The translations under genes were made by a program, and so were the position numbers. Below are positions 1-64,000 of a stretch of DNA of 64,000 bases, one piece after another. Location of the stretch: NCBI GenBank assembly GCA_964568855.1, contig CAZMSD010000003.1:25848-89847 (forward strand), written 5' to 3'. The notes under the pieces were generated by a model. It ran no database searches, had not been told where the DNA came from, and worked only from the letters and a program-made list of their open reading frames with translations. This DNA comes from an uncultured Bacteroidaceae bacterium. GTDB lineage: Bacteria; CAIWAD01. The number at the start of each line of letters is the position of its first letter. The stretch's first letter is position 1.

Positions 1-195
1 CAAGCCCGGGAAGGATATCGCGCCGGTCGCCTGCCTTTCCTCGACCTCATCGACGCGCAACGAACCCACTCAACAGTCGAACAACGTGCGCTGACCCTGC
101 GCAGGGACCTCGTCCTTGCCTCGGCGGAGCTGATGAGCTTGGCCGGTGCGGGCGCCTATGCTGAGAACGAATCGAAAAACGGAGAAGAACAATGA
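1..195 (+). CDS. Partial CDS: C-terminal end of an outer-membrane efflux factor (CzcC/TolC family) from a heavy-metal RND system.
   Basis: Frame 1 translates as QAREGYRAGRLPFLDLIDAQRTHSTVEQRALTLRRDLVLASAELMSLAGAGAYAENESKNGEEQ*, a typical outer-membrane-factor C-terminal helix. The stop TGA (193-195) overlaps the ATG at 192 of the next gene (ATGA), which suggests operon coupling with the downstream fusion-protein and RND genes. Confidence 0.55.
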   Translation, partial: QAREGYRAGRLPFLDLIDAQRTHSTVEQRALTLRRDLVLASAELMSLAGAGAYAENESKNGEEQ

Positions 196-1742
196 TCCAA
201 TCCCACGCATTGAAGACGCTCCCGGTGCTGTTGATCGCCCTGGTCTGCGGTTGCGGTGGGAGCAGCACGGAAACCCGGGAGCCCGCCGGGGACGAAACGG
301 CCGCCTTCTGCTCCGAGCACCAGGTTGCCGAAGCCATTTGCGCCTGGTGCAATCCAGGGCTGATCGAGTCGCTGGGTTTCTGCCGCGGCCACGGAGTGCC
401 CGAGGCCTTCTGCTACCGGTGCAACCCGGCCTTGATTCCAGCCTTCAAAGCGGTCGGCGACTGGTGCGCCGGGCACGACCGGCCGGAATCCCAGTGCTAC
501 ATCTGCAATCCCGGACTCGACCCTGCGCTTGAGGAGAGCACGCAAGAAGGCGGCGGCGACCTGCGCTCGCTGAAGGAGGATCACACAGCGATCCTGGGGC
601 CGCAGGGAGACCGCCCCGCACGTGTGCAGCAGCCGCCTTCGATCTCGTGCTCGAAGCAGGACCTGGTTGTGCGCTTCGAGACCCCGGCCGTTGCCCGTGA
701 TACAGGCATCGAATTGGCCGTCGTCGAGACCAGGCCGATCACCGAGACCGTCGAATGCGGGGCCGTGATCGCCTACGACGGCAACCGTTTCGCGCATCTC
801 TCGTCCCTGGTGCCCGGTGTCGTCGAGGAAGTGCACAAGGACCTGGGAGAAGCGGTGGCGCCCGGTGAGGCCTTGGCCACGATAGCTTCGGCCCACCTGG
901 GCGCGGCCAAAGCGGTTCTGCTCCGGGCCCAGGCCGCGGTCGACCTGTGGGGGCGAAACCACGCCCGCGAGTCCGAACTGCTGGCCGGCGGGGTGTCCAC
1001 GGAAAGAGACCTGCTGGAGGCGCAGACCCGGCTCGAGGAAAGCCGGATCTCGCTCTCCGCGGCGGAGCACGCGCTGCTCGGTCTTGGTCTCAGCGAAAGC
1101 GGCATCGACGATGTCCTGTGCACAGGTGACACGAGCGCCCGGTACACCGTCAGGGCTTCCTTCCCCGCCGTCGTGGTCGAGCGACACGCGGTGATCGGCG
1201 AGCGGGCGGATCCCGCCGATCCACTCTTCGCCGTCGCCGACGTCTCGCGGATGTGGGCCATGCTCGATGTCTACGAGACGGACGCTCGCCACCTGCAACC
1301 CGGGCAGAATGCCGTGATCCACGTGGAAGGACTGCCCGGGGAGGCCTTCGGGGGCCGAATCGACTGGGTCGATCCGCGCGTCGATCCTCGAACACGCACC
1401 CTCCGCGCCAAGGTCGAACTGGACAACGCGAGCGGACTGCTGCGGGCCGACATGTTCGCCCGGGCCGAGGTGCTGCTCAGGGACAGTCACCCGGCGCTTG
1501 TCGTACCGGTCTCGGCCGTGCAGTGGGAGGGCTGCTGCAACGTGGTCTTCGTCAGGCGGTCCGAGACGGTCTACGAACCGCGCAAGGTCCGCCTGGGTCT
1601 GGCCACGGGGACGCTCTACGAAGTCCTCGGCGGTGTCGGCGCCGGCGAACAGGTCGTCACACAGGGAAGCTTCCTGCTGAAGACCGAGATCCTCAAGGGC
1701 AGCATCGGCGCCGGTTGCTGCGAGGTGGATCCCGGGGCTTGA
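192..1742 (+). CDS. Membrane fusion protein of a heavy-metal RND efflux system (CzcB/CusB, HlyD family), with an N-terminal Cys/His-rich metal-binding repeat region.
   Basis: 516-aa ORF. It has an N-terminal signal/TM segment, then three tandem repeats of the pattern C-x2-H...C-x2-C-N-P-x-L (CSEHQVAEAICAWCNPGL / CRGHGVPEAFCYRCNPAL / CAGHDRPESQCYICNPGL). The remainder is a typical membrane-fusion barrel-sandwich with coiled-coil and beta-barrel regions. It sits directly upstream of the CzcA-like pump. Confidence 0.85.
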   Translation: MIQSHALKTLPVLLIALVCGCGGSSTETREPAGDETAAFCSEHQVAEAICAWCNPGLIESLGFCRGHGVPEAFCYRCNPALIPAFKAVGDWCAGHDRPESQCYICNPGLDPALEESTQEGGGDLRSLKEDHTAILGPQGDRPARVQQPPSISCSKQDLVVRFETPAVARDTGIELAVVETRPITETVECGAVIAYDGNRFAHLSSLVPGVVEEVHKDLGEAVAPGEALATIASAHLGAAKAVLLRAQAAVDLWGRNHARESELLAGGVSTERDLLEAQTRLEESRISLSAAEHALLGLGLSESGIDDVLCTGDTSARYTVRASFPAVVVERHAVIGERADPADPLFAVADVSRMWAMLDVYETDARHLQPGQNAVIHVEGLPGEAFGGRIDWVDPRVDPRTRTLRAKVELDNASGLLRADMFARAEVLLRDSHPALVVPVSAVQWEGCCNVVFVRRSETVYEPRKVRLGLATGTLYEVLGGVGAGEQVVTQGSFLLKTEILKGSIGAGCCEVDPGA

Positions 1743-1790
1743 GGATCGTCCGGATCGAGCGCACCGAGGTCGTTTCACGGCCGCGCTTGA

Positions 1791-4700
1791 GTGCTGCAAG
1801 TTCGAATGAGGAATCGACTCGTGCTTAACGCTATCATCACCTGGTCCCTGGGCCACCGTTTCCTGGTCATCGCCTTGACTCTCGCGCTGCTGGCGACGGG
1901 TGTGCTGACACTGATGCGCCTGCCCGTGGACGCCTTTCCCGACACGACGCCGGTGCAGGTGCAGATCAACACGGTGGCGCCGTCGCTGGCTCCGCTGGAA
2001 ATCGAGCAGCAGATCACGTTTCCGGTTGAGCAGGCCATCGCGGGGCTGCCGGGACTGGAGGAGGTCCGCTCGATCTCCAAGTTCGGCCTGTCCCAGGTCA
2101 CGACCACCTTCGACGATCGCACGGAGATCTACTTCGCCCGCCAGTTGATCATGGAACGTCTGCAGGCCGTCGAACTGCCGGAGGGCGTTCCACGCCCGGA
2201 AATGGGTCCCGTGGCCACCGGGCTGGGCGAGATCTTCCACTACGTGCTGACCAGTTCCAGGCACAGCCTGATGGAGCTTACAACGCTTCACGACTGGGTC
2301 ATCAAGCCGCGATTGCGCTCCGTGGCCGGCGTCGCCGAGGTGAACACCTGGGGCGGCGAGCGCAAGCAGTATCACGTGCTGGTCGATCCCCTGCGGCTGG
2401 TGAAGCACGATTTCACCCTGGACGACGTGCTGCGGGCTCTCGCGGCGAACAACCTGAACGTGGGCGGGGGCTACATCGTCCAGGCCGGCGAGCTGCACCT
2501 GGTGCAGGGGATCAGTCTCACAACAAACCTCGAGCAGATCGGCAACATCGTCATCGCGGCGCAGAATGGAATCCCCATCCGCATCCGGGACGTGGGCGAG
2601 GTGAAGGAGGGACACGAGATCCGCCGGGGCGCCGTGACGGCCAACGGGGAAGGCGAGGTCGTACTCGGTCTCGGCTTCATGCTGATGGGCGAGAACAGCC
2701 GGGATGTGAGCTCGCGCCTGCGCCTGCGCATGGAGGAGATTCGTGATACGCTGCCGGAGGGCGTCGACGTGGCGATCGTGTACGAGCGGACCGAACTCGT
2801 CGACAAGGTGCTGCACACGGTCCGGGAGAACCTGCTGCTGGGAGCGCTGCTGGTGATCGCCGTGCTCTTCGCCTTCCTGGGACACCTGCGCGCCGGACTG
2901 ATCGTCGCCGCGGCGATTCCACTGTCGATGCTCTTCGCCGCCCAGGGAATGCTCTACCTGGGCATCGCCGGCAGCCTGATGAGCCTGGGAGCGATCGATT
3001 TCGGGCTGATCGTGGACAGCTCGGTGATCATGATCGAGAACAGCGTGCGACGGCTGGCCTCTTCCGCGCGGCGCTCCTCCGTCCTGGAAACGGTCCGCGA
3101 GGCGGCGCTCGAAGTGCGCAAGCCGACCATGTACGGCGAGTTGATCATCGCGGTCGTGTTTCTGCCGGTGCTCACCCTCGAGGGCCTGGAGGGGCGGCTC
3201 TTCCGTCCGATGGCCTTGACGCTGCTCTTCGCCCTCGCCGGTTCCCTGGTACTTTCGCTGACCCTGATGCCCGTGCTGGCCAGCCTGGTGCTCAAGGGCG
3301 GGATCCGCGAGCGGGAGAACTGGTTCGTGCGCGGGGCGAAGCGCATCTACGAGCCCGTAGTCGCCTTCGCGATTCGCCGCCGGCGGGTCGTGCTCGCCGC
3401 GACTCTGGCCCTGCTGGCCGGGGGCGGAGTTCTCGCCACACGCATTGGCTCGGAGTTCATCCCGCGCCTGTCGGAAGGCGGGATCGTGATCAACACCGTG
3501 CGCCTGTCGGGGGTTTCCCTGGAGGAATCCGTGCGCTACGGCACACAGCTCGAAAAAGTGATCATCGAGAAATTCCCCGATGAAGTGCGCGACGTATGGG
3601 TCCGCACTGGTACGGCGGAGGTGGCCACGGACCCCATGGGGATCGAGCTCTCAGATGCCTTTGTGACCCTGCACCCCAGGAACCGGTGGACGCGCGCCCG
3701 GACCCAGGACGAACTGGTGGCGCAGATGAGCGAGGAACTCTCCGGGCTCCCGGGGATGCGGCTGATTTTCACCCAACCCATCGAAATGCGGGTGAACGAG
3801 ATGATCGCCGGCATTCGCACGGACGTGGGGATCAAGATCTTCGGCGACGACCTGGAGCGACTGCGGGACCTGGCGACGCGGGTGGGCGACATGGTGGGCG
3901 ACATCGACGGCGCCGCCGACCTCTACGTGGAACAGATCACGGGGCAGCCCCTGCTCCAGGTGCGCGTGGACCAGGATGCGGCGGCGCGTCACGGGGTGGC
4001 GGCCAGGCAGGTGATGCAGATCGTCGAGGCCATCGGAGGTGTTACGGCAGGGGAAATCCGCGAGGATCAGCGGCGATTCGATCTTGTCGTACGCCTGCCC
4101 GAGCGCCACCGGGACGACCCCGGGATGGTGGGCAGGATCCTTGTGCCGACTGCGGAGGGCGGCCGCATTCCACTGGAGCGTCTTGCCGAGATTCGGCAGA
4201 TCGAGGGCCCGTCGACGATCACGCGGGAGTGGCAGCGCCGCCGGATCGTGGTGCAGTGCAACGTGCGCGGTCGCGACGTGGGAGGTTTCGTGGATGATGT
4301 CCGGGAGCGCATCGCCGCCGAGATCACGCTCCCCGACGGATACTACCTGAGCTTCTCCGGGCAGTTCGAGCACATGGAGCGGGCCCGGCAACGGCTGATG
4401 ATCGTCGTGCCGCTGGCGCTGCTGCTGGTCTTCTTCCTGCTTCACGCGAGCATGAACTCGGTCCGCGATGCACTGATCATTTTCACCGGAGCGCCCTTCG
4501 CCGCCATTGGCGGCCTGGCGGCGCTGTTGATCCGCGGCATGCCCTTTACCGTCTCCGCCGGAGTGGGTTTCGTCGCTGTCTCGGGAGTGGCGATGCTCGC
4601 GGGCCTGGTCCTGGTTTCCACCATGCAGCGGTTCCTGAAGAACGGGGCGCCTCTTGAGGAGGCCATCACGCAGAGCTCCCTGACCCGGCTCAGGCCCGTG

Positions 4701-4886
4701 TTGATGACGACCCTTGTGGCGGCGCTTGGTTTTGTGCCCATGGCCTTGAACACCGGGGTCGGCGCCGAGGTCCAGCGCCCGCTGGCCACGGTGGTGATCG
4801 GCGGCGTGCTGTCGGCGAACCTGCTGACCCTGGTGGTGCTGCCGGCGCTTTACCGGGTGTTCGGACGACCGGGACCGGGCACCTGA
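1791..4886 (+). CDS. Heavy-metal efflux RND transporter, CzcA/CusA family.
   Basis: 1031-aa ORF with the expected 12-TM architecture and two large periplasmic loops. Conserved motifs include GLAALLIRGMPFTVSAGVGFVAV. An alternative start is MRNRL at 1806. It is co-linear with the outer-membrane-factor and membrane-fusion genes. Confidence 0.9.
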   Translation: MLQVRMRNRLVLNAIITWSLGHRFLVIALTLALLATGVLTLMRLPVDAFPDTTPVQVQINTVAPSLAPLEIEQQITFPVEQAIAGLPGLEEVRSISKFGLSQVTTTFDDRTEIYFARQLIMERLQAVELPEGVPRPEMGPVATGLGEIFHYVLTSSRHSLMELTTLHDWVIKPRLRSVAGVAEVNTWGGERKQYHVLVDPLRLVKHDFTLDDVLRALAANNLNVGGGYIVQAGELHLVQGISLTTNLEQIGNIVIAAQNGIPIRIRDVGEVKEGHEIRRGAVTANGEGEVVLGLGFMLMGENSRDVSSRLRLRMEEIRDTLPEGVDVAIVYERTELVDKVLHTVRENLLLGALLVIAVLFAFLGHLRAGLIVAAAIPLSMLFAAQGMLYLGIAGSLMSLGAIDFGLIVDSSVIMIENSVRRLASSARRSSVLETVREAALEVRKPTMYGELIIAVVFLPVLTLEGLEGRLFRPMALTLLFALAGSLVLSLTLMPVLASLVLKGGIRERENWFVRGAKRIYEPVVAFAIRRRRVVLAATLALLAGGGVLATRIGSEFIPRLSEGGIVINTVRLSGVSLEESVRYGTQLEKVIIEKFPDEVRDVWVRTGTAEVATDPMGIELSDAFVTLHPRNRWTRARTQDELVAQMSEELSGLPGMRLIFTQPIEMRVNEMIAGIRTDVGIKIFGDDLERLRDLATRVGDMVGDIDGAADLYVEQITGQPLLQVRVDQDAAARHGVAARQVMQIVEAIGGVTAGEIREDQRRFDLVVRLPERHRDDPGMVGRILVPTAEGGRIPLERLAEIRQIEGPSTITREWQRRRIVVQCNVRGRDVGGFVDDVRERIAAEITLPDGYYLSFSGQFEHMERARQRLMIVVPLALLLVFFLLHASMNSVRDALIIFTGAPFAAIGGLAALLIRGMPFTVSAGVGFVAVSGVAMLAGLVLVSTMQRFLKNGAPLEEAITQSSLTRLRPVLMTTLVAALGFVPMALNTGVGAEVQRPLATVVIGGVLSANLLTLVVLPALYRVFGRPGPGT

Positions 4887-5098
4887 ACCATTTTCCGCTT
4901 TGCGCGGAGCCCCGCATTCATTATCCTTGGATGAGGGTGAGCTCCCCTGAATAGTATCCATTGTTAAATGGAGGAGGGCGCTATATGGACGAGGTTTACG
5001 AGGAAACTCGCAAGTAACGCACGGGAGCCGGTCATGGAGACCGGAACCCGCGAATGGGCGTGAGCCTATTCCGGCAGCCAAGGCTGCCAGAAATCATA

Positions 5099-5126
5099 GC
5101 CCCCGGCCTTGCGCCGGGGGTTTTTT
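5099..5126 (+). terminator. Rho-independent terminator after the czcCBA-like operon.
   Basis: GC stem GCCCCCGGCC-ttgcg-CCGGGGG followed by TTTTTT (5121-5126). It is preceded by a second hairpin, GGCAGCCaaGGCTGCC (~5066-5083). It sits in an unusually AT-rich 240-nt spacer between czcA and mutM. Confidence 0.5.
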
Positions 5127-5141
5127 CCAGCAGGTGGAGAC

Positions 5142-5972
5142 ATGCCTGAACTTCCAGAGGTGGAAACGGTGGTCCGGCAGTTGCGGCCGGCCCTCAAGGG
5201 CCGCGTGATCCACGGAGCGCGGATCGTCGATCCCAAGCTCCGGCCGCTTGTCGAAGGGCGTCGCCGGGGGGAGACCATGCTGCGCGGCGCGGCGATCGAA
5301 GAGGTCTTCCGGGCGGGCAAGCATATCGTGATACATACCGAGTTGAGGACCGGGAAAGCCGCCTGGCTGGCGATCCACCTGCGGATGACCGGCCGTCTGT
5401 ATCACAAATCGCGGGCCGACCTGTCCGAGGAGCAGCGGCGCCACCTGCGGATGGAGATCGAACTGGACCGCGGACGGCTCTATTTCGTCGACACCCGGCG
5501 CTTCGGCACGGCGCGACTGCTCTTCGCGCCCGAGGCGTTCAGGCCCGCCGGGACGGATCCGCTGTCGGCGGAACTCGGCGCCCGGGAACTGAAGCGGCTG
5601 ATAGCGGGAAGCCGGCAGCAGATCAAGTCCTGGCTGCTGCGCCAGGACCGCCTGGTGGGTCTGGGAAATATCTACGCGGCCGAAGCTCTGTACGCGGCGG
5701 GCATCGATCCCGCGCGGCAGGCCGGTTCCATGTCGAACGACGAAGTCAGGCGGCTGCACCGGCAACTGCGGCGAATCCTGCGTGCGGCGATCAGGATGTG
5801 CGGCACCACCTTCTCCGACTTCCAGGACACCCGAGGCCTCGAGGGCGGATTCCAGGCCGCGCTCAAGGTCTACGGCAGGGAAGGCGAGCGCTGCCCGCGC
5901 TGCGGGGAGACCGTAAAACGCTACAGCCAGCAGCAGCGCAGCACCTTCTGGTGCCCGGGCTGCCAGGCGTGA
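5142..5972 (+). CDS. mutM: Formamidopyrimidine-DNA glycosylase (Fpg/MutM).
   Basis: The N-terminus MPELPEVETV carries the catalytic Pro2/Glu3 signature. The C-terminus has the zinc finger CPRCGETVKRYSQQQRSTFWCPGCQ. An RBS GGTGGAGA lies upstream of the ATG at 5142. The 5109 start in the ORF track is probably too far upstream. Confidence 0.85.
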   Translation: MPELPEVETVVRQLRPALKGRVIHGARIVDPKLRPLVEGRRRGETMLRGAAIEEVFRAGKHIVIHTELRTGKAAWLAIHLRMTGRLYHKSRADLSEEQRRHLRMEIELDRGRLYFVDTRRFGTARLLFAPEAFRPAGTDPLSAELGARELKRLIAGSRQQIKSWLLRQDRLVGLGNIYAAEALYAAGIDPARQAGSMSNDEVRRLHRQLRRILRAAIRMCGTTFSDFQDTRGLEGGFQAALKVYGREGERCPRCGETVKRYSQQQRSTFWCPGCQA

Positions 5973-5997
5973 CACAACCCGAGGAGCGCATGCACCC

Positions 5998-7059
5998 GTG
6001 ACACAAGACCACGACACGATCCTGGATTTCCGCTCCGACACGGTGACGCAGCCCTGCCCGGCGATGCGCCGGGCGATGGCCGAAGCGGAGGTGGGCGACG
6101 ACGTCCTGATGGACGATCCCACGGTCCGGCGGCTGGAAGCGATCTGCGCCGAGCGCTTCGGTCGCGAGGCGGCGCTGTTCGTGCCCTCCGGGACCATGGC
6201 CAACCTGATCGGCGTGGCCCTGCACTGCGAGCGGGGCGACGAGCTGATCCTCGAGCGGCGCACCCACTCCTTCGCCTTCGAGGTGGGCGGTCCCGCGGCG
6301 CTGCTGGGAGTGCTGGTCAACCCGGTGGACTGCGATTCGGGTTTCCTGGAGGCGGCAGCCCTGGATGCGACCATCCGCCCGCGCAACGTGCACATGCCCG
6401 TCAGCAGGCTGGCCATAATCGAGAACACTTCCAACATCGCCGGCGGGCTGGTGGTTCCGCTGGAGCGCATCCGCGAGTTGCGGAGCGTCTGCAGCGAACG
6501 CGGCCTGGCCCTGCACATGGACGGCGCCCGGATCTGGAACGCCGCCGCGGCATCGAGAACCGGCCTTAAGGAATACGCCGCGGAGGTGGACAGTCTCTCC
6601 TGCTGCCTCTCCAAGGGCCTGGGCTGTCCCGTGGGTTCGCTGGTGGTGGGCGACGCGGAGCAGATCCACAGGGCGCGCCGGTTGCGCAAGATGATGGGCG
6701 GCGCCATGCGCCAGGTGGGCATCCTGGCCGCTGCCGGAATCTACGCCCTCGAGCACAACGTCGATAGGCTGGCCGAGGATCACGCCCTGGCGCGCGAACT
6801 GGCGGCGGTCCTGGGATCGCTGCTGGGAGACGCGGTCTCGATCTCCGAACCGGAGAGCAACATGGTCCTGGTCCGCATGAAACATGCGGACCAGGCGCAG
6901 ATCTTGTTGAAGACCTGGAACGATCACGGCATCCGGGCCCTGACGGTCGATCCGGTGACCATTCGCCTGGTGACGCATCTCGATCTGTCCCGCGATGCCG
7001 CGAAGCTGCTCAAAGAGCGGACGCCGCCGCTCCATAGCGTGCCGGCGGGTGAGTCCTGA
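5998..7059 (+). CDS. ltaE: Low-specificity L-threonine aldolase (PLP-dependent).
   Basis: 353 aa with a GTG start. It carries the threonine-aldolase signature DFRSDTVTQP and the fold-type I PLP motif SGTMANL. Confidence 0.8.
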   Translation: MTQDHDTILDFRSDTVTQPCPAMRRAMAEAEVGDDVLMDDPTVRRLEAICAERFGREAALFVPSGTMANLIGVALHCERGDELILERRTHSFAFEVGGPAALLGVLVNPVDCDSGFLEAAALDATIRPRNVHMPVSRLAIIENTSNIAGGLVVPLERIRELRSVCSERGLALHMDGARIWNAAAASRTGLKEYAAEVDSLSCCLSKGLGCPVGSLVVGDAEQIHRARRLRKMMGGAMRQVGILAAAGIYALEHNVDRLAEDHALARELAAVLGSLLGDAVSISEPESNMVLVRMKHADQAQILLKTWNDHGIRALTVDPVTIRLVTHLDLSRDAAKLLKERTPPLHSVPAGES

Positions 7060-7073
7060 AGCGCGAGGAATGC

Positions 7074-7700
7074 TTAACAGCGAACTGAGATGTCCTCGCT
7101 TCCGAAGCGCCGGGATGCTTCCTCCCAGTTCACCACTTCCCACCAGTTGCGGATGAAGTCCGGGCGCCGGTTCTGGTACTCCAGGTAGTAGGCGTGCTCC
7201 CAGAGGTCGATAACCAGCAGCGGGCGACCCTGTCCGGTCATCAGCGGATTGTCGTGGCCGGGCATGCTGATGACCTCCAGGCGATCCCCCCGGGCCGCCA
7301 GCCAGGCCCAGCCCGAGGCGAAGTGCCCGGCGGCCAGGGCGTTGAACTTCTCCTTCAGCCCGGTCAGTGAACCGAAATCCCGCTCGATGGCCCGGTCCAG
7401 CTCGGCGCTGCGCACGGATTTTCCGCCTGGACACAGAATCTGCCAGTAGAGACAGTGGTTGTAGTGACCGCCGCCGTTGTTGCGCACGGCGCTGCGCAGG
7501 TTCTCCGGCACCTGCTCCAGTCGCTGCATCAGTTCGTGCAGGCCGAGTTCGGCCAGCCCGCCGCCGGCCTGCTCGAGGGCGGCGTTGAGCTTGTCCACGT
7601 ATGTCTGGTGATGCTTGTCGTGGTGGATCTGCATGGTGCGCCCGTCCAGGTGAGGTTCCAGAGCGCCGAAGTCGAATGACAGGTCAGGAAGCTTGTGCAT
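7074..7700 (-). CDS. Fe/Mn-family superoxide dismutase.
   Basis: The product begins MHKLPDLSFDFGALEPHLDGRTMQIHHDKHHQTYV and contains DLWEHAYYL, both canonical Fe/Mn SOD motifs. An SD AAGGA lies 8 nt upstream of the chosen ATG. The longer 7817 start in the ORF track adds an implausible 39-aa leader. Confidence 0.85.
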   Translation of the reverse strand: MHKLPDLSFDFGALEPHLDGRTMQIHHDKHHQTYVDKLNAALEQAGGGLAELGLHELMQRLEQVPENLRSAVRNNGGGHYNHCLYWQILCPGGKSVRSAELDRAIERDFGSLTGLKEKFNALAAGHFASGWAWLAARGDRLEVISMPGHDNPLMTGQGRPLLVIDLWEHAYYLEYQNRRPDFIRNWWEVVNWEEASRRFGSEDISVRC

Positions 7701-7894
7701 GGAGGGTTCCTTTCTGGTTATCCAACGAATGATCTGCTGTTCGTTTTCTCGATCCAGGCCCGGCGCGGCCGGCGGCGGTGCCGCCTTTAGCGACATCGCG
7801 GCCTTGGTGAGGATCAAGGGGAAGAGTCAGCCGCAGGCTCTGCTCAAGGCAATAAATAGCATGGTATCTTAACACACTTAGGATTGCCTTGCAA

Positions 7895-7908
7895 TATTCT
7901 ACAGAATA
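7895..7908. promoter_or_regulatory. Inverted repeat TATTCT-ac-AGAATA in the AT-rich SOD upstream region; candidate operator.
   Basis: Read directly from the sequence. It lies in a locally AT-rich stretch between the copZ-like gene and the SOD start. No consensus could be assigned. Confidence 0.25.
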
Positions 7909-7966
7909 AACACTCAACTGGTTCCAGGATATTCCTAAGCGCGATGCCTGCCTGCACGGGCAGGGC

Positions 7967-8185
7967 TCATTCCGCCTCTCCGCGGTACTTGAAGCCGGCC
8001 TCCTCCACCGCCGCGCGTACCCGCTGCTCCTCGGGCAGATTTCCGGATGATCGCAGACGGACCTTCCCGCCTTCCAGGTCGACGCTGACCTCGAGTCCGA
8101 CTACCAGGTTCCGCAAGAAATGGGAAACCGTGGAAGAACAGCCTTCGCAGTGCATGCCTTCCACCCGGATGATCGTTTCCTTCAT
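7967..8185 (-). CDS. Heavy-metal-associated (HMA) domain protein, CopZ-like metallochaperone.
   Basis: MKETIIRVEGMHCEGCSSTV carries the GMxCxxC metal-binding motif. The product is ~72 aa. A strong SD GGAGGAGG precedes the start. Confidence 0.65.
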   Translation of the reverse strand: MKETIIRVEGMHCEGCSSTVSHFLRNLVVGLEVSVDLEGGKVRLRSSGNLPEEQRVRAAVEEAGFKYRGEAE

Positions 8186-8512
8186 GCTTCCTCCTCCAGG
8201 ATATTCAATAAAAACCATAAGCTAGCAGTCCTCATGGTTCCGGGATAATCGAGACGATTGCTTCATCTTCCAGGCATCCTGTCGAAGCTCCGGAGAAATC
8301 CGCGGCGGAGGTCTTTCCCAAGGTACCACCCACTTACTCGCCCACGGGGCATTAATTCCAGTTTTGAACAAGTCTCCGTAACTTGCATTCAGCGCTTGTT
8401 AAGGAAATGGCAACCGGAAGCCCGGAAATCCGGGTTATGAGAGCTAAGCGCTTTGTTTTCCTGATATTACGACAAGCGGTTCCCCAATCGAATCCTGGAG
8501 GCCACACTTTTC

Positions 8513-9187
8513 ATGAGCTGGCTGAAAACCTTCGCGGGATCGTCCATCGGCAAGAAGCTGATGATGGCCGGCAGCGGCATCCTGCTGCTGCTTTTTCTTC
8601 TAGTCCACCTGCTGGGAAATCTGCAGATCTTCATCGGGGCCGATGCGCTCAACGCCTATGCCCATTTCCTGCATTCCAAGCCGGCCGTGGTCTGGATCTT
8701 CAGGCTGATCGTGGCGGCGCTGTTCGTCGTGCACATCGTCACTTCCATCGTGCTGTGGCTGGAAAACAAGGCCGCCCGTCCTGTCGCTTACCACAAGAAA
8801 GATACCCTCGAAGCCACCTTGGCCTCCAGGACCATGATCTACAGCGGCATCGTGATGGTGCTGTTCCTGGTCTACCACCTGCTGCACCTGACCGCCCACT
8901 CGGTGGGACCGGAACTGCACCAGGTTCACGGCGGACCCGACGTCTTCCGTGCCGTGGTGGACGGATTCAGCGCTGAGGTCTGGTGGATCCCGCTGATCTA
9001 CATCGTGGCCCAGGTTTTTCTTTTTCTACACCTGACCCACGCTTTCCAGAGCGCTTTCCAGACGCTCGGTCTGAATCACGCGAGATACACGCCGCTGATC
9101 CTGGCGGTGGGATGGATCTACGCGGCCGTGATCGCGCTGGGCAACATCCTGATTCCGGTGGCGGTTCTGGCCGGTTGGGTCTGCTGA
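8513..9187 (+). CDS. sdhC: Succinate dehydrogenase cytochrome b558 subunit (single large membrane anchor, type B SDH).
   Basis: 224 aa with 5 predicted TM helices and heme-ligand His residues in TM helices (HLLGNL, HIVTS, HLLHLT). It is followed by sdhA and sdhB. Confidence 0.8.
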   Translation: MSWLKTFAGSSIGKKLMMAGSGILLLLFLLVHLLGNLQIFIGADALNAYAHFLHSKPAVVWIFRLIVAALFVVHIVTSIVLWLENKAARPVAYHKKDTLEATLASRTMIYSGIVMVLFLVYHLLHLTAHSVGPELHQVHGGPDVFRAVVDGFSAEVWWIPLIYIVAQVFLFLHLTHAFQSAFQTLGLNHARYTPLILAVGWIYAAVIALGNILIPVAVLAGWVC

Positions 9188-9284
9188 CCAGGGAAGCGCC
9201 CGGGAGGGGAACGGATACGCGACCGGCGGTGTGCGACTATCCTAGCGCTGCATCCGCCGCAAGAACACAAGGAAGGGATGCTCG

Positions 9285-11197
<1,913 letters not shown>

Positions 11198-11201
<4 letters not shown>

Positions 11202-11947
11202 AGCTGACACTCAAAGTCTGGCGGCAGGCTTCCGCCGATGCTCAGGGACGGATCGAGACCATCCAGACGCCCGACATCTCGACCCACATGTCCTTCCTGG
11301 AAATGCTCGACGTGGTCAACGAGATGCTCGAGCGCGAGGGCCGGGAACCCGTCGCCTTCGACCACGACTGCCGCGAGGGAATCTGCGGCACCTGCTCGCT
11401 GATGATCAACGGGCTGGCCCACGGTCCCTGGGAGGCCACCACGGTCTGCCAGCTGCACATGCGCGAGTTCAAGGACGGCGACACCATCGTCGTGGAACCA
11501 TGGCGGGCGCGGGCCTTTCCCGTGCTGCGCGACCTGATCGTGGACCGCGGCGCCTTCGACCGGATCGTCCAGGCCGGCGGCTACGTGAGCGTCAACACCG
11601 GGGGGATCCCCGACGCCAACGCCATCCCCATCCGGCGCAAGGAGGCCGAGCTCTCAATGGACGCGGCGGCCTGCATCGGCTGCGGGGCCTGCGTGGCGAG
11701 CTGCAAGAACGCCAGCGCCATGCTCTTCGTCAGCGCCAAGGTCAGCCAGTTCGCGCACCTGCCGCAGGGACAGCCGGAACGCATGGAGCGCGTGCATAGA
11801 ATGGTGGCGCGGATGGACGCGGAAGGCTTCGGCAACTGCACCAACCTCTACGAGTGCGAGGCGGCCTGTCCCAAGGAAATCAAGATCAGCAACATCGCGC
11901 TGATGAACCGCGACTTCTGCAGGGCCGGGTTCTGCGAAGCGGATTGA
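11198..11947 (+). CDS. sdhB: Succinate dehydrogenase iron-sulfur subunit.
   Basis: GTG start overlaps the sdhA stop. Cys clusters are present for 2Fe-2S ([10 protein letters not shown]), 4Fe-4S ([11 protein letters not shown]) and 3Fe-4S (CEAACPK). Confidence 0.9.
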
Positions 11948-11986
11948 CGCGCCGGCGAGTGGCCCCCGCCGGCGCGGCCTGCGTCA
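11945..11986. terminator. Long GC-rich hairpin between convergent sdhB and the BNR gene; possible bidirectional terminator.
   Basis: TGACGC-GCCGGCG-agtggcccc-CGCCGGC-gcggcct-GCGTCA forms nested inverted repeats. There is no U-tract. Confidence 0.3.
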
Positions 11987-11990
11987 GTCG

Positions 11991-14423
11991 CTACTTCAAC
12001 AGGATCATCCGGCGGGTCTGCGTTCCCAGGCTGCTTTCCAGGCGGTAGAAATAGACGCCGGAGGGCTTTCCATCGCTGCGCCAGGTCAACTCGTGCCCTC
12101 CCGCGCCCAGGCGGCCGTCCACCAGCACTCCCACGTTCCGCCCCAGCACGTCGTACACCGTCAGCCGCACTCGCAGCGCCGCGGGCAGGTTGAAGGCGAT
12201 CGAGGTGTTCGGGTTGAAGGGGTTGGGATAGTTCATCCCCAGCATGTAAGACGATGCGCCAGGCGCGCCGACACCTGCGTCTCCGAGCTGCTGATGCCCG
12301 TAGAGACCCGTACCCGTGCCCACCAGCAGGTCGTCGTAGTAGATCACGTTGATCTGTGTGCCATCCGGATACTCCGCCTCCAGCGACCAGGAGGCCGCGC
12401 CGGTGTCGTACAGGTATATTCCCGTGTTCACCGCAACGTAGGGCGCCTCGACCCCGGTCCCGTCGTCGCCCACGGTGACTGCCAGGGCCGAGCCGCTCGC
12501 GGGCAGGCCGCTCCAGCTCATGACCGTCCAGGAACCCGATCCGTAGGTCTTGTAGTACACCACAGGGTGATCCGAGTTGTCGCAGCCCACGGCGTAGATG
12601 CCTCCCGCGCCGTCCAGGGCCATGTCCTTGATGCTGACCGCGTGGGTCATGTCCTGCGTCACGGTCCAGCCGGACATCGCGCTGCCCTCCACGCGGCAGA
12701 CGGCGTAGCTGGTGCCGTAGCCCAGCGAATAGGTGTAGTCCATCCCCACGTAGAAGACGCTGGTTCCCGATTCCTCGAGGAACAGGATGTCGTTGATGTC
12801 CCCGCCGTCCACGGGCATGGCCCCGCCGGTGATCTCGCTGAAGGATGCTCCGCCGTCCTCGCTGGCGAAGAGCATGCCCTTCATCGACTCGTCCTGGGCG
12901 TAGTAGCCGGCGGCCACCCGGGCGGGATCGTAGGGATCCACTTCGATGCTGCTGACCCAGCTGAAGAAATCCAGGTTCCAGGGAGCCTGCTGGGCGTCCA
13001 GGGTCTGCGTCCAGGTGCCGCCCCCGTCGTCGGTCGCGTAGACCCGGCAATTCCCGGCTAAGACCGTGTTGCCCGTGTGATCCGTGGTATCCATGGCGAT
13101 CGAGTAGTAGGGCGAGCCGTCGTTGTTGGGAAAGACGGCGTTGCTCCAGACGGGTGAAGTCTGGTAGTCCGTGACCTGGCGGATACCCGACTTGGAGGCC
13201 ACCCAGGCGATGTTCTTGTCGCTGTCCATCTCCAGGTCACGCACCTGCACCGCCTCGAGTCCATCGTCGATCTCGAAGATCGTGGCTCCGTTGTCGAGGG
13301 ATGAGCCGATGCCCTGGTCGGTCGTCATGTAGATCACAGTCGCATCCAGCGGATCGGAGATCACCGCGCCGTCGTTGGGATGGGTCTCGAAACCGGCGTC
13401 GCCGATGGAACTCCAGGTTCCGGAGTCGCCGCGGTCGTCGCTCATCGCCGTGCCGAAGTAGACGTAATACGAAGCGGCCCCGCCCGCGCAGTGAATTTCG
13501 TTACCGGCGGTTCCGCCGATGCCGGTGTCCAGCTCGGTCCACACGGCGCTTCCGCTGTCCAGGTAGGCGATGCCCTTCCCGTGAAAGGGCTCGCTGCCGA
13601 TCACTCCGCCCAGGAAGACGCGCTCGTCGGGTCCGGCTCCCGCGGCGCAATAATCCTCGGGCGTGGACAGGCCCGTGACACTCAGCGCGCCGAAAGTGGT
13701 CGCCGCGCTGAAAGAGCCCATGGCGTCGGAGGAGCGGTAGAGCGGCGCGGTGCTTTTCGCGTCGAGAATGAACAGATGGTCGCTGCCGCCGTAGGCGCCC
13801 GTGAACAGGGCCTGCCTGTCGCCGCCGAATGCGGGTGCGGCGATGGGCGAGTCGGCGTGCTCGAGGAAGGCGCCGCTGGCGCCGCCGATCGTCCCGAAGT
13901 GCAGGTCGCCGTTCTCGAGGTAGAACAGCATGCCTCCGTGGACCTCCAGCGCGGCGACCGGAGCTCCGTCCACCAGCGTCAGGCTGCCCGCGGAGTCTGT
14001 AACACGGTAGAGTCCCGACTGGTGAACGAAGAACAGCCAGCCGGAGGCCTCGTCGGCGGCGAGCAGCTGAATTCCGGAGCCGTAACCGTCATCGGCGTCC
14101 ACGTCCGGAATGGTCTGGAATGCCGCCGTCAGGGGCGGCGCCACGCTGTGATCCACGTCGGCGCAGAAGAGCGAATTGGCGCTCTCGGTGGCCAGGAAGA
14201 CCGTCGAGGACGACGCTCCCGTGGCGACGGCGTCGATGTTGTTCACTCTGCCGCCGTAGACGCTTTCCGCTTCGGGTCCGCCCAGGTCGGCCATGAGCGG
14301 ACGGGGAGCCGCCAGCAAGGCCAGCAGGCCGGCGACGAGAGGAACGCAGCAGCAGCCGCTCCGCGAACCGGTCCACAGGCGGCGCGTCCGCTTCGCCGTG
14401 AAATTCGAGGTCGAGATGCGCAT
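11991..14423 (-). CDS. Secreted BNR/Asp-box repeat (sialidase/Ycf48-like beta-propeller) protein with a T9SS (Por-type) C-terminal sorting domain.
   Basis: Several S-x-D-x-G-x-T-W Asp-box repeats are present (SDDRGDSGTWSS, TDDGGGTWTQ, SEDGGASFSE). The C-terminal ~80 aa (NYPNPFNPNTSIAFNLPAALRVRLTVYDVLGRNV...GVYFYRL...RMILLK) matches the Por_Secre_tail consensus. A signal peptide follows the probable start MRIST (14423). The ORF track extends to 14489. Confidence 0.75.
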   Translation of the reverse strand: MRISTSNFTAKRTRRLWTGSRSGCCCVPLVAGLLALLAAPRPLMADLGGPEAESVYGGRVNNIDAVATGASSSTVFLATESANSLFCADVDHSVAPPLTAAFQTIPDVDADDGYGSGIQLLAADEASGWLFFVHQSGLYRVTDSAGSLTLVDGAPVAALEVHGGMLFYLENGDLHFGTIGGASGAFLEHADSPIAAPAFGGDRQALFTGAYGGSDHLFILDAKSTAPLYRSSDAMGSFSAATTFGALSVTGLSTPEDYCAAGAGPDERVFLGGVIGSEPFHGKGIAYLDSGSAVWTELDTGIGGTAGNEIHCAGGAASYYVYFGTAMSDDRGDSGTWSSIGDAGFETHPNDGAVISDPLDATVIYMTTDQGIGSSLDNGATIFEIDDGLEAVQVRDLEMDSDKNIAWVASKSGIRQVTDYQTSPVWSNAVFPNNDGSPYYSIAMDTTDHTGNTVLAGNCRVYATDDGGGTWTQTLDAQQAPWNLDFFSWVSSIEVDPYDPARVAAGYYAQDESMKGMLFASEDGGASFSEITGGAMPVDGGDINDILFLEESGTSVFYVGMDYTYSLGYGTSYAVCRVEGSAMSGWTVTQDMTHAVSIKDMALDGAGGIYAVGCDNSDHPVVYYKTYGSGSWTVMSWSGLPASGSALAVTVGDDGTGVEAPYVAVNTGIYLYDTGAASWSLEAEYPDGTQINVIYYDDLLVGTGTGLYGHQQLGDAGVGAPGASSYMLGMNYPNPFNPNTSIAFNLPAALRVRLTVYDVLGRNVGVLVDGRLGAGGHELTWRSDGKPSGVYFYRLESSLGTQTRRMILLK

Positions 14424-14529
14424 GATGGATCCTTTCAGTGGTTGAGCACGCATTATCGGCACTTTACTCCCCGCTCTACAGCCGCGCATCGCGGCCCGCG
14501 ACGCGTTCTAAAACGGCTTCAAAGGTATG

Positions 14530-14547
14530 ATCTCCGATATCGGAGAT
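14530..14547. promoter_or_regulatory. Perfect 18-bp palindrome ATCTCCGATATCGGAGAT in a divergent intergenic region; candidate operator.
   Basis: Read directly from the sequence. It lies between the BNR gene (minus strand) and the LamG gene (plus strand). Confidence 0.3.
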
Positions 14548-14860
14548 GTGTGGGCGAGGTGACACGAAGCATGTATCCGGAATCAACAAGCGACGTACCG
14601 TGCGGCACTGTGTGTCACGACATGGCGGCACTCGATCTCACATCGTGTGATGAGCGCTCTCCTGCACCGATGATGATTCATGCGTCACCATCAGGCGAGC
14701 AGCGGCGGCCTTCGTGCGCCCGGCAGCCACTGGGAGTCCGTCGGTTTCGGCTAGATGGAGGAAATTCCGGTACAGGCGGATTTGAAGCGGCTTCGCCCCG
14801 CGCCAAATGTCACATTACTCTTTGCTGTTGAGGTACTGAAACAACGATGAGGATCAACCG

Positions 14861-15841
14861 ATGCGCTTCGCGATTTCCGTTCTGCTCCTTGCCGCACTGT
14901 GGGCCGCGCCCTGCCTCGCCGCGCCTCCCCTGCCGGTCGACGACCTGCAGATCGATTTCCTCCCGACCGGGGACGCAGTCCTGAGCTGGAACGCTCCCTC
15001 GCTGGACACGGAGGGCAATCCCCTCGTGGTGGACCGCTACCTAGTGCACTCCTCCCCCGATCCGCACTTCGAACCCGACACGGGTACGCTGCGCGCCGAA
15101 GTCGTGCAAACTTCCTGGACGGACGCGATGTCCTGGGACCTTCCTCCCCGGCGCTTCTATCGCGTGGTGGTAGAGGGCGAGGGCCACGCCTTTCTCTCGG
15201 GGCAGGTCGCCTGGTATCCCTTCGAGGGTAACGCCGACGACGCCGGCGGCAACGGGTATCACGGCCAGCTGCTTGGAGCAGCCAGCGCCCAGGGAACGCT
15301 GGAAATCGGCGACAACGACGAAGACGCGGTGGCTCTTCCGGGGGCCGTGTTCGACGGGCTGCAGGATTTCACCATCGCGGCGAGCCTGCGCTTCAATTCC
15401 CTGCACGCGAGCTGTCCCTCGGGATTCACGCCCGGCCACAGCCTGGTCAACTGCGGAACCCCGATGCAGGTCAACACGCTCTGGCTGATGTATCACCCTC
15501 CCGCCCACGGCTGGATCGTCTACGTCTACGGCAGCCACTTCCTGGAGATCTTCCCCGTGCCCGCGGAAGAATGGTATCACGTGACCTTCGTCCGCCAGGG
15601 CTGGCAAGTGACCCTGTATTACGAAGGCGGGGAGACCGGTTCGGTGGGCGGCATTCAACCGGCGCCGATCGATGCCTGGGACGGGGGCTGCTTCCTGGGC
15701 CAGGACCAGGACGTCTTCGGCGGCATGTTCGAGGCCTGCCAGTCCCTCAACGGCGGAATGGACGACTTGAGAGTCTTCGACCGCGCTCTGGATCCCGGCG
15801 AGGTGATGCAGCTTTACCTGCTGGATACCGGCGGAGAGTAG
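14861..15841 (+). CDS. Secreted protein with an N-terminal FN3-like segment and a concanavalin/LamG-like jelly-roll domain.
   Basis: It has a signal peptide MRFAISVLLLAALWAAPCLA. The LamG-like region runs from WYPFEGNADDAGGNGYHGQL through LRVFDRAL; this is a pattern match only. Confidence 0.55.
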   Translation: MRFAISVLLLAALWAAPCLAAPPLPVDDLQIDFLPTGDAVLSWNAPSLDTEGNPLVVDRYLVHSSPDPHFEPDTGTLRAEVVQTSWTDAMSWDLPPRRFYRVVVEGEGHAFLSGQVAWYPFEGNADDAGGNGYHGQLLGAASAQGTLEIGDNDEDAVALPGAVFDGLQDFTIAASLRFNSLHASCPSGFTPGHSLVNCGTPMQVNTLWLMYHPPAHGWIVYVYGSHFLEIFPVPAEEWYHVTFVRQGWQVTLYYEGGETGSVGGIQPAPIDAWDGGCFLGQDQDVFGGMFEACQSLNGGMDDLRVFDRALDPGEVMQLYLLDTGGE

Positions 15842-16096
15842 CAGTTCGCATGCACTCCGTATTTTTCTGAATACTCCTATTTGCATGTAGAACATTGTTA
15901 CAATTCCATTACATATGGAAGAATATTGAACATTATACTGTTGGTAGCATGGGATTTTTTCTTTGTGGAAATTGAACCTCCCAGCCTCAGTCGATCAGCG
16001 ACGCGGCAGGTTCAGGACTGATTCTTCGCGTCGCCGGGTAGACACTCGCGCTTAACTATCCCCCCACAAGCGCTGCAGCAATGGAAGCAAAGTCCG

Positions 16097-18367
16097 ATGG
16101 ACAAACCCATCCAGATCCTCTACATCGATGAGCTCGCCGCCGACCGGCGAATGGTCCGGGAGTCCCTGCGATCCGCGGCGGGTCGATTCGAGCTCTGCGA
16201 GGTCGAAACACCCGGGCAATTCGCGGCCCGGCTTGCTGAAGGCGTCTTCGACCTGGCGCTCTGCGGCCTGAACGTCCCGGATCCTGACGAACTGAGCATC
16301 ATCGAAGCCACGCGGGTGCATGACGCATCGCTGCCCGTATTGCTGGCGGTCGCGACCGATGCGGAGGAGACGGCCCTGGAAGGCCTCAGGCGCGGGGCGG
16401 CCGATTACGTCGTGAAGGCGTTTCCTCAACTGCGCCGCCTGCCCCACGCCCTGCTCGCCGCGCTGAAACACAGAATTCTCGAAGGCGAGCGCGACCGCTG
16501 CGATCTGCAACATCGCGCGCTCTTCGACCGCGCCCCCCTCGCCTACCAGTCCCTGGACCGGGAGGGCCGTTTCCTCGATATCAACCAGACCTGGCAGGAC
16601 ATCCTGGGCTACCGGCGGAGCGAGGTCCTGGGAAACTGGTTCGGGGATTACCTGGATCCGGACGAAGTGGAGAGCTTTCGCGAGGGATTCCAGCGTTTCC
16701 TCGATTCCGGCGAAGTGCAAGGAGTCGAGTTCAACCTGCGTCACAAGGACGGTGGTACGCGGACCATCCAGTTCGACGGCCGCATCACCGGGGTGGACGA
16801 CAACGGCAAGCTGCGGACGCATTGTATTCTGCATGATATCACCGAGCAGCGCAGGGCCGAAGAGGACCGCAGGCGTCTGGCAGCGGCCATCGAGCAGTCG
16901 TCCGAAACCGTGGTGATTACCGATCCGGAGGGCACGATCCTCTACGCCAACCCGGCTTTCGAACGTATCACGGGTTACACGCGGGAGGAAGCGGTCGGAC
17001 AGAATCCGCGGGTGCTCAAGAGCGGCAGGCACGACGAAGCCTTCTACAAGGACCTGTGGGAGACCATCAGCGGCGGTGAAGTCTGGCGGGGCCATTTCAT
17101 CAACAAGCGCAAGGATGAACGGCTCTACGAGGAAGAGGCCGCGATCTCGCCCGTCTTCGACGCGGCGGGCGAAATCTGCAACTACGTCGCCGTGAAGCGG
17201 GATGTGACACACGAGATCGAGCTGGAAAACCAGTTGCGCCAGGCGCAGAAGATGGAGGCCGTGGGGCAGCTCGCCGGCGGCGTCGCCCATGATTTCAACA
17301 ACATCCTCCAGGCCATGTTCGGCTACATCCGTTTCGCCATGCGGGACCTGTCCCCGGACGAGCAGCGTTACCGGGACATCGAGCAGATCAAGCAGGGGAC
17401 CGAGAGAGCCTCCACGCTGACCCGCCAGCTCCTGGCCTTCAGCCGGCGGCAGATAATACAGCCGGAGAATCTCGAGATCGGTCCGCTGGTCGACAACCTG
17501 CTCAAGCTCGTGAGACGCGTGATCGGAGAGGATGTGGCACTCGAGTTCCATGCCGCCGAAGACCTGCCGGCGATCCACGCCGACCCCACGCAGATCGAAC
17601 AGGTGCTGATGAACCTCTGCCTCAACGCCCGGGACGCCATGCCCGAGGGCGGCAGGTTGTCCATCGAGACCGCTGCGGCGGTTCTCGACGATGAATTCCG
17701 CCGGCTCCATCCCTGGGCCAGGACCGGCTCCTTCGTCCTGGTCAGCGTTTCCGACACCGGGCAGGGGATGGACGAAGAGACCAGGGCGCGCGTCTTCGAA
17801 CCCTTCTTCACCACCAAGGAACCGGGCAGGGGAACGGGGCTCGGTCTGTCCACCGTGTACGGTATCGTCAAGCAGCATGAGGGATTGCTCCACGTCAGCA
17901 GCCGACCGGGCCGGGGATCCACCTTCCGGGTCTACCTGCCCGCGGCGGACTCGCCCGCCGAAAAACCCGCAGAGCGCTCGCCGGAAGAGAGGCGAGGCCG
18001 CGGCGAGACGATCCTGGTGGCCGAGGACGACGTCCAGGTGCGTGAAATGGTCGCCCGCACCCTGCGGGAGGCGGGATACCGCGTTCACGCCGCCGAAGAC
18101 GGCGCGGAGGCCCTCGAGATCTTCAGCGCGCATTCGCAGGAGATCGCGCTGGCGCTGCTGGACGTGGTGATGCCGGGAATGGGCGGCACCGAAGTCTACG
18201 AGAGAATGCGGGCTCTCAAGCCATCGCTGCGGGTACTGTTTTCAAGCGGATACACGGATGATTTCATCCACTCGCGCACCCTCCTGCGCGGCGAACTCCG
18301 GTTGATCGCCAAACCCTTCGATCCTCTGCGCCTGCTGGGCAGGGTTCGCGAAATGCTTGACGGCTGA
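16097..18367 (+). CDS. Hybrid sensor histidine kinase: N-terminal receiver, two PAS domains, HisKA, HATPase_c, C-terminal receiver.
   Basis: The N-terminal receiver begins [13 protein letters not shown] domain ends are marked by [12 protein letters not shown] and [11 protein letters not shown]. The H-box is [12 protein letters not shown]-boxes are present (GTGLGLS). The C-terminal receiver begins [13 protein letters not shown] and includes [11 protein letters not shown]. Confidence 0.85.
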
Positions 18368-18388
18368 GACCAAGGTCCGAGGTAATCC

Positions 18389-18766
18389 ATGCAGAGAATC
18401 CTGGTCGTCGACGATGACCGGCATGTACGGGAGACGATCGCAAGAACCCTGGCGGATCACAGCTATGACGTGGAATCCGCCGAGGAGGGCGGCGCCGCCT
18501 CGAGGCTCCACCGGCGGAAGCCTGCGGACCTGCTGGTCACGGACATCATCATGCCCCGGCAGGAGGGCCTGGAAACCATCATGGAGCTCCGCCGGGATTT
18601 TCCCGACCTGAAGATCATCGCCATTTCGGGGGGCGGGCGCGGGAAGGCGGCGGACTACCTGGAAATCGCCGGGCGCATGGGGGCCGACATGACGATCGAG
18701 AAACCCATCGATCCCGATGCCCTGCTCCGGGCGATCGAAGGGATGATCGGCGCCCCGGGCAACTGA
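18389..18766 (+). CDS. Single-domain response regulator (CheY-like receiver).
   Basis: ILVVDDD...LLVTDIIMPRQEGLE...KIIAISG are receiver-domain motifs. The product is 125 aa. It lies immediately after the hybrid kinase. Confidence 0.8.
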   Translation: MQRILVVDDDRHVRETIARTLADHSYDVESAEEGGAASRLHRRKPADLLVTDIIMPRQEGLETIMELRRDFPDLKIIAISGGGRGKAADYLEIAGRMGADMTIEKPIDPDALLRAIEGMIGAPGN

Positions 18767-18799
18767 GGATACCGCGAGTCTGATCCCGCCCGCGGCGAT

Positions 18800-19612
18800 T
18801 CACCCCGCGGATTTCAGGGCTTCGATGCTCGCCGAAATCACCACGTCTTCCAGGTTCCGCCCCGGCGACCAGCGACGGATCAGCTCGCGACTCTCCTCCC
18901 GGGGACGAATGCGGATCTCCACGAAGCCGGCCTCGGCTATCATGGATTCCAGGTCGTCGACGCTCGCGGCCCCCGTGATACAGGCGGAATAGTACTCGGC
19001 CTTCTCCAGCAGCTCGGCGGGAATCTCCCCCGCGGCCACCACGTCGGAGACCGCCAGCCGGCCCCCCGGCCGCAGCACGCGGTAGGCTTCGCGGAACACG
19101 GCAGGCTTGTCGGGCGAGAGGTTGATCACGCAGTTGGAGAGGATCACGTCCACGCTGCCGTCCGCCAGGGGCAGGCGCTCGATCTCGCCCAGGCGGAATT
19201 CCACGTTGTCGAGACGGCCGCGCTCGGCGTTCGCGCGAGCCTTGGACAGCATTTCCGGGGTCATGTCCACACCGATCACGCGGCCCTCTTCGCCCACTTT
19301 CCGGGCGGCCAGGAAGCAATCGAAGCCCCCGCCGCTGCCCAGGTCCAGCACGGTCTGACCCGGCCTCAGCGAAGCGATGGCCTGCGGATTTCCGCAGCCA
19401 AGGCCCATGTTGGCGCCCTCGGGCATCCCGGCCAGGTCCTCCCTGGTGTAGCCCATCTCGAGGGCCAGGTCCTCGGAGAGTTCCGCTCCGCCGTCCCCGC
19501 AGCATGAACTCGGGCCGCAACCGCAGTCCCCGGCCGCAGTCCGCTGAGCCACCGAAGCGTAGTTCTCGCGCACTTCCTGTCGGATTTCATTTCTGGTTTT
19601 CATATCGGACAC
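18800..19612 (-). CDS. arsM: Arsenite S-adenosylmethionine methyltransferase.
   Basis: The SAM-binding motif VLDLGSGGGFD is present. Conserved As(III)-binding Cys residues occur (CGCG...CC, LGCGNP, SNCVINL). Overall similarity is to ArsM/AS3MT. Confidence 0.8.
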   Translation of the reverse strand: MSDMKTRNEIRQEVRENYASVAQRTAAGDCGCGPSSCCGDGGAELSEDLALEMGYTREDLAGMPEGANMGLGCGNPQAIASLRPGQTVLDLGSGGGFDCFLAARKVGEEGRVIGVDMTPEMLSKARANAERGRLDNVEFRLGEIERLPLADGSVDVILSNCVINLSPDKPAVFREAYRVLRPGGRLAVSDVVAAGEIPAELLEKAEYYSACITGAASVDDLESMIAEAGFVEIRIRPREESRELIRRWSPGRNLEDVVISASIEALKSAG

Positions 19613-19674
19613 TCCTTTGGATTCGATTCCCTGGCAAGCACAGCGACGGAAGCACCGGGTGGACGATCAGTGGT

Positions 19675-20010
19675 TCACCGGTCTTCGTCCACGCGCATGC
19701 TGAAAACGGAAGCCAGAACGCGCGCCGCCTCCTCGTCCACCCAGCATTCCACGTGCCTGCCTCTGCGCTCCATGCGGATCAGGCCCGCCCTGCGCAGTTC
19801 CTTCAGGTGGTGGGATACGGTGGCCGGGGCCAGGTCCAGTCGATCCACCACGTTACCCACGCAACAGGCTTGCCCTTCCACCGGCCGGCAGACCCCGTTC
19901 CGGCCGCAGCAGTCAAGGTATTCCAGGAAGATCCTCAGACGATGGGGATTGGACAAGGCCTTGAACTGCTCGGCCAGTTGATTCAGTTCGATGATACTAT
20001 AATTCGACAT
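19675..20010 (-). CDS. arsR: ArsR/SmtB-family metalloregulator.
   Basis: The HTH segment is LSNPHRLRIFLEYL. A Cys-rich sensing segment DCCGRNGVCRPVEGQACC follows. It lies directly upstream of arsM. Confidence 0.8.
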   Translation of the reverse strand: MSNYSIIELNQLAEQFKALSNPHRLRIFLEYLDCCGRNGVCRPVEGQACCVGNVVDRLDLAPATVSHHLKELRRAGLIRMERRGRHVECWVDEEAARVLASVFSMRVDEDR

Positions 20011-20016
20011 ATTTCG

Positions 20017-20042
20017 AATATTAGAATTGTATTCGGATTCTG
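20017..20042. promoter_or_regulatory. Imperfect inverted repeat TCGAATA-n9-TATTCGg immediately upstream of arsR; candidate ArsR operator.
   Basis: It is located 7-32 nt upstream of the arsR start codon. ArsR-type operators are usually imperfect dyads that overlap the promoter. Confidence 0.3.
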
Positions 20043-20231
20043 CAAGTCGAAACGGCAGGCGGCGGCAGGCAGGACTCCTGGAATTGAAACTGGAACGGTC
20101 GGATGGTTATCGCCGGTCGGCGCCATGCCGGTGTCCCCTTGCGGAGTAACCGTTGCGCCTGAAACAAGGTGGGTCATGGAGCGGTGAGTTACACCGCAAG
20201 TAGATCAAGGTTTCCGGATCTTCGTGAGGGC

Positions 20232-21755
20232 TCAACCCAGCGAGCCCACTTCCTCCTCCACCGCCTCCAGCAGATCGCAGGAGCTCACCAGGGCCTTCAT
20301 GGCGTTGTGGTCGTCGTAGAGCGGCCGGTCCTCGTCCAGGAATTCCACGTGCTCACGGACCACCTGGCGGGCGCGCGTCACCCCAGCGCCCTTCCTGAAA
20401 TCGCGGAAATCCAGGGCCTGGGCGGCGGCCATCAGCTCGATGCCCAGCACGCCGCGGGCGTTGTCCAGGATCTGCAGGTTCTTCAGGGCCGTGTTCATGC
20501 CCATGGAGACGAAATCCTCCTGGTCCGCGGCGGCGGGGATGGACGCAACGGAAGCCGGGGCGGAAAGCATGCGCTGCTCGACGATCAGCGTGTCTGCGGT
20601 GTACTGGCTGAGCATCATGCCGGAGAACATGCCCGCGCCCTTGGTCAGGAAGGCCGGCAGACCCACGCTGAGGGCGGGATTGAGCAGCCTGTTGAGCCGC
20701 CGCTCGCTGAGCACGCTGACCATGGTGACGGCCGCCGAGACCATGTCCATGGGCAGGGAGACCGGGCTGCCCTGGAAATTGGCGCCCGTAAGCGTCAGCC
20801 GGTGCTCCGGCAGAAAGATGGGATTGTCGCCCACACCGTTGAGTTCGATCTCTACCTGCTGTTTCGCCCAGGCCAGGGCGTCGTGGGCGGCGCCGATCAC
20901 CTGCGGCGTGGAGCGCATGGAATAGGCGTCCTGCACCTTGACCTTCATCCTGCCGCTGAGCAGGTCGCTGCCCTCGATGCAGGACTTGATGGCCCGGGCG
21001 CTGCGCACGGCCCCCGCGAAACCGCGGACCTCGTGCAGGCGCACGTCGTAGGGCTTCAAATTGGCCAGCAGGGCCTCCAGGGTCATGGCGGCGGCGATCT
21101 CGGCCTGCTTGAGCCAGCGGTTGAAGTCGTGGAGTTCCAGCGCGCTGATGGCGGTCAGCAGGTTGGAACCGTTGATCGTGGCCAGGCCGTCGCGGGCGCG
21201 CAGGCCGGGAATAGGGATCCCGGCGCGTTCCAGGGCCGCGGCGCCCGGCAGGCGTTCTCCCCGGTAGAAGGCCTCGCCCTCCCCCATCATCAGCAGCGCA
21301 ATCTGGGACATGGGCGACAGGTCGCCGCAGGCTCCCACGGAGCCCTTTTGACAGACTACCGGGGTGACGCCCCGGTTGAGCATCTCCAGCAGGGTCAGGG
21401 TGATCTCGGGGCGGCAGCCGCTGTGCCCGTGGGCGTGAACGTTGATCCTCCCGGCCATGGCTCCCCGCACGTGCTCGACGGGCGCCGGCTCGCCGATGCC
21501 GGCGGAATGGTTGTAGATCAGGTAGCGCTGGAACTGCTTGACCTGCTCGTCGTTGAGCACGATCTCCGCCAGCTCGCCGATGCCGGTGTTCACGCCGTAC
21601 ATGATTTCCCGGGCCTCGATCTTCTCCTCGAGCATCGCCCGGCAGGTCTTGATGCGCTGCAGCGCGTCGGGATGCAGTTCCGCGCGTTCGTTGTCCCGCG
21701 CGATGCGGACGAGGTTTTCCACGTTGAGGTTCGCGCCGTCCAGGACGATGGCCAT
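20232..21755 (-). CDS. Histidine ammonia-lyase family enzyme (HAL/PAL, MIO-dependent) with a non-canonical Ala-Cys-Gly triad.
   Basis: 507 aa from MAIVLDGANL. It has strong HAL-family signatures (GVNTGIGE, QKGSVGACGDLSP, NPIF). The codon at 21329-21327 is TGC (Cys143) where Ser of the MIO-forming ASG triad is expected. No hutU or hutI is nearby. Confidence 0.85.
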   Translation of the reverse strand: MAIVLDGANLNVENLVRIARDNERAELHPDALQRIKTCRAMLEEKIEAREIMYGVNTGIGELAEIVLNDEQVKQFQRYLIYNHSAGIGEPAPVEHVRGAMAGRINVHAHGHSGCRPEITLTLLEMLNRGVTPVVCQKGSVGACGDLSPMSQIALLMMGEGEAFYRGERLPGAAALERAGIPIPGLRARDGLATINGSNLLTAISALELHDFNRWLKQAEIAAAMTLEALLANLKPYDVRLHEVRGFAGAVRSARAIKSCIEGSDLLSGRMKVKVQDAYSMRSTPQVIGAAHDALAWAKQQVEIELNGVGDNPIFLPEHRLTLTGANFQGSPVSLPMDMVSAAVTMVSVLSERRLNRLLNPALSVGLPAFLTKGAGMFSGMMLSQYTADTLIVEQRMLSAPASVASIPAAADQEDFVSMGMNTALKNLQILDNARGVLGIELMAAAQALDFRDFRKGAGVTRARQVVREHVEFLDEDRPLYDDHNAMKALVSSCDLLEAVEEEVGSLG

Positions 21756-21917
21756 CGGGTCCTCCGTTGGGGCCTGTTTGTCTGTTGCCGCCGGGCCCGC
21801 GTGCGGGGCTGCTCCAGCGTTTTTGGATCTGCCCAAGATACACTCGCCGGGGCTTCAGCCCAACCGGGGAGGCGCAGAAATGCCATATTTCCGTCCAGCA
21901 AGGAAGGCCCCGCCGTG

Positions 21918-23605
<1,688 letters not shown>

Positions 23606-23609
<4 letters not shown>

Positions 23610-25003
23610 ATCACGCGGACCGGGGCGAGGAGTCCTGCACCGTACTGCTGGCCGACGACGAGAAACTGCAGCGGGAGACCCTGGCCGGTTTCCTGCGCGG
23701 CGCGGGCTACCGGGTGCTGGAAGCCTCCGACGGCCGGGAGGCCCTCGAAGCGGCGCGGCGCGAGACGGTGGACCTGGTACTCACCGACCTGCGCATGCCG
23801 GAGCTCGACGGACACGGCCTGCTGCGCGAGCTGAAAGGGATGAACCCCTCCGTAGCGGTGATCGTGATGACCGCCTACGGCACGGTCGAATCGGCCGTGG
23901 AGGCCATGCAGGCGGGTGCCTTCAGCTACCTGACCAAGCCCGTGGACCTCAAGGAGCTGGCCCTGCTTCTGGACCGCGCTCAGGAGCTGAGGGAACTCGT
24001 GCGCGAGAACCGCCGGCTCCGCGAGCGCCTGGGCGAGATCGAGGAAGCCGAGCTGGTGGCGCGGACTCCCGAGATGCGCGAGGTCCTGGGAGTCGTGTCG
24101 CGGGCCGCGCCGACGAAGGCTTCGGTGCTGATCACCGGCGAGTCGGGCACGGGCAAGGAGCTGATCGCCCGCGCGCTGCACGGGGCCTCGCCCCGCCACG
24201 CGGGCCCCTTCGTGGCGGTCAACCTGGCGGCGATCCCCGAAGCGCTCGTCGAGAGCGAGCTCTTCGGGCACGAAAAGGGAGCCTTCACGGGCGCTGCGGA
24301 GCGGCGCATCGGCCGCTTCGAGCGCGCCGACGGGGGCACGCTGTTCATCGACGAGGTGGGCGACATGCCCGCGTCGGCGCAGGTCAAGCTGCTGCGGGTG
24401 CTGCAGGAGCACCGCATCGAGCGCGTGGGCGGCGGCCGGCCGATTCCCGTGGACATCCGCGTGGCGGCGGCCACTCACCAGCCCCTGGAGGAGCTCGTCC
24501 GCGGGGGCCGCTTCCGCGAGGACCTGTATTACCGCCTGAACGTGATCAGGCTGAAGCTACCGCCACTGAGGGCGCGCCGGGAGGACATCCCCGAGCTGCT
24601 GGAACACTTCCTGGGCAAGTGTCGCGACGCGATCGGCAAGGAAGTGCGGGGCTTCGACCGCCGCGCCCTGGACCTGCTGATGAAGTATCGCTGGCCGGGC
24701 AACATCCGCGAGCTGGCCAACGCGGTTGAAAGCGCCGTGGTACTGGCCAGGCGGACTCTGATCAGCGCCGGGGACCTGCCCGAAGAGATCCGGCATGCAG
24801 GCGGCGCAGCCGGGCCGACGGACGATACCGGCGACCGGGACGAAGCCGCGACGCCCCTGCGCGAGCGCCTGGAGAGCTTCGAGAAAGCGGCGGTGCTGAA
24901 AGCGCTGGAGGATTGCGGGGGCAACCGCAGCAAGGCCGCGCGCAGACTGGGCCTGAGCGAAAAGAACATCCGCGATCGCCTGAAGCGCTGGCAACTGGGA
25001 TAG
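23606..25003 (+). CDS. Sigma-54-dependent response regulator (NtrC/ZraR family bacterial enhancer-binding protein).
   Basis: It has a receiver domain (LLADDE...LVLTDLRMPELDG). The AAA+ sigma-54 activator domain carries Walker A GESGTGKE and ESELFGHEKGAFTGA (a GAFTGA motif). The C-terminal Fis-type HTH is GNRSKAARRLGLSEKNIRDRLKR. Confidence 0.9.
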
Positions 25004-25048
25004 AAATCGCCGTCCCGCCGGTGGGATCTTCGCGGACCGCATCGAATG

Positions 25049-25064
25049 TGGCACAAGGTTTGCA
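25049..25064 (+). promoter_or_regulatory. Sigma-54 (-24/-12) promoter TGGCAC-aaggt-TTGCA.
   Basis: It is a perfect match to the TGGCAC-N5-TTGCW consensus. It ends 32 nt upstream of the ATG at 25096 and lies immediately downstream of the enhancer-binding protein gene. Confidence 0.7.
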
Positions 25065-25095
25065 CTTACCGACGCTGGTTAATGCGAGCGCGTAA

Positions 25096-25521
25096 ATGAT
25101 GTATACCAGGCGACTGACAACGGGCCTGCTGCTGGCCTTGACATTTTCCCTGTCCGGCATGGACCGGCCTGGGCAGGAAGGCGTCGCAGTCGACAGCTGC
25201 TTCGTCGACCTGGACGGGAACTGCTACTGTGATACGGCGGCGGACGCCGACGGCAACGGCATCCCCGATGCCCTGGAATTCGACAGGAAGGCCGGCGCGA
25301 AGCGGATCCGCTGGGCCCATTTTCGTTCGGTTCCGGACAGCCTTGGCGGCGACAGCCTGGCCTTCCGCCGCTGGTGGGAAGCCGGTTCACGACCCTTCGG
25401 CGCCGCGGAGGCCTGGCGCAGCTGGGGGGAATGGACCGGCGCAGGGGAGAGCTCGGAATCCTGTTCCTGCACCTGTGGCTGCCCGCGCTGCCGCTGTCGC
25501 CACTGCCGGCGCCAGCCCTGA
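25096..25521 (+). CDS. Small secreted Cys-rich protein, a candidate periplasmic metal-binding protein under sigma-54 control.
   Basis: 141 aa. It has a signal peptide MMYTRRLTTGLLLALTFSLSG. An Asp-rich Ca-binding-like motif DLDGNCYCDTAADADGNGIPD follows. The C-terminal cluster is CSCTCGCPRCRCRHC. GC3 is high in frame. A perfect sigma-54 promoter lies upstream. It is unrelated in sequence to ZraP. Confidence 0.5.
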   Translation: MMYTRRLTTGLLLALTFSLSGMDRPGQEGVAVDSCFVDLDGNCYCDTAADADGNGIPDALEFDRKAGAKRIRWAHFRSVPDSLGGDSLAFRRWWEAGSRPFGAAEAWRSWGEWTGAGESSESCSCTCGCPRCRCRHCRRQP

Positions 25522-25597
25522 TCGCCCCTTGCTCACCCCCTCCCCCGCCGCGATCCTCGGAGGCGGCGATCCCAATCCACCTCGATTATCGATGAGC

Positions 25598-25639
25598 TTC
25601 GACCCGCAAGTCGAAGGTTTCGACCTTTTCGTCGAATCC
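25598..25639. promoter_or_regulatory. Array of alternating half-sites TTCGAC/GTCGAA; candidate upstream activator sequence for the NtrC-type regulator.
   Basis: The array reads TTCGAC-n5-GTCGAA-n3-TTCGAC-n6-GTCGAA (25599-25636). It lies 85-120 nt upstream of the sigma-54 promoter at 25720, the usual enhancer-binding distance. Confidence 0.4.
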
Positions 25640-25719
25640 GCCGGCCGGCGGCACGCACGTCGGGCTCATTCCATCGCTAATTGCCTGTAACACAGAGCCC
25701 CAGGCCGTAAAATCCGGAT

Positions 25720-25735
25720 TGGCATCCTCTTTGCC
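25720..25735 (+). promoter_or_regulatory. Sigma-54 promoter TGGCAT-cctct-TTGCC upstream of the efflux operon.
   Basis: The spacing is GG-N10-GC. It lies ~50 nt upstream of the outer-membrane-factor start at 25786. Confidence 0.55.
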
Positions 25736-25785
25736 TTGTGCAGGCCGACCGCAAGGATCGGCAACCGGCAAAGAAAGAGCCCGCG

Positions 25786-27114
25786 ATGTACCGTGTCCCC
25801 GCCATCCAGTTCCTCCTGCAGATGACCGTCGCCGCGCTCGGCTGCCTGTGGCTGCTGCCGGCATGCTCCCGGGCGGCTACCCTGGACAGCTACATCGAGG
25901 AAGCTCTGCGAAATCACCCGGGACTGGCCGCCGCAGAGGCGGATCGCCTGGCGGCCGGGGAACAGGTCCTGAAAGCGGGGGTCCTGCCCGATCCCAGGCT
26001 CAGTTACGCGGGGTATCTCAGCCCCGTGGAGACTCGGGTGGGCCCGCAGCGCCAGGCACTGGCGTTGTCGCAGGCCCTTCCCTGGCCTGGGATCCTGGAC
26101 CTGCGCACCGAGTCCGCGAGGGCGGGCGTCGATCTGGCGGGGCAGAACCTGAGAGCGCTCCGGCTGAACCTCGTACACCGTGTGACACGGGCCTACGCCG
26201 ACTACTGGCTGCTGGGCCGCACGATCCGTAACACGGAAGAGCGGTTGGAGCTGCTGGCGGAGCACGCCGGCGCGGCCGAGACCGGCTACCGCAACGGCAC
26301 CCACGGCTACTCCGACCTGCTCGAGGTCCAGATGCGACAGGCGCGCGCGGATGAGGAGCTGGCGAGGTTGAACCTGAGTCGCCCCGCCCTGCAGGCGCGT
26401 CTCAACAGCCTGCTCGGGCGCGTCCGGTCTGCGGAGCACGCCTGGCCAGAGGAGCTCCCGGCCTGCGACACCCTGCCCGCGGAAAAGGTTCTGGTCGAGA
26501 GACTGCGGACCGCCAATCCCGAGTTGACGGCCCTGGCGGCGGAACTGCAACAGAACCGGGCACGTCTCGGCCTGTCGCGCCGGGAGGGCCTTCCGGCGCT
26601 GAGCCTCGGCCTGAAATGGATCCAGACGGACGAAGCCGCCATGCCAGGGGTGGAGGACAGCGGTAAGGATCCCCTGCTGCTCAACCTGGCGCTCAAGATC
26701 CCTGTCTGGCGGAAAGCCGTAAAGGCCGACGTAAGACGATCCGAGCTGCTGCTGGCAAAAAGCCGCCACCGCGCGGAGGACCGGGAGCTTGAGCTGGCGG
26801 CCGAGTTGGAACGGCTGCTCTACGCGCACCGGGAGGCCGGGCTGACGGTTGAACTGCACGAGCGCGAGCTGATCCCGCGGAGCGAGGCCGTACTGGAGGC
26901 CAGGCGCCTGGATCACGCCACGGGACGCGTGGATTTCGAGGTTCTGCTGCGCGCCGTCGAGCAACTGCTCGACCAACGCCTGGAGCTGGACCGGGCCAGG
27001 GCCAGGCTGCTGGACAGCCGCGCGGCGCTCGACGCGCTGACCGGCGCCGGCCGCCTTGAATCGACCGGGGCCGCCGGAAGCTCGAGCATGGGCTCCGGCG
27101 GCCAAGAGGAGTGA
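25786..27114 (+). CDS. Outer-membrane efflux factor (TolC/CzcC family).
   Basis: The product starts MYRVPAIQFLLQMTVAALGCLWLLPA, a signal peptide. It has the two outer-membrane-factor repeat halves with coiled-coil regions. The ORF track start at 25738 adds 16 aa. Confidence 0.8.
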   Translation: MYRVPAIQFLLQMTVAALGCLWLLPACSRAATLDSYIEEALRNHPGLAAAEADRLAAGEQVLKAGVLPDPRLSYAGYLSPVETRVGPQRQALALSQALPWPGILDLRTESARAGVDLAGQNLRALRLNLVHRVTRAYADYWLLGRTIRNTEERLELLAEHAGAAETGYRNGTHGYSDLLEVQMRQARADEELARLNLSRPALQARLNSLLGRVRSAEHAWPEELPACDTLPAEKVLVERLRTANPELTALAAELQQNRARLGLSRREGLPALSLGLKWIQTDEAAMPGVEDSGKDPLLLNLALKIPVWRKAVKADVRRSELLLAKSRHRAEDRELELAAELERLLYAHREAGLTVELHERELIPRSEAVLEARRLDHATGRVDFEVLLRAVEQLLDQRLELDRARARLLDSRAALDALTGAGRLESTGAAGSSSMGSGGQEE

Positions 27115-28538
27115 ACATGATAGAGCGAAGAGCGAACGTCTGGATCCTGATCCTCGGTCTGCTGCTGCTGGCCTTCGCCGCGGGGCGCCTGTCCACCCGA
27201 TTCGATGCGCCCGCGACGGGCGTCGACGGCGTGAATCAGGTATCACAGGACCAGACGGAATGGACCTGCTCGATGCATCCGCAGATCCGGCTGGCCGAAG
27301 CCGGCGACTGCCCCATCTGCGGGATGGAACTGGTACCCGTCGAGAGCGGTGAAGTCGGCGGACACGCTGAGGAAGCTGAGCGGGACGGCGGGGCCGCAGC
27401 AGGCTACGCCTGCGCCATGAACTGCGTGCCGCCCCTGCCCGAACCCGGCGACTGCCCGATCTGCGGCATGGAGATGGTGCCCGTGGGCGGTCCCGGTCCG
27501 GGTGTCACACAAAGCGGGGAGGAATCTCCCTTCTTCGAGCTCGACCGGCGGGCCCGCGACCTGGCCCGCCTCGAGACCAGCCCGGTCCGACGCCGCTACC
27601 TGGAGGCGGAGATCCCGCTCTACGGACGGTTCACGGTCGACGATAACCGGCTGGCGGACATCACTTCCTGGACGGCCGGAAGAATCACCAGGCTCCACGT
27701 GAAGACCGAAGGGCTGCGGGTCCGCCGCGGCGCACCGCTCTACGACATCTACAGTCCGCAGCTGATCGCCGCCCAGGAGGAGCTGCTGCTGGGATACGGC
27801 GGCGAGAGCGCCCGCGAGAAACTGCGCCTGCTGGGGCTTGACGCCGAGTCGATCTCCGGGATTGAGGAGGAAGGCTCGCCGCGCGAGGTGCTGACCATCC
27901 GCGCCCCCGCGGCAGGGACCGTGCTCGAGCTGCCGGTGCGCGAGGGCGACTACGTGCGCGAGGGCAGCCTGCTCTTCCGCATCGCCGACCTCTCCCGGCT
28001 CTGGCTGTGGTTAGAGGTCTACGAGGCCGACCTGTCTCTGGTTCACGAGGGTCTGACCCTGGAATACGAGGTGGAGGCCCATCCGGGCCGGAGCTTCAAG
28101 GCGACGATCGACTACCTGGATCCGGCCTTGGATCCCGGTACGCGCAGCCTGGGCGTCCGCGCCGCGGTTGACAACTCCGCCGGCCTCCTGAAGCCCGAGA
28201 TGTTCGCCGGCGGCACCCTCAGGTCGGTGTTGCGCCGGGAGGGCGGTTTTCCCCTCAGCGTTCCCGCCTCGGCGCCTCTGTTCACGGGCCGCCGCGCCCT
28301 GGTTTATGTTGAGGCTGAAGTGGGCCGCTACGAGGCTCGCGAAGTGCGACTGGGCCGCCGCGCCGGCGACTACTACGAGGTGCTCGAGGGCCTGGCGGAA
28401 GGCGAAGCCGTCGTGATACGGGGCGCCTTCAAGATCGACAGCTCGCTGCAGATCCAGGGCCGTACCAGCATGATGCAGCCCGAACCGGATGAATCGTCCG
28501 TGACACACGGAATCGGGGCGGGACATCATGGCCACTGA
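27111..28538 (+). CDS. Membrane fusion protein (CusB-like) with two N-terminal DCPICGM metal-binding modules.
   Basis: The GTG start overlaps the outer-membrane-factor stop. A TM segment is followed by CSMHPQIRLAEAGDCPICGMELVPV and CAMNCVPPLPEPGDCPICGMEMVPV, matching the heavy-metal-binding domain found in CusB/CopB-type fusion proteins. The remainder is the fusion-protein barrel-sandwich/beta-barrel region. Confidence 0.85.
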   Translation: MNMIERRANVWILILGLLLLAFAAGRLSTRFDAPATGVDGVNQVSQDQTEWTCSMHPQIRLAEAGDCPICGMELVPVESGEVGGHAEEAERDGGAAAGYACAMNCVPPLPEPGDCPICGMEMVPVGGPGPGVTQSGEESPFFELDRRARDLARLETSPVRRRYLEAEIPLYGRFTVDDNRLADITSWTAGRITRLHVKTEGLRVRRGAPLYDIYSPQLIAAQEELLLGYGGESAREKLRLLGLDAESISGIEEEGSPREVLTIRAPAAGTVLELPVREGDYVREGSLLFRIADLSRLWLWLEVYEADLSLVHEGLTLEYEVEAHPGRSFKATIDYLDPALDPGTRSLGVRAAVDNSAGLLKPEMFAGGTLRSVLRREGGFPLSVPASAPLFTGRRALVYVEAEVGRYEAREVRLGRRAGDYYEVLEGLAEGEAVVIRGAFKIDSSLQIQGRTSMMQPEPDESSVTHGIGAGHHGH

Positions 28539-31500
28539 GCGCGGAAGTATCACCGAAATCCCTGCGGAGCCGCGGCGGACCGAGGATCTGCTCACGCGGC
28601 TGATCCGCTTCACCCTGGATTTCCGCTTCATCGTCGTCCTGGGCCTGCTGGTGCTCTTGGGCTGGGGTCTGCGCACTGCGCCCTTCGACTGGGAGCTGGG
28701 CGGACTGCCGCGCGACCCGGTGGCAGTGGACGCCATTCCGGACATCGGCGAGAACCAGCAGATCGTCTTCACCCGCTGGCCCGGACGCTCTCCCCAGGAC
28801 GTGGAGGATCAGCTCACCTATCCCCTCAGCGCCAACCTGCTGGGCCTGCCCGGCGTCAAGACCGTCCGGGCCTATTCCATGTTCGGCTTCTCCACGATCT
28901 ACGTGATCTTCGAGGAGCAGGTGGAGTTCTACTGGTCGCGCTCCCGGCTGCTGGAGAAACTGGCCAGCCTCCCCCCCGGCCTCCTGCCCGAGGACGCCAC
29001 TCCCGTGCTGGGTCCGGACGCCACGGCCCTGGGCCAGGTCTTCTGGTACACCCTTCAGGGCGCCGACGCCGAAGGCAATCCCACCGGTGGCTGGGACCTC
29101 GCCGAGCTGCGCAGCATCCAGGACTGGAACGTCCGCCTGGCCCTGATGTCGGTCGAGGGCGTCAGCGAGGTGGCCTCGGTGGGCGGCTTCGTCCAGGAAA
29201 TCCAGGTGGACGTGGATCCCGACGCCATGCGGGCGCGCTCGGTGAGCCTGGCGGACGTGATGCACGCCCTGAAAATGGCCGGAGCGGAAACCGGGGCTGG
29301 CAGCATCGAGATCAACCGGGTGGAATACGTGGTCCGCGGCGTGGGTTTCGTCAGGGAACTCGGGGACGTGGAAGAGGCCGTGATCCGCAGTGAGGGAGGC
29401 ACCCCCGTGCGGATCCGCGACGTGGCCCGGGTGGTTCTCGGTCCGGCGCCCCGCCGCGGCGCGCTGGACGTGGGCGGCGCGGAGGCCGTGGGCGGCGTGG
29501 TGGTGGTGCGCTACGGGGAGAATCCCCTGGCCGCCATCCAGGCCGTCAAGCGGAAAATCGCCGAGATCTCGCCCGGCCTGCCCCGCAAAACGCTGCCCGA
29601 CGGCGTGGAGAGCCAGGTCCGCATCGTGCCCTTCTACGACCGCACGCAACTGATCCATGAAACGCTGTCGACGCTCAACGACGCGCTGGTGGGCGAGATC
29701 CTGGTGACCCTGATCGTGGTGCTGCTGATGGTGCGCCACCTGCGCAGCTCGCTCCTGATCGCCGGCCTGCTGCCGGCCGCCGTGCTGATCTGCTTCATCG
29801 CCATGAAACTGGGCGGCGTGGAAGCGAACATCGTGGCTCTCTCCGGCATCGCCATCGCCATCGGCACCATGGTGGACATGGGCATCGTGGTCAGCGAGAA
29901 CATCCTGAGACACCTGGCGGAAGACGCGGGCGGAGGAAAACCTCGCGGGCGCGTCCTCAAAGCCACGCGCGAGGTGGCCGGCGCAGTGCTCACGGCCCTG
30001 GCCACCACGGTGGTCAGCTTCCTGCCGGTCTTCACATTGGAGGCCGCCGAGGGGAAGCTCTTCCGTCCCCTGGCCTATACCAAGACCTTCGCCCTAGTGG
30101 CGGCCCTGCTGCTGGCCCTGGCCGTGATCCCGCCCCTGGCCGAATTCCTGTTCACCCGCCGTCTCCGTCGCGGCGGAGTCCTCGGCCTGGGACTGTTGCT
30201 GGCCACGGCGGGAACCTGGCTGCTGTTCGGCGCCTACCCCGCCGCGGGCCTGCTGGTGCTGCTGGCCGGCCTGGTTAAACTGGCGGAACCCTGGCTGCCC
30301 GGCGCCCTGGAGCCCTGGCGCAGGAAACTGGACCTGGCCCTGGTGGTGCTCCTGGCCGCATACTGGCTCGCCGAGCACTGGCTGCCGCTGGGGGGCGACC
30401 GGCCCTTCGCGCTTAACCTGGCCCTGGTGGCCTTGCTGATCTTCGGGCTGCTGGCCTTCTACCGGCTGGTCCTGCGCTCCTACGACGGGTTGCTCGACTG
30501 GTGCCTGTCGCACAAGACGGTGTTCCTCGCGCTGCCCCTGTCCATGCTCGTGCTGGGTGGCCTGATCTGGAGCCGCACGGGGGACGAATTCATGCCCCCG
30601 CTGGACGAGGGTTCCTACCTCTTCATGCCCAGCACCATGCCCCACGCCTCCATGAGTGAAGTGCAGGAAGTGCTGCAGTACCAGGACGCGAGCATCCTGA
30701 ACATCCCGGAAGTATCACAGGTCGTGGGCAAGCTGGGCCGGGCGGAGACGCCGCTGGACCCCGCGCCGCTGTCCATGATCGAGACCGTGATCAACTACCT
30801 GCCGGAGTACCTGCAGGGCGCCGAGGGCGGTCCGCGGCGCTTCCGCTTCGATCCCGACAGCGTGGACCTGGTGCGCGACGCGGAAGGCCGCCCCCTGTCG
30901 GCGCCGGACGGTGAGCCCTATCGAAGCCGCGGCGCCTACCCCCGCGACTCGGAGGGGCGCCTGATCCCCGACGCGGGCGGGCGCTACTTCCGCAACTGGC
31001 GCGCGGCGCTGGATCCCGGGCTGAATCGCGGGCGCGCCGCCTGGGAGGGCATTCAGCGGCCGGACGACATCTGGTCGGAAATCGTTCGCGCGGGCGAGAT
31101 CCCCGGAACCACTTCGGCGCCGAAACTGCAGCCCATCTCCACGCGCCTGGTGATGCTGCAGAGCGGCATGCGCGCCCCCATGGGGATCAAGATCAAGGGC
31201 CCCGACCTGAAGAGCATCGAGAGCGCCGCGCTGAAGATCGAAGAGCTGCTGCGGGAGATTCCCAGCGTCAACAGGCTGGCGGTGGTGGCCGACCGCGTGG
31301 TGGGCAAGCCCTACCTGGAACTGCACGTGGACCGCGAGCGGATCGCCCGCTACGGCATCAGCATGGGCGCGGTGCAGGAAGTGATCGCCGCCGCGGTGGG
31401 CGGGCGCACCCTGGCCCACAGCGTGGAAGGCCGGGAGCGCTACGCCGTGCGGGTACGCTACCAGCGCGAGGAGCGCGACAACCTCGAGGCCCTGCGCCGG

Positions 31501-32409
31501 ATCTACGTGCCGGCGCCGGACGGCCGTCGCGTTCCCCTGGAGCAGCTGGCCGAGCTGCGCTACCAGCGCGGCCCCCAGATGATCAAGAGCGAGGACAATT
31601 TCCTTCTGGGCTACGTGCTCTTCGACGGCCGCGAAGGCCTGGCCGAGGTGCAGGTGGTGGAAGAGGCCCGGCTTGAAATCGAGCGGCGCCTGGCGGAGGG
31701 CGAGCTGGTCCTGCCCTCGGGAGTGAGTCTGAGTTTCGCGGGGACCTACGAGAACCAGCTGCGCGCCGCCCGAAAGCTGCTGGTGGTCATTCCGCTGGCC
31801 CTGGCGATCATCCTGGTGCTGCTCTTCCTGCAGTTCCGCTCGCTGGGCACCACCGTCCTGGTCTTCAGCGGGGTGGCCGTGGCCTGGGCCGGGGGCTTCC
31901 TGCTGATCTGGCTCTACGGGCAGCCCTGGTTCCTGGACTTCGAGATCTTCGGCGCCCAGTTCAGGGAGCTCTTCCAGGTGCATCCCGTGCATCTCAGCGT
32001 GGCGGTCTGGGTGGGTTTCCTGGCTCTCTTCGGCATCGCCACCGACGACGGGGTGATCATGGCCACCTACCTGGACCAGAGCTTCCGCAGTCGCAGGCCC
32101 GGGAGCCCGCACGAGATCCGTGAAGCCGTCAAGGAGGCCGGCGGCCGGCGGGTGCGGCCCTGCCTGATGACCACGGCCACCACGGTCCTGGCCCTGCTGC
32201 CCGTCCTGAGTTCCCAGGGCCGCGGCGCGGACGTGATGGTGCCGATGGCGATTCCCGTCTTCGGCGGAATGCTGGTGGAGGTGGTCACCATGTTCACCGT
32301 GCCGGTGCTCTATTCCGCCGCGAAGGAATGGCGCCTGCGGTCCCGGTCGCCGGGCCCGGACCGCGACGTCCGGGACGCGGACTCGCTGATCGCGGAAAGC
32401 CGACCATGA
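28528..32409 (+). CDS. Heavy-metal efflux RND transporter (CusA/CzcA-like), extended 1293-aa form.
   Basis: Its HME-RND core is homologous to the czcA at 1791-4886. It carries ~250 extra residues: four additional hydrophobic helices after TM6 (approx aa 545-680) and an insertion in the second periplasmic loop (approx aa 740-860, rich in R/D/P). Confidence 0.85.
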   Translation: MATERGSITEIPAEPRRTEDLLTRLIRFTLDFRFIVVLGLLVLLGWGLRTAPFDWELGGLPRDPVAVDAIPDIGENQQIVFTRWPGRSPQDVEDQLTYPLSANLLGLPGVKTVRAYSMFGFSTIYVIFEEQVEFYWSRSRLLEKLASLPPGLLPEDATPVLGPDATALGQVFWYTLQGADAEGNPTGGWDLAELRSIQDWNVRLALMSVEGVSEVASVGGFVQEIQVDVDPDAMRARSVSLADVMHALKMAGAETGAGSIEINRVEYVVRGVGFVRELGDVEEAVIRSEGGTPVRIRDVARVVLGPAPRRGALDVGGAEAVGGVVVVRYGENPLAAIQAVKRKIAEISPGLPRKTLPDGVESQVRIVPFYDRTQLIHETLSTLNDALVGEILVTLIVVLLMVRHLRSSLLIAGLLPAAVLICFIAMKLGGVEANIVALSGIAIAIGTMVDMGIVVSENILRHLAEDAGGGKPRGRVLKATREVAGAVLTALATTVVSFLPVFTLEAAEGKLFRPLAYTKTFALVAALLLALAVIPPLAEFLFTRRLRRGGVLGLGLLLATAGTWLLFGAYPAAGLLVLLAGLVKLAEPWLPGALEPWRRKLDLALVVLLAAYWLAEHWLPLGGDRPFALNLALVALLIFGLLAFYRLVLRSYDGLLDWCLSHKTVFLALPLSMLVLGGLIWSRTGDEFMPPLDEGSYLFMPSTMPHASMSEVQEVLQYQDASILNIPEVSQVVGKLGRAETPLDPAPLSMIETVINYLPEYLQGAEGGPRRFRFDPDSVDLVRDAEGRPLSAPDGEPYRSRGAYPRDSEGRLIPDAGGRYFRNWRAALDPGLNRGRAAWEGIQRPDDIWSEIVRAGEIPGTTSAPKLQPISTRLVMLQSGMRAPMGIKIKGPDLKSIESAALKIEELLREIPSVNRLAVVADRVVGKPYLELHVDRERIARYGISMGAVQEVIAAAVGGRTLAHSVEGRERYAVRVRYQREERDNLEALRRIYVPAPDGRRVPLEQLAELRYQRGPQMIKSEDNFLLGYVLFDGREGLAEVQVVEEARLEIERRLAEGELVLPSGVSLSFAGTYENQLRAARKLLVVIPLALAIILVLLFLQFRSLGTTVLVFSGVAVAWAGGFLLIWLYGQPWFLDFEIFGAQFRELFQVHPVHLSVAVWVGFLALFGIATDDGVIMATYLDQSFRSRRPGSPHEIREAVKEAGGRRVRPCLMTTATTVLALLPVLSSQGRGADVMVPMAIPVFGGMLVEVVTMFTVPVLYSAAKEWRLRSRSPGPDRDVRDADSLIAESRP

Positions 32410-32471
32410 ACGATTCGAACCGAAACGATAAACGACCGCTGACATACAACTGGAAACAAAAGGAGCACAGA

Positions 32472-33071
32472 ATGAAGATCATCCTCCTCGCCGCTCTCGG
32501 CCTGATGCTGGGCCTGGCGGTGCCCGATACCGAAGCGGGATGTCCTCCCGGATGCGACAAGGCCTGCTGCGCCGGCGTCCCGTCCGCTACTGCGACTGAG
32601 CATGAGCATCCCGGTCATTCCGCAGTGGAAGTGAAGCGGGGCGGAGCCGCGCCCGAACACCCCGCTGCCCCGGCTGAACTTCCCGTCCTCAAGGAGAGCT
32701 ATCCCTGGACCACCTGTCCCATCAGCGGCCTGGAGCTGGGATCCATGGGCGATCCCTATTCCATCGAGCTGGAGGGGCTGACCGTCAGACTCTGCTGCGA
32801 CGGCTGCGAGAAGAAGGCCCGGGCCAGGGCCGCGGAGATCACGGCCGATCTCAGGAAGGCAGTCATCGAGCGCGACTCCCGGGATTATCCCCTGGAGGAA
32901 TGCCTGACCTGCGGAATGCATCTCAAGGATGGACGCGGCCTGGACATGGTTCACGGCAGCACCATGGTGCGGCTCTGCGGTGAAATGTGCCGCGTCAGTT
33001 TCGAAGGGGATCCCGAGGCGCGGGTCCAGCAGGTCCTGCGAGCCCGGAACGAGCAGGCGAAGAGGCAGTAG
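32472..33071 (+). CDS. Periplasmic Cys-rich protein with two YHS-type metal-binding domains.
   Basis: An AGGAG RBS precedes the start. The signal peptide is MKIILLAALGLMLGLA. The N-terminal cluster is CPPGCDKACCAG. Two YHS-like modules follow (TCPISGLEL...RLCCDGCEKKA and CLTCGMHLKDG...RLCGEMCRVSFEGDPEA). The ORF track start at 32328 is too long. Confidence 0.65.
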   Translation: MKIILLAALGLMLGLAVPDTEAGCPPGCDKACCAGVPSATATEHEHPGHSAVEVKRGGAAPEHPAAPAELPVLKESYPWTTCPISGLELGSMGDPYSIELEGLTVRLCCDGCEKKARARAAEITADLRKAVIERDSRDYPLEECLTCGMHLKDGRGLDMVHGSTMVRLCGEMCRVSFEGDPEARVQQVLRARNEQAKRQ

Positions 33072-33165
33072 CCGGTTCCAGAGGGAGCGACGGGTCGCAC
33101 GCTCCGGGTCATTCGCCGGGGCGGGGCGCTTCGCAAAGCGCCTGCTCGGCGTCCAAGATTCCACT

Positions 33166-33205
33166 CCGGCGGGTTTCCTGTGGGAATTCCGCCGGAATTT
33201 TTATA
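33166..33205 (+). terminator. Candidate intrinsic terminator after the metal-efflux operon.
   Basis: CCGGCGG-gtttcctgtgggaatt-CCGCCGG followed by AATTTTTAT. A second GC hairpin GCGCTTcgcaaAGCGC lies at ~33126-33141. Confidence 0.35.
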
Positions 33206-33511
33206 GCTCCCCTCTGGAGGCCTCAGGGAGTCTGTTGGAACAAACAGGTTGCGCCAGGGTTCATCGAGTGGAACCGGAACCGGAGCGGCGGGCTCCATGA
33301 GCGGGCCGGCTCTGCAAGCCGGACCGGGAGGACAGGGTGAGCGGCGGCCCAGAGCGCTGATCGGCAATGCGAAGGAATTCCGCCGCAGATTCAACGTTTT
33401 CCCGTACATATCCCCCCTTGCGGCTTCAGAGCAGCCCCTCGACGGTCGATAGAACCAGTAGCTGATAAATCGGAACAACCCGCTCCCTTAGCCCAGACAC
33501 CGAGGTGCCCC

Positions 33512-35731
33512 ATGCTGAAGGAACTCGACAACCTGCTGAACGACGAGAGCACCGTGATCGCCCAGGACGAAACCCTCAACTTCGAGGACTACCTGGATCT
33601 GCTCCTGCGCGCTCCCTGGATCACCCGCACCACCCCGCAGCTCCTGCACGACATGATCCTGAGTCACGGCGTGGAACACGCGATCCAGCCCGGGAAACCG
33701 GTCAAGCACACCTATCATTTCTTCGAGACGCAGGAGATGGTGGGTCCCTTCGTGGTCTTCGGCCAGCAGAAGGCGAAAGAGAACATCGTCGAGAAGTTCG
33801 ACAATGCCGCCCGGGGCGCCGAGGCCTGGAAACGCCTGTGGATCCTGCTGGGCCCGCCCGGCTCCGCCAAGTCGCGGTCGATGGACGCCGTCAAGCTGGC
33901 CCTGTTCAACTACTCGCGCAGCGAGGAGGGCCGGACTTACACGCTGCTGCTGCCCTCGCTGGACGAGCGCCTGCGCGACCGGGCCGTCTTGGAGCAGGAC
34001 GGTATCTGGTACCTGCAGAGCCCGCTCTTCGAGCGCCCGCTGCAGGTGATTCCCGAGGAGGTCCGGCCGGGCTTCATCGACCGCCTGAACGAGCGCCTCG
34101 ACCAGCAGGCGCTGGCGGAATTCCTGCACCGTCACCCGCAGTACGACAACGATTACCGCATCCAGATCGACGGGCGCATCTCGCCCTTCAGCGACTACGT
34201 CCTGCAGGACTTCATGCGGGCCAAGAATCTGAACCTGCAGGAGCTCTTCCCCTACCTCAAGGTGCGCCGAATGATCTTCAACGCCACCACCAAGGCGGGG
34301 ATCGGCTCCTACACCCCTCGCGACGAGAAGAGCCAGGAGGCCGGCTCGCTGGTGGGCAACGTGGACTACAGCCTGCTGCCGCGCTTCGGCAGCGAATCGC
34401 ACCCCCTGGTGCACGACTACAAGGGCGAACTCTGCGCCGGCGCCAACGGCTTCGTGGAAATCCACGAGATCCTCAAGCTCACCGACCGCTTCCTCTACGA
34501 GCTGCTCTTCGCCACCCAGGACCGTTTCTTCAAGCCCGAGGGCCAGCCGCCGATCCCCTTCAACGGCGTGATCATCGGCCACACCAATTTCCACGAATAC
34601 AACATGTTCATCGAGAACCGCACCTTCGAGGCGCTGCGCAGCCGCACCACCTTCATCGAGATGCCGCTCTCGGTGCACTTCAAGGACGAAGAATTCATCT
34701 ACAACAACACCTATTCGAATAATACCCGGGACTGGAACAAGGAGCGCCGGCACCAGGCCCACGTCGCTCCCCATTCCATCGAGATGCTCAGCCTGGTGGC
34801 CGTGATGTCGCGGCTCTACGCTTCGAACCAGAATCCGAACCTGAGTCTCCTGCAGAAGGCGCTGATCTACGCCGGCCGCAGCGACAGCGGCGTGGACAAC
34901 AACATGGCGCGCACGATCCTCGAGGAATTCGAATACGTCAAACCCTCGGAGGGGACCTTCGGCCTGGACCCGCGCTTCATCCAGAACATCTTCGAGACCA
35001 CCGAGCATTTCCAGATCAACGAGTACGCCGCGAATCTGATGAAGCTCGAGCAGGACAGCGGCGGCCAGGCGATGCTGACCTCCATCGCGCTCGAGAACCC
35101 CTGTGTCACACCGCTGGACCTCTACGTGCGCATGGAGCACGCGCTGAAGGAGACCTTCGCCACCCAGAAGGCGACCCTCAGCCACTACGTGGAGAAGGTC
35201 CTGCCGCTGGCGCGCGGATGGATCTTCGGCCAGATCGCCAGCGACGTCTACAGCGCCATCCTGCGCGACGACTCGGTCATCGAGACCACCTGGAAAAAGT
35301 ACACGGACCACGTGCGGGCCTACGCCCACAACACCACGGTCAAGCACGACGTGACACAGGCGGACGCCCAGCCCGACGAGAAGTTCATGCAGACCATCGA
35401 GCAGTACCTGGGCGTACCCGAGAAGGACGTCTTCCGCAAGGAACTCTCGGACGCCATCGCCACCGTCAGCCACCAGGTCCTGCTGGCCGACGAGCCCTCC
35501 TACATGAGCGCCATCAAGCGTTACGTGTTCGAGAACGAGTTCAAGTCGGGCGAGAACATGAAGCTGCTGGGCTGGATCAAGAGCGGCACCAGCACCGCGA
35601 CGACGCACGCCCGCGAGCGCGAGCACCTGAACGAGACGATCCGCTACCTGATGGAAAACCGGGGCTGCTGCGGGAAGTGCGCCTTCCAGGCGCTGACCAT
35701 CACCGCCAACGCCTCCAGCATCTCGGCCTGA
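33512..35731 (+). CDS. prkA: PrkA-family serine protein kinase (AAA+ ATPase, YeaG/PrkA).
   Basis: The Walker A motif is ILLGPPGSAKS. PrkA-characteristic blocks are present (GELCAGANGFVEIHE, LLFATQDRFFKP...PFNGVIIGHTNFHE). The protein is 739 aa. Confidence 0.9.
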   Translation: MLKELDNLLNDESTVIAQDETLNFEDYLDLLLRAPWITRTTPQLLHDMILSHGVEHAIQPGKPVKHTYHFFETQEMVGPFVVFGQQKAKENIVEKFDNAARGAEAWKRLWILLGPPGSAKSRSMDAVKLALFNYSRSEEGRTYTLLLPSLDERLRDRAVLEQDGIWYLQSPLFERPLQVIPEEVRPGFIDRLNERLDQQALAEFLHRHPQYDNDYRIQIDGRISPFSDYVLQDFMRAKNLNLQELFPYLKVRRMIFNATTKAGIGSYTPRDEKSQEAGSLVGNVDYSLLPRFGSESHPLVHDYKGELCAGANGFVEIHEILKLTDRFLYELLFATQDRFFKPEGQPPIPFNGVIIGHTNFHEYNMFIENRTFEALRSRTTFIEMPLSVHFKDEEFIYNNTYSNNTRDWNKERRHQAHVAPHSIEMLSLVAVMSRLYASNQNPNLSLLQKALIYAGRSDSGVDNNMARTILEEFEYVKPSEGTFGLDPRFIQNIFETTEHFQINEYAANLMKLEQDSGGQAMLTSIALENPCVTPLDLYVRMEHALKETFATQKATLSHYVEKVLPLARGWIFGQIASDVYSAILRDDSVIETTWKKYTDHVRAYAHNTTVKHDVTQADAQPDEKFMQTIEQYLGVPEKDVFRKELSDAIATVSHQVLLADEPSYMSAIKRYVFENEFKSGENMKLLGWIKSGTSTATTHAREREHLNETIRYLMENRGCCGKCAFQALTITANASSISA

Positions 35732-35732
35732 C

Positions 35733-36848
35733 ATGAAACGCCACACGCCGCGGCAGCACATTCCCGAGACCCTCCTGCGGACCGTCGAGGTCAGCCGGAT
35801 CGACTCCTCGGAATCCGAGGGCGCCTTCAACGAGTTCATCGAGGAACAGCTCGAGGACCTGGTGGATCACATCCTCAACGAGGGCGACCTGGGCAACCGT
35901 GGAAGCGACATCATCGTCGAGATGGACGACATCCAGCCGCCCACGCTGGTCTACGGGGATACGGGCGGCGGCGGGAGCGGACAGGGACAGGGTCCCGGCG
36001 GCGAGAAGGGCCGCATCAGCTTCGGATTGCCCTTCGAGAAGTTCATGGATCTCGTGGCCGCCAAGTTGCAGCTGCCCGACCTGACCAAGGAGGGCAAGGG
36101 CCGGATCAAGCAGATCAGCTACGAGTTCAAGACCTTCGGTCCTTCCGGGGCGATCCTCGACAAGCGGCGCACTTTCCGGCGCGCGCTGAGGACCAGCATC
36201 GGAACCGGCGTCTACGCCCCCGACCGGGGCAAGCTCGATGTCTTCGTCCGCAGGCGCGACCGGCGCTTCAAGCTGCCGGTGCGGGTGGAGCGGCCGCGCT
36301 ACAAGGCGGTGGTCTTCTACATGGGAGACATCTCCTACTCGACCTACGGCGAGCGGCTCGAGATCGAGAAGCGCATCGCCAACTTCATCCACAACTGGCT
36401 GGATTACAACTACGGGCCGAACAACGTGGAGCACCGCTTCTTCGTGCACGACGCCGCGGCCTACGAGGTGCGCCCGGAGGAATTCTACACCGTCAAGAAC
36501 GCGGGCGGCACGCAGGCCTCCGTGATCTTCGAGCTGGTGTCGCAGATCGCCTTCAACGAGTACGACACCGAGTCCACGAACTTCTACGCCTTCTACTTCG
36601 GCGACGGCGAGCTCTTCGGCAACGACGCCGGGGACATCGTGCGCATCATCGCCGAAACCATGCGCCCCACCTTCAACCGCATCGGGGTGGTGGAAGTGCG
36701 GCCCAGCCGCATCAGCCAGCTGGCCAACAAGCTGAACGAGACCTTCGAGCACGACCGCGTCGTGCGCGTGGGCGAGATCCGCGAGAAGAAGCAGACCATC
36801 GAAATCATCAAGCTGCTGTTCAGGAGCGAGGGCCGTGAGGAGCATTAG
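35733..36848 (+). CDS. yeaH: DUF444/UPF0229 protein (YeaH/YhbH), the vWA-like partner of PrkA.
   Basis: It starts 2 nt after the prkA stop. It has the Gly-rich loop GDTGGGGSGQGQGPGGEKG and the conserved blocks FVRRRDRRFKLP and AVVFYMGDISYS. Confidence 0.85.
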   Translation: MKRHTPRQHIPETLLRTVEVSRIDSSESEGAFNEFIEEQLEDLVDHILNEGDLGNRGSDIIVEMDDIQPPTLVYGDTGGGGSGQGQGPGGEKGRISFGLPFEKFMDLVAAKLQLPDLTKEGKGRIKQISYEFKTFGPSGAILDKRRTFRRALRTSIGTGVYAPDRGKLDVFVRRRDRRFKLPVRVERPRYKAVVFYMGDISYSTYGERLEIEKRIANFIHNWLDYNYGPNNVEHRFFVHDAAAYEVRPEEFYTVKNAGGTQASVIFELVSQIAFNEYDTESTNFYAFYFGDGELFGNDAGDIVRIIAETMRPTFNRIGVVEVRPSRISQLANKLNETFEHDRVVRVGEIREKKQTIEIIKLLFRSEGREEH

Positions 36849-38454
36849 GACCGATTCGCAGCTTTACGAACTCGAGCAGCGCATTCTGTCTCACGCGGAA
36901 GAGCTGGGGCGCAAGCTGCCCGAAATCCGCTTCTTCATCCTCGACGGCATGGAATTCTCCTCGCTGCTGGAGAAGAACGTCTACCCGGTCAGCCCGGTGA
37001 ACATCTGGGAAGGCAAGCAGATGATCGACCGGCGCCATCGGATCGAGACCGGCCAGGAGTCGAGCATCTTCTACGAGGTGGTGCAGACGGGCCGGCCCTC
37101 CTACGCCTACCTCAGCCACGGCAACTCGCCCATGATGCAGGCCACGGTGATGGCGCACGTCTGCGGACACTGCGAGTTCTCCGAGCTGAGCGTGCTCTGC
37201 GACAGTTTCCCCGACCACACAGAGCGGGTGATGCATCTCGTGCGCAAGACCGAACTCAGCCGGCGCCAGATGGGCGAGTGTTTGTATCACGAGTACTGGA
37301 ACGCCTGCGAGTCCGTGGTCCCGCTGATCGCGCCGAATTCGCAGTTCAACCTGTCCCACTCCATCGACACCGACACCAGGATCAGCGAGAAGTTCGAGCT
37401 GCGCGAGGACGAGGAGCCCGAGCGGAAACCCTACGCACCCTTTTCGAGCACGCTCGAACAGCTGCTGGCCCGAGAAACCGGCGATTCGATCTTCGAGCAC
37501 GACCAGCGGGTGCGCGTCCGCCAGGAGCGGCTGAGCCGCCGCGGTTACAAGCTGCGGGCGCCCTGCCAGGACGTGCTGGCCTTCCTGCGCAATTTCGCTC
37601 CGGCCAGCAACTCGGAACGCGCGATCCTGGAGTACCTGTACACGGTCAACCTGCCCTACGATTTCGTGATCCGCAGCCAGATCATGAACGAGGGCTGGGC
37701 GATGTACTGGCAGAACGAGATCATGCACAAGCTCTTCGCCGAGCAGGCCGTGGGAGACATCATCGACTACGCGCGCATGTTCGCCGGGGTCTGCTACCCG
37801 AGGCCCTTCTTCCAGCGCAACCCGTATCACCTGGGCTACAATCTCTGGAAGCACATCCGCGACCTCTACGAGCGGGGGATGGTCTCGCTGGATTACATCG
37901 AAGAGACCGACCTGAAGCGCCGCGAGGACTGGAACGAGCCCGGCGGCCGGGACCCCGTGTGGGCGATGGAGCACCTGGTCTCGACCGTGACGGATTACGA
38001 GTTCCTCCGCCGTTTCCTGACTCCCGCGCTGATCCACGAGTTCCACCTCAACCGCTTCCCGAAGGAACTGGCGCAGCGCATGGGCATCAAGCCCAAGGAC
38101 GTCGTCAAGGAGGACCACCGGCACGTCTGGATCGACCCCGAGCCGATCAAGGACGAGATGCTCGGTTTCTTCGTCCATTTCTACCGCCCGCGGATCTACA
38201 TCATCGACGACGACTATCAGGACGGCGGCCTGCTGCTGTATCACCGCGACGACGGCCGCGAGCTGCGCACCGAGTGGATCAAGCCCACCCTGCGCAACAT
38301 CAACCTGATCTGGAAGGGGCCGGTGGCGCTCTACTCCCGCAACCGGCTCTACGGTTTCGCCGCCAACACCTACAAGGAGACCACGGTCACTGGCAGCAGT
38401 TTCGACACCGTGCTGGACCGCATGCGCCGCGACGAGAAGCCTCTGCGCGTGTGA
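36835..38454 (+). CDS. spoVR: SpoVR-family protein (YcgB-like).
   Basis: Its start overlaps the yeaH stop by 14 nt. SpoVR-family blocks are present (NEGWAMYWQNEIMHKLF, HLGYNLWKHI). The protein is 539 aa. Confidence 0.85.
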   Translation: MRSIRTDSQLYELEQRILSHAEELGRKLPEIRFFILDGMEFSSLLEKNVYPVSPVNIWEGKQMIDRRHRIETGQESSIFYEVVQTGRPSYAYLSHGNSPMMQATVMAHVCGHCEFSELSVLCDSFPDHTERVMHLVRKTELSRRQMGECLYHEYWNACESVVPLIAPNSQFNLSHSIDTDTRISEKFELREDEEPERKPYAPFSSTLEQLLARETGDSIFEHDQRVRVRQERLSRRGYKLRAPCQDVLAFLRNFAPASNSERAILEYLYTVNLPYDFVIRSQIMNEGWAMYWQNEIMHKLFAEQAVGDIIDYARMFAGVCYPRPFFQRNPYHLGYNLWKHIRDLYERGMVSLDYIEETDLKRREDWNEPGGRDPVWAMEHLVSTVTDYEFLRRFLTPALIHEFHLNRFPKELAQRMGIKPKDVVKEDHRHVWIDPEPIKDEMLGFFVHFYRPRIYIIDDDYQDGGLLLYHRDDGRELRTEWIKPTLRNINLIWKGPVALYSRNRLYGFAANTYKETTVTGSSFDTVLDRMRRDEKPLRV

Positions 38455-38494
38455 CAAATCCGCGGGACCGATCCTGGATTCAACGAGGAAGGAA

Positions 38495-40996
38495 ATGGTC
38501 GACTTCAACTACCGCAAGCTGCTGGATTACCATCTCAAGCAGACCATGAGCTTTTCCGAGTGGGTGGGGCTTTTCACCGAGCGTCCCCAGGACCACCTGC
38601 ACACTTCCTCCACGCTGATCTCCGAGGCGATCAAGTACTTCGGCTTCGAGATCGTGATCCGCAGCGGCGAGCCGGCCATCAGCTACAACATCTTCAAGGA
38701 CCTCTTCTCCAACGGCATCAACGCCGTCTACGGGCAGGAGTTCTGCATCAAGCACATCGTGGACGTGATCGAATCGGTGGGCAAGGAGTCGGGCCCCAAC
38801 CGCGGCATCGTGCTCGTTGGCCCGCCGGCCTCGGGCAAGACGAACATCATCGACATGATCTCGCTGGCGCTCGAGGAGTACACAAAGCAGCAGAACGTGC
38901 GGATCTATTCCTGCTTCTTCCGCTTCCCGGACCGCGACGGGCGCGCCGTCGAGCTGCGCAGCGCCTTCATGCACAATCCCGTGCTGCTTTTCCCGACGAT
39001 CCTCCAGCTCGACGGCCGCGTGACGCGTCCGAGGCAGGAGCTTTTCGAGCACATCAACAGCCGCCGCAGCGCGGACGAGCAGATCATCTTCCCCACCTAC
39101 TACCAGAACGCCACGCTCGACAAGCGCAACATGGACATCATCGAGAGCCTTCTCCAGCACCCGCGCAACGAGGGCAAGTCGCTCTTCGACATCATCGAGG
39201 AATACGTGCGCGTCGAGGAGATCGAGTTCTCGAACGCCCAGGCCCGGGGAATCGCCAACATCGACGACATGCCCAAGCTCGAGGTGGGAATCCAGTCGGC
39301 CAAGCTGGGCCCCTCCTCGCTGGAGGTCCTCAACCAGCACCTGCCCAGCCATTTCCTTTACAACTACACCGGCGCGATCGTGGCGGCCAACCGCGGCATC
39401 CTGCACATCCACGACGCCTTCGGCAGCGGCAGCGAGTCCGAGATCCCCACCGACCGGGACTACAAGCCCCTGCTGATGCTGCTGGGCAGCGGGCGGGTGG
39501 CCTGCGAAGCCACCCAGGCGCCGGTGGACAACACCGTGGTGATCACCACCAACATCGAGGAGATGGAGCGGCTGGACCAGCAGCTGACTTCCTCGAAGCT
39601 GCTGGACCGCATCGAGAAGGTGACCGTCAACTACCTGCTGGACACCAACTCGGAAACCGACATCCTGCGGCGCGACATGTCCGTGATGCGCGAGAAGTTC
39701 GACGTGGACCCGAACCTGCTGCGGGTGGCGGCCTATTTCTCAGTGTTGACGCGCCTGCTCCCACCCTGCCGCAACCAGTTCCCCAACCAGTGGAACGTGG
39801 AGAAGATCGAGCTCTACCGCACCATCACGCCCGAGCAGAAGCTCTTCATCTACTCCAGCCAGTCCGAGGACCCGGTGAACACGATCCGCCGGCTGCCCCA
39901 CTGGCACCCCTTCCGCAACGAGGCGCTGCGCCTGGGGATCAGCATCAACGATCCGCAGGAGCTGGCCGGCTACGTGGCGCGGCACCCCGACGCGCTCAGC
40001 CTGGAGGACTCGGGGCTCTTCACGCTCGAGCAGCTCAAGCTGGCGGACGACGAATTCATGCGGGCGCTGTGGAACGAGCACTTCCCCAACGAAGGGCGCC
40101 ACGGCATCTCGATCCGGCAGCTGCAGAACGTGATGCGCAACACGATCACGGCCTCCGACGGCCACAAGGTCCACGTGGGAACCTTCTTCAGCCAGCTGCG
40201 GAAGGTGATCGCCGAGGGACCCGGGCTGCACCACTGGCTGGCCATCGATCCCGAGTACCGCAAGAACCGCAAGCCCGTGCCGCCGCGGCGGATCGGGGAG
40301 GTTGAGCTCGAGGAAGGGGTGGGCGACTACGGGGACTTCAAGGGCCTGCTGCGTGTGTCACAGGCCTTGTACTTCATGATCATCCGCCGCGAGATCACGG
40401 TGGCCACCGTGGACCGCGACCCGGAGCAGATCGAATCGGACCTGCGCCGCTACATCCAGCACGCATTGCTGGCCAAGGCCGTGGAGAACAAGGCCTTCGC
40501 GCACATCATGGTTCCGCGCTTCTCGTTCATCGATCCGGAGTCGGGCATCGAAATCAACCGGCCGGACGACACCTTCATGCGGGCGGTCGAGAAGGTCATC
40601 ACCCCGGAGCGCCAGCCGGCAGAAGCCCGGATGAAGATCGCCGAGAAGTTCCTGGAGCTGCAGAACACGGGCGAGTTGCTGCTGGAGGCCGACAAGAACG
40701 CCGTCTACTCGCGGAACGACAACCTGGTCAACTTCTTCGTCGCGGAATACTCGTCGCTGCTGTCACACAGGAAGACCGTCGACGGCATCAACGTCGAAGA
40801 CCTGCGCGACGCCTTCTTCCAGAAACGCAACGCCCTGGACAAGTATCACCACTACGCCCGCGAGATCCGCAGCCTGGTTGAGACGGTCCTGGACAACCTG
40901 GTCACGCGCTACAACTACTCGCGGCAGCTGGCGCTGGACACCGTGGTCTTCGCGCTGCGCAAGAACATCATCGACTTCGGGAACATCATCAACTGA
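38495..40996 (+). CDS. Divergent PrkA-like AAA+ protein (second PrkA paralog), 833 aa.
   Basis: The Walker A motif is VLVGPPASGKTNI. Blocks align with PrkA: GAIVAANRGILHIHDAFGSGSES aligns with GELCAGANGFVEIHE, and LLGSGRVACEATQAPVDNTVVITTNIEE aligns with LLFATQDRFFKPEGQPPIPFNGVIIGHTNFHE. The C-terminal ~400 aa has no PrkA C-domain match that I can recognise. Confidence 0.6.
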   Translation: MVDFNYRKLLDYHLKQTMSFSEWVGLFTERPQDHLHTSSTLISEAIKYFGFEIVIRSGEPAISYNIFKDLFSNGINAVYGQEFCIKHIVDVIESVGKESGPNRGIVLVGPPASGKTNIIDMISLALEEYTKQQNVRIYSCFFRFPDRDGRAVELRSAFMHNPVLLFPTILQLDGRVTRPRQELFEHINSRRSADEQIIFPTYYQNATLDKRNMDIIESLLQHPRNEGKSLFDIIEEYVRVEEIEFSNAQARGIANIDDMPKLEVGIQSAKLGPSSLEVLNQHLPSHFLYNYTGAIVAANRGILHIHDAFGSGSESEIPTDRDYKPLLMLLGSGRVACEATQAPVDNTVVITTNIEEMERLDQQLTSSKLLDRIEKVTVNYLLDTNSETDILRRDMSVMREKFDVDPNLLRVAAYFSVLTRLLPPCRNQFPNQWNVEKIELYRTITPEQKLFIYSSQSEDPVNTIRRLPHWHPFRNEALRLGISINDPQELAGYVARHPDALSLEDSGLFTLEQLKLADDEFMRALWNEHFPNEGRHGISIRQLQNVMRNTITASDGHKVHVGTFFSQLRKVIAEGPGLHHWLAIDPEYRKNRKPVPPRRIGEVELEEGVGDYGDFKGLLRVSQALYFMIIRREITVATVDRDPEQIESDLRRYIQHALLAKAVENKAFAHIMVPRFSFIDPESGIEINRPDDTFMRAVEKVITPERQPAEARMKIAEKFLELQNTGELLLEADKNAVYSRNDNLVNFFVAEYSSLLSHRKTVDGINVEDLRDAFFQKRNALDKYHHYAREIRSLVETVLDNLVTRYNYSRQLALDTVVFALRKNIIDFGNIIN

Positions 40997-41014
40997 GGCC
41001 CGCCGCGCCCGGGC

Positions 41015-42130
41015 TCAATCCACCCAGTCGGCCAGGAACACGTTCGTTTCGCGCGGCGAACTGTTGAAGCGGTTCGAGGCGAAGACCAGCCGACTGCCGT
41101 CGCGCGTGAACATGGGAAAGCCGTCGAAGCCCTCGAAGGCGGTCACCCGCTCCAGGCCTTCGCCGTCCTCGCCGATGATCCACAGGTTGAAATCCGAGTG
41201 CCGACGGTCTGCGCTGCCGATGTTGGAGCAGAAGATGATCCGCCGGTTGTCGGGGTGGAAGAAGGGGCCAAAGTTGGCCCACTCGTTGTGCGTCACCTGC
41301 CGCTTGTTGCCGCCGTCGGCGTCCATCACCCAGACCTGGAAGTTGTTGGGCTCGATCAGTTCGTCGGCCAGCAGCGCGCGGTAGCGCGCCCGGGCTTCCG
41401 GAGTCTTCGGGTAATACGAGCGGTAGACGATCTTGCGGCCGTCCCAGGAGAAGAACGGCCCGCCGTCGTAGCCCAGTTCGTGCGTCAACTGCCTGAGGTC
41501 GCCGCCATCGAGATCCATGGTCCAGATCTCCAGGTCGCCGCTGCGCTGCGAGGTGAAGACGATCCGGTCGCCGGCGGGTGAGACGGTGGGCTCGGCGTCG
41601 TAGCCGGGCGCGGCCGCCAGGGGACGCAGGTTGCCGCCGCCGGCGTCGGCCTTGTAGATGTCGTAGCCGCCGTACACAGCCCAGACGTAGCCCTTCGAGA
41701 AGTCGGGCGGCGGGGGGCAGTCCGGGTCCGCCGCGTGCGTGCTGGCGTAGACGATCTCCCGGTCGCCGGGCAGGAAATATGAGCAGGTGGTGCGCCCGCG
41801 CCCCGTGCTGACCATCCGTTTCTCCGAGCCGTCCACGTTCATGGTGAAGATCTGGTCGCACTCGAGCTCGCCGTGCGTGGTCTGGTAGATCAGCTTCCGC
41901 TCGTCGAAGCTGAAATAAGCCTCGGCGTTCTCCCCGCCGTCGGTCAGCATGCGCAGATTCTTCAAGTGCTTCTCGCCGGGATCGTCCACAACAGCCGGCC
42001 GGCCGCCGTCCGCGCCGGCCCGGTCCGCCGTCTCCGGCTTAGGGGGCTGCTCCCCGGACCGGCAGGCCGCCGAGCCCAGGACCATGACGGCCGCCAGGAG
42101 GGCGACCGCCCCCTTCAATCTTCGCTCCAT
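41015..42130 (-). CDS. TolB-like periplasmic beta-propeller lipoprotein (WD40/PD40 repeats).
   Basis: The lipoprotein signal is MERRLKGAVALLAAVMVLGSAAC. Repeated PD40-like units are present (SPAGDRIVFTSQRSGDLEIWTMDLDGG, SWDGRKIVYRS, DGSRLVFASNR). Confidence 0.7.
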   Translation of the reverse strand: MERRLKGAVALLAAVMVLGSAACRSGEQPPKPETADRAGADGGRPAVVDDPGEKHLKNLRMLTDGGENAEAYFSFDERKLIYQTTHGELECDQIFTMNVDGSEKRMVSTGRGRTTCSYFLPGDREIVYASTHAADPDCPPPPDFSKGYVWAVYGGYDIYKADAGGGNLRPLAAAPGYDAEPTVSPAGDRIVFTSQRSGDLEIWTMDLDGGDLRQLTHELGYDGGPFFSWDGRKIVYRSYYPKTPEARARYRALLADELIEPNNFQVWVMDADGGNKRQVTHNEWANFGPFFHPDNRRIIFCSNIGSADRRHSDFNLWIIGEDGEGLERVTAFEGFDGFPMFTRDGSRLVFASNRFNSSPRETNVFLADWVD

Positions 42131-42185
42131 TCCGTCTCCTTTGTGATACATTTGCGCCCGCTCGACCTCCCCAATCCGGGCTGTG

Positions 42186-43787
<1,602 letters not shown>

Positions 43788-43851
43788 CGTGATACCTGTG
43801 TGTTTGTCTGTGATTCGATGTTTGTGTCCGCGCCAGTGTCACCGCTGATAC

Positions 43852-44427
43852 TCAGATGTTCCTCATCCCGATGATGCTCAGGAACTCGGCCCGGGTCTCG
43901 GCGTCGTCGTGGAACTCTCCCAGCATGGAGCTGGTGGTGGCGTAGGAGTTCTGCTTCTCCACGCCGCGCATCTGCATGCACATGTGGCGGCCCTCCATGA
44001 CCACCGCCACCCCCTCGGGATCGAGGACCTCGCAGATGGCCTGGGCCACCTGGTGCGTCAGACGCTCCTGGACCTGCAGGCGCCGGGCATACATCTCGAT
44101 CAGGCGCGGGATCTTGGACAGGCCGATCACCCTGCCCCGCGGAATGTAGCCCACGTGGGCACGGCCGAAGAAGGGCAGCAGGTGGTGCTCGCAGAGGCTG
44201 AAGAACTCCACGTCGCGAACCACCACCATCTCGCTGCAGTCCTCGTGAAACACGGCGCCGCCGGTCACTTCCGCGATGTCCATACGGTAGCCCCGGGAGA
44301 AGAATTCCCAGGCCGCTCCCACCCGCCGCGGTGTGTTCAGCAGCCCCTCACGCTCCGGATCCTCGCCGATGGCGGCCAGCAGGTTCCGCGTGGATTCCTC
44401 GATCATCCTGATATCACTGTCCTTCAT
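43852..44427 (-). CDS. folE: GTP cyclohydrolase I.
   Basis: Conserved motifs are [22 protein letters not shown] and [10 protein letters not shown]. The protein is 191 aa. Confidence 0.9.
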
Positions 44428-45130
44428 GCGTGGTCACCCTTTTCGCGGACCAGGCCGCTTCCTCCGGATCCTCGTGCACCCGCGGCTTCAGCAACCGGAC
44501 GCTCAAGTAGAACAGCGGCGTGTCGAACACGGCCACCAACACCTTGAACAGGAAACCATTCTCCAGCAGCGGCAGGAAGCGCTCCCATTGAAGCACGTTC
44601 GTAATACACAGCAGGAGCAGCACCGAGGCCGTGTCCACAAGTTGGGATATTACGGTCGAACCGTTGTTGCGCAGCCAGAGGTGCCGGCCGCGGGTCAGGC
44701 GCTTCCAGAAATGGAAGATGCGGATGTCGATGAACTGGGCGCAGAGGTAGGCGGCCATGGAGGCGAAGACGGCGGGGCCGAAGAGACCGAAGACCCGGTG
44801 GAAGGTCTCGTCCTCCACCGGAGACCAGGAGGTGGCGCTGACGGCGTCGGCGGTCAGGATCACGCCCATCACGAATACGCTGGCAATAAATCCCGCGGCC
44901 ACCACCAGGTTGGCGCGGCGTCGGCCGTAGAGCTCGGAGATGATGTCCGTGACCAGGAAGGTCACCGGGTAAGGCAGAATGCCCACCGAGATCTCGAAGG
45001 TGTAGAGGCCGAAGGGGGTCCAAGTGAAGAATTTCTGGAAGATCAGGTTGCAGCTCACCAGCGAGGCGATGAAGATTCCCGCCAGAGCGAGATACAGACG
45101 GTCTCTGAAGGCCATGCCGGATTCCATCAT
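44414..45130 (-). CDS. yhhQ: Queuosine-precursor transporter (YhhQ/DUF165 family).
   Basis: It starts at [26 protein letters not shown]. The YhhQ signature [19 protein letters not shown] is present. It is a polytopic membrane protein. The ORF track start (45526) adds a 132-aa Arg/Gly-rich leader that is GC-frame noise. Confidence 0.75.
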
Positions 45131-45135
45131 AGGCC

Positions 45136-45777
45136 CTAGCGGGCGGACGGGCAGAGCGCGACCAGCACGCAGTCGCCGCAGCGGGGCCGCCGGGCCACGC
45201 AGACCGCCCGGCCGTGGTCGATCACGCGGTGGGTGAAGCCCACCCATTCCTCCTCGGGTAAAAGCTCCATCATCTCCCGCTCGATCTTCACCGGGTCCCT
45301 GGTGGCCACCAGCCCCAGCAGGTTGAGAATCCGCACCATGTGGGTGTCCACCACCAGGGCGGGAATTCCATGCCAGGTACCGAGTACGCAGCTGGCCGTC
45401 TTGCGTCCCACGCCCGGCAGGGCCACCAGCCGCTCCAGGCTGTCGGGCACCATTCCGCCGTGTTCTTCGACAATGGCGCGGCTGGATCCAATGATGCTTT
45501 TCGATTTCTGGTTGTGATATCCGCATGAGCGGATGTCCTCGGCCAGTTCCTCCGGGCGGGCGCCGGCGAAATGCTCAGGGCCGGGATACTTTCTGAACAA
45601 TTCCGGCGTGACCTGGTTGACGCGCGCATCGGTGCACTGGGCCGACAGAATGGTGGCCACCAGGAGCTGGTGCGCCGATTCGAAACCCAGGCCGCAGACG
45701 GAATGCGGATAGGCTTCTCTGAGCCTTCCGGCAGCTGCGCGCGCGCGCCGCTTCAGCTTTGTACGATCCGCTTGCAT
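45136..45777 (-). CDS. nth: Endonuclease III (DNA glycosylase/AP lyase).
   Basis: Motifs include LLVATILSAQCTD, the HhH-GPD motif LPGVGRKTA, and the C-terminal 4Fe-4S cluster loop C-x6-C-x2-C-x5-C (CVARRPRCGDCVLVALC). Confidence 0.85.
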   Translation of the reverse strand: MQADRTKLKRRARAAAGRLREAYPHSVCGLGFESAHQLLVATILSAQCTDARVNQVTPELFRKYPGPEHFAGARPEELAEDIRSCGYHNQKSKSIIGSSRAIVEEHGGMVPDSLERLVALPGVGRKTASCVLGTWHGIPALVVDTHMVRILNLLGLVATRDPVKIEREMMELLPEEEWVGFTHRVIDHGRAVCVARRPRCGDCVLVALCPSAR

Positions 45778-46192
45778 GACCGCCTCGAGTGAACGCCGAC
45801 TGATAAAATATGAAACGCCCGCTGACCGAAATCAGCGGACGCTGGTTGGTACATCGCCCTCCAACCCGAAACCCATCCCCCATGCTTCAGGATCGGCAGG
45901 GTGACGACTGAATTATCCTGCAAACCGCAAGCCTCGTGCCAATCAGACAAAGAATACTTGGTTAAGCTAAGATTATTGACTTGCACTCAGCTGGATATTT
46001 CCCGAGCCCGATTCTGAACAGACGCCCGCGGAAAACGGGCGGATATTGAACATTTCAATTAAGGGACATCATCCAGGCCGTCGGAATGGCTGTCCCCGGG
46101 CCCTCGAGTCTAAAGACGCCCCATTGGATTGTCGATTTCAAGGATACGCACATGGCGAGTAATAGTGCACCCGCCGATGCCCCAGGCTGAAC

Positions 46193-47998
46193 ATGGATAG
46201 ACGAGGAGAGACGGCCATGCGTTCCAGCCCGAAGTTCTTTCACCGAACGCGCGGCGAATTGCGGCGCCTTCGACGCCAGAACCACCTGCTGCGTCTCGCC
46301 GGTCCGGAACCGGTCAGGGACAGCGAGCCCGCGGAACCCGATTTCCTGCAGCGGGCGATCGTCGGTTCGGTCTACGAACACGCCGTGATCGTTACCGGTC
46401 TGGACCACTACGTGATCTATTACAACCACCAGGCCGCCAGCTATTTCGGTCGCCCGCTCGAACAGGCCGTGGGGCGCAGGATTCAGGAGCTGCTTTCGGA
46501 CAGGGACTCCGCGCGCCTGTCGAGCGCCTTCGACGAGATCCCGGCGGAAGGCACGCGCGAGCTCGACGTGGAAGTGCGGGACACCGAGGGCCTGTGCAGG
46601 GACCTGAAGCTCTCCGTGGGAGACCTGCAGGAAGACGGCGACCGTTCCGTAGGCTACCTCCTTATCGGCAAGGACGTGACACAGGAGAAGCAGGCGGCCG
46701 CCGAGCGCGAGCGCCTGCTGCTCGACTACGGCATCCGGCTCAGGGAATTGAACCTGATCTTCGATGTGACACAAATCGTCGAGGAGGAAACCACGCTCGA
46801 GGGCATACTCGAGCGCATCGCCTGGAAGCTCCCGGTGGCCTTTCTCAGGCCGCTGCACACTTCGGTGCGGATTCGCTGCGGGGAGAGGACTTTTTCATCG
46901 CCGGGATTCCAGGCGGGCCGCGTGATCCACGATGTGGAGATCAGCAGCGGCGGGCAGCCGGCGGGCGCCATCGAAATGCACTCGCTCGCCCGGGAGTACG
47001 ACTCCGAGGGAGTCTTCCACAGGGAGGAGCGGGCCCTGCTGCGGCACGTGGCCAGCCAGATCGGCAAGGCGCTGCACCAGATGAAGGCGCAGGAAGCGCT
47101 GAAAGAGAGCGAAGACCGCTACCGCACCCTGATCGAGCACCAGGTCGAAGGGGTGGTGATCGTGGATCCCGAGCTGCAGCTGGCCTACGCCAACCGGGCG
47201 GCGGAGAAGATCCTGGGGACGGACGAGGGAGAACTCAGGGGTCGCTCGATCTGGGACTTCCTCGACCGCCGGAACCGCGCTCTGTTGCTGCGCGAAACCC
47301 GCTCGCTCATCGATCGAACCTGCAGCTCCCTGCAGCTGCACGTCAGACGCGAGGACGGAGCGGAGCTGGAACTGCAGGTCACGCTCTATCCCCTCTTCGG
47401 ACCCTCCGGCGAGCTGCTTTCGGCGGCCGGCGTTTTTCAGGACATCACCACCGTGAAGAGGACCGAGCAGCGGCTCGACCAGCGCCTGAGAGCGGAACGG
47501 GCGCTCTCGAGCGTATCCGCCGCCATCAGCACCTGCCGCGACCCGGAGCTGGCGCTGGAGCGCGCCATCGGCGAAGTGGGCCTGCTCGCGCGCGCCTCGC
47601 GGGCCTGCTTCTACAGGCTGGACGAGGCCGGCGCCGGTTTCGACCTTGAGCACGAATGGTGCGACACGGGCGTCAATTCAAGGAAGGACAGGCTTTCCCG
47701 TCTGCCATTGGCGGACCTGTCCCAGGAGGTGGAGCAACTGGGCGCCGGGGCGGAAGTCGTCATCCGCGACACCCATGCGGCGACGACCAGCGCCGGCGGA
47801 GCTCCCGGTCCCCTGCGGGAATCCGGCATCCATTCCCAGGTGCTGCTGCCGGTGACCAGCGGCGACGCGCTGGCGGGCTTCCTCGGCCTGGACAACCTCG
47901 GCGATCCGGCCCAGGGCCTGGAGGTCGAGCTGCCGCTGCTGCGGGTCGCGGCCCGGCTGTTCGGCGAGGCCCTGGATCGCCGTCCCGCTGAGGGCTGA
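46193..47998 (+). CDS. Multi-domain PAS/GAF sensor protein without a recognisable output domain.
   Basis: Two PAS-like segments end in GKDVTQEK and FDVTQIVEE. GAF-like segments lie between and after them. A C-terminal GAF domain is indicated by LLPVTSGDALAGFLGLDN. No kinase, GGDEF, EAL or HTH domain is detected. Confidence 0.65.
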   Translation: MDRRGETAMRSSPKFFHRTRGELRRLRRQNHLLRLAGPEPVRDSEPAEPDFLQRAIVGSVYEHAVIVTGLDHYVIYYNHQAASYFGRPLEQAVGRRIQELLSDRDSARLSSAFDEIPAEGTRELDVEVRDTEGLCRDLKLSVGDLQEDGDRSVGYLLIGKDVTQEKQAAAERERLLLDYGIRLRELNLIFDVTQIVEEETTLEGILERIAWKLPVAFLRPLHTSVRIRCGERTFSSPGFQAGRVIHDVEISSGGQPAGAIEMHSLAREYDSEGVFHREERALLRHVASQIGKALHQMKAQEALKESEDRYRTLIEHQVEGVVIVDPELQLAYANRAAEKILGTDEGELRGRSIWDFLDRRNRALLLRETRSLIDRTCSSLQLHVRREDGAELELQVTLYPLFGPSGELLSAAGVFQDITTVKRTEQRLDQRLRAERALSSVSAAISTCRDPELALERAIGEVGLLARASRACFYRLDEAGAGFDLEHEWCDTGVNSRKDRLSRLPLADLSQEVEQLGAGAEVVIRDTHAATTSAGGAPGPLRESGIHSQVLLPVTSGDALAGFLGLDNLGDPAQGLEVELPLLRVAARLFGEALDRRPAEG

Positions 47999-48112
47999 GG
48001 CGAAACCCGAGAGAAAGAAAGCGGGGGCTCCGCCGGGAGCTCCCGCTTCTTTTTTGTGCTACACGCGCTGCGGACCGCGGTCCGGTTCGCGCGGCGCCTC
48101 ATTCATCCATGC

Positions 48113-51100
48113 TCAGCGGCCCACCTCAACGACCGCCGCTTCTCCGCTCCCGGCGCCGCTCAAGGCGATGTCGCACACTTCCACCACGCGGTAGTAGCGC
48201 TTTTCGCCGTGCACAACCGTGTCGGACCAGACCTGGTCGGGACCGGTCACCGGCACGATGTCCACCGGCGTGGGACCGAAGCCGTAGGCGTCGGTGCTGC
48301 GATAGATGTGATACTCGTTGCCGATCTCGCCGCCGTTGATCACCAGGTCGATGGTGATGTAGTTGTTCACCGCCTCGACGGTGATATCGTGAATCCCGCA
48401 GCCGGCGCCCACGATCAGCGTGGCGGGCACCGTGATCTCGGGCTCGTCCGGATCGTTGCTGGTGATCACGATGTCGGCGTTGTATTCTCCGTCGGCCAGG
48501 CCCTCGGAATTGAACAGCACGTCGACGATCAGGGTCTCGGTCGGGTTCACGTCTCCGCCGGAGCTGCCCAGGGCGATCCAGTCGGGGCCGGAAGCCAGCT
48601 CGACGCTGTAGGCCAGCGCGTTGGGCAGCACGTTGCCCGCGCCGTACCCGTTGCTGTAGGCGTGCTCCCAGGTCTGGCCCGTGGCGACCACGCTGCCGGG
48701 GCCGAAGTCGTGCTCGACCGTGGTGGGCAGTCCACTCTCGTTTTCCGTGATGATCTGCGTTCCATCGGGCAGCACGTTGAAGTACTCGTGGCTCGCATAG
48801 TTGCCGTCGAGCGGCTCGGAGATGCCGTCCATCATCGGGTGTCCGGGATCGCTGATGTAGTTGTTGTAGTCCAGGTCCTCGTTGCCGATGGCCAGCCCGC
48901 CGGGCAGGGGCATGTCGTTGATGCGGTACGAAGACCAGGTGGCGGTGTGAATCTGCATCACGCCGCCGCCGGAAAGGAAGTCCTCGAACCAGCCCTGGTT
49001 GGCGATCATGGCATTGTAGAAGTTCTGGTCCTGCTGCGATTCGATCACGATCAGGTCGAAGGGCGTCAGGTCGATGACGCCCATGTCCGACGACCCGGTG
49101 GTAGACACCGTGACGCCCATGCCCTCGAGCAGGGGCTGATTCACGTCGTAGCCCCAGGGCAGGTTGTCGCGGAAGAGCAGCACGTTGATCGTCCGGCTGT
49201 AGGCGGGCTGCAGGTTGCGCCGCGCCGGCACCTGAGAAACGCTTTCATCGTTGGTCGCCGCGGCCGCGCCGAATTCCTGCGCAGGCCTGCGGTCGGGCAA
49301 CTCGGGCGGCTCGATCGAGGAGGCCGGGACGTCCACGTTCTCCAGGACCAGCGAGACGGAGAGCACGCTGCCCCCGTCGTTGCGGATGTTCAGCGGCACG
49401 GTCGAGGTCTGGTCGGTCTCGAGGTTCTCCACGATGCTGAGGGGATCCACGTCGATGTCGGGTTCCAGGACCACCGTGCCGGACACGATCAGCTCCGCGT
49501 TGGGATTGTCCGAATTATTGACGTGCGTCAAGGTCTCGGAGAAGGCGCCCACGGCGACGGGTGTCACGCTGACCGTGTTCTGCTCGGAGCCGATGGGGAC
49601 CACCGTGTAGCTCGTGTACTCCGGAACCAGGATTCCCGCGCTGGGAATGATGTCGGTGACGAAGAGCGTGTCCAGGCCCAGGTTGAGGATCTGGTAATCC
49701 ACGTCGTAGGAGTAGCCTAGGTAGATCGTGCCCAGGTCGATGGGATCGGGGCTGAAGCTGATGTGCGGGCCCTCGCTCAGCCAGCCGGTGGTGATCAGCA
49801 GGGTGAACTCGTCCTGCAGGGGCGAGGCGTTCTCGTGATACGAATTGTCGAAGACGTACTGGATGCCGTCGTCGCCGGCGGGGTTCTCGATGCCCACCGT
49901 GCAGCTGTTGGTGCGCCCCAGGTGGTTGATGTAGACCTTCCACTGGCCGTCGCCCGTGACGGTCGGATAGTAGGCCGGATCCTGCAGCACCACCTGCATG
50001 GTCACCTCGCCGCCGCCGCCGTAATACGGCGTGTCGTTCCACTCCACGATGAACTCGTGCGTGGCGGGATCGAGGTAGGTGTAGATCATCCCGCCGCTGG
50101 CCGGGTTGATGTCGTCCCAGTGCGGGTAGACGCAGCCGTTGGGAGTGCTGGGGTTGGGGATCGTCTGGTTGGAATATGTCGTGTAACCCGTGGTTCCCGG
50201 CGCCACGTAGCCGTTGGAACACACGGTGAGCTGGCTGTAGGTCGTACCGTAGAAGTCGTAGTCGAAACCGGTGGCGACCGTCGTATAATCGTCGTCGGAA
50301 AGAGACATGGGCGTGCCCACGCCGGAGATGCTGTTCCAGACGTAGGGCACCCCGCCCACGTCGTTGATGTCGTAGATCACGTATCCGTAGTCGTCCGGCG
50401 GGGTGGGCGAGTAGATCGGGTCGTCCGGGATGTAGAAGTCCAGCGGCGTCGTGGTGTTGGCCGTCACGAAGAAGTCCTCCACCAGCTCGGAGCCCAGGCC
50501 CGCGGCGGTGGCCAGGAAATCGTAGCTGGCGTCGCCGGGAAGATCGATGCTGTAGGAGCCGTCCGGTCCCGAATAGACCGGCGTCACGGGAGTTCCGGGC
50601 ACCGAGACCTCGGCGCCTTCCACCGTGTGCCCGTGGGTGTCGTTGACGATGCCCGCCACCGTGCCCTGGTCGGCAATCTGCAGCTGCACGTCGACCCAGG
50701 TGGTATCGTCCACCGTAACGTAGACCGCTTCCTGGTGTTCAACGTACCCGAAGGCGTTGTACTTAAGCGTGTAGGATGAATCGCCGGGCAGGGCCAGGAA
50801 ATAGTCGCCGTTGGCGTCGGCCTGGACCTGCTGGGCGCCGCCCACCACGCTGACCACGGCCTGCAGCGGGTCGCCCGTGTCGAGGTCGGTGACCGTGCCC
50901 GCCACGCGGCCGTAACCGGTCATGGCCATCGTCACGGCCGTGTAGGCGTCGATCATGCCCATGCCCGTGTTGTTGTCGTCGCCGGGGGTATCGAGATCGA
51001 TGGCCGTGTCGAAGATGATCTGCTTGATGCTGGTGACGTCCAGGCCCGGATTGGCGCTGCGCATCAGGGCCACTACGCCGGCGATGTGCGGGCAGGCCAT

Positions 51101-52381
51101 CGAGGTTCCGCTCCAGCCGCCCTGGTAGCCGCCGCCGGGCACGCTGGAGTAGATGTTCTCACCGGGCGCCGAGATGTCGGGCTTGATCATCAGGACGGGA
51201 TCGGCCGTACAGGAAGAGGGGCCCCGACTGGAGAATGAAGCCACGTAGGGATTCTCCGGGTCGTCGATGTTCAGCGCCGCCACCGCAAATGTGGTGTAGA
51301 TCGTCGCCGCCCTCGAGGCCGGCGAGCGCAGACCGCTGAAGCTCTCGTTGCCCGCGGCGAAGACCACCACTTCCCCCGCCGCCTCGCAGTTGTCGATGGC
51401 GACCCAGTAGGTCTCGTCGCACTCGGGACGATAGGCGTGGGGAATGCCCCAGGAGTTGCTGATCACGTCGGGCATGTCCTCGAGCGTACCCGGATCGCCG
51501 TCGGGATCAAGCGCCCACTCGAAGGACTGCAGGGCCAGCACGATGGTGCCCTCGATGCCCCCGCCACTGGGATGGTCGATGGTGGCGGCGGCGATCCACT
51601 CGGCGCCCCAGGCCACGCCCACCGTATCCCCGGTGCTGGGAGACATGCCGGTGATGGTGCCCATGGTATGCGTCCCGTGTGATCCCGAGTCGTAGGGGTA
51701 GGTCTGGCTGAGTACGGGATCGTAGAAGCACTCGGCCGCCGGGGCATGGTTGCCGCGCCAGCGGTCCGTCAGGGCTGTGTGCGGTCCGTCAACTCCCGTG
51801 TCGATGTTGCAGACCAGGGTGCCGGTTCCATTGATGCCCAGTTCGTACCAGACCTGGGGAGCGTTGATCACGGGCAGGCCGTTGCCCAGGGTGCGACTGT
51901 CGCGACCGGCTTCACCTTCCTTCGGGGTAGCGATCTCCGGTTCGATCAGCTCGATGGGATAGTTGGGATACAGGTCGCCGGTGTCGCCGCGGGCGGCCAG
52001 TTCCTCGATCACTTCCACCGTGGCGTTCACGTAGATCATGTTGGCCACGTGGAAGCTGCGCAGGTCGCGGACCTCCCCGCTCTCCTCGTAGAGTTCGAGC
52101 AGGGCCAGGACATCCTGCTGGCTCTCGGCGGCCAGCTCGCGCAGCTCGGTAACCACGATTTCGTGGCGTTGCTGCAGGCTGACTCTCTGGGCCCGAAGGG
52201 CTTCGTCCACCTGGCCCGCCGGGTACTGCTGGTCCATCATGACCAGGGCGTCGATGAACTCGCCCGGTCCCAGGTCCCTGAGCTGTTCCGCGAGATTGTC
52301 CGAAATGCGCCCTCCCAGGGCCGTCCCGCTCACAAGCAGGGTCGCGCAGACAGCGAACAGCAGATTCATTCTCTTTCTCAT
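48113..52381 (-). CDS. Very large secreted subtilisin-family (S8) serine protease with multiple beta-sandwich/carboxypeptidase-regulatory-like domains.
   Basis: The signal peptide is MRKRMNLLFAVCATLLVSGTALG. An I9-like propeptide follows. The S8 catalytic triad blocks are NIDTGVD, SHGTHTMGTITG and GTSMACPHIAGVVALM. About 900 aa of C-terminal beta-rich repeats follow. No T9SS, LPXTG or other sorting tail is recognised. Confidence 0.85.
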   Translation of the reverse strand: MRKRMNLLFAVCATLLVSGTALGGRISDNLAEQLRDLGPGEFIDALVMMDQQYPAGQVDEALRAQRVSLQQRHEIVVTELRELAAESQQDVLALLELYEESGEVRDLRSFHVANMIYVNATVEVIEELAARGDTGDLYPNYPIELIEPEIATPKEGEAGRDSRTLGNGLPVINAPQVWYELGINGTGTLVCNIDTGVDGPHTALTDRWRGNHAPAAECFYDPVLSQTYPYDSGSHGTHTMGTITGMSPSTGDTVGVAWGAEWIAAATIDHPSGGGIEGTIVLALQSFEWALDPDGDPGTLEDMPDVISNSWGIPHAYRPECDETYWVAIDNCEAAGEVVVFAAGNESFSGLRSPASRAATIYTTFAVAALNIDDPENPYVASFSSRGPSSCTADPVLMIKPDISAPGENIYSSVPGGGYQGGWSGTSMACPHIAGVVALMRSANPGLDVTSIKQIIFDTAIDLDTPGDDNNTGMGMIDAYTAVTMAMTGYGRVAGTVTDLDTGDPLQAVVSVVGGAQQVQADANGDYFLALPGDSSYTLKYNAFGYVEHQEAVYVTVDDTTWVDVQLQIADQGTVAGIVNDTHGHTVEGAEVSVPGTPVTPVYSGPDGSYSIDLPGDASYDFLATAAGLGSELVEDFFVTANTTTPLDFYIPDDPIYSPTPPDDYGYVIYDINDVGGVPYVWNSISGVGTPMSLSDDDYTTVATGFDYDFYGTTYSQLTVCSNGYVAPGTTGYTTYSNQTIPNPSTPNGCVYPHWDDINPASGGMIYTYLDPATHEFIVEWNDTPYYGGGGEVTMQVVLQDPAYYPTVTGDGQWKVYINHLGRTNSCTVGIENPAGDDGIQYVFDNSYHENASPLQDEFTLLITTGWLSEGPHISFSPDPIDLGTIYLGYSYDVDYQILNLGLDTLFVTDIIPSAGILVPEYTSYTVVPIGSEQNTVSVTPVAVGAFSETLTHVNNSDNPNAELIVSGTVVLEPDIDVDPLSIVENLETDQTSTVPLNIRNDGGSVLSVSLVLENVDVPASSIEPPELPDRRPAQEFGAAAATNDESVSQVPARRNLQPAYSRTINVLLFRDNLPWGYDVNQPLLEGMGVTVSTTGSSDMGVIDLTPFDLIVIESQQDQNFYNAMIANQGWFEDFLSGGGVMQIHTATWSSYRINDMPLPGGLAIGNEDLDYNNYISDPGHPMMDGISEPLDGNYASHEYFNVLPDGTQIITENESGLPTTVEHDFGPGSVVATGQTWEHAYSNGYGAGNVLPNALAYSVELASGPDWIALGSSGGDVNPTETLIVDVLFNSEGLADGEYNADIVITSNDPDEPEITVPATLIVGAGCGIHDITVEAVNNYITIDLVINGGEIGNEYHIYRSTDAYGFGPTPVDIVPVTGPDQVWSDTVVHGEKRYYRVVEVCDIALSGAGSGEAAVVEVGR

Positions 52382-52799
52382 GCCGTGCTTCCTTTCGGCT
52401 TTATCCATGCTGGGTGATCTGTATCAGTTTTATAGGCATCTCGGCGAGACGGGAGGTTGCGTGCCGCCTGTCGAGTATCGTTTGCAGGTTGCTGCAAGAT
52501 GCAGGAGATCCCTTTGATCCGCGTGAATACGGGGATCTGCGATTCGCTGAAAACCATGGATGCCTGGCTTCATGGTTGGAACAGTCGATTCCGGACGAAT
52601 CGACCGGATGCAGCATGAGACCTGCATTCCAGTCGAACAGAAAACGCAAGTATCGAGCCAGCCCGACCCAATATTCATCATCATTATTAACAAGATGTTG
52701 CCTGAACTGGCGTAGCTCGCGGACCTCCATCTACTGCGCAAAGTGCCGGATTTTGTGCACCTGAGGCGCTTCCACGTGACGGCCGGCGGATCAGCGGCG

Positions 52800-54080
52800 C
52801 TACTTCAGTAATTCAATCTTGCGGATCAGACCTTCCACGAGCTGCTCGGTGCCGGCATGGCCGCCCAGGTCGGGCGTGAGATCGCTCTTGTCCGCCAGGA
52901 AAAGTGTCAGCGCCGCCTGGATGCGGTCGGCCGCGGGGGACTCGCCGATATGTCGCAGCATCATGTTGGCGGAAAGGACCGTGGCCACGGGATTGGCGAT
53001 GCCCTTGCCGGCGATATCCGGCGCACTGCCGTGCACCGACTCGAACACGGCGTAATCGTCGCCGATGTTGGCGCCGGGAACCACGCCCAGTCCGCCCACC
53101 AGGCCGGCCGCCAGGTCCGAGATGATGTCGCCGTAAAGATTGCCCAGCACCACCACGTCGAATTGCTCGGGATGCATCACCATCTGCATGGCGCAGTTGT
53201 CCACGATGATCTCCTTGAGGGCGATCTCGGGATAATCGCGGGCCACGCTGCGTACGCACTTCAGGAACAACCCGTCGCTCTTCTTCATGATGTTGGCCTT
53301 GTGCACCGCGTGGACCAGGCTCCGGCCGTGAGCGCGGGCCCATTCGAAGGCCGCCCGGGCGATGCGCAAGGAAGCGGCCTCGGTGATGATCTTCAGCGAC
53401 TGGGCCACGCCGGGAGCCACGTCGTGTTCCATGCCCGCGTAGAGGTCCTCCGTGTTCTCGCGGAAAATGACCATGTTGATCGGGTGGTGGTGCAGGGTGA
53501 CGCCCAGCGATGAGCGCACCGGGCGCACGTTGGAATAGAGGTCCAGGGCTTTGCGCAGGGTCACGTTGACCGAACGGAATCCCTCTCCGATGGGCGTGGT
53601 CAGCGGCCCCTTGAGCGCCACCTTGTTGGTCCGGATGGAATCCAGGGTTTCCTCGGGCAGGGTGTTCCCGTGGGTTTTGACCGCCGCAGCCCCGGCGGGC
53701 ATGATTTCCCAGTCGATCTTCACTCCCGCCGCGCTCAGGATCTTCCTCGCAGCGCCCGTGACCTCGGGTCCGATGCCGTCACCCTGGATCAGGGTGATGC
53801 GATGTGCCGCCGGTCGCTTAGCTGTTGCCTTGTTCTTCTCCGTAGTCCGGCGAGGCTTCGAGGAGCCTCTTGCAGCGCCCGCCTTCACCGCGCCTGCCGG
53901 CGATTTCCTGACTGTGGCTTTCGTTCCTGCCCTGCCGCGCGGGACGCTGCCGGGCTTCCCTGCGGTCTTGGTCCCTTTACTGCCCGCGCTCTTCGATCCT
54001 GCGGCGCTCCCGGCACTGGTTTTCTTCGCGGCCCTGGCCGAATTCGACATTTCCGGAATCCTTCCCATCTTGGAAATCAC
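52800..54080 (-). CDS. icd: NAD-dependent isocitrate dehydrogenase (isocitrate/isopropylmalate dehydrogenase family) with a ~95-aa Lys/Ala/Gly-rich N-terminal extension.
   Basis: The catalytic core runs from ITLIQGDGIGPEV to the end. Core motifs include SVNVTLRKALDLYSNVRP, KANIMKKSDGLF and NLYGDIISD. The N-terminal region is SAGSKGTKTAGKPGSVPRGRAGTKATVRKSPAGAVKAGAARGSSKPRRTTEKNKATAKRPAA. Its GC3 is high in frame. No in-frame ATG, GTG or TTG occurs near the core start, so the fusion is read-through rather than an annotation artefact. Confidence 0.75.
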   Translation of the reverse strand: MISKMGRIPEMSNSARAAKKTSAGSAAGSKSAGSKGTKTAGKPGSVPRGRAGTKATVRKSPAGAVKAGAARGSSKPRRTTEKNKATAKRPAAHRITLIQGDGIGPEVTGAARKILSAAGVKIDWEIMPAGAAAVKTHGNTLPEETLDSIRTNKVALKGPLTTPIGEGFRSVNVTLRKALDLYSNVRPVRSSLGVTLHHHPINMVIFRENTEDLYAGMEHDVAPGVAQSLKIITEAASLRIARAAFEWARAHGRSLVHAVHKANIMKKSDGLFLKCVRSVARDYPEIALKEIIVDNCAMQMVMHPEQFDVVVLGNLYGDIISDLAAGLVGGLGVVPGANIGDDYAVFESVHGSAPDIAGKGIANPVATVLSANMMLRHIGESPAADRIQAALTLFLADKSDLTPDLGGHAGTEQLVEGLIRKIELLK

Positions 54081-54321
54081 TGTACCGATTCCCGGCGTCA
54101 GGGCCCAGACCGGACCTTCCGCCGCTTCCCCGTTTGAAACGGCCTAATTAGCCATGTTATCTCTGGAATGTCAAAGTATTTAAGGTTTAACTAACATTGT
54201 CCGGGGTGTAGTTCATCATTGCTGACCGCTTGAGAACTCCAAGTCAGGGAGCTTTTGCCTAAATTGCCGTATAGATCAACAGATCTGCATCAACAGCATC
54301 ACGTGATACAGCAGGGAGGAG

Positions 54322-55140
54322 GTGTTCATGCGCGCAAGGCTAACAATGCGCTTGGTCCTCGCGAGTCTTCTGCCCTTACTTCTGATCACCTCCTGCGAGG
54401 AGAACTCCAACAGCTTCGAGACTATCGAGCTGGAACTATGCGATCAGCCGACGGAGTCCGGTGTTTGGGAATTCGAGAATTGCGTAGAGTGGCCTCTGAA
54501 TTCGGTGGAGTCCTGCGCGGCCGCGGGCGCCCCGGAGTACGAACCGGAACAGGAGGTCCAGTTCCACTACTCGATCCAGAATCTCGATACGGTGGCCCTG
54601 ACGATTCCGATGAGCGGTACGCCGGGCGTGGAGTTCAACATTGAACAACTGGGCTGGCGCGGCGGCGGCATAGACGATTCCATCGCCTGGGAGCTGATCC
54701 TGGGGCCCCAGGATAGCTTTACGCGTTCCCTGGAAACCGTCGTGACCGATTCCACGGGTTCTCCCCCACCCGATGGCTACTACGTCTTCTCTGCGCAACT
54801 GTCCGGCTCGATCGATTCCACGACCGTCTTTCCGGTCGAATACGGCTTCATGCTCAGTTCAGCGGCCTCGGAGACGGTGCCGCAATCCTTCGACCTCTTC
54901 GTTTGCTGGCACGATGAAGACCTTGACACCTTGGTTATCTTCGTCAACCTGCCGCAATCCGGCCATCTACGGCTGAGCATCTCGCTGGTGGGCGGCGGAT
55001 TCACCGAAGTCCTGATGGACGGGATGAGTGAAGCGGGCACGCATGTCTACGGCTGCTCCGTGCTTGGTCTGGCCGGCGGCACCTATGCCGTCGTCCTGGA
55101 CGCGGACGCATATCGCCGGGAGCTGCGTTTCGAGTTGTAG
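54322..55140 (+). CDS. Hypothetical lipoprotein.
   Basis: The lipobox is LLPLLLITSC. The protein is 272 aa and acidic. No recognisable domain is present. Local GC is lower than the window average. Confidence 0.5.
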   Translation: MFMRARLTMRLVLASLLPLLLITSCEENSNSFETIELELCDQPTESGVWEFENCVEWPLNSVESCAAAGAPEYEPEQEVQFHYSIQNLDTVALTIPMSGTPGVEFNIEQLGWRGGGIDDSIAWELILGPQDSFTRSLETVVTDSTGSPPPDGYYVFSAQLSGSIDSTTVFPVEYGFMLSSAASETVPQSFDLFVCWHDEDLDTLVIFVNLPQSGHLRLSISLVGGGFTEVLMDGMSEAGTHVYGCSVLGLAGGTYAVVLDADAYRRELRFEL

Positions 55141-55214
55141 TCAAGGAAACCGGGGACCCGCCGCAGCGAACCCCCGGTTGGATTCCGTGATACAAATGCC
55201 GCCCGGCGCGGGAC

Positions 55215-56021
55215 TCACTCGCCGCCGGCGCCCGCCCGGACCTCCAGCTCGAGCATGCCGGAATCCCCTGACCCGTCTTCATTGCGCCTGATCAGGATCC
55301 GGGCCGACTCCGCGTCCACGCCCTGAGCCTCCAGCTGCTCCCTGACCATTTCGCGGATCTGCTCTTCGGACATCTCGCCGGTGACGGAGAGATCGAGATT
55401 CAGGTCCTGCAACCGGCCCGCACCGGCTGATCCGGCCTCTCCGTCGAAGAGCTTGATCTCCAGCAGGCCCGCCTCGCCCGCACCGGCGGAGGATTCATCT
55501 TCAGGCACTTCCACTTCGAGTTGCAGGCCCTCCGCTCCGGCGCCCCGGGAAACGGTCACCGCGCCCTCGAAACCGCTCGCCGCGAGCCGCTCGTTCAGCA
55601 GGCGGTTGATCTCCTCGTCGTTCAGTCCGCCGACATCCAGCGAGACGCTGAACAGGCGGTCCACCATCATGTCGTACAGGGTGCCCTCCGCGGCTTCGAC
55701 CAGGGTCCTGGCGTCGAAGGCTCGCAGTCCCTCCAGGCGCTCGAGATCGCCCAGGTCGCTCCGCTCCGCGTTGAGCAGGCGGGCGGTGATCTCATGCAGG
55801 GGCGGCTCCCCCTCCGTGGTGCTGATGTTCAGGGCGCTCAAGGTCCAGGGCCCGCCGCGCAATTCCTCGATCGCCGGCTCCAGTTCGCCCGCCACCAGCA
55901 GGTTGACTTCCGTTCCCGTCTCGCGCTCGTAGCCCATCGGCACCGTGCAGGCGGCCACCAGGGCCAGCAGGCAGGCCGCCGCCGCGTATTTCAGGACTTT
56001 CCAGGTCTTCGGTTCGAACAT
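55215..56021 (-). CDS. Acidic lipoprotein or membrane-anchored protein downstream of the ECF sigma factor; possible anti-sigma or co-regulated partner.
   Basis: The preferred start MFEPKTWKVLKYAAAACLLALVAAC gives a lipoprotein signal. Internal AGAG-containing repeats are present. The ORF track start (56207) would overlap the sigma gene by 53 nt. No anti-sigma zinc-finger motif is seen. Confidence 0.4.
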   Translation of the reverse strand: MFEPKTWKVLKYAAAACLLALVAACTVPMGYERETGTEVNLLVAGELEPAIEELRGGPWTLSALNISTTEGEPPLHEITARLLNAERSDLGDLERLEGLRAFDARTLVEAAEGTLYDMMVDRLFSVSLDVGGLNDEEINRLLNERLAASGFEGAVTVSRGAGAEGLQLEVEVPEDESSAGAGEAGLLEIKLFDGEAGSAGAGRLQDLNLDLSVTGEMSEEQIREMVREQLEAQGVDAESARILIRRNEDGSGDSGMLELEVRAGAGGE

Positions 56022-56154
56022 CGCTGCAACTCCATTTCGTGTCACACCGGGCCCCTTCCGGACCTCGGCTTCCACCCGCCGGCGCATTTCATCGAGATCC
56101 GGCCCCGTGCCCGTCGCGCCCGGATCCTCGAAGCAGTCCCTCAGCGGGTCCCGG

Positions 56155-56823
56155 TCAGCACCGCTGTCCGCCGAGTCCCTCGTCCCGGACGATTTCTTCG
56201 ATGTCATGATCCAGCTCCTTTTCCCTGTGCCGGCCGATCACCGCGAGCGGCAGCCCGCCTTCCAGCAGTCCGCGCAGCTCGCGGCGCGCCCGGCTCAACC
56301 GCGACTTGGAGGCGCTGAGGCTCTCGCCCAGCATTTCGGAGATCTCAGGCAGGCTGAAACCGGCCACGTAATACAAGAGCACGATCCGTCTGCGGGCCGG
56401 ATTAAGCCTGGCCAGCGCGGCCCTTAAGTGCATCCGGCGCAGGTTCATCTCGTGCGGATCACCCGCGCAATCGGCGCTTTCGAAGCGTCCTTTGAACCCG
56501 GGTCCGGCGGCCTCCCCGGCGCCCGCCGTTGGCCTTCCGTCCTCTCCGCGGCGAGGAGCGTCGAGCGAGCGGAAGCGGCGCCAGAATTCCCGCTTGCGCT
56601 GCCTCCCGGCCTCGTTGGCCAGGATGCGGAAGATCCAGGCCCGGAATTTCCCGCGGTCCCTGAGCCGTTTGAAGGAACACAGGCCGATCAGCAGGCTCTC
56701 CTGCAGCAGGTCCTCCCAGCGTTCCGGCAGCGTGTGGCGCGCGAAGGCGCACAGGCGGCCGTAGAGGGGTTCGACCTCCCGCCAGAACTGCTCATCGTTT
56801 CGCGACGTCGGCTGATGCATCAT
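56155..56823 (-). CDS. ECF-type RNA polymerase sigma-70 family factor.
   Basis: Region 2 is ESLLIGLCSFKRL...FRAWIFRILANE. Region 4 is RRIVLLYYVAGFSLPEISEMLGESLSASKSRLSRARREL. The protein is 222 aa. Confidence 0.8.
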   Translation of the reverse strand: MMHQPTSRNDEQFWREVEPLYGRLCAFARHTLPERWEDLLQESLLIGLCSFKRLRDRGKFRAWIFRILANEAGRQRKREFWRRFRSLDAPRRGEDGRPTAGAGEAAGPGFKGRFESADCAGDPHEMNLRRMHLRAALARLNPARRRIVLLYYVAGFSLPEISEMLGESLSASKSRLSRARRELRGLLEGGLPLAVIGRHREKELDHDIEEIVRDEGLGGQRC

Positions 56824-57000
56824 CGGATCGCGGCCTCCAGTCTGGTAGCAAGAGACTCGAGGGTCGAAAAAGGTCGCAGGCGGAGAGTATTTTCAGAATC
56901 GCCCGCGGTCCTCCCCGGGCGGATCGGGGACAGGGATCTTCATTGCTGGCAGCTTGAAGCTCGAACCGAACCCGCGGCCCGGCGGCCCGGAGAGACCGCT

Positions 57001-57261
57001 TCAGGGTGCTTCATTCCCGGATGATCCCCCCTTCGGCGCGTCGTCCGCGGAGGTATCACCGGTCGCTGCGTCCTTGGGAGATTCTTTCGCCGGCTCGTCC
57101 TCACCGCGCTCGCCCTTGGCGGGCTGCTCATCGAAGAGCATGCGCAGGGCGGGCGTCTTCAGGTCGTCGAACTGCCCGCTCCGTGCGGAGCGGATGAAGG
57201 CGACCAGCATTCCCGCGGCGATCAGGACGGCCAGGGGCAGGACGAGGTAGATCACGGACAT
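57001..57261 (-). CDS. ccoS: cbb3-type cytochrome oxidase maturation protein CcoS/FixS, with an acidic C-terminal tail.
   Basis: MSVIYLVLPLAVLIAAGMLVAFIRSARSGQFDDLKTPALRMLFDE matches the CcoS consensus. The protein is 86 aa with a ~35-aa Glu/Asp/Lys-rich tail. Its start overlaps the ccoI stop. Confidence 0.7.
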   Translation of the reverse strand: MSVIYLVLPLAVLIAAGMLVAFIRSARSGQFDDLKTPALRMLFDEQPAKGERGEDEPAKESPKDAATGDTSADDAPKGGSSGNEAP

Positions 57262-59759
57262 GTTCGGTCCTTCACGAGAAAGGTCCTGGACTTGTAGCTG
57301 CTGGTAACCACGGTGATGGAACTCAACGGCATCAGCAGGGCCGCCGCGAGGGGATGGATCATCCCCGCCACGGCCAGGCCGGCGCCCACGATATTGTAGC
57401 ACAGAGAGAAGACAAGGTTCCTGCGTATCACGCCCACGGTCCGCCGCGAGCCCTCGACCAGGTCCGCCACTGCGAAGATCCCGGGCTCGGTGAGGAAGAC
57501 GTCCGCCGCCGCCAGGCTGGCCTCGGCGCCGCCGTGAACGCTGATTCCCACGGTGGCCGCTGATAGTGCCGCCGCGTCGTTGACCCCGTCACCGACCATC
57601 AGCACCGTTTCCCGGCGGGCTGCCTCCTCGACTACGGCCAGTTTCTCCTCGGGCAGGACCCCGCCGCGGCAGGCCGCCGGATCCAGCCCCAGCGCATCGG
57701 CCACGCGGGCGACCACCCGGGGGTGATCGCCGGAAATCATCTCCAGCTTCCAGCCGAGACTCTCGAGCCTGCGCAGGGTGGACTCGGCGTCGGGGCGCAG
57801 GGGATCGCCCATCCCGGCGACGCCGCAGACCCTCCCGTCCACCGCCACAACCACGGGGCTCAACGCCTCGTCCACCATGGACTCCACCGCCCGGGCGTTC
57901 TCCCCGTCCAGCGGACCGAGTTCGCGCGCCGCGTACGCGGGCGATCCGACCAGCACCCTCCGTCCCCGCACGAGTCCCTGAACTCCTCCGCCCATGACCT
58001 GCCGGAAATCCTCGGGCGGTTCGGCGTCTTCCCTCGTCTCGCCCGCGGCGAAATGTCTCACGAAGGCCCGCGCCACGGGGTGGTTCGAGTGGCGCTCAAG
58101 CTCCGCCGCCAGCCGCCCGGTCTCTTCCCGGCCCTCCCAGCGGACCAGGGCCATCCGGCCCTCCGTCAGGGTCCCGGTCTTGTCCAGCAGCAGGCGTCCC
58201 GGCCGGCTCAGCGCCTCCACCACGTCGCCGCCCTTGATCAACAGGCCCGCGCGGGCCGCCCGGCCCACGGCCACGCTGACCGCCAGGGGAGTGGCCAGGC
58301 CCAGAGCGCAGGGACAGGTGACGATCAGCAGGGCTACCGTGTGATCCACCGCCCGCGACGGGTCCAGCCAGGCCCAGAGCAGCCCGGTGAAGGCCGCCAG
58401 CCCCAGCACGATCGCCACGAACCATCCGGCCAGCCGGTCCGCCATCCGGACCAGGGGCGCCTTGCGCCGGGCGGCCTCTTCCACGATGCGCATCAGGCGC
58501 CCAACGCGGGTGTTCTCGCCCGTCCCGCGGACCCGCAGCAGCAGCGGGGCGCCGAGGTTCAGCGTGCCGGCGTGCACCTCGTCTCCCGGTGACACGTCCA
58601 CGGGCCGCGACTCGCCGGTGATCAGCGAGAGGTCGAGCGTCGAACGTCCCTCCACGATCTCGCCGTCCGCGGGGACGGAGCCCTCCGCCGGAACCTCCAC
58701 CAGATCCTCCGGGAGCAGGGCCTCCACAGGCACTTCCCGCACCCGGCGCGGGATTCCGTTCTCCCCGTCGCTTCTTTCCTCTACGCGCCTGGCCGAGGAC
58801 GGGGCGAGCGAATAGAGCAGTTCGGCGGCGTCCGAGGCTTCGCGCTTCCGCCGGCGCTCGAGCCAGCGGCCGACCAGCAGCAGGAAGATCAGCATGGTCA
58901 CCGAGTCGAAGTAGATCTCCCCGGAGGAACGGACCGTGTTGACCAGGCCGGCGACGAAGCCGACGCCGATGCCCAGCGAGATGGGCAGATCCATGTGCAG
59001 GGTCCGCGTGCGCAGGGCGCCCCAGGCCCCGCGGAAGAACAGGCCCGCCGAGTAGAGTACCGCGGGCAGGGCGATCAACAGGCTGGACCAGTGAAAGTAG
59101 CGCTCGTGCCGGAGGTCCATGCCCCCGGGAATGCTCCCGTAGAGGGCGATGGCGATCAGCATCACGTTGCCCGCCGATGCGGCGGCCACGGCGATGCGGA
59201 TCAGCAGCCGGCGATCCTCGCGGCGCCTGATCTCGCGGATTCTGACTCCCCGGTAGGGATGGACGGGATAGCCCAGCGAATCGATGAAGCGGGCGATGTT
59301 CGAGAGCGGCGTGTCAGCGGGATTCCAGGTGATACTCGCCACCGATCGTCCGATGTCCAGCCGGGCCTCGTGAACGCCCGGCACGGCCAGGGGCACTTTC
59401 TCCACCAGCCAGACGCAGGCGGCGCAGTGCACGCCTTCGAGGTAGAGCTCGACCCGCCGCAGGTCCCCGCCTGCGGGCGGGCAATAGAGTTCCATGAAGG
59501 CCGGGTCGTCGTACTCCTCGTAGCTGCGCCCGCCTCCGCCGGCGCTTCGCGGTTCCTCGCCCACCGTCCGCGCGACCTCGTAATACTGCTCGAGCCCGTG
59601 GCGGTGAATCACCTCGTAGACGGTCCGGCAGCCGTTGCAGCAGAACTGCTCCCCGGCGTCCTCCACCACCAGGCCCCGCGGGACCGGCAGTCCGCAGTGA
59701 GTGCAGTGGACGGATTCCGCCCCCCGCTCAGGGTTTCGCGCCGTGTTCACTGGCGCCAC
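57252..59759 (-). CDS. ccoI: Copper-translocating P1B-type ATPase CcoI/FixI.
   Basis: The N-terminus has CTHCGLPV and FCCNGCRTVYEV, then an HMA motif GVHCAACV. Eight TM helices are predicted. Motifs include CPC (VTCPCALGLA), DKTGTLT, MVGDGVNDAAAL and TGES. It is embedded in the cco cluster. Confidence 0.9.
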   Translation of the reverse strand: MAPVNTARNPERGAESVHCTHCGLPVPRGLVVEDAGEQFCCNGCRTVYEVIHRHGLEQYYEVARTVGEEPRSAGGGGRSYEEYDDPAFMELYCPPAGGDLRRVELYLEGVHCAACVWLVEKVPLAVPGVHEARLDIGRSVASITWNPADTPLSNIARFIDSLGYPVHPYRGVRIREIRRREDRRLLIRIAVAAASAGNVMLIAIALYGSIPGGMDLRHERYFHWSSLLIALPAVLYSAGLFFRGAWGALRTRTLHMDLPISLGIGVGFVAGLVNTVRSSGEIYFDSVTMLIFLLLVGRWLERRRKREASDAAELLYSLAPSSARRVEERSDGENGIPRRVREVPVEALLPEDLVEVPAEGSVPADGEIVEGRSTLDLSLITGESRPVDVSPGDEVHAGTLNLGAPLLLRVRGTGENTRVGRLMRIVEEAARRKAPLVRMADRLAGWFVAIVLGLAAFTGLLWAWLDPSRAVDHTVALLIVTCPCALGLATPLAVSVAVGRAARAGLLIKGGDVVEALSRPGRLLLDKTGTLTEGRMALVRWEGREETGRLAAELERHSNHPVARAFVRHFAAGETREDAEPPEDFRQVMGGGVQGLVRGRRVLVGSPAYAARELGPLDGENARAVESMVDEALSPVVVAVDGRVCGVAGMGDPLRPDAESTLRRLESLGWKLEMISGDHPRVVARVADALGLDPAACRGGVLPEEKLAVVEEAARRETVLMVGDGVNDAAALSAATVGISVHGGAEASLAAADVFLTEPGIFAVADLVEGSRRTVGVIRRNLVFSLCYNIVGAGLAVAGMIHPLAAALLMPLSSITVVTSSYKSRTFLVKDRTCP

Positions 59760-60540
59760 TTTCCTCCTCCTGCTCCTCTTTGCAGCAGGGTAGTTCCCAG
59801 GGATTCTGCGTCTCCGTCCCCCGATCCAGGGCCACCGCCGATTTCAGCCGGGCGAAGCGCTCGACGGGAATCGCCGCCCGGTCGATCACGGTGTAGGCGC
59901 CGATCGCGATCAGGACCAGGGCGCTGACCAGCGGCAGGTGCCGGCGCAGCGGTCCCGCCAGGAACTGCACGCCGAAGCCCAGTCCGAGCATCACGGGCAC
60001 CGTCCCCAGCCAGAAGGCGGCCATCACCAGGGAGCCCAGGGCCGGGTGCCCGGTGCCGGCTGCGGTGATGGCGAAGGCGTAGAGCCAGCCGCAGGGCAGC
60101 AGGGCGGAAAGCAGGCCCAGCGTCAGGGCGCGTATCACGGGCGGTTTCCCTCCGATCCCTCCCAGGAGGCGACCCAGCAGTCGCTGGATCCCTGAGGGCA
60201 GCCGGGCGCCGATCTGCAGTCCACGGATCTGCAGCAGCATCATCAGGCCCCAGAGAATCATCAGGCCGCCGGCCACCAGCGCGCCCCCGCGCTGCAGCCC
60301 GGCCGCCGCTCCGGCCAGGTCGAGGGCCGCGCCCAGCGCCCCGGCGGCGGCTCCCAGCAGGCCGTAGGCCACCAGCCTTCCGCCGTTGTAGGCCGTGTGA
60401 GACGCGATCCGCGAGAGGCCCGCGCTCTGGTCGGCGCCGGCGTAGAAAGCCACGAATCCGCCGCACATGCCCGCGCAGTGCAGGCTGCCCAGCAGGCTGG
60501 CGGCCAGAACGGCTCCGTACAGCGCGATCACGACGGTCAC
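59728..60540 (-). CDS. DsbD_2/UreH-like polytopic membrane protein with an HCxxMCGG motif, inserted between fixH and ccoI.
   Basis: 270 aa with ~6 TM helices. It contains LGSLHCAGMCGGFVAFY plus a second Cys pair. The family is DsbD_2, a cytochrome c biogenesis / metal transporter-like family. Confidence 0.55.
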   Translation of the reverse strand: MTVVIALYGAVLAASLLGSLHCAGMCGGFVAFYAGADQSAGLSRIASHTAYNGGRLVAYGLLGAAAGALGAALDLAGAAAGLQRGGALVAGGLMILWGLMMLLQIRGLQIGARLPSGIQRLLGRLLGGIGGKPPVIRALTLGLLSALLPCGWLYAFAITAAGTGHPALGSLVMAAFWLGTVPVMLGLGFGVQFLAGPLRRHLPLVSALVLIAIGAYTVIDRAAIPVERFARLKSAVALDRGTETQNPWELPCCKEEQEEESGASEHGAKP

Positions 60541-61100
60541 TCCTCCGGCGCGCCGCCGCCCGCCGCGGCTTCCAGCAGGCGGGTCTGGACGCTGGTGAAG
60601 CGCTCGCCGCTCCGGCGCACCTCGGAGCGGAATTCCCAGAGTCCCGGCGGCCCCAGGCGCAGGGCCGCGCCGTATCCGTCGGCCAGGGGCGGCAAGGCCG
60701 CTTCGATCCGGTGCCCGGACCAGGCGTTGTGGAAGCAGGAGACGCGGATCTCCGCGCCCGCGAGCCTCGTCCCCGCGCCGTCCAGCAGACGGCAGAGCAG
60801 CAGCGTGTTCGGCGGTCCGGCTTCCGGCAGCGCGCCGGCCATTCCCTCGGGGACGGGCTTGAAGTCCAGCTCGAGCAGCCAGCCCAGTTCGCGGTTGTAT
60901 TTCCGCTGGGCGGCGGTCTCGTCCCAGTCGAGGGCCTTGCGGTAGTAGTCCGGCTCCACGGCATGTGAGGGATCCTTGTGCGCGTTGTAGACCAGCGCCG
61001 CGTTGATCAGGGCCATCAGCGCCAGCAGACCGACCACGATCCAGGGCCAGTACCAGCCTGTATTACGCCGTCCGCCGCCGGAGTTCTTCCGCTCGCTCAT
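60537..61100 (-). CDS. ccoH: FixH/CcoH family protein.
   Basis: It has an N-terminal TM segment (WYWPWIVVGLLALMALINAALVY). Conserved FixH-like segments follow (DYYRKALDWDE..., ELGWLLELD). It lies between ccoG and ccoI. Confidence 0.7.
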   Translation of the reverse strand: MSERKNSGGGRRNTGWYWPWIVVGLLALMALINAALVYNAHKDPSHAVEPDYYRKALDWDETAAQRKYNRELGWLLELDFKPVPEGMAGALPEAGPPNTLLLCRLLDGAGTRLAGAEIRVSCFHNAWSGHRIEAALPPLADGYGAALRLGPPGLWEFRSEVRRSGERFTSVQTRLLEAAAGGGAPEE

Positions 61101-61124
61101 CTTGAGATCCCGTTTTACTAGGCC

Positions 61125-62657
61125 CTAGTCGCCGATCCCCGGTCCCAGCAGGCGGCATTCCCGCTGCTCGCTGAACTCCACGCTGTCCGTGATCGCGAAC
61201 ACGGCCTGCGCGAAGCCGCGGCTGAATTCCTCCCGCCCCGCCACCACGAACACCCCGGCTGAGGCCATTTTCCCGCCTTCCACCACCAGCGGATTCAAGG
61301 GAGCGATCATCCGTGCATTCTCCGGTTCATCCAGGCGCAGCCAGTAGCTGCGCGTTTCATTCGCCCGGTTCCAGATCTTGATCCGAACGGCGTTGGAGAT
61401 CCCGCCGTCATTAAGGACCGCGTAGGGATCTCCCAGCCCGCGCAGCATGGTCACTTCCGCGCTCTCCCGGGCCGCGAGCTGCATGGCCATCAAGCCGAAG
61501 ATCAGGGCCAACAGCGCGGGATAGAAAACCAGCCGCGGGCGGAAGAAGCGGCGCCGGCCGGTTTCGATCTCGCTCTGGCTGCCGTAGCGCACCAGTCCCC
61601 GCGGATAGCCGATCTTATCCATCACATCGTCGCAGGCGTCGATGCACTGGGTGCAGTGGATGCATTCGAGCTGCAGGCCTTCGCGGATGTCGATTCCCGT
61701 GGGGCACACGGCGACGCAGTGATTGCAGTCGATGCAGTCCCCGCTTTCCTCCGCACGCTTCCCCTTGCGTAGCTTTTTCCGCGGTTCTCCGCGCCGCCGG
61801 TCGTAGGCCACGATGAGCGAGTCGGTATCGAGCAGCACGGACTGGAAACGACCGTAGGGGCAGGCCACGATGCAGGTCTGCTCCCGGAAATAGGCGAAGT
61901 CGACGAAGACCAGCCCCGAGGTCACCAGCATCACCAGGAAGCCGGCGAGGTGATCCGGCGGGGAGCCCGTGATCCAGACCAGCAGCGTATCCGTGCCCAC
62001 CCAGTAGGCCAGGAAAGTGTTGGCCAGGACGATCGAGATCAACAAGAAAAGCAGGTGCTTCACCAGGCGCCGGGGCTTGAATCCCCCGGCCCGGTCCATG
62101 CGGTGCTGGGTCACGTAGTCGCCCTCGATCAGGCGCTCCAAGGGCCGGAAGAGGTATTCCATGTAGACCGTCTGCGGGCAGCCCCAGCCGCACCACGCGC
62201 GTCCCAGCAGGGCGGTGAGCAGGAAGATGCCGAGTAGGATGCCCACCATCAGCAGCATCAGCAGGATCGAGTCCGTGGGCATGAAGGTGGTGCCGAAGAA
62301 GGTGAACTGACGCCGGGGCAGGTCGAAGAGCATCCAGGGCTTGCCGTTCATTCTCAGGTGCGGAATGGCCAGGTAGAGGACCACCAGGAACCAGGCCGTG
62401 AACATCCGCAGCCGGTAGAACCGGCCCCTGGCCAGTCTCGGCCGCAGCCAGCGGCGCGACCCATCCTTGTTGAGCGTGGACAGTACCCGATCGGGGGCTT
62501 CGAGAAATGGTCCTGCACTCACCTGGCGCTTCCTTTCAGCTGGAGATCCGTCGCCCGGCACGGCGGCCCGGCGCGCCTCTCGCCCGCCATGAGCAAAGAA
62601 CGGGGAGGCCACCGTCGCCCGTGCCTGTAACACGGTACCGCGCTTCCGGTATGACAT
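61125..62657 (-). CDS. ccoG: Cytochrome c oxidase accessory protein CcoG/FixG (polyferredoxin-like).
   Basis: TM helices are present. It has two ferredoxin-type CxxCxxC motifs (CGWGCPQTVY; CIDCNHCVAVCPTGIDI; CIHCTQCIDACD). The protein is 510 aa. Confidence 0.85.
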   Translation of the reverse strand: MSYRKRGTVLQARATVASPFFAHGGREARRAAVPGDGSPAERKRQVSAGPFLEAPDRVLSTLNKDGSRRWLRPRLARGRFYRLRMFTAWFLVVLYLAIPHLRMNGKPWMLFDLPRRQFTFFGTTFMPTDSILLMLLMVGILLGIFLLTALLGRAWCGWGCPQTVYMEYLFRPLERLIEGDYVTQHRMDRAGGFKPRRLVKHLLFLLISIVLANTFLAYWVGTDTLLVWITGSPPDHLAGFLVMLVTSGLVFVDFAYFREQTCIVACPYGRFQSVLLDTDSLIVAYDRRRGEPRKKLRKGKRAEESGDCIDCNHCVAVCPTGIDIREGLQLECIHCTQCIDACDDVMDKIGYPRGLVRYGSQSEIETGRRRFFRPRLVFYPALLALIFGLMAMQLAARESAEVTMLRGLGDPYAVLNDGGISNAVRIKIWNRANETRSYWLRLDEPENARMIAPLNPLVVEGGKMASAGVFVVAGREEFSRGFAQAVFAITDSVEFSEQRECRLLGPGIGD

Positions 62658-62850
62658 CCGGAACCGCCGCCTTTCGGTGATTCAACCTCCCCGGTACCCC
62701 GGAGATATTTGGTGCTTTCCCATCCGGGCACGCAGGAGCGGTCCGCCGTGCAATGCTTCGGCGAACCGGCTCAACCCGTTTCTGCGCGTCGCGCCGGACC
62801 TGCCGCGTCCCGATGGAAAGCCCAAGGATTCCGTCGGGACGGGATGGGAT

Positions 62851-63411
62851 TCATTGTACCAGATTCCCTTCCGGAGCTTTCGGCTGGGCCGGCGTGGTTC
62901 CCTTGAGGGTGCTCACGAAGGCTACCACGCTGTTGAGCTCATCGGAACTCATCATGGTCTTCCAGCTCAGCATGCCCTTCTCCGGCACTCCCTCGCTGAC
63001 CACGTGGTGGATGTCCATCAGGCTGCCCGCGCCGTGGATCCAGTAGTTGTCGCAGAGGTTCGGCCCGATGCTGCCTCCGCCGTCGTTCAGGTGACAGGGC
63101 GAGCAGAGGCTCGTGAACTTGGCCCGGCCCGCTTGCACCCGGCCCTGATCGGCCAGGACTGACTTAAGCATGGCGTTGGTGACCTTCACGGCCGGAACCG
63201 CCGCAAGCTGGGCATCCCAGTTGGAAAGTTCTTCGGCGTATTCGTCGTGGATGCTGGGGCCCGATGCGATATGGTAAAACACAAAATAGGCAGCAGAAAA
63301 AACGATGGTGATCCAGAAGATCCAGACCCACCAGCGCGGCAGGGGATTGTCGTACTCCTGGATGCCGTCGTATGAGTGTTCGCGGAGCGTGTCGCGTTCC
63401 TGTCCGCTCAT
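62851..63411 (-). CDS. ccoP: cbb3-type cytochrome c oxidase subunit CcoP/FixP, monoheme form.
   Basis: The N-terminal CcoP signature is DGIQEYDNPLPRWW plus a TM helix. A single heme-binding motif CSPCH is present. The 186-aa length fits the monoheme CcoP variants. Confidence 0.7.
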   Translation of the reverse strand: MSGQERDTLREHSYDGIQEYDNPLPRWWVWIFWITIVFSAAYFVFYHIASGPSIHDEYAEELSNWDAQLAAVPAVKVTNAMLKSVLADQGRVQAGRAKFTSLCSPCHLNDGGGSIGPNLCDNYWIHGAGSLMDIHHVVSEGVPEKGMLSWKTMMSSDELNSVVAFVSTLKGTTPAQPKAPEGNLVQ

Positions 63412-63412
63412 G

Positions 63413-63691
63413 CTATCTCCTTGTCTTCGAAGCCTGAGCCTCGCTTTCTTCTTCGACGAAGCCGGGTCCGTGCTCCGAGATCCTTCCCTCTCCCCCGGCC
63501 GGCTGCTTCCCGCTCGCTCCGGCAGGAACGCCGTCCTCGAGGGGCAGGGAACTCAGTTCATCCAGCTTGCCGCGATGCGACTGGATCATCAGGCGCAAGG
63601 CGATGACCAGGAACACCACCAGGAAAATCAACAATCCAGCGATGGCGTACCCGGCCAGTCCTGAAGCTCCCATGATCTCGGATAGACTCAT
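63413..63691 (-). CDS. ccoQ: Small membrane protein, candidate CcoQ/FixQ.
   Basis: 92 aa with one N-terminal TM helix (GLAGYAIAGLLIFLVVFLVIAL) followed by a hydrophilic tail. It lies between ccoO and ccoP. Confidence 0.45.
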   Translation of the reverse strand: MSLSEIMGASGLAGYAIAGLLIFLVVFLVIALRLMIQSHRGKLDELSSLPLEDGVPAGASGKQPAGGEGRISEHGPGFVEEESEAQASKTRR

Positions 63692-63723
63692 TTTCGTCCC
63701 TATGATCGAAACATCCGATCGAA

Positions 63724-64000
63724 TCAGGGCCGGTTCCGGTCCACCGCAGGGCGGCCTGTCATGCCGGCGGAATTCTCGTCGCTCATGGTGGCTTCACCCT
63801 CGGCCACGGAATTCCTGATGTCGCTTCCCAGCCGCTGCATGTAAGCCAGCAGGGCGATCACGTCGCGGTCCGAAAGATCCCGCTCGTAGCCTTGCTCCAT
63901 CAGGCCCCGGGCCAGCTCATCGGCTTGCCGGCGGGCCATCCCGGAGGCCTTGTTGATCGCCTCCCCGTAGGGCACGCCCAGCATGGCCATGGCGTCAACC
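63724..64000 (-). CDS. ccoO: Partial CDS: C-terminal end of cbb3 oxidase subunit CcoO (or fused CcoNO), running off the window edge.
   Basis: The visible C-terminus (...VIALLAYMQRLGSDI...) resembles the CcoO C-terminus. The frame continues beyond position 64000. Confidence 0.55.
   Translation of the reverse strand, partial: VDAMAMLGVPYGEAINKASGMARRQADELARGLMEQGYERDLSDRDVIALLAYMQRLGSDIRNSVAEGEATMSDENSAGMTGRPAVDRNRP

Follow-up and report, generated by a model that had tools for sequence, protein, structure and literature searches.

The PrkA/YeaG–YeaH–SpoVR module is very widespread, and affects sporulation, long-term survival of nitrogen starvation and stress tolerance. What PrkA itself does is disputed; it has been described as a kinase, as a protease and simply as an AAA+ ATPase. 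Both kinase and protease activities have been reported, and Bacillus anthracis PrkA showed neither. The three genes are functionally linked, with cofitness values of r > 0.7 in six bacteria. In most bacteria the triad forms a single operon, exceptions including Escherichia coli (yeaGH and ycgB) and Bacillus subtilis (prkA-yhbH and spoVR). An earlier note on the DNA described here held that usually only the first two genes are linked; this does not hold, and the prkA-yhbH-spoVR operon of Thermomicrobium roseum is an example of all three together. At the reference loci covered, this operon and E. coli yeaG-yeaH, no such second PrkA paralog was seen, in keeping with the same note. The combination of two PrkAs with DUF444 and SpoVR, which the note implies to be new, had already been reported as a haloarchaeal signature cluster, in which two adjacent genes for PrkA-related kinases accompany DUF444 and SpoVR (Anderson et al. 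2011, PMC3102087).

A four-gene operon

Region 33512–40996 of the window (the whole 64,000-nucleotide stretch of DNA that was analysed) is one operon, in which the PrkA/YeaG–YeaH(DUF444)–SpoVR/YcgB module is present with four components. It comprises the following genes and one probable ribosome-binding site.

33512..35731, + strand: PrkA1 gene (ORF1), 739 aa; Pfam PF08298 (E 7.7e-49) and PF06798 (E 2.4e-29)
35733..36848, + strand: YeaH/YhbH homolog gene (DUF444, ORF2), 371 aa; Pfam PF04285 (E 9.8e-39)
36835..38454, + strand: SpoVR/YcgB homolog gene (ORF3), 539 aa, GTG start; Pfam PF04293 (E 2.1e-39)
38485..38494, + strand: Shine-Dalgarno-like purine-rich stretch GAGGAAGGAA, read from the sequence, abutting the PrkA2 ATG
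38495..40996, + strand: PrkA2 gene (ORF4), 833 aa, a full-length type-2 PrkA-family AAA+ protein; PF08298 (E 1.9e-15) and PF06798 (E 1.5e-14)

The four same-strand reading frames lie exactly where they had first been placed, and gene calls made independently for this contig from metagenome data yield the same four products. The PrkA, DUF444 and SpoVR families (PF08298/PF06798, PF04285 and PF04293) adjoin on one strand, the arrangement that defines the module. The overlap of 14 nt described for ORF2 and ORF3 is real, but the 2-nt overlap described for ORF1 and ORF2 is in fact a 1-nt spacer (junction TGAcATG). The gap ahead of ORF4 is 40 nt, as reported, and the purine-rich stretch lies inside it, directly 5′ of the start codon. 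SpoVR homologs at other loci align from residue 1, and the same gene call is found in public assemblies; the SpoVR protein also has a weak match to SpoVR_C in Pfam.

A scan for terminator-like sites found none at any junction inside the cluster. The promoter suggested upstream of 33512 did not emerge from simple consensus scans for sigma-54 and sigma-70 sites, which gave nothing above chance in 440 nt. Neither Rfam nor tRNA searches across the window gave a match.

Two PrkA lineages

PrkA1 belongs to the canonical, type-1 lineage; a neighbour-joining (NJ) tree places it with YeaG, Bacillus PrkA and T. roseum PrkA. It scores 167 bits for the N-terminal PrkA AAA domain and 103 bits for the C-terminal domain (gathering cut-off 25), and carries Walker A GPPGSAKS, a Walker-B strand VEIHE and sensor 1 HTN. 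It matches the solved structure 9xip, a ‘Serine protein kinase’, with an E-value of 8.4e-72; a literature search found no publication behind PDB entries 9xip–9xir. Orthologs across phyla are 72–81% identical. The PrkA1 clade of this cluster is distinct in itself and very conserved.

PrkA2 is far more diverged, sharing 23% identity with PrkA1 over 469 aa. Its two PrkA domains nevertheless score 57 (N-terminal AAA) and 54.7 bits (C-terminal) against the same cut-off of 25, and an hhalign profile–profile comparison aligns its residues 15–719 with residues 17–649 of PrkA1 at 98% probability. These results and a match to PDB 9xip bear out the proposed identity of ORF4 as a PrkA paralog of high divergence; an unrelated AAA+ family is ruled out on the same three grounds. 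Both PrkA1 (126 bits) and PrkA2 (24.4 bits) fall far below the cut-off of 576 of the NCBIfam YeaG equivalog NF011999, so neither is a strict YeaG ortholog. The main features of PrkA2 are listed below.

38819..38842, + strand: Walker A GPPASGKT, aa 109–116; G109, P110 and K115 invariant in 91 sequences, whole motif invariant in the PrkA2 clade
39398..39415, + strand: Walker-B strand ILHIHD, aa 302–307; beta-strand at 302–306 in the model, acidic residue D307 with H304 and H306 close by
39863..40039, + strand: clade-specific insertion relative to PrkA1, approximately aa 457–515 (about 60 aa); unaligned in hhalign, containing invariant W470-H471-P472-F473
40334..40945, + strand: PrkA C-terminal domain, aa 614–817; PF06798 E 1.5e-14, exceeding the gathering threshold, with Y653, E699 and R712 kept

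The motifs quoted for ORF4 in the earlier note are all present: GPPASGKT at aa 109–116, GAIVAANRGILHIHD at aa 293–307 and EATQ...VVITTNIEE at aa 338–356. Its description of the C-terminal ~400 aa as having no counterpart fails; aa 614–817 pass the gathering cut-off for the PrkA C-terminal domain, and the hhalign alignment reaches aa 719. A new type of C-terminal half is ruled out by the same two results. PrkA2 is built like PrkA1, from an N-terminal domain, an AAA+ module and a PrkA C-terminal domain, with the clade-specific insert in addition. In an AlphaFold2 model based on a diverse alignment of 88 sequences, this insert forms short helices with pLDDT above 90; with 23 close orthologs instead, the AAA+ core reached a pLDDT of only 68. 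The best Foldseek matches of the model are the AAA+ modules of LonB/LonC (3k1j, E 4.2e-5; 4fwd).

Ten residues that are invariant in the 91-sequence PrkA superfamily alignment are present in PrkA2, namely G109, P110, K115, G301 (which precedes the Walker-B strand), N353 (the sensor-1 Asn), R372, R420, Y653, E699 and R712. The signature of the PrkA2 clade is the trio H304, H306 and D307, none of which varies within it. The residue after D307 is A308, so that a Glu beside the Walker-B Asp is missing, and the family-consensus Glu at 304 is His across the clade; hydrolysis by PrkA2 could therefore be slow or altered.

In the NJ tree the type-1 and type-2 lineages separate with 96% support. PrkA2 falls inside the deep type-2 lineage, in a tight clade with 100% bootstrap that comprises about five full-length clusters at 50% identity before identity drops to ~28%; the distinct clade sought for ORF4 is thus found. 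PrkA2 orthologs from different phyla share 56–68% identity over the full 833 aa. The distance between PrkA1 and PrkA2 is 2.9; those to canonical PrkAs are 1.8 and 2.6, respectively, and that from each to other PrkA-like proteins is 2.4. A recent tandem-type duplication of PrkA1 is ruled out, since the two paralogs are further from each other than either is from other proteins. Judged from these sequences, the PrkA2 lineage is separate and diverged anciently from canonical PrkA. Two positions are type-specific: at 307, 71 of 74 type-2 sequences have D and all 17 of type 1 have E, and 351 (sensor 1) is H in type 1 (HTN) and T or S in type 2 ((T/S)(T/S)N). Together they provide a simple sorter of PrkA homologs into lineages.

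Gene order and the probable role of PrkA2

The arrangement is not confined to this contig, which settles a point left to be checked by the earlier note. Among 21 informative genome loci, 11, from several bacterial phyla, have the order PrkA1-DUF444-SpoVR-PrkA2, eight have DUF444-SpoVR-PrkA2, and two have PrkA2 alone; further four-gene clusters occur on metagenome contigs and in DPANN archaea. The longest-contig values of the 18 listed PrkA1 matches agree with those of the 18 listed PrkA2 matches, which suggests that the two share contigs. Cultured carriers of PrkA2 include Sulfidibacter corallicola M133 (locus L009) and Acanthopleuribacter pedis. When the cluster breaks up, DUF444-SpoVR remains beside PrkA2, and in one genome PrkA1 is retained elsewhere: in the Spirochaetales MAG GCA_016928415.1, one contig has DUF444-SpoVR-PrkA2 and a different contig has PrkA1 by itself. 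This loyalty of the PrkA2 lineage to YeaH-SpoVR gives a handle on which ATPase engages the putative vWA-like adaptor and SpoVR. Linkage to the triad is not obligatory, since the two solo PrkA2 genes (L012 and L025) stand amid housekeeping genes and many type-2 genes are solo.

The DUF444 protein contains the residues of a MIDAS-like metal site (D199-x-S201-x-S203, T260 and D291), of which the first three lie in this motif:

36327..36341, + strand: DISYS (DxSxS) motif of the DUF444 protein, aa 199–203, from sequence and alignment

None of the five varies across 21 DUF444 proteins, a set to which E. coli YeaH, T. roseum YhbH and DPANN homologs belong. NCBIfam models of the PRK05325 type match the protein below their cut-offs, and Pfam and PDB sequence searches gave no VWA match and no solved relative. 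DUF444 (YeaH) is a family that we take to have a vWA fold. Pairs of a MoxR-type AAA+ protein and a vWA-MIDAS protein include NorQ-NorD, CbbQ-CbbO and RavA-ViaA.

The operon probably encodes a four-component stress or starvation module, in which PrkA2 would act with DUF444 and SpoVR in the pathway of PrkA1. Both PrkAs would be active, ATP-hydrolysing ring ATPases, as their motifs suggest. By analogy with NorQ/NorD and CbbQ/CbbO, the DUF444 protein may serve as a vWA-type adaptor through its MIDAS-like site. PrkA2 would work directly with it and with SpoVR, most likely as a ring of its own and not as an inactive regulatory subunit, and the components may jointly remodel a substrate under nutrient limitation or stress.

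Several other readings have to be weighed against such a module. PrkA1 and PrkA2 might be obligate partners in one mixed AAA+ ring, or in a fixed stack of two rings, comparable to Rvb1/Rvb2 or Pex1/Pex6; this is a tentative idea, raised by the earlier note as a heteromeric partner, that we consider unlikely. The paralogs do co-occur, mostly in one operon, and the Spirochaetales MAG keeps both even though they are unlinked. The PrkA1 clade is distinct, with its 72–81% identity, and its match list closely parallels that of PrkA2; active-site residues are kept in both proteins, as in subunits of known hetero-hexamers. Evolutionary rates are also correlated: the pairwise-identity matrices of the four proteins give r of 0.86–0.95 (Mantel p 0.001) and PrkA1–PrkA2 r = 0.87, values that shared phylogeny alone can produce. 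Against a mixed ring stand the identity of only 23%, the parting of the two lineages at the deepest split of the family, the many solo type-2 PrkA-like genes, and the DUF444-SpoVR-PrkA2 sets lacking an adjacent PrkA1 at eight genome loci and on the Spirochaetales contig. A broader version, in which type-1 and type-2 PrkA are obligate halves of one ancient machine (a mixed ring or a stack of rings) that the YeaH MIDAS adaptor and SpoVR dock, is doubtful. If it were true, the four-gene cluster, conserved between DPANN archaea and bacteria, would be the complete module, those of E. coli and Bacillus would be reduced forms, and such clusters would offer the best entry point to what PrkA systems do.

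It is very improbable that PrkA2 has impaired catalysis and serves only in regulation or as a decoy, modulating PrkA1 or sequestering YeaH. A308 and the clade-wide Glu-to-His change at 304 fit impairment, as does the greater divergence of PrkA2 (mean identity 0.615 vs 0.775 for PrkA1). However, the Glu beside the Walker-B acidic residue is absent from every PrkA group in the alignment, so its lack is not specific to PrkA2; the Walker A motif GPPASGKT is canonical, more so than the GPPGSAKS of PrkA1; K115, T116, D307, N353, R372 and R420 are present in 19 of 19 clade members; and the 56–68% identity along the whole protein across phyla implies strong selection on all of it. Hardly credible is a PrkA2 that is a mere neighbour, functionally unrelated to the triad, or a cluster that is an anti-phage defence or mobile island. 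The two solo genes among housekeeping genes could be read in favour of the former, and the high identity between phyla suggests that the block spread horizontally. Yet in more than 20 loci, drawn from several phyla and DPANN archaea, PrkA2 keeps the same position and strand, and its gene is tightly spaced and preceded by a ribosome-binding site. An RND efflux operon, a PD40 protein and fumarase are encoded near the cluster in the window, and no integrase or transposase is found among the annotated neighbours. PADLOC models gave marginal matches only (best E 3.6e-4), none of them beyond the N-terminal ATPase region, and an anti-phage defence system was rejected. The four-component module, with PrkA2 in the pathway of PrkA1, remains the preferred reading. 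Domain identities, the retained catalytic residues, clade structure, gene order, the correlated identity matrices of the four proteins, the MIDAS-like residues, the cofitness of the triad and the tight spacing speak for it. A discrete, highly conserved second PrkA lineage, encoded with the triad in one operon across many uncultured bacterial phyla and in DPANN archaea, may help with the disputed biochemistry of the module.

Comparison with known systems

A Hanks-type Ser/Thr kinase was also considered; neither the Pkinase domain nor the fold was found. PrkA2 shares with Lon a large insertion separating Walker A from Walker B; unlike Lon proteases, it has no C-terminal Lon Ser-Lys protease domain that Pfam detects. 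The MoxR AAA+/vWA systems resemble the operon in that the DUF444 partner carries a MIDAS-like motif; they differ in their ATPase, as no Pfam AAA_3 or AAA_5 match was obtained at E ≤ 0.01 and the likeness to NorQ/CbbQ is at the level of the fold only.

By its published description, which is the sole basis of the comparison, the haloarchaeal cluster likewise has a single DUF444 and a single SpoVR beside its two PrkA paralogs. Its PrkA genes adjoin, whereas here they are the first and the fourth, flanking DUF444-SpoVR. No haloarchaeal record came up when PrkA2, PrkA1 and a DPANN PrkA were compared with plasmids by tblastn, a protein search seeded with an acidic type-2 set led to Planctomycetes relatives, and a literature search found no description of haloarchaeal prkA2 or of PrkA types.

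Closer in gene order are three DPANN clusters (L039, L040 from Nanoarchaeota GCA_034718475.1, and L042), which read PrkA (688–692 aa)-DUF444-SpoVR-(147-aa ORF)-PrkA-like (783–796 aa). Their second PrkA is also of type 2 and one of the outgroups closest to the PrkA2 clade of bacteria. It is, however, only ~28% identical to PrkA2, with weak support (49%) for a sister group; the small extra ORF is present in two of the three clusters, and dnaJ-dnaK-grpE lies alongside.

The bacterial PrkA-YeaH-SpoVR module is matched in its three Pfam families, their order and their strand, as in the T. roseum operon, and in the DUF444 metal-site residues, which are common to E. coli YeaH. The differences are the fourth gene, a second PrkA from the other deep lineage, and the lengths of the two ATPases, which exceed YeaG or Bacillus PrkA by ~100 aa (PrkA1) and ~190 aa (PrkA2). 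Since the same layout occurs in many bacterial groups and some archaea, the operon is a variant of a known system and not a new one; the cluster is an uncharacterised, conserved two-ATPase version of the module.

The four genes and their surroundings

The four-gene cluster is real and conserved. Identical gene calls are found in public metagenome assemblies holding the contig, for example JGI 3300009431 Ga0120401_1000113.

Genes of the cluster, all on the same strand
33512-35731, same strand as ORF2-4: ORF1 (PrkA1), 739 aa
35733-36848, same strand as the other three: ORF2 (DUF444), 371 aa
36835-38454, same strand as the other three: ORF3 (SpoVR), 539 aa, GTG start
38495-40996, same strand as the other three: ORF4 (PrkA2), 833 aa

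In Pfam, ORF1 matches the PrkA AAA domain (7.7e-49) and the PrkA C-terminal domain (2.4e-29), ORF2 matches DUF444 (9.8e-39) and ORF3 SpoVR (2.1e-39). ORF4 matches both PrkA domains (1.9e-15 and 1.5e-14, each above the gathering score). The genes are tightly packed, and a scan found no terminator-like site at any junction. The 14-nt overlap between ORF2 and ORF3 described in the earlier note is right, as is the 40-nt spacer ahead of ORF4, which holds GAGGAAGGAA; the 2-nt overlap between ORF1 and ORF2 is not, the junction TGAcATG being a 1-nt spacer.

The 440-nt non-coding stretch ahead of prkA1 contains no recognisable promoter; upstream of 33512, where a sigma-54 promoter had been considered, both the sigma-54 and the sigma-70 consensus are absent. 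A search with defence-system models returned no signature for the cluster. Exact sigma-54 sites occur elsewhere in the window.

Other features in the window
25049-25063, + strand: exact sigma-54 -24/-12 consensus, TGGCACAAGGTTTGC
32406-33071, + strand: 221-aa gene bordering the 440-nt stretch, called directly after the AcrB-type gene; no Pfam match
45927-45941, - strand: another exact sigma-54 consensus, TGGCACGAGGCTTGC, ~150 nt ahead of an HhH-GPD glycosylase gene on the minus strand

The first site lies between an NtrC-type response-regulator/sigma-54-activator gene (~23606-25003) and a 141-aa ORF, followed by an OEP / HMBD-CzcB / AcrB-type RND efflux operon (~25096-32409), which looks like a sigma-54-dependent metal-efflux operon. 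Beyond the second, the glycosylase gene is followed on the minus strand by Vut_1 transporter, GTP cyclohydrolase I and fumarase genes. In another assembly (L034, 1-3604; ENA ERZ23498658 scaffold_15112), PrkA1 is 100% identical and the upstream neighbourhood differs: where the RND efflux operon would be, there are an OMP beta-barrel gene and a divergent response regulator of the sigma-54-activator type, which points to a strain-level rearrangement with its breakpoint immediately ahead of the cluster.

Domains and residues of PrkA2

ORF4 is a complete PrkA-family protein, and the motifs quoted for it earlier are present in its protein sequence. In a profile-profile comparison (PrkA2 family A1, 23 sequences; PrkA1 family A2, 12 sequences), PrkA2 aa 15-719 align with PrkA1 aa 17-649 at 98% probability. 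Only one long stretch of PrkA2 stays unaligned, an insert spanning roughly aa 457-515, which has no counterpart in PrkA1 or in the solved structure 9xip.

39863-40039: PrkA2-clade insert, aa 457-515, with invariant W470-H471-P472-F473 and conserved residues nearby

A confident AlphaFold2 model built from a diverse 88-sequence alignment (pLDDT 91.7, pTM 0.87) places strand 104-108 before Walker A, puts D307 at the end of strand 302-306, and sets a beta-hairpin (334-343) ahead of the sensor-1 strand (347-352). R372 stands just before strand 373-377. R420 follows the core strands, where helix 408-418 has its C-terminal end; by what is generally known of AAA+ proteins, R372 would be the arginine finger and R420 sensor 2. 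The C-terminal ~400 aa, for which the earlier note recognised no counterpart, are therefore an ordinary PrkA C-terminal domain plus the insert. The only invariant columns of a 91-sequence superfamily alignment (F67, G109, P110, K115, P162, G301, N353, R372, P406, R420, Y653, E699 and R712 in PrkA2 numbering) are all kept in PrkA2, and nucleotide-binding and hydrolysis residues are kept in both paralogs.

Either paralog has one solved relative, a 692-aa 'Serine protein kinase' (PDB 9xip/9xiq/9xir; three 2026 entries, 30 chains altogether). It belongs to the canonical PrkAs, and its Walker A reads GPVGSAKS; it is matched by PrkA1 at 8.4e-72 and by the PrkA2 profile at 2.2e-32.

Two PrkA lineages and their gene neighbourhoods

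The second PrkA represents a real lineage of its own, so far uncharacterised; in NJ trees the PrkA2 and PrkA1 clades each have 100% bootstrap. A deep split (96% support) separates two types. Type 1 unites the PrkA1 clade with YeaG, the PrkAs of Bacillus and T. roseum, and the PrkA that comes first in the DPANN clusters; type 2 unites the PrkA2 clade with the PrkA that comes second in those clusters and with many ~750-aa PrkA-like proteins. In the superfamily alignment, the acidic position of Walker B holds E in all 17 type-1 sequences and D in 71/74 of type 2; two positions before the sensor-1 Asn, type 1 has H (16/17) and type 2 T or S. PrkA1 is not a YeaG equivalog by NCBIfam (126 bits versus 576 required) and most resembles the T. 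roseum/Bacillus type (25-28% identity). The PrkA2 clade is not covered by any NCBIfam model, and its members carry the NCBI label 'hypothetical protein'.

PrkA2 orthologs (~830 aa, 56-68% identical) occur in MAGs labelled Calditrichaeota, Acidobacteria, SAR324, Deltaproteobacteria, Spirochaetales and Lentisphaeria, and in the cultured Acidobacteria Acanthopleuribacter pedis and Sulfidibacter corallicola; a Planctomycetota MAG gave one partial match. Among 1.84 billion 50%-identity cluster representatives, searched exhaustively, the clade amounts to about five full-length clusters, beyond which similarity falls to ~28% identity (E ~1e-36). PrkA1 is 72-81% identical across MAGs of different phyla (Acidobacteriota, SAR324, Spirochaetota, Lentisphaerota), unusually high for cross-phylum comparison, pointing either to extreme constraint or to a horizontal spread of the cluster as a whole.

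PrkA2 relatives were found at 27 genome loci, 21 with enough upstream DNA to judge. The four-gene adjacency is not peculiar to this contig: PrkA1-DUF444-SpoVR-PrkA2 occurs in the window's order at 11 of these 21, and further contigs carry all four genes. Eight have DUF444-SpoVR-PrkA2 with no adjoining PrkA1 (at one, L002, the upstream gene codes for an HTH protein), and at two PrkA2 stands by itself amid housekeeping genes. A further five type-2 representatives occur as solo genes. The listed longest-contig sizes agree between 18 PrkA1 and 18 PrkA2 matches, suggesting that the two genes share contigs there. The Spirochaetales MAG GCA_016928415.1 carries a solo PrkA1 on a different contig from its DUF444-SpoVR-PrkA2 genes; both paralogs are kept though unlinked, and the DUF444 and SpoVR genes remain with PrkA2. 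Across 12 four-gene loci, the four proteins have correlated matrices of pairwise identity (r = 0.86-0.95, Mantel p = 0.001), which fits a co-inherited unit but also shared phylogeny alone.

Three distant type-2 proteins lie on archaeal contigs, one from a Nanoarchaeota MAG, in PrkA (688-692 aa)-DUF444-SpoVR-PrkA-like (783-796 aa) clusters. These DPANN clusters all adjoin aIF5B, and two also dnaJ-dnaK-grpE (on the opposite strand at L040 and L042). Two have an extra ORF ahead of the second PrkA.

L040 7556-7999: 147-aa ORF between SpoVR and second PrkA; no Pfam match
L042 6969-7412: 147-aa ORF between SpoVR and second PrkA; no Pfam match

Possible mechanism and known systems

In the DUF444 protein, a D-x-S-x-S...T...D set is invariant and is common to E. 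coli YeaH and the DPANN homologs. By analogy with MoxR-vWA pairs, the protein may be a vWA/MIDAS-type adaptor for one or more AAA+ rings. PrkA2 would be an active ATPase directly engaging DUF444 and SpoVR, and the system would remodel some client during starvation or stress. Separate rings of PrkA1 and PrkA2 are preferred over the mixed ring proposed in the earlier note; the oligomeric state in the 9xip/9xiq/9xir entries would be directly relevant to the ring model.

What PrkA does biochemically is disputed; in a 2026 study, B. anthracis PrkA is classed among the AAA+ ATPases, its kinase and protease activities being negligible. Standard Pfam models match all four genes. Nothing in the cluster lies outside a known kind of system, and its chief use is for comparative work on a module that is known but unsolved. 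In six bacteria, yeaG, yeaH and ycgB show cofitness of r > 0.7 (Price et al.), and T. roseum has an annotated prkA-yhbH-spoVR operon. According to Anderson et al. 2011 (PMC3102087), every haloarchaeon carries two neighbouring PrkA-related genes, invariably accompanied by a DUF444 and a SpoVR gene; in composition, the haloarchaeal cluster and that of the window are alike, each with two PrkA, DUF444 and SpoVR.

Follow-up and report, generated by a model that had tools for sequence, protein, structure and literature searches.

In bacteria, disordered basic tails have been described chiefly on nucleoid proteins, polymerase factors and proteins associated with granules. The locus described here raises the question of whether such a tail is also carried by an isocitrate dehydrogenase (IDH), an enzyme of the TCA cycle, and if so, where its translation starts, how it arose and what it may do. 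The original prediction had placed an IDH core behind a same-frame segment rich in Lys, Ala and Gly, on the minus strand of the 64,000 nucleotides that were analysed here as a whole, in the following simply called the window. This reading was borne out by the open reading frame, which is present at 52800..54080 and counts 426 codons from a GTG at 54080, and by the Pfam match of its core (Table 1). We regard it as likely that the gene is real and intact and encodes a homodimeric NAD-type IDH, started most probably at the ATG at 54050 and carrying an 82-residue disordered polycationic tail.

Table 1. Features of the IDH locus, in window coordinates.
Feature	Position	Strand	Details
Best gene model, 416-aa IDH with N-terminal tail	52800..54050	-	ORF and Pfam Iso_dh, E=4.9e-106
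Tail, residues 1-82, predicted disordered polycation	53805..54050	-	composition, shuffles, AlphaFold2
Catalytic core, residues 83-416, NAD-type beta-decarboxylating dehydrogenase	52803..53804	-	pI 6.4, net charge -3
Stop codon of the IDH gene	52800-52802	-	
Upstream in-frame candidate start GTG	54080-54078	-	+10 residues; Shine-Dalgarno energy -5.4 kcal/mol
Upstream in-frame candidate start ATG	54068-54066	-	+6 residues; Shine-Dalgarno energy -3.4 kcal/mol
Shine-Dalgarno-like GGGAAGGA	54059..54066	-	ends 8 nt ahead of ATG 54050
GTG (Val55), sole in-frame canonical start within the tail	53886..53888	-	Shine-Dalgarno energy -5.7 kcal/mol
Perfect TTGACA, -35-like	54169..54174	-	divergent intergenic region, upstream of every candidate start; weak evidence
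Terminator-like hairpin followed by T-run	52651..52673	-	about 130 nt past the stop codon

The catalytic core

The core (residues 83-416, counted from the ATG at 54050) matches the PF00180 (Iso_dh) profile with 355.3 bits against a cut-off of 27, covering residues 95-416 of the 426-residue ORF and profile positions 2-346 of 348. Among solved structures, the chain nearest to it is 6lky_A (E=1.4e-110) from a putative NAD-dependent IDH; residues 83-416 match this chain from end to end, its residue 2 being aligned to His83. The core shares about 84% identity with Calditrichota enzymes that are 340-341 aa long, with a range of 75-84% among Calditrichota, and retains all residues that are invariant in the family, including S342-A343-P344-D345-I346-A347-G348. 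We take the Asp-Ile pair of this GSAPDIAG motif to be the determinant of the NAD-type cofactor; NADP-using enzymes have Lys-Tyr at the Asp-Ile position. The core has a GC3 of 0.86 and a codon log-likelihood ratio of +0.55.

In the case of NCBIfam, the two best-scoring models were NF006529 (414.9 against a cut-off of 510) and TIGR00175 (403.5 against 432.4). Both scores lie below the equivalog thresholds, and the protein was therefore named a probable NAD-type IDH; judged from the sequence, isocitrate is the probable substrate. The known systems closest to the core are the homodimeric bacterial NAD-type IDHs, represented by PDB 6lky and by P0013 of Caldithrix abyssi, which share its fold span, its invariant residues and the GSAPDIAG motif, together with the mitochondrial IDH3-alpha-like branch described by TIGR00175. 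The difference lies in front of the core. These enzymes have 335-345 aa with only 1-10 residues ahead of the first strand, whereas the IDH of the window has 82 residues preceding its first beta-strand (HRITLIQGDGIGPE).

Composition, relatives and origin of the tail

The 80 residues between Met1 and Ala82 consist of 18 Ala, 13 Lys, 11 Ser, 11 Gly, 8 Arg, 8 Thr, 5 Pro, 3 Val, 2 Asn and 1 Glu, giving the tail a pI of 12.0 and a net charge of about +19.5. Lys thus accounts for 16% of the tail against 2.4% in the other genes of the window, and the ratio K/(K+R) is 0.62 against 0.23. AlphaFold2 predicted no secondary structure in the tail, with pLDDT values of 43-52 for residues 1-70. Neither a Sec or Tat signal nor an encapsulation peptide could be recognized in the tail, as only 3 of the 80 residues are hydrophobic, no helix is predicted and an RRxFLK-type motif is missing.

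Dinucleotide shuffles were used to see what goes beyond chance. The number of in-frame Lys residues is higher than expected (13 against 6.1±1.7, P=1.5e-4), and this holds both for the proximal half (P=0.008) and for the distal half (P=0.006), the latter also being devoid of Asp and Glu (0 against 4.4 expected, P=0.004). The open frame itself is not significant, as the coding strand contains 6.7% T and 26% of the shuffles remain open, and neither is the net charge (P=0.13 against shuffles); the base composition of the tail by itself makes an open and positive frame fairly likely. Where ORFs in GC-rich DNA are spurious, or gene calls over-extended, it is Arg and not Lys in which they are rich.

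The codon statistics were less clear. The tail had originally been described as having a coding-like GC3, and this holds in so far as its GC3 is 0.72 while the flanking intergenic GC is 0.49-0.55; overall GC is 0.64-0.68 in tail and core and falls to 0.49 immediately upstream of the starts. It does not hold in comparison with the genes of the window, where GC3 is 0.884±0.056 and only 1.2% of 81-codon windows are equally low, and the synonymous-codon score of the tail lies within the lowest 0.6% of windows. Codon statistics fail to pick out the tail frame, and because of the low GC3 the tail looks young.

Searches for homologues of the tail were negative. When the tail with 15 core residues was compared to an index of 5.8 billion proteins, 51 candidates shared words and none of them scored. 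A phmmer search with the tail and 40 core residues in 1.84 billion representatives gave 996 matches, all driven by the core and none homologous in the tail, in a library that holds one representative per 50% cluster, so that tails on non-representative members are invisible; where an alignment ran on into the tail, the partner was an over-extended, Arg-rich gene call still holding a canonical Met. Pfam and NCBIfam gave no family at E<=10 for the tail. The literature search brought up neither a basic tail on a bacterial IDH nor a basic disordered tail on any central metabolic enzyme. Of the other ORFs of 60 aa or more in the 64-kb window, none reaches 6 Lys in any 30 residues or carries a similar tail, and the window gives no sign of a genome-wide habit of basic tails.

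The expectation that such a fusion to a TCA-cycle enzyme is unusual was confirmed by the comparison of relatives. The segment ahead of the GDG motif typically measures 13-14 residues in the 126 nearest homologues and in 80 GTDB species loci; in the IDH of the window it measures 89. The tail DNA is common to seven assemblies including the window, of which the other six are 99.96-100% identical and free of gaps, and the long tail is carried by this one near-clonal population only (divergence <=0.04%). As to whether related genomes have the extension, the answer is twofold: the long tail is absent from the nearest relatives at 79-84% identity, and close relatives (P0003-P0019 and P0109) have no insertion at all, while three related GC-rich Calditrichota lineages from a neighbouring clade of the tree (the P0095 cluster, P0096 and P0277) have insertions of 12-20 residues at the same N-terminal site, against about 72 in the IDH of the window. 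In all of these the insertion lies between Mxx[AT]KK and H/Y-R-x-T-L/M and is basic, polar and of low complexity. The GC3 of these short tails is 0.93-0.96 in the P0095 cluster and P0096, to which this comparison is limited, against the lower value given above for the window, and beyond the initial AKKT(S) no homology between the short tails and the long one could be demonstrated.

The P0095 cluster is the best-sampled tailed lineage. Its 28 tail codons are free of indels, while the upstream non-coding indels are not multiples of three, and over these 28 codons 6 differences are synonymous and 9 non-synonymous, compared to 111 and 14 over 327 codons of the core. From this codon and indel pattern it follows that the P0095 tail is translated and evolves fast, about 7 times faster than the core, with its composition kept.

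Regarding the origin of the long tail, the N-terminus of the clade has Mxx[AT]KK with H[RQ]xTL immediately behind it, and the tail looks like a young in-frame expansion inside this short Lys-rich N-terminus. An alternative origin, in which an ancestral start was lost (ATG to ACA at Thr74) and an upstream ATG recruited, was set aside because the beginning of the product, MSNSARAAKK, resembles the start of the clade; the short forms can be aligned in more than one way, which leaves some room for this alternative. A fusion with an upstream histone-like gene had also been raised originally. It was rejected, as the 1.5 kb preceding IDH in 49 related loci contain no Lys-rich ORF, and the DNA of the tail does not resemble the upstream regions found in relatives. 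A tandem-repeat origin is likewise unsupported, since neither Tandem Repeats Finder nor a repeat search detected repeats.

An expansion of this kind may be translated without any specific function, as a young and near-neutral low-complexity product of slippage or insertion in a tolerant linker, which may later be lost. This is a possibility to be taken seriously, though we do not favour it. It is in line with the restriction of the long tail to a single near-clonal population, with the close relatives lacking any insertion, with the fast evolution of tails in the related clade and with the absence of homologues and motifs, and the poor codon adaptation of the tail would suggest recency. What it explains less well is the composition: the tail strongly favours Lys over Arg and keeps acidic residues out, in a genome with 2.4% K, 8% R and 13% D+E, and each of the same-site insertions of the four lineages is basic and polar. 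Moreover, the P0095 tails are fully codon-adapted at constant length, which argues for some selection on composition.

Start codon and annotation

Three candidate starts lie upstream, the GTG at 54080 and the ATGs at 54068 and 54050. The 416-aa model starting at the last of these is annotated as P0001 alike in the NCBI, ENA and Logan sources, and the 422-aa form (P0121) is a JGI gene call. For the ATG at 54050, the duplex of GGGAAGGA with the anti-Shine-Dalgarno sequence has an energy of -6.4 kcal/mol, the best among the candidate starts, and the majority of the window genes have sites of the GGAG/AGGA type. Furthermore, the product's MSNSARAAKK resembles the N-termini of relatives, which read MSKAKK, MSETKK, MAAAAKK, MAVTKK and MPTAKK. 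Translation most probably starts at this ATG, which is the best supported codon on sequence grounds, and the tail is then probably 82 residues long rather than the 95 first proposed.

As for the flanks, the TTGACA element was read directly from the sequence, is absent from the promoter scan and is followed only by a weak -10 (CTAATT, 17 nt on). Terminator-like sites are not more numerous than expected from shuffles.

Closer to the core, the original prediction saw no alternative start between the two parts. This proved correct for the 66 nt upstream of the core GDG, where the sequence contains no ATG, GTG or TTG in any frame, and incorrect for the tail as a whole, which contains the in-frame GTG at 53888. 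A canonical start codon is missing at the usual IDH position next to the core; only ATC or CTG would be available there, neither of them with a Shine-Dalgarno-like site. Because these 66 nt are free of starts, some of the basic tail must be translated.

The GTG at 53888 lies 35 codons upstream of the GDG motif, and translation from it would give the shortest model, in which His83 is preceded by 28 basic tail residues and the distal 162 nt become a purine-rich 5' leader. We consider this improbable. This GTG is the sole in-frame canonical start in the tail and has a Shine-Dalgarno energy close to that of the ATG at 54050, the resulting tail would be similar in length to the 18-26 residues before the core in relatives, and the coding statistics of the tail are weak. 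Its energy is nevertheless near background, as 22% of random sites score -6 or better, and in the distal part, which would then be untranslated, Lys is likewise enriched in frame, acidic residues are absent and GC is coding-like (0.68 against 0.49 in the intergenic region). In addition, MSNSARAAKK fits the Mxx[AT]KK N-termini of the clade. The leader RNA shows no structure signal (folding z=-0.17), and its lone Rfam match (E=0.8) is a chance one; a structured RNA leader or riboswitch was rejected.

Far less probable still is an artefact, either an assembly indel joining a small histone-like gene to icd, as the original prediction had considered, or an over-extended call with its true start near the core. 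Over-extended IDH calls are common in GC-rich genomes, and the T-poor composition leaves the frame open by chance in a good part of the shuffles, as described above. Such calls, however, keep the M[AST]H[RK]VTLIP start and are Arg-rich, whereas the present tail lacks that Met and is Lys-rich, and the possible near-core codons have no Shine-Dalgarno-like site. Since no start exists in any frame near the GDG, no indel could restore a normal start. The gap-free match across six other assemblies from different samples makes a frameshift or assembly indel very unlikely, and the relatives have no small Lys-rich ORF upstream of IDH.

Finally, two JGI annotations (L083 and L092) shorten the IDH to 300-307 aa and call an antisense ORF over the tail (plus strand, about 53551-54147), but that this is the real gene is hardly credible, given that the two stop-free antisense frames are open only because the sense strand is T-poor and the antisense thus lacks the A needed by every stop codon, that the antisense ORF has no Pfam match and an atypical GC pattern, that it runs across the first strand and the GDGIGPE loop, both indispensable to IDH, and that a 300-aa IDH would miss residues invariant across the family. 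In public data, four gene models (416, 422, 300 and 307 aa) thus exist for the same DNA, the two shortest each paired with a spurious antisense gene, which makes for an unstable annotation.

Known basic tails and a possible role

The tail had been likened to those of H1, AlgP and Hc2. AlgP is enriched in lysine, alanine and proline and has 25 perfect KPAA repeats (PMC9239181), and the KPAA tails of AlgP and PhaF (PMC9239181, PMC12818456), the PAKKA tail of mycobacterial Ku (PMC3553676) and chlamydial Hc2 (PMC2848022) have roles in binding DNA, polyphosphate granules or RNA. Like the IDH tail, these are disordered, cationic and Ala/Lys-rich segments on a folded domain. Several differences stand against this likeness. 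Firstly, they are tandem repeats, while the IDH tail is non-repetitive and contains no KPAA, PAKKA, [ST][AT]AKK or SPKK motif and AKK only once. Secondly, the Lys/Ala/Pro-dominated disordered profile of the H1-like repeat tails (AlgP, PhaF, Ku, HupB and DdbA) is matched in part, in that disorder is predicted and Ala amounts to 22%, but Lys amounts to only 16% and Pro to 6%, with 27% Gly plus Ser. Thirdly, the tails of AlgP, PhaF and Ku are C-terminal, and the net charges of the PhaF and AlgP tails are +35 to +55 against about +20. Membership in the chlamydial Hc1/Hc2 group finds no support either, as the tail has neither repeats nor a match to these or other Pfam and NCBIfam families at the cut-off used. 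Judged by its sequence features, the tail does not belong with those of the H1/AlgP/Hc2 kind, and the proposed likeness survives in charge and disorder alone.

An architectural parallel is DdbA of Streptomyces, whose DksA-like domain bears at its N-terminus an H1-like extension of 93 residues that confers DNA binding and condensation (PMC3643593). Here too a basic extension of some 90 residues, specific to the lineage, precedes a conserved folded domain. DdbA differs in having five (S/T)(A/T)AKK pentapeptide repeats and similarity to the H1 and HupS tails, neither of which is seen in the IDH tail, and its partner domain is a transcription factor instead of a metabolic enzyme. Within the same branch of IDHs, the yeast mitochondrial NAD-IDH is reported to bind mitochondrial mRNAs at their 5' leaders. 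This nucleic-acid-binding side activity is not known to involve a basic tail, and by analogy the yeast case offers a lead that moonlighting may be compatible with the IDH fold.

The best overall explanation, which we hold with moderate confidence, is a real tailed IDH whose tail arose by expansion and may form polyanion-binding arms. As for the mechanism, electrostatic binding of polyanions is the likeliest role of the tail, and a tether of this kind is a tentative proposal. The tail would shift the net charge of the subunit from about -3 to about +17 and, going by the general architecture of such enzymes, probably points outward from the large domain and away from where the dimer is joined. 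The dimer would then present two flexible cationic arms that could bind DNA, RNA or polyphosphate electrostatically, and such binding might tether or co-condense the IDH while leaving the active site untouched. A further step, for which we see a smaller chance, is that the tail makes this TCA-cycle enzyme nucleoid-, RNA- or polyphosphate-associated, possibly condensate-forming or moonlighting, and that the repeated basic insertions reflect selection for placing the IDH on a polyanion.

In conclusion, the tail is a rare, young and lineage-specific addition to an otherwise ordinary IDH of an uncultured Calditrichota-like bacterium. If it is neutral, it would be a clean example of a disordered N-terminal linker growing sevenfold with an essential enzyme left unharmed. 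If it is functional, it would represent a simple natural case in which a TCA-cycle enzyme is brought to nucleic acid or polyphosphate, or is condensed by charge.

The isocitrate dehydrogenase core and its basic N-terminal tail

The isocitrate dehydrogenase (IDH) gene of the window encodes a basic tail in the same frame as a catalytic core. This fusion, claimed in the original prediction, is borne out by an open reading frame of 426 codons with a Pfam Iso_dh match at its residues 95-416 (E=4.9e-106), and by six matching assemblies free of gaps. In the following, residues of this protein (P0001) are counted from ATG 54050, i.e. in the 416-aa form. Among solved structures, 6lky_A, a putative NAD-dependent IDH of 340 aa, comes closest (E=1.4e-110); His83 aligns with its residue 2, thus the core was delimited as residues 83-416. 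All columns invariant among 47 family members are present, including GDGIGPE and GSAPDIAG, and the Asp-Ile pair within the latter is the established NAD-type cofactor determinant. The top NCBIfam models are NAD-IDH equivalogs, both scoring below their curated cut-offs (414.9 and 403.5 versus 510 and 432.4). The core is an ordinary Iso_dh superfamily member and probably an NAD-IDH.

The tail comprises the 82 residues ahead of this core. Between Met1 and Ala82 lie 80 residues (A18, K13, S11, G11, R8, T8, P5, V3, N2, E1). The tail has a pI of 12.0 and a net charge at pH 7 of +19.5, as compared to 6.4 and -3.1 for the core and 9.8 and +16.7 for the whole protein. It contains 16% Lys, 9.9% Arg and 1.2% Asp+Glu, versus 2.4%, 8.0% and 13% in the other genes of the window. 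These genes are very poor in Lys and have a GC3 of about 0.88; the IDH core has 4.8% Lys, twice their average. In the AlphaFold2 model (47-sequence alignment), residues 1-70 show pLDDT values of 43-52 and no secondary structure, and the first strand is formed by residues 83-88. RNA folding of the tail region was not unusual (z=-0.17) and an Rfam scan of it gave one chance match only (E=0.8). A signal or encapsulation peptide was ruled out, as the tail has neither a hydrophobic core nor a predicted helix. The neighbouring genes have no obvious link to IDH, which looks monocistronic.

Features of the IDH locus (window coordinates)
Feature	Position	Strand	Remarks
IDH open reading frame	GTG 54080 to stop 52800-52802	-	426 codons
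In-frame ATGs shortly after GTG 54080	54068, 54050	-	
Catalytic core	52803-53804	-	residues 83-416, from 6lky_A alignment
Divergent intergenic region	54081-54321		separates IDH from a 272-aa gene lacking Pfam matches; AT-rich, GC 0.49
Perfect TTGACA	54174-54169	-	-10 only weak
S8 peptidase	48113-52408	-	1431 aa, CarboxypepD_reg and DUF1573 domains; downstream, same orientation as IDH
Upstream genes	54322-60050		272 and 330 aa without Pfam matches, ECF-type sigma factor, FixS/CcoS, heavy-metal P-type ATPase, DsbD_2 protein
Antisense open reading frame over tail and start of core	53551-54147 (L083 2556-3002; L092 565-1011)	+	148-aa JGI gene call

Translation of the tail and its start codon

ATG, GTG and TTG are absent in all frames from the 66 nt preceding the GDG codons, so a normal start could not be restored by a single indel; translation has to begin upstream of the core. 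Tail and core have a GC of 0.64-0.68, whereas the divergent intergenic region has 0.49. Lys occurs 13 times in frame, versus 6.1+-1.7 in dinucleotide shuffles (P=1.5e-4), and this enrichment is found separately upstream (P=0.006) and downstream (P=0.008) of an internal GTG at 53888. The part upstream of this GTG has no Asp or Glu versus 4.4 expected (P=0.004). Spurious frames in the GC-rich DNA of the window are Arg-rich, never Lys-rich. Given the base composition, neither the openness of the frame (P=0.26) nor the positive charge (P=0.13) is significant. The coding-like GC3 claimed for the tail is borne out in part only: GC3 is 0.72 versus 0.884+-0.056 in the genes of the window and varies from 0.5 to 0.9 along the tail with no trend. 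Its synonymous-codon score falls in the lowest 0.6% of windows, and a codon model shows no preference for the tail frame. We read the tail as a translated yet evolutionarily young segment.

Most genes in the window are preceded by GGAG/AGGA-type Shine-Dalgarno sites. The best energy belongs to ATG 54050, where GGGAAGGA ends 8 nt upstream (-6.4 kcal/mol, with -6 or better at 22% of random sites), followed by GTG 53888 (-5.7), GTG 54080 (-5.4) and ATG 54068 (-3.4). Translation probably starts at ATG 54050 or at either of the two starts just upstream; from ATG 54050 the tail has 82 residues instead of the proposed 95. A start at the internal GTG is improbable and would still leave 28 residues of basic tail before His83; its presence qualifies the claim that no alternative start separates the two parts, which is correct for the 66 nt before GDG.

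GC-rich genomes often contain over-extended IDH calls, and the tail could be read as one of them. Such calls are, however, Arg/Pro/Ser-rich and retain a canonical M[AST]H[RK]VTLIP, whereas the tail is Lys-rich and lacks such a Met. These over-extensions are widespread, spanning 30-200 residues in many IDH cluster representatives from GC-rich genomes (many of P0127-P0276).

The window is matched at 99.96-100% identity with zero gaps by six other assemblies (ENA ERZ23498658; Logan SRR8062346; JGI 3300009008, 3300009431, 3300013118 and 3300013119), and all SNPs among them fall outside the tail, which makes an assembly indel very unlikely. Gene models for the same DNA differ: 416 aa (NCBI, ENA, Logan), 422 aa (JGI) and 300/307 aa (JGI), the last being paired with the 148-aa antisense call at L083 and L092, loci from two samples. 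The truncated forms were rejected as they would miss family-invariant residues, and the antisense gene as a shadow frame, kept open solely by the low T content (6.7%) of the sense strand, and without a Pfam match.

Rarity and origin of the tail

The closest proteins belong to Calditrichota, among them entries from Caldithrix, Calditrichaceae and Calditrichia MAGs. Besides P0001, the best matches are 79-84% identical in the core and 340-341 aa long, with N-termini such as MSKAKKHQVTLIQGDG. The segment before GDG usually has 13-14 residues among the 126 nearest homologues, sometimes 17-19; longer segments of 25 and 33 residues occur in P0096 and the P0095 cluster, respectively, versus 89 or 95 in the IDH of the window. 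No comparable in-frame extension was found in 80 GTDB species loci. Together these counts mark the tail as an extreme outlier, and it is restricted to one near-clonal population. We found no description of such a fusion on an IDH in the literature. The fusion is real, reproducible and, as originally proposed, unusual for IDH.

Two other architectures were observed. P0002, a homologue outside the window (712 aa), has two tandem Iso_dh domains with a Ser/Thr/Gly/Ala linker (…GATGSATGSSTGSATGSAT…) between them. GDGIGPE is retained in the first domain and degenerate (GDLLGRD) in the second, so that P0002 resembles a natural fusion of a catalytic with a regulatory-type NAD-IDH subunit. In the case of P0215, P0169, P0149 and P0218, IDH N-terminal fragments from other lineages, a similar extension starts MSExxVSAATTSRxPxSxT with no canonical Met adjoining the core. 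These fragments may represent another conserved extension that is unrelated, or else some conserved feature of a different frame.

Neither tandem nor dispersed repeats were found in the tail, and it gave no Pfam or NCBIfam match at E<=10 and no homologues in two large protein searches. An origin by fusion with a histone-like gene, or by a frameshift joining the two, is unsupported, since the six assemblies are gap-free, no Lys-rich frame lies upstream of IDH in relatives and their upstream regions show no similarity to the tail DNA. Members of this GC-rich clade include short forms (P0003, MSKAKK-HQVTL; P0109, MSETKK-HRATL) and forms with insertions (P0096, MPTAKK-[12]-HRVTL; P0277, MAAAAKK-[17]-YRVTM; P0095, MAVTKK-[20]-HRATL; window, MSNSARAAKK-[72]-HRITL). 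MAFFT aligned AAKKTSA of the window protein with xxKKTSA of the intermediate forms and placed the short forms ambiguously. This comparison suggests that the region separating the KK motif from the first strand expanded in frame, and that ATG 54050 is the ancestral start. In a midpoint-rooted, not robust neighbour-joining tree of the core, the P0095/P0096 clade is sister to a clade in which the window protein groups with P0003-P0019, whose tails are short; one gain followed by losses would be about as parsimonious as several independent gains.

In the P0095 cluster, the 28 tail codons have a GC3 of 0.93-0.96 and no indels, while indels of lengths not divisible by three occur in the non-coding DNA directly upstream. 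Over the 28 codons of the tail, 6 synonymous and 9 non-synonymous differences were counted, versus 111 and 14 over 327 codons of the core. The P0095-cluster tails are therefore translated and fast-evolving, with length and K/S/A/T composition maintained, as is usual for a disordered region under selection for composition.

Possible role of the tail

The folded, NAD-type core is probably dimeric, and the dimer would carry two flexible arms of about +20 each, without hydrophobic or aromatic residues (the composition lists three Val). From the general features of the IDH fold, the N-terminus is probably part of the large domain, remote from both the dimer interface and the active-site cleft, so the arms should leave catalysis unblocked. 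By their charge they could bind polyanions (DNA, RNA, polyphosphate), and two arms per dimer could bridge these and promote co-condensation. By analogy with known tails, we propose this mechanism tentatively. About equally likely is a near-neutral young expansion, in keeping with the young appearance of the tail, its lack of homologues and its restriction to one near-clonal population.

DdbA owes DNA binding and condensation to a 93-residue N-terminal H1-like extension (PMC3643593), the spacing of polyphosphate granules depends on the KPAA tail of AlgP (PMC9239181), and PhaF binds RNA via a disordered region (PMC12818456). The tail resembles H1-like tails only in charge and disorder. These are defined by tandem K-containing repeats, whereas the IDH tail has none, is much less Lys/Pro-rich and is more Gly/Ser-rich. 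Contrary to the original prediction, it should not be classed as H1-, AlgP- or Hc2-like.

Overall, the IDH of the window is a conserved enzyme that gained a polycationic disordered tail. The P0095-cluster tails support the view, short of proof of function for the 82-residue version, that a basic N-terminal arm on IDH is tolerated in this group, where it is probably useful.
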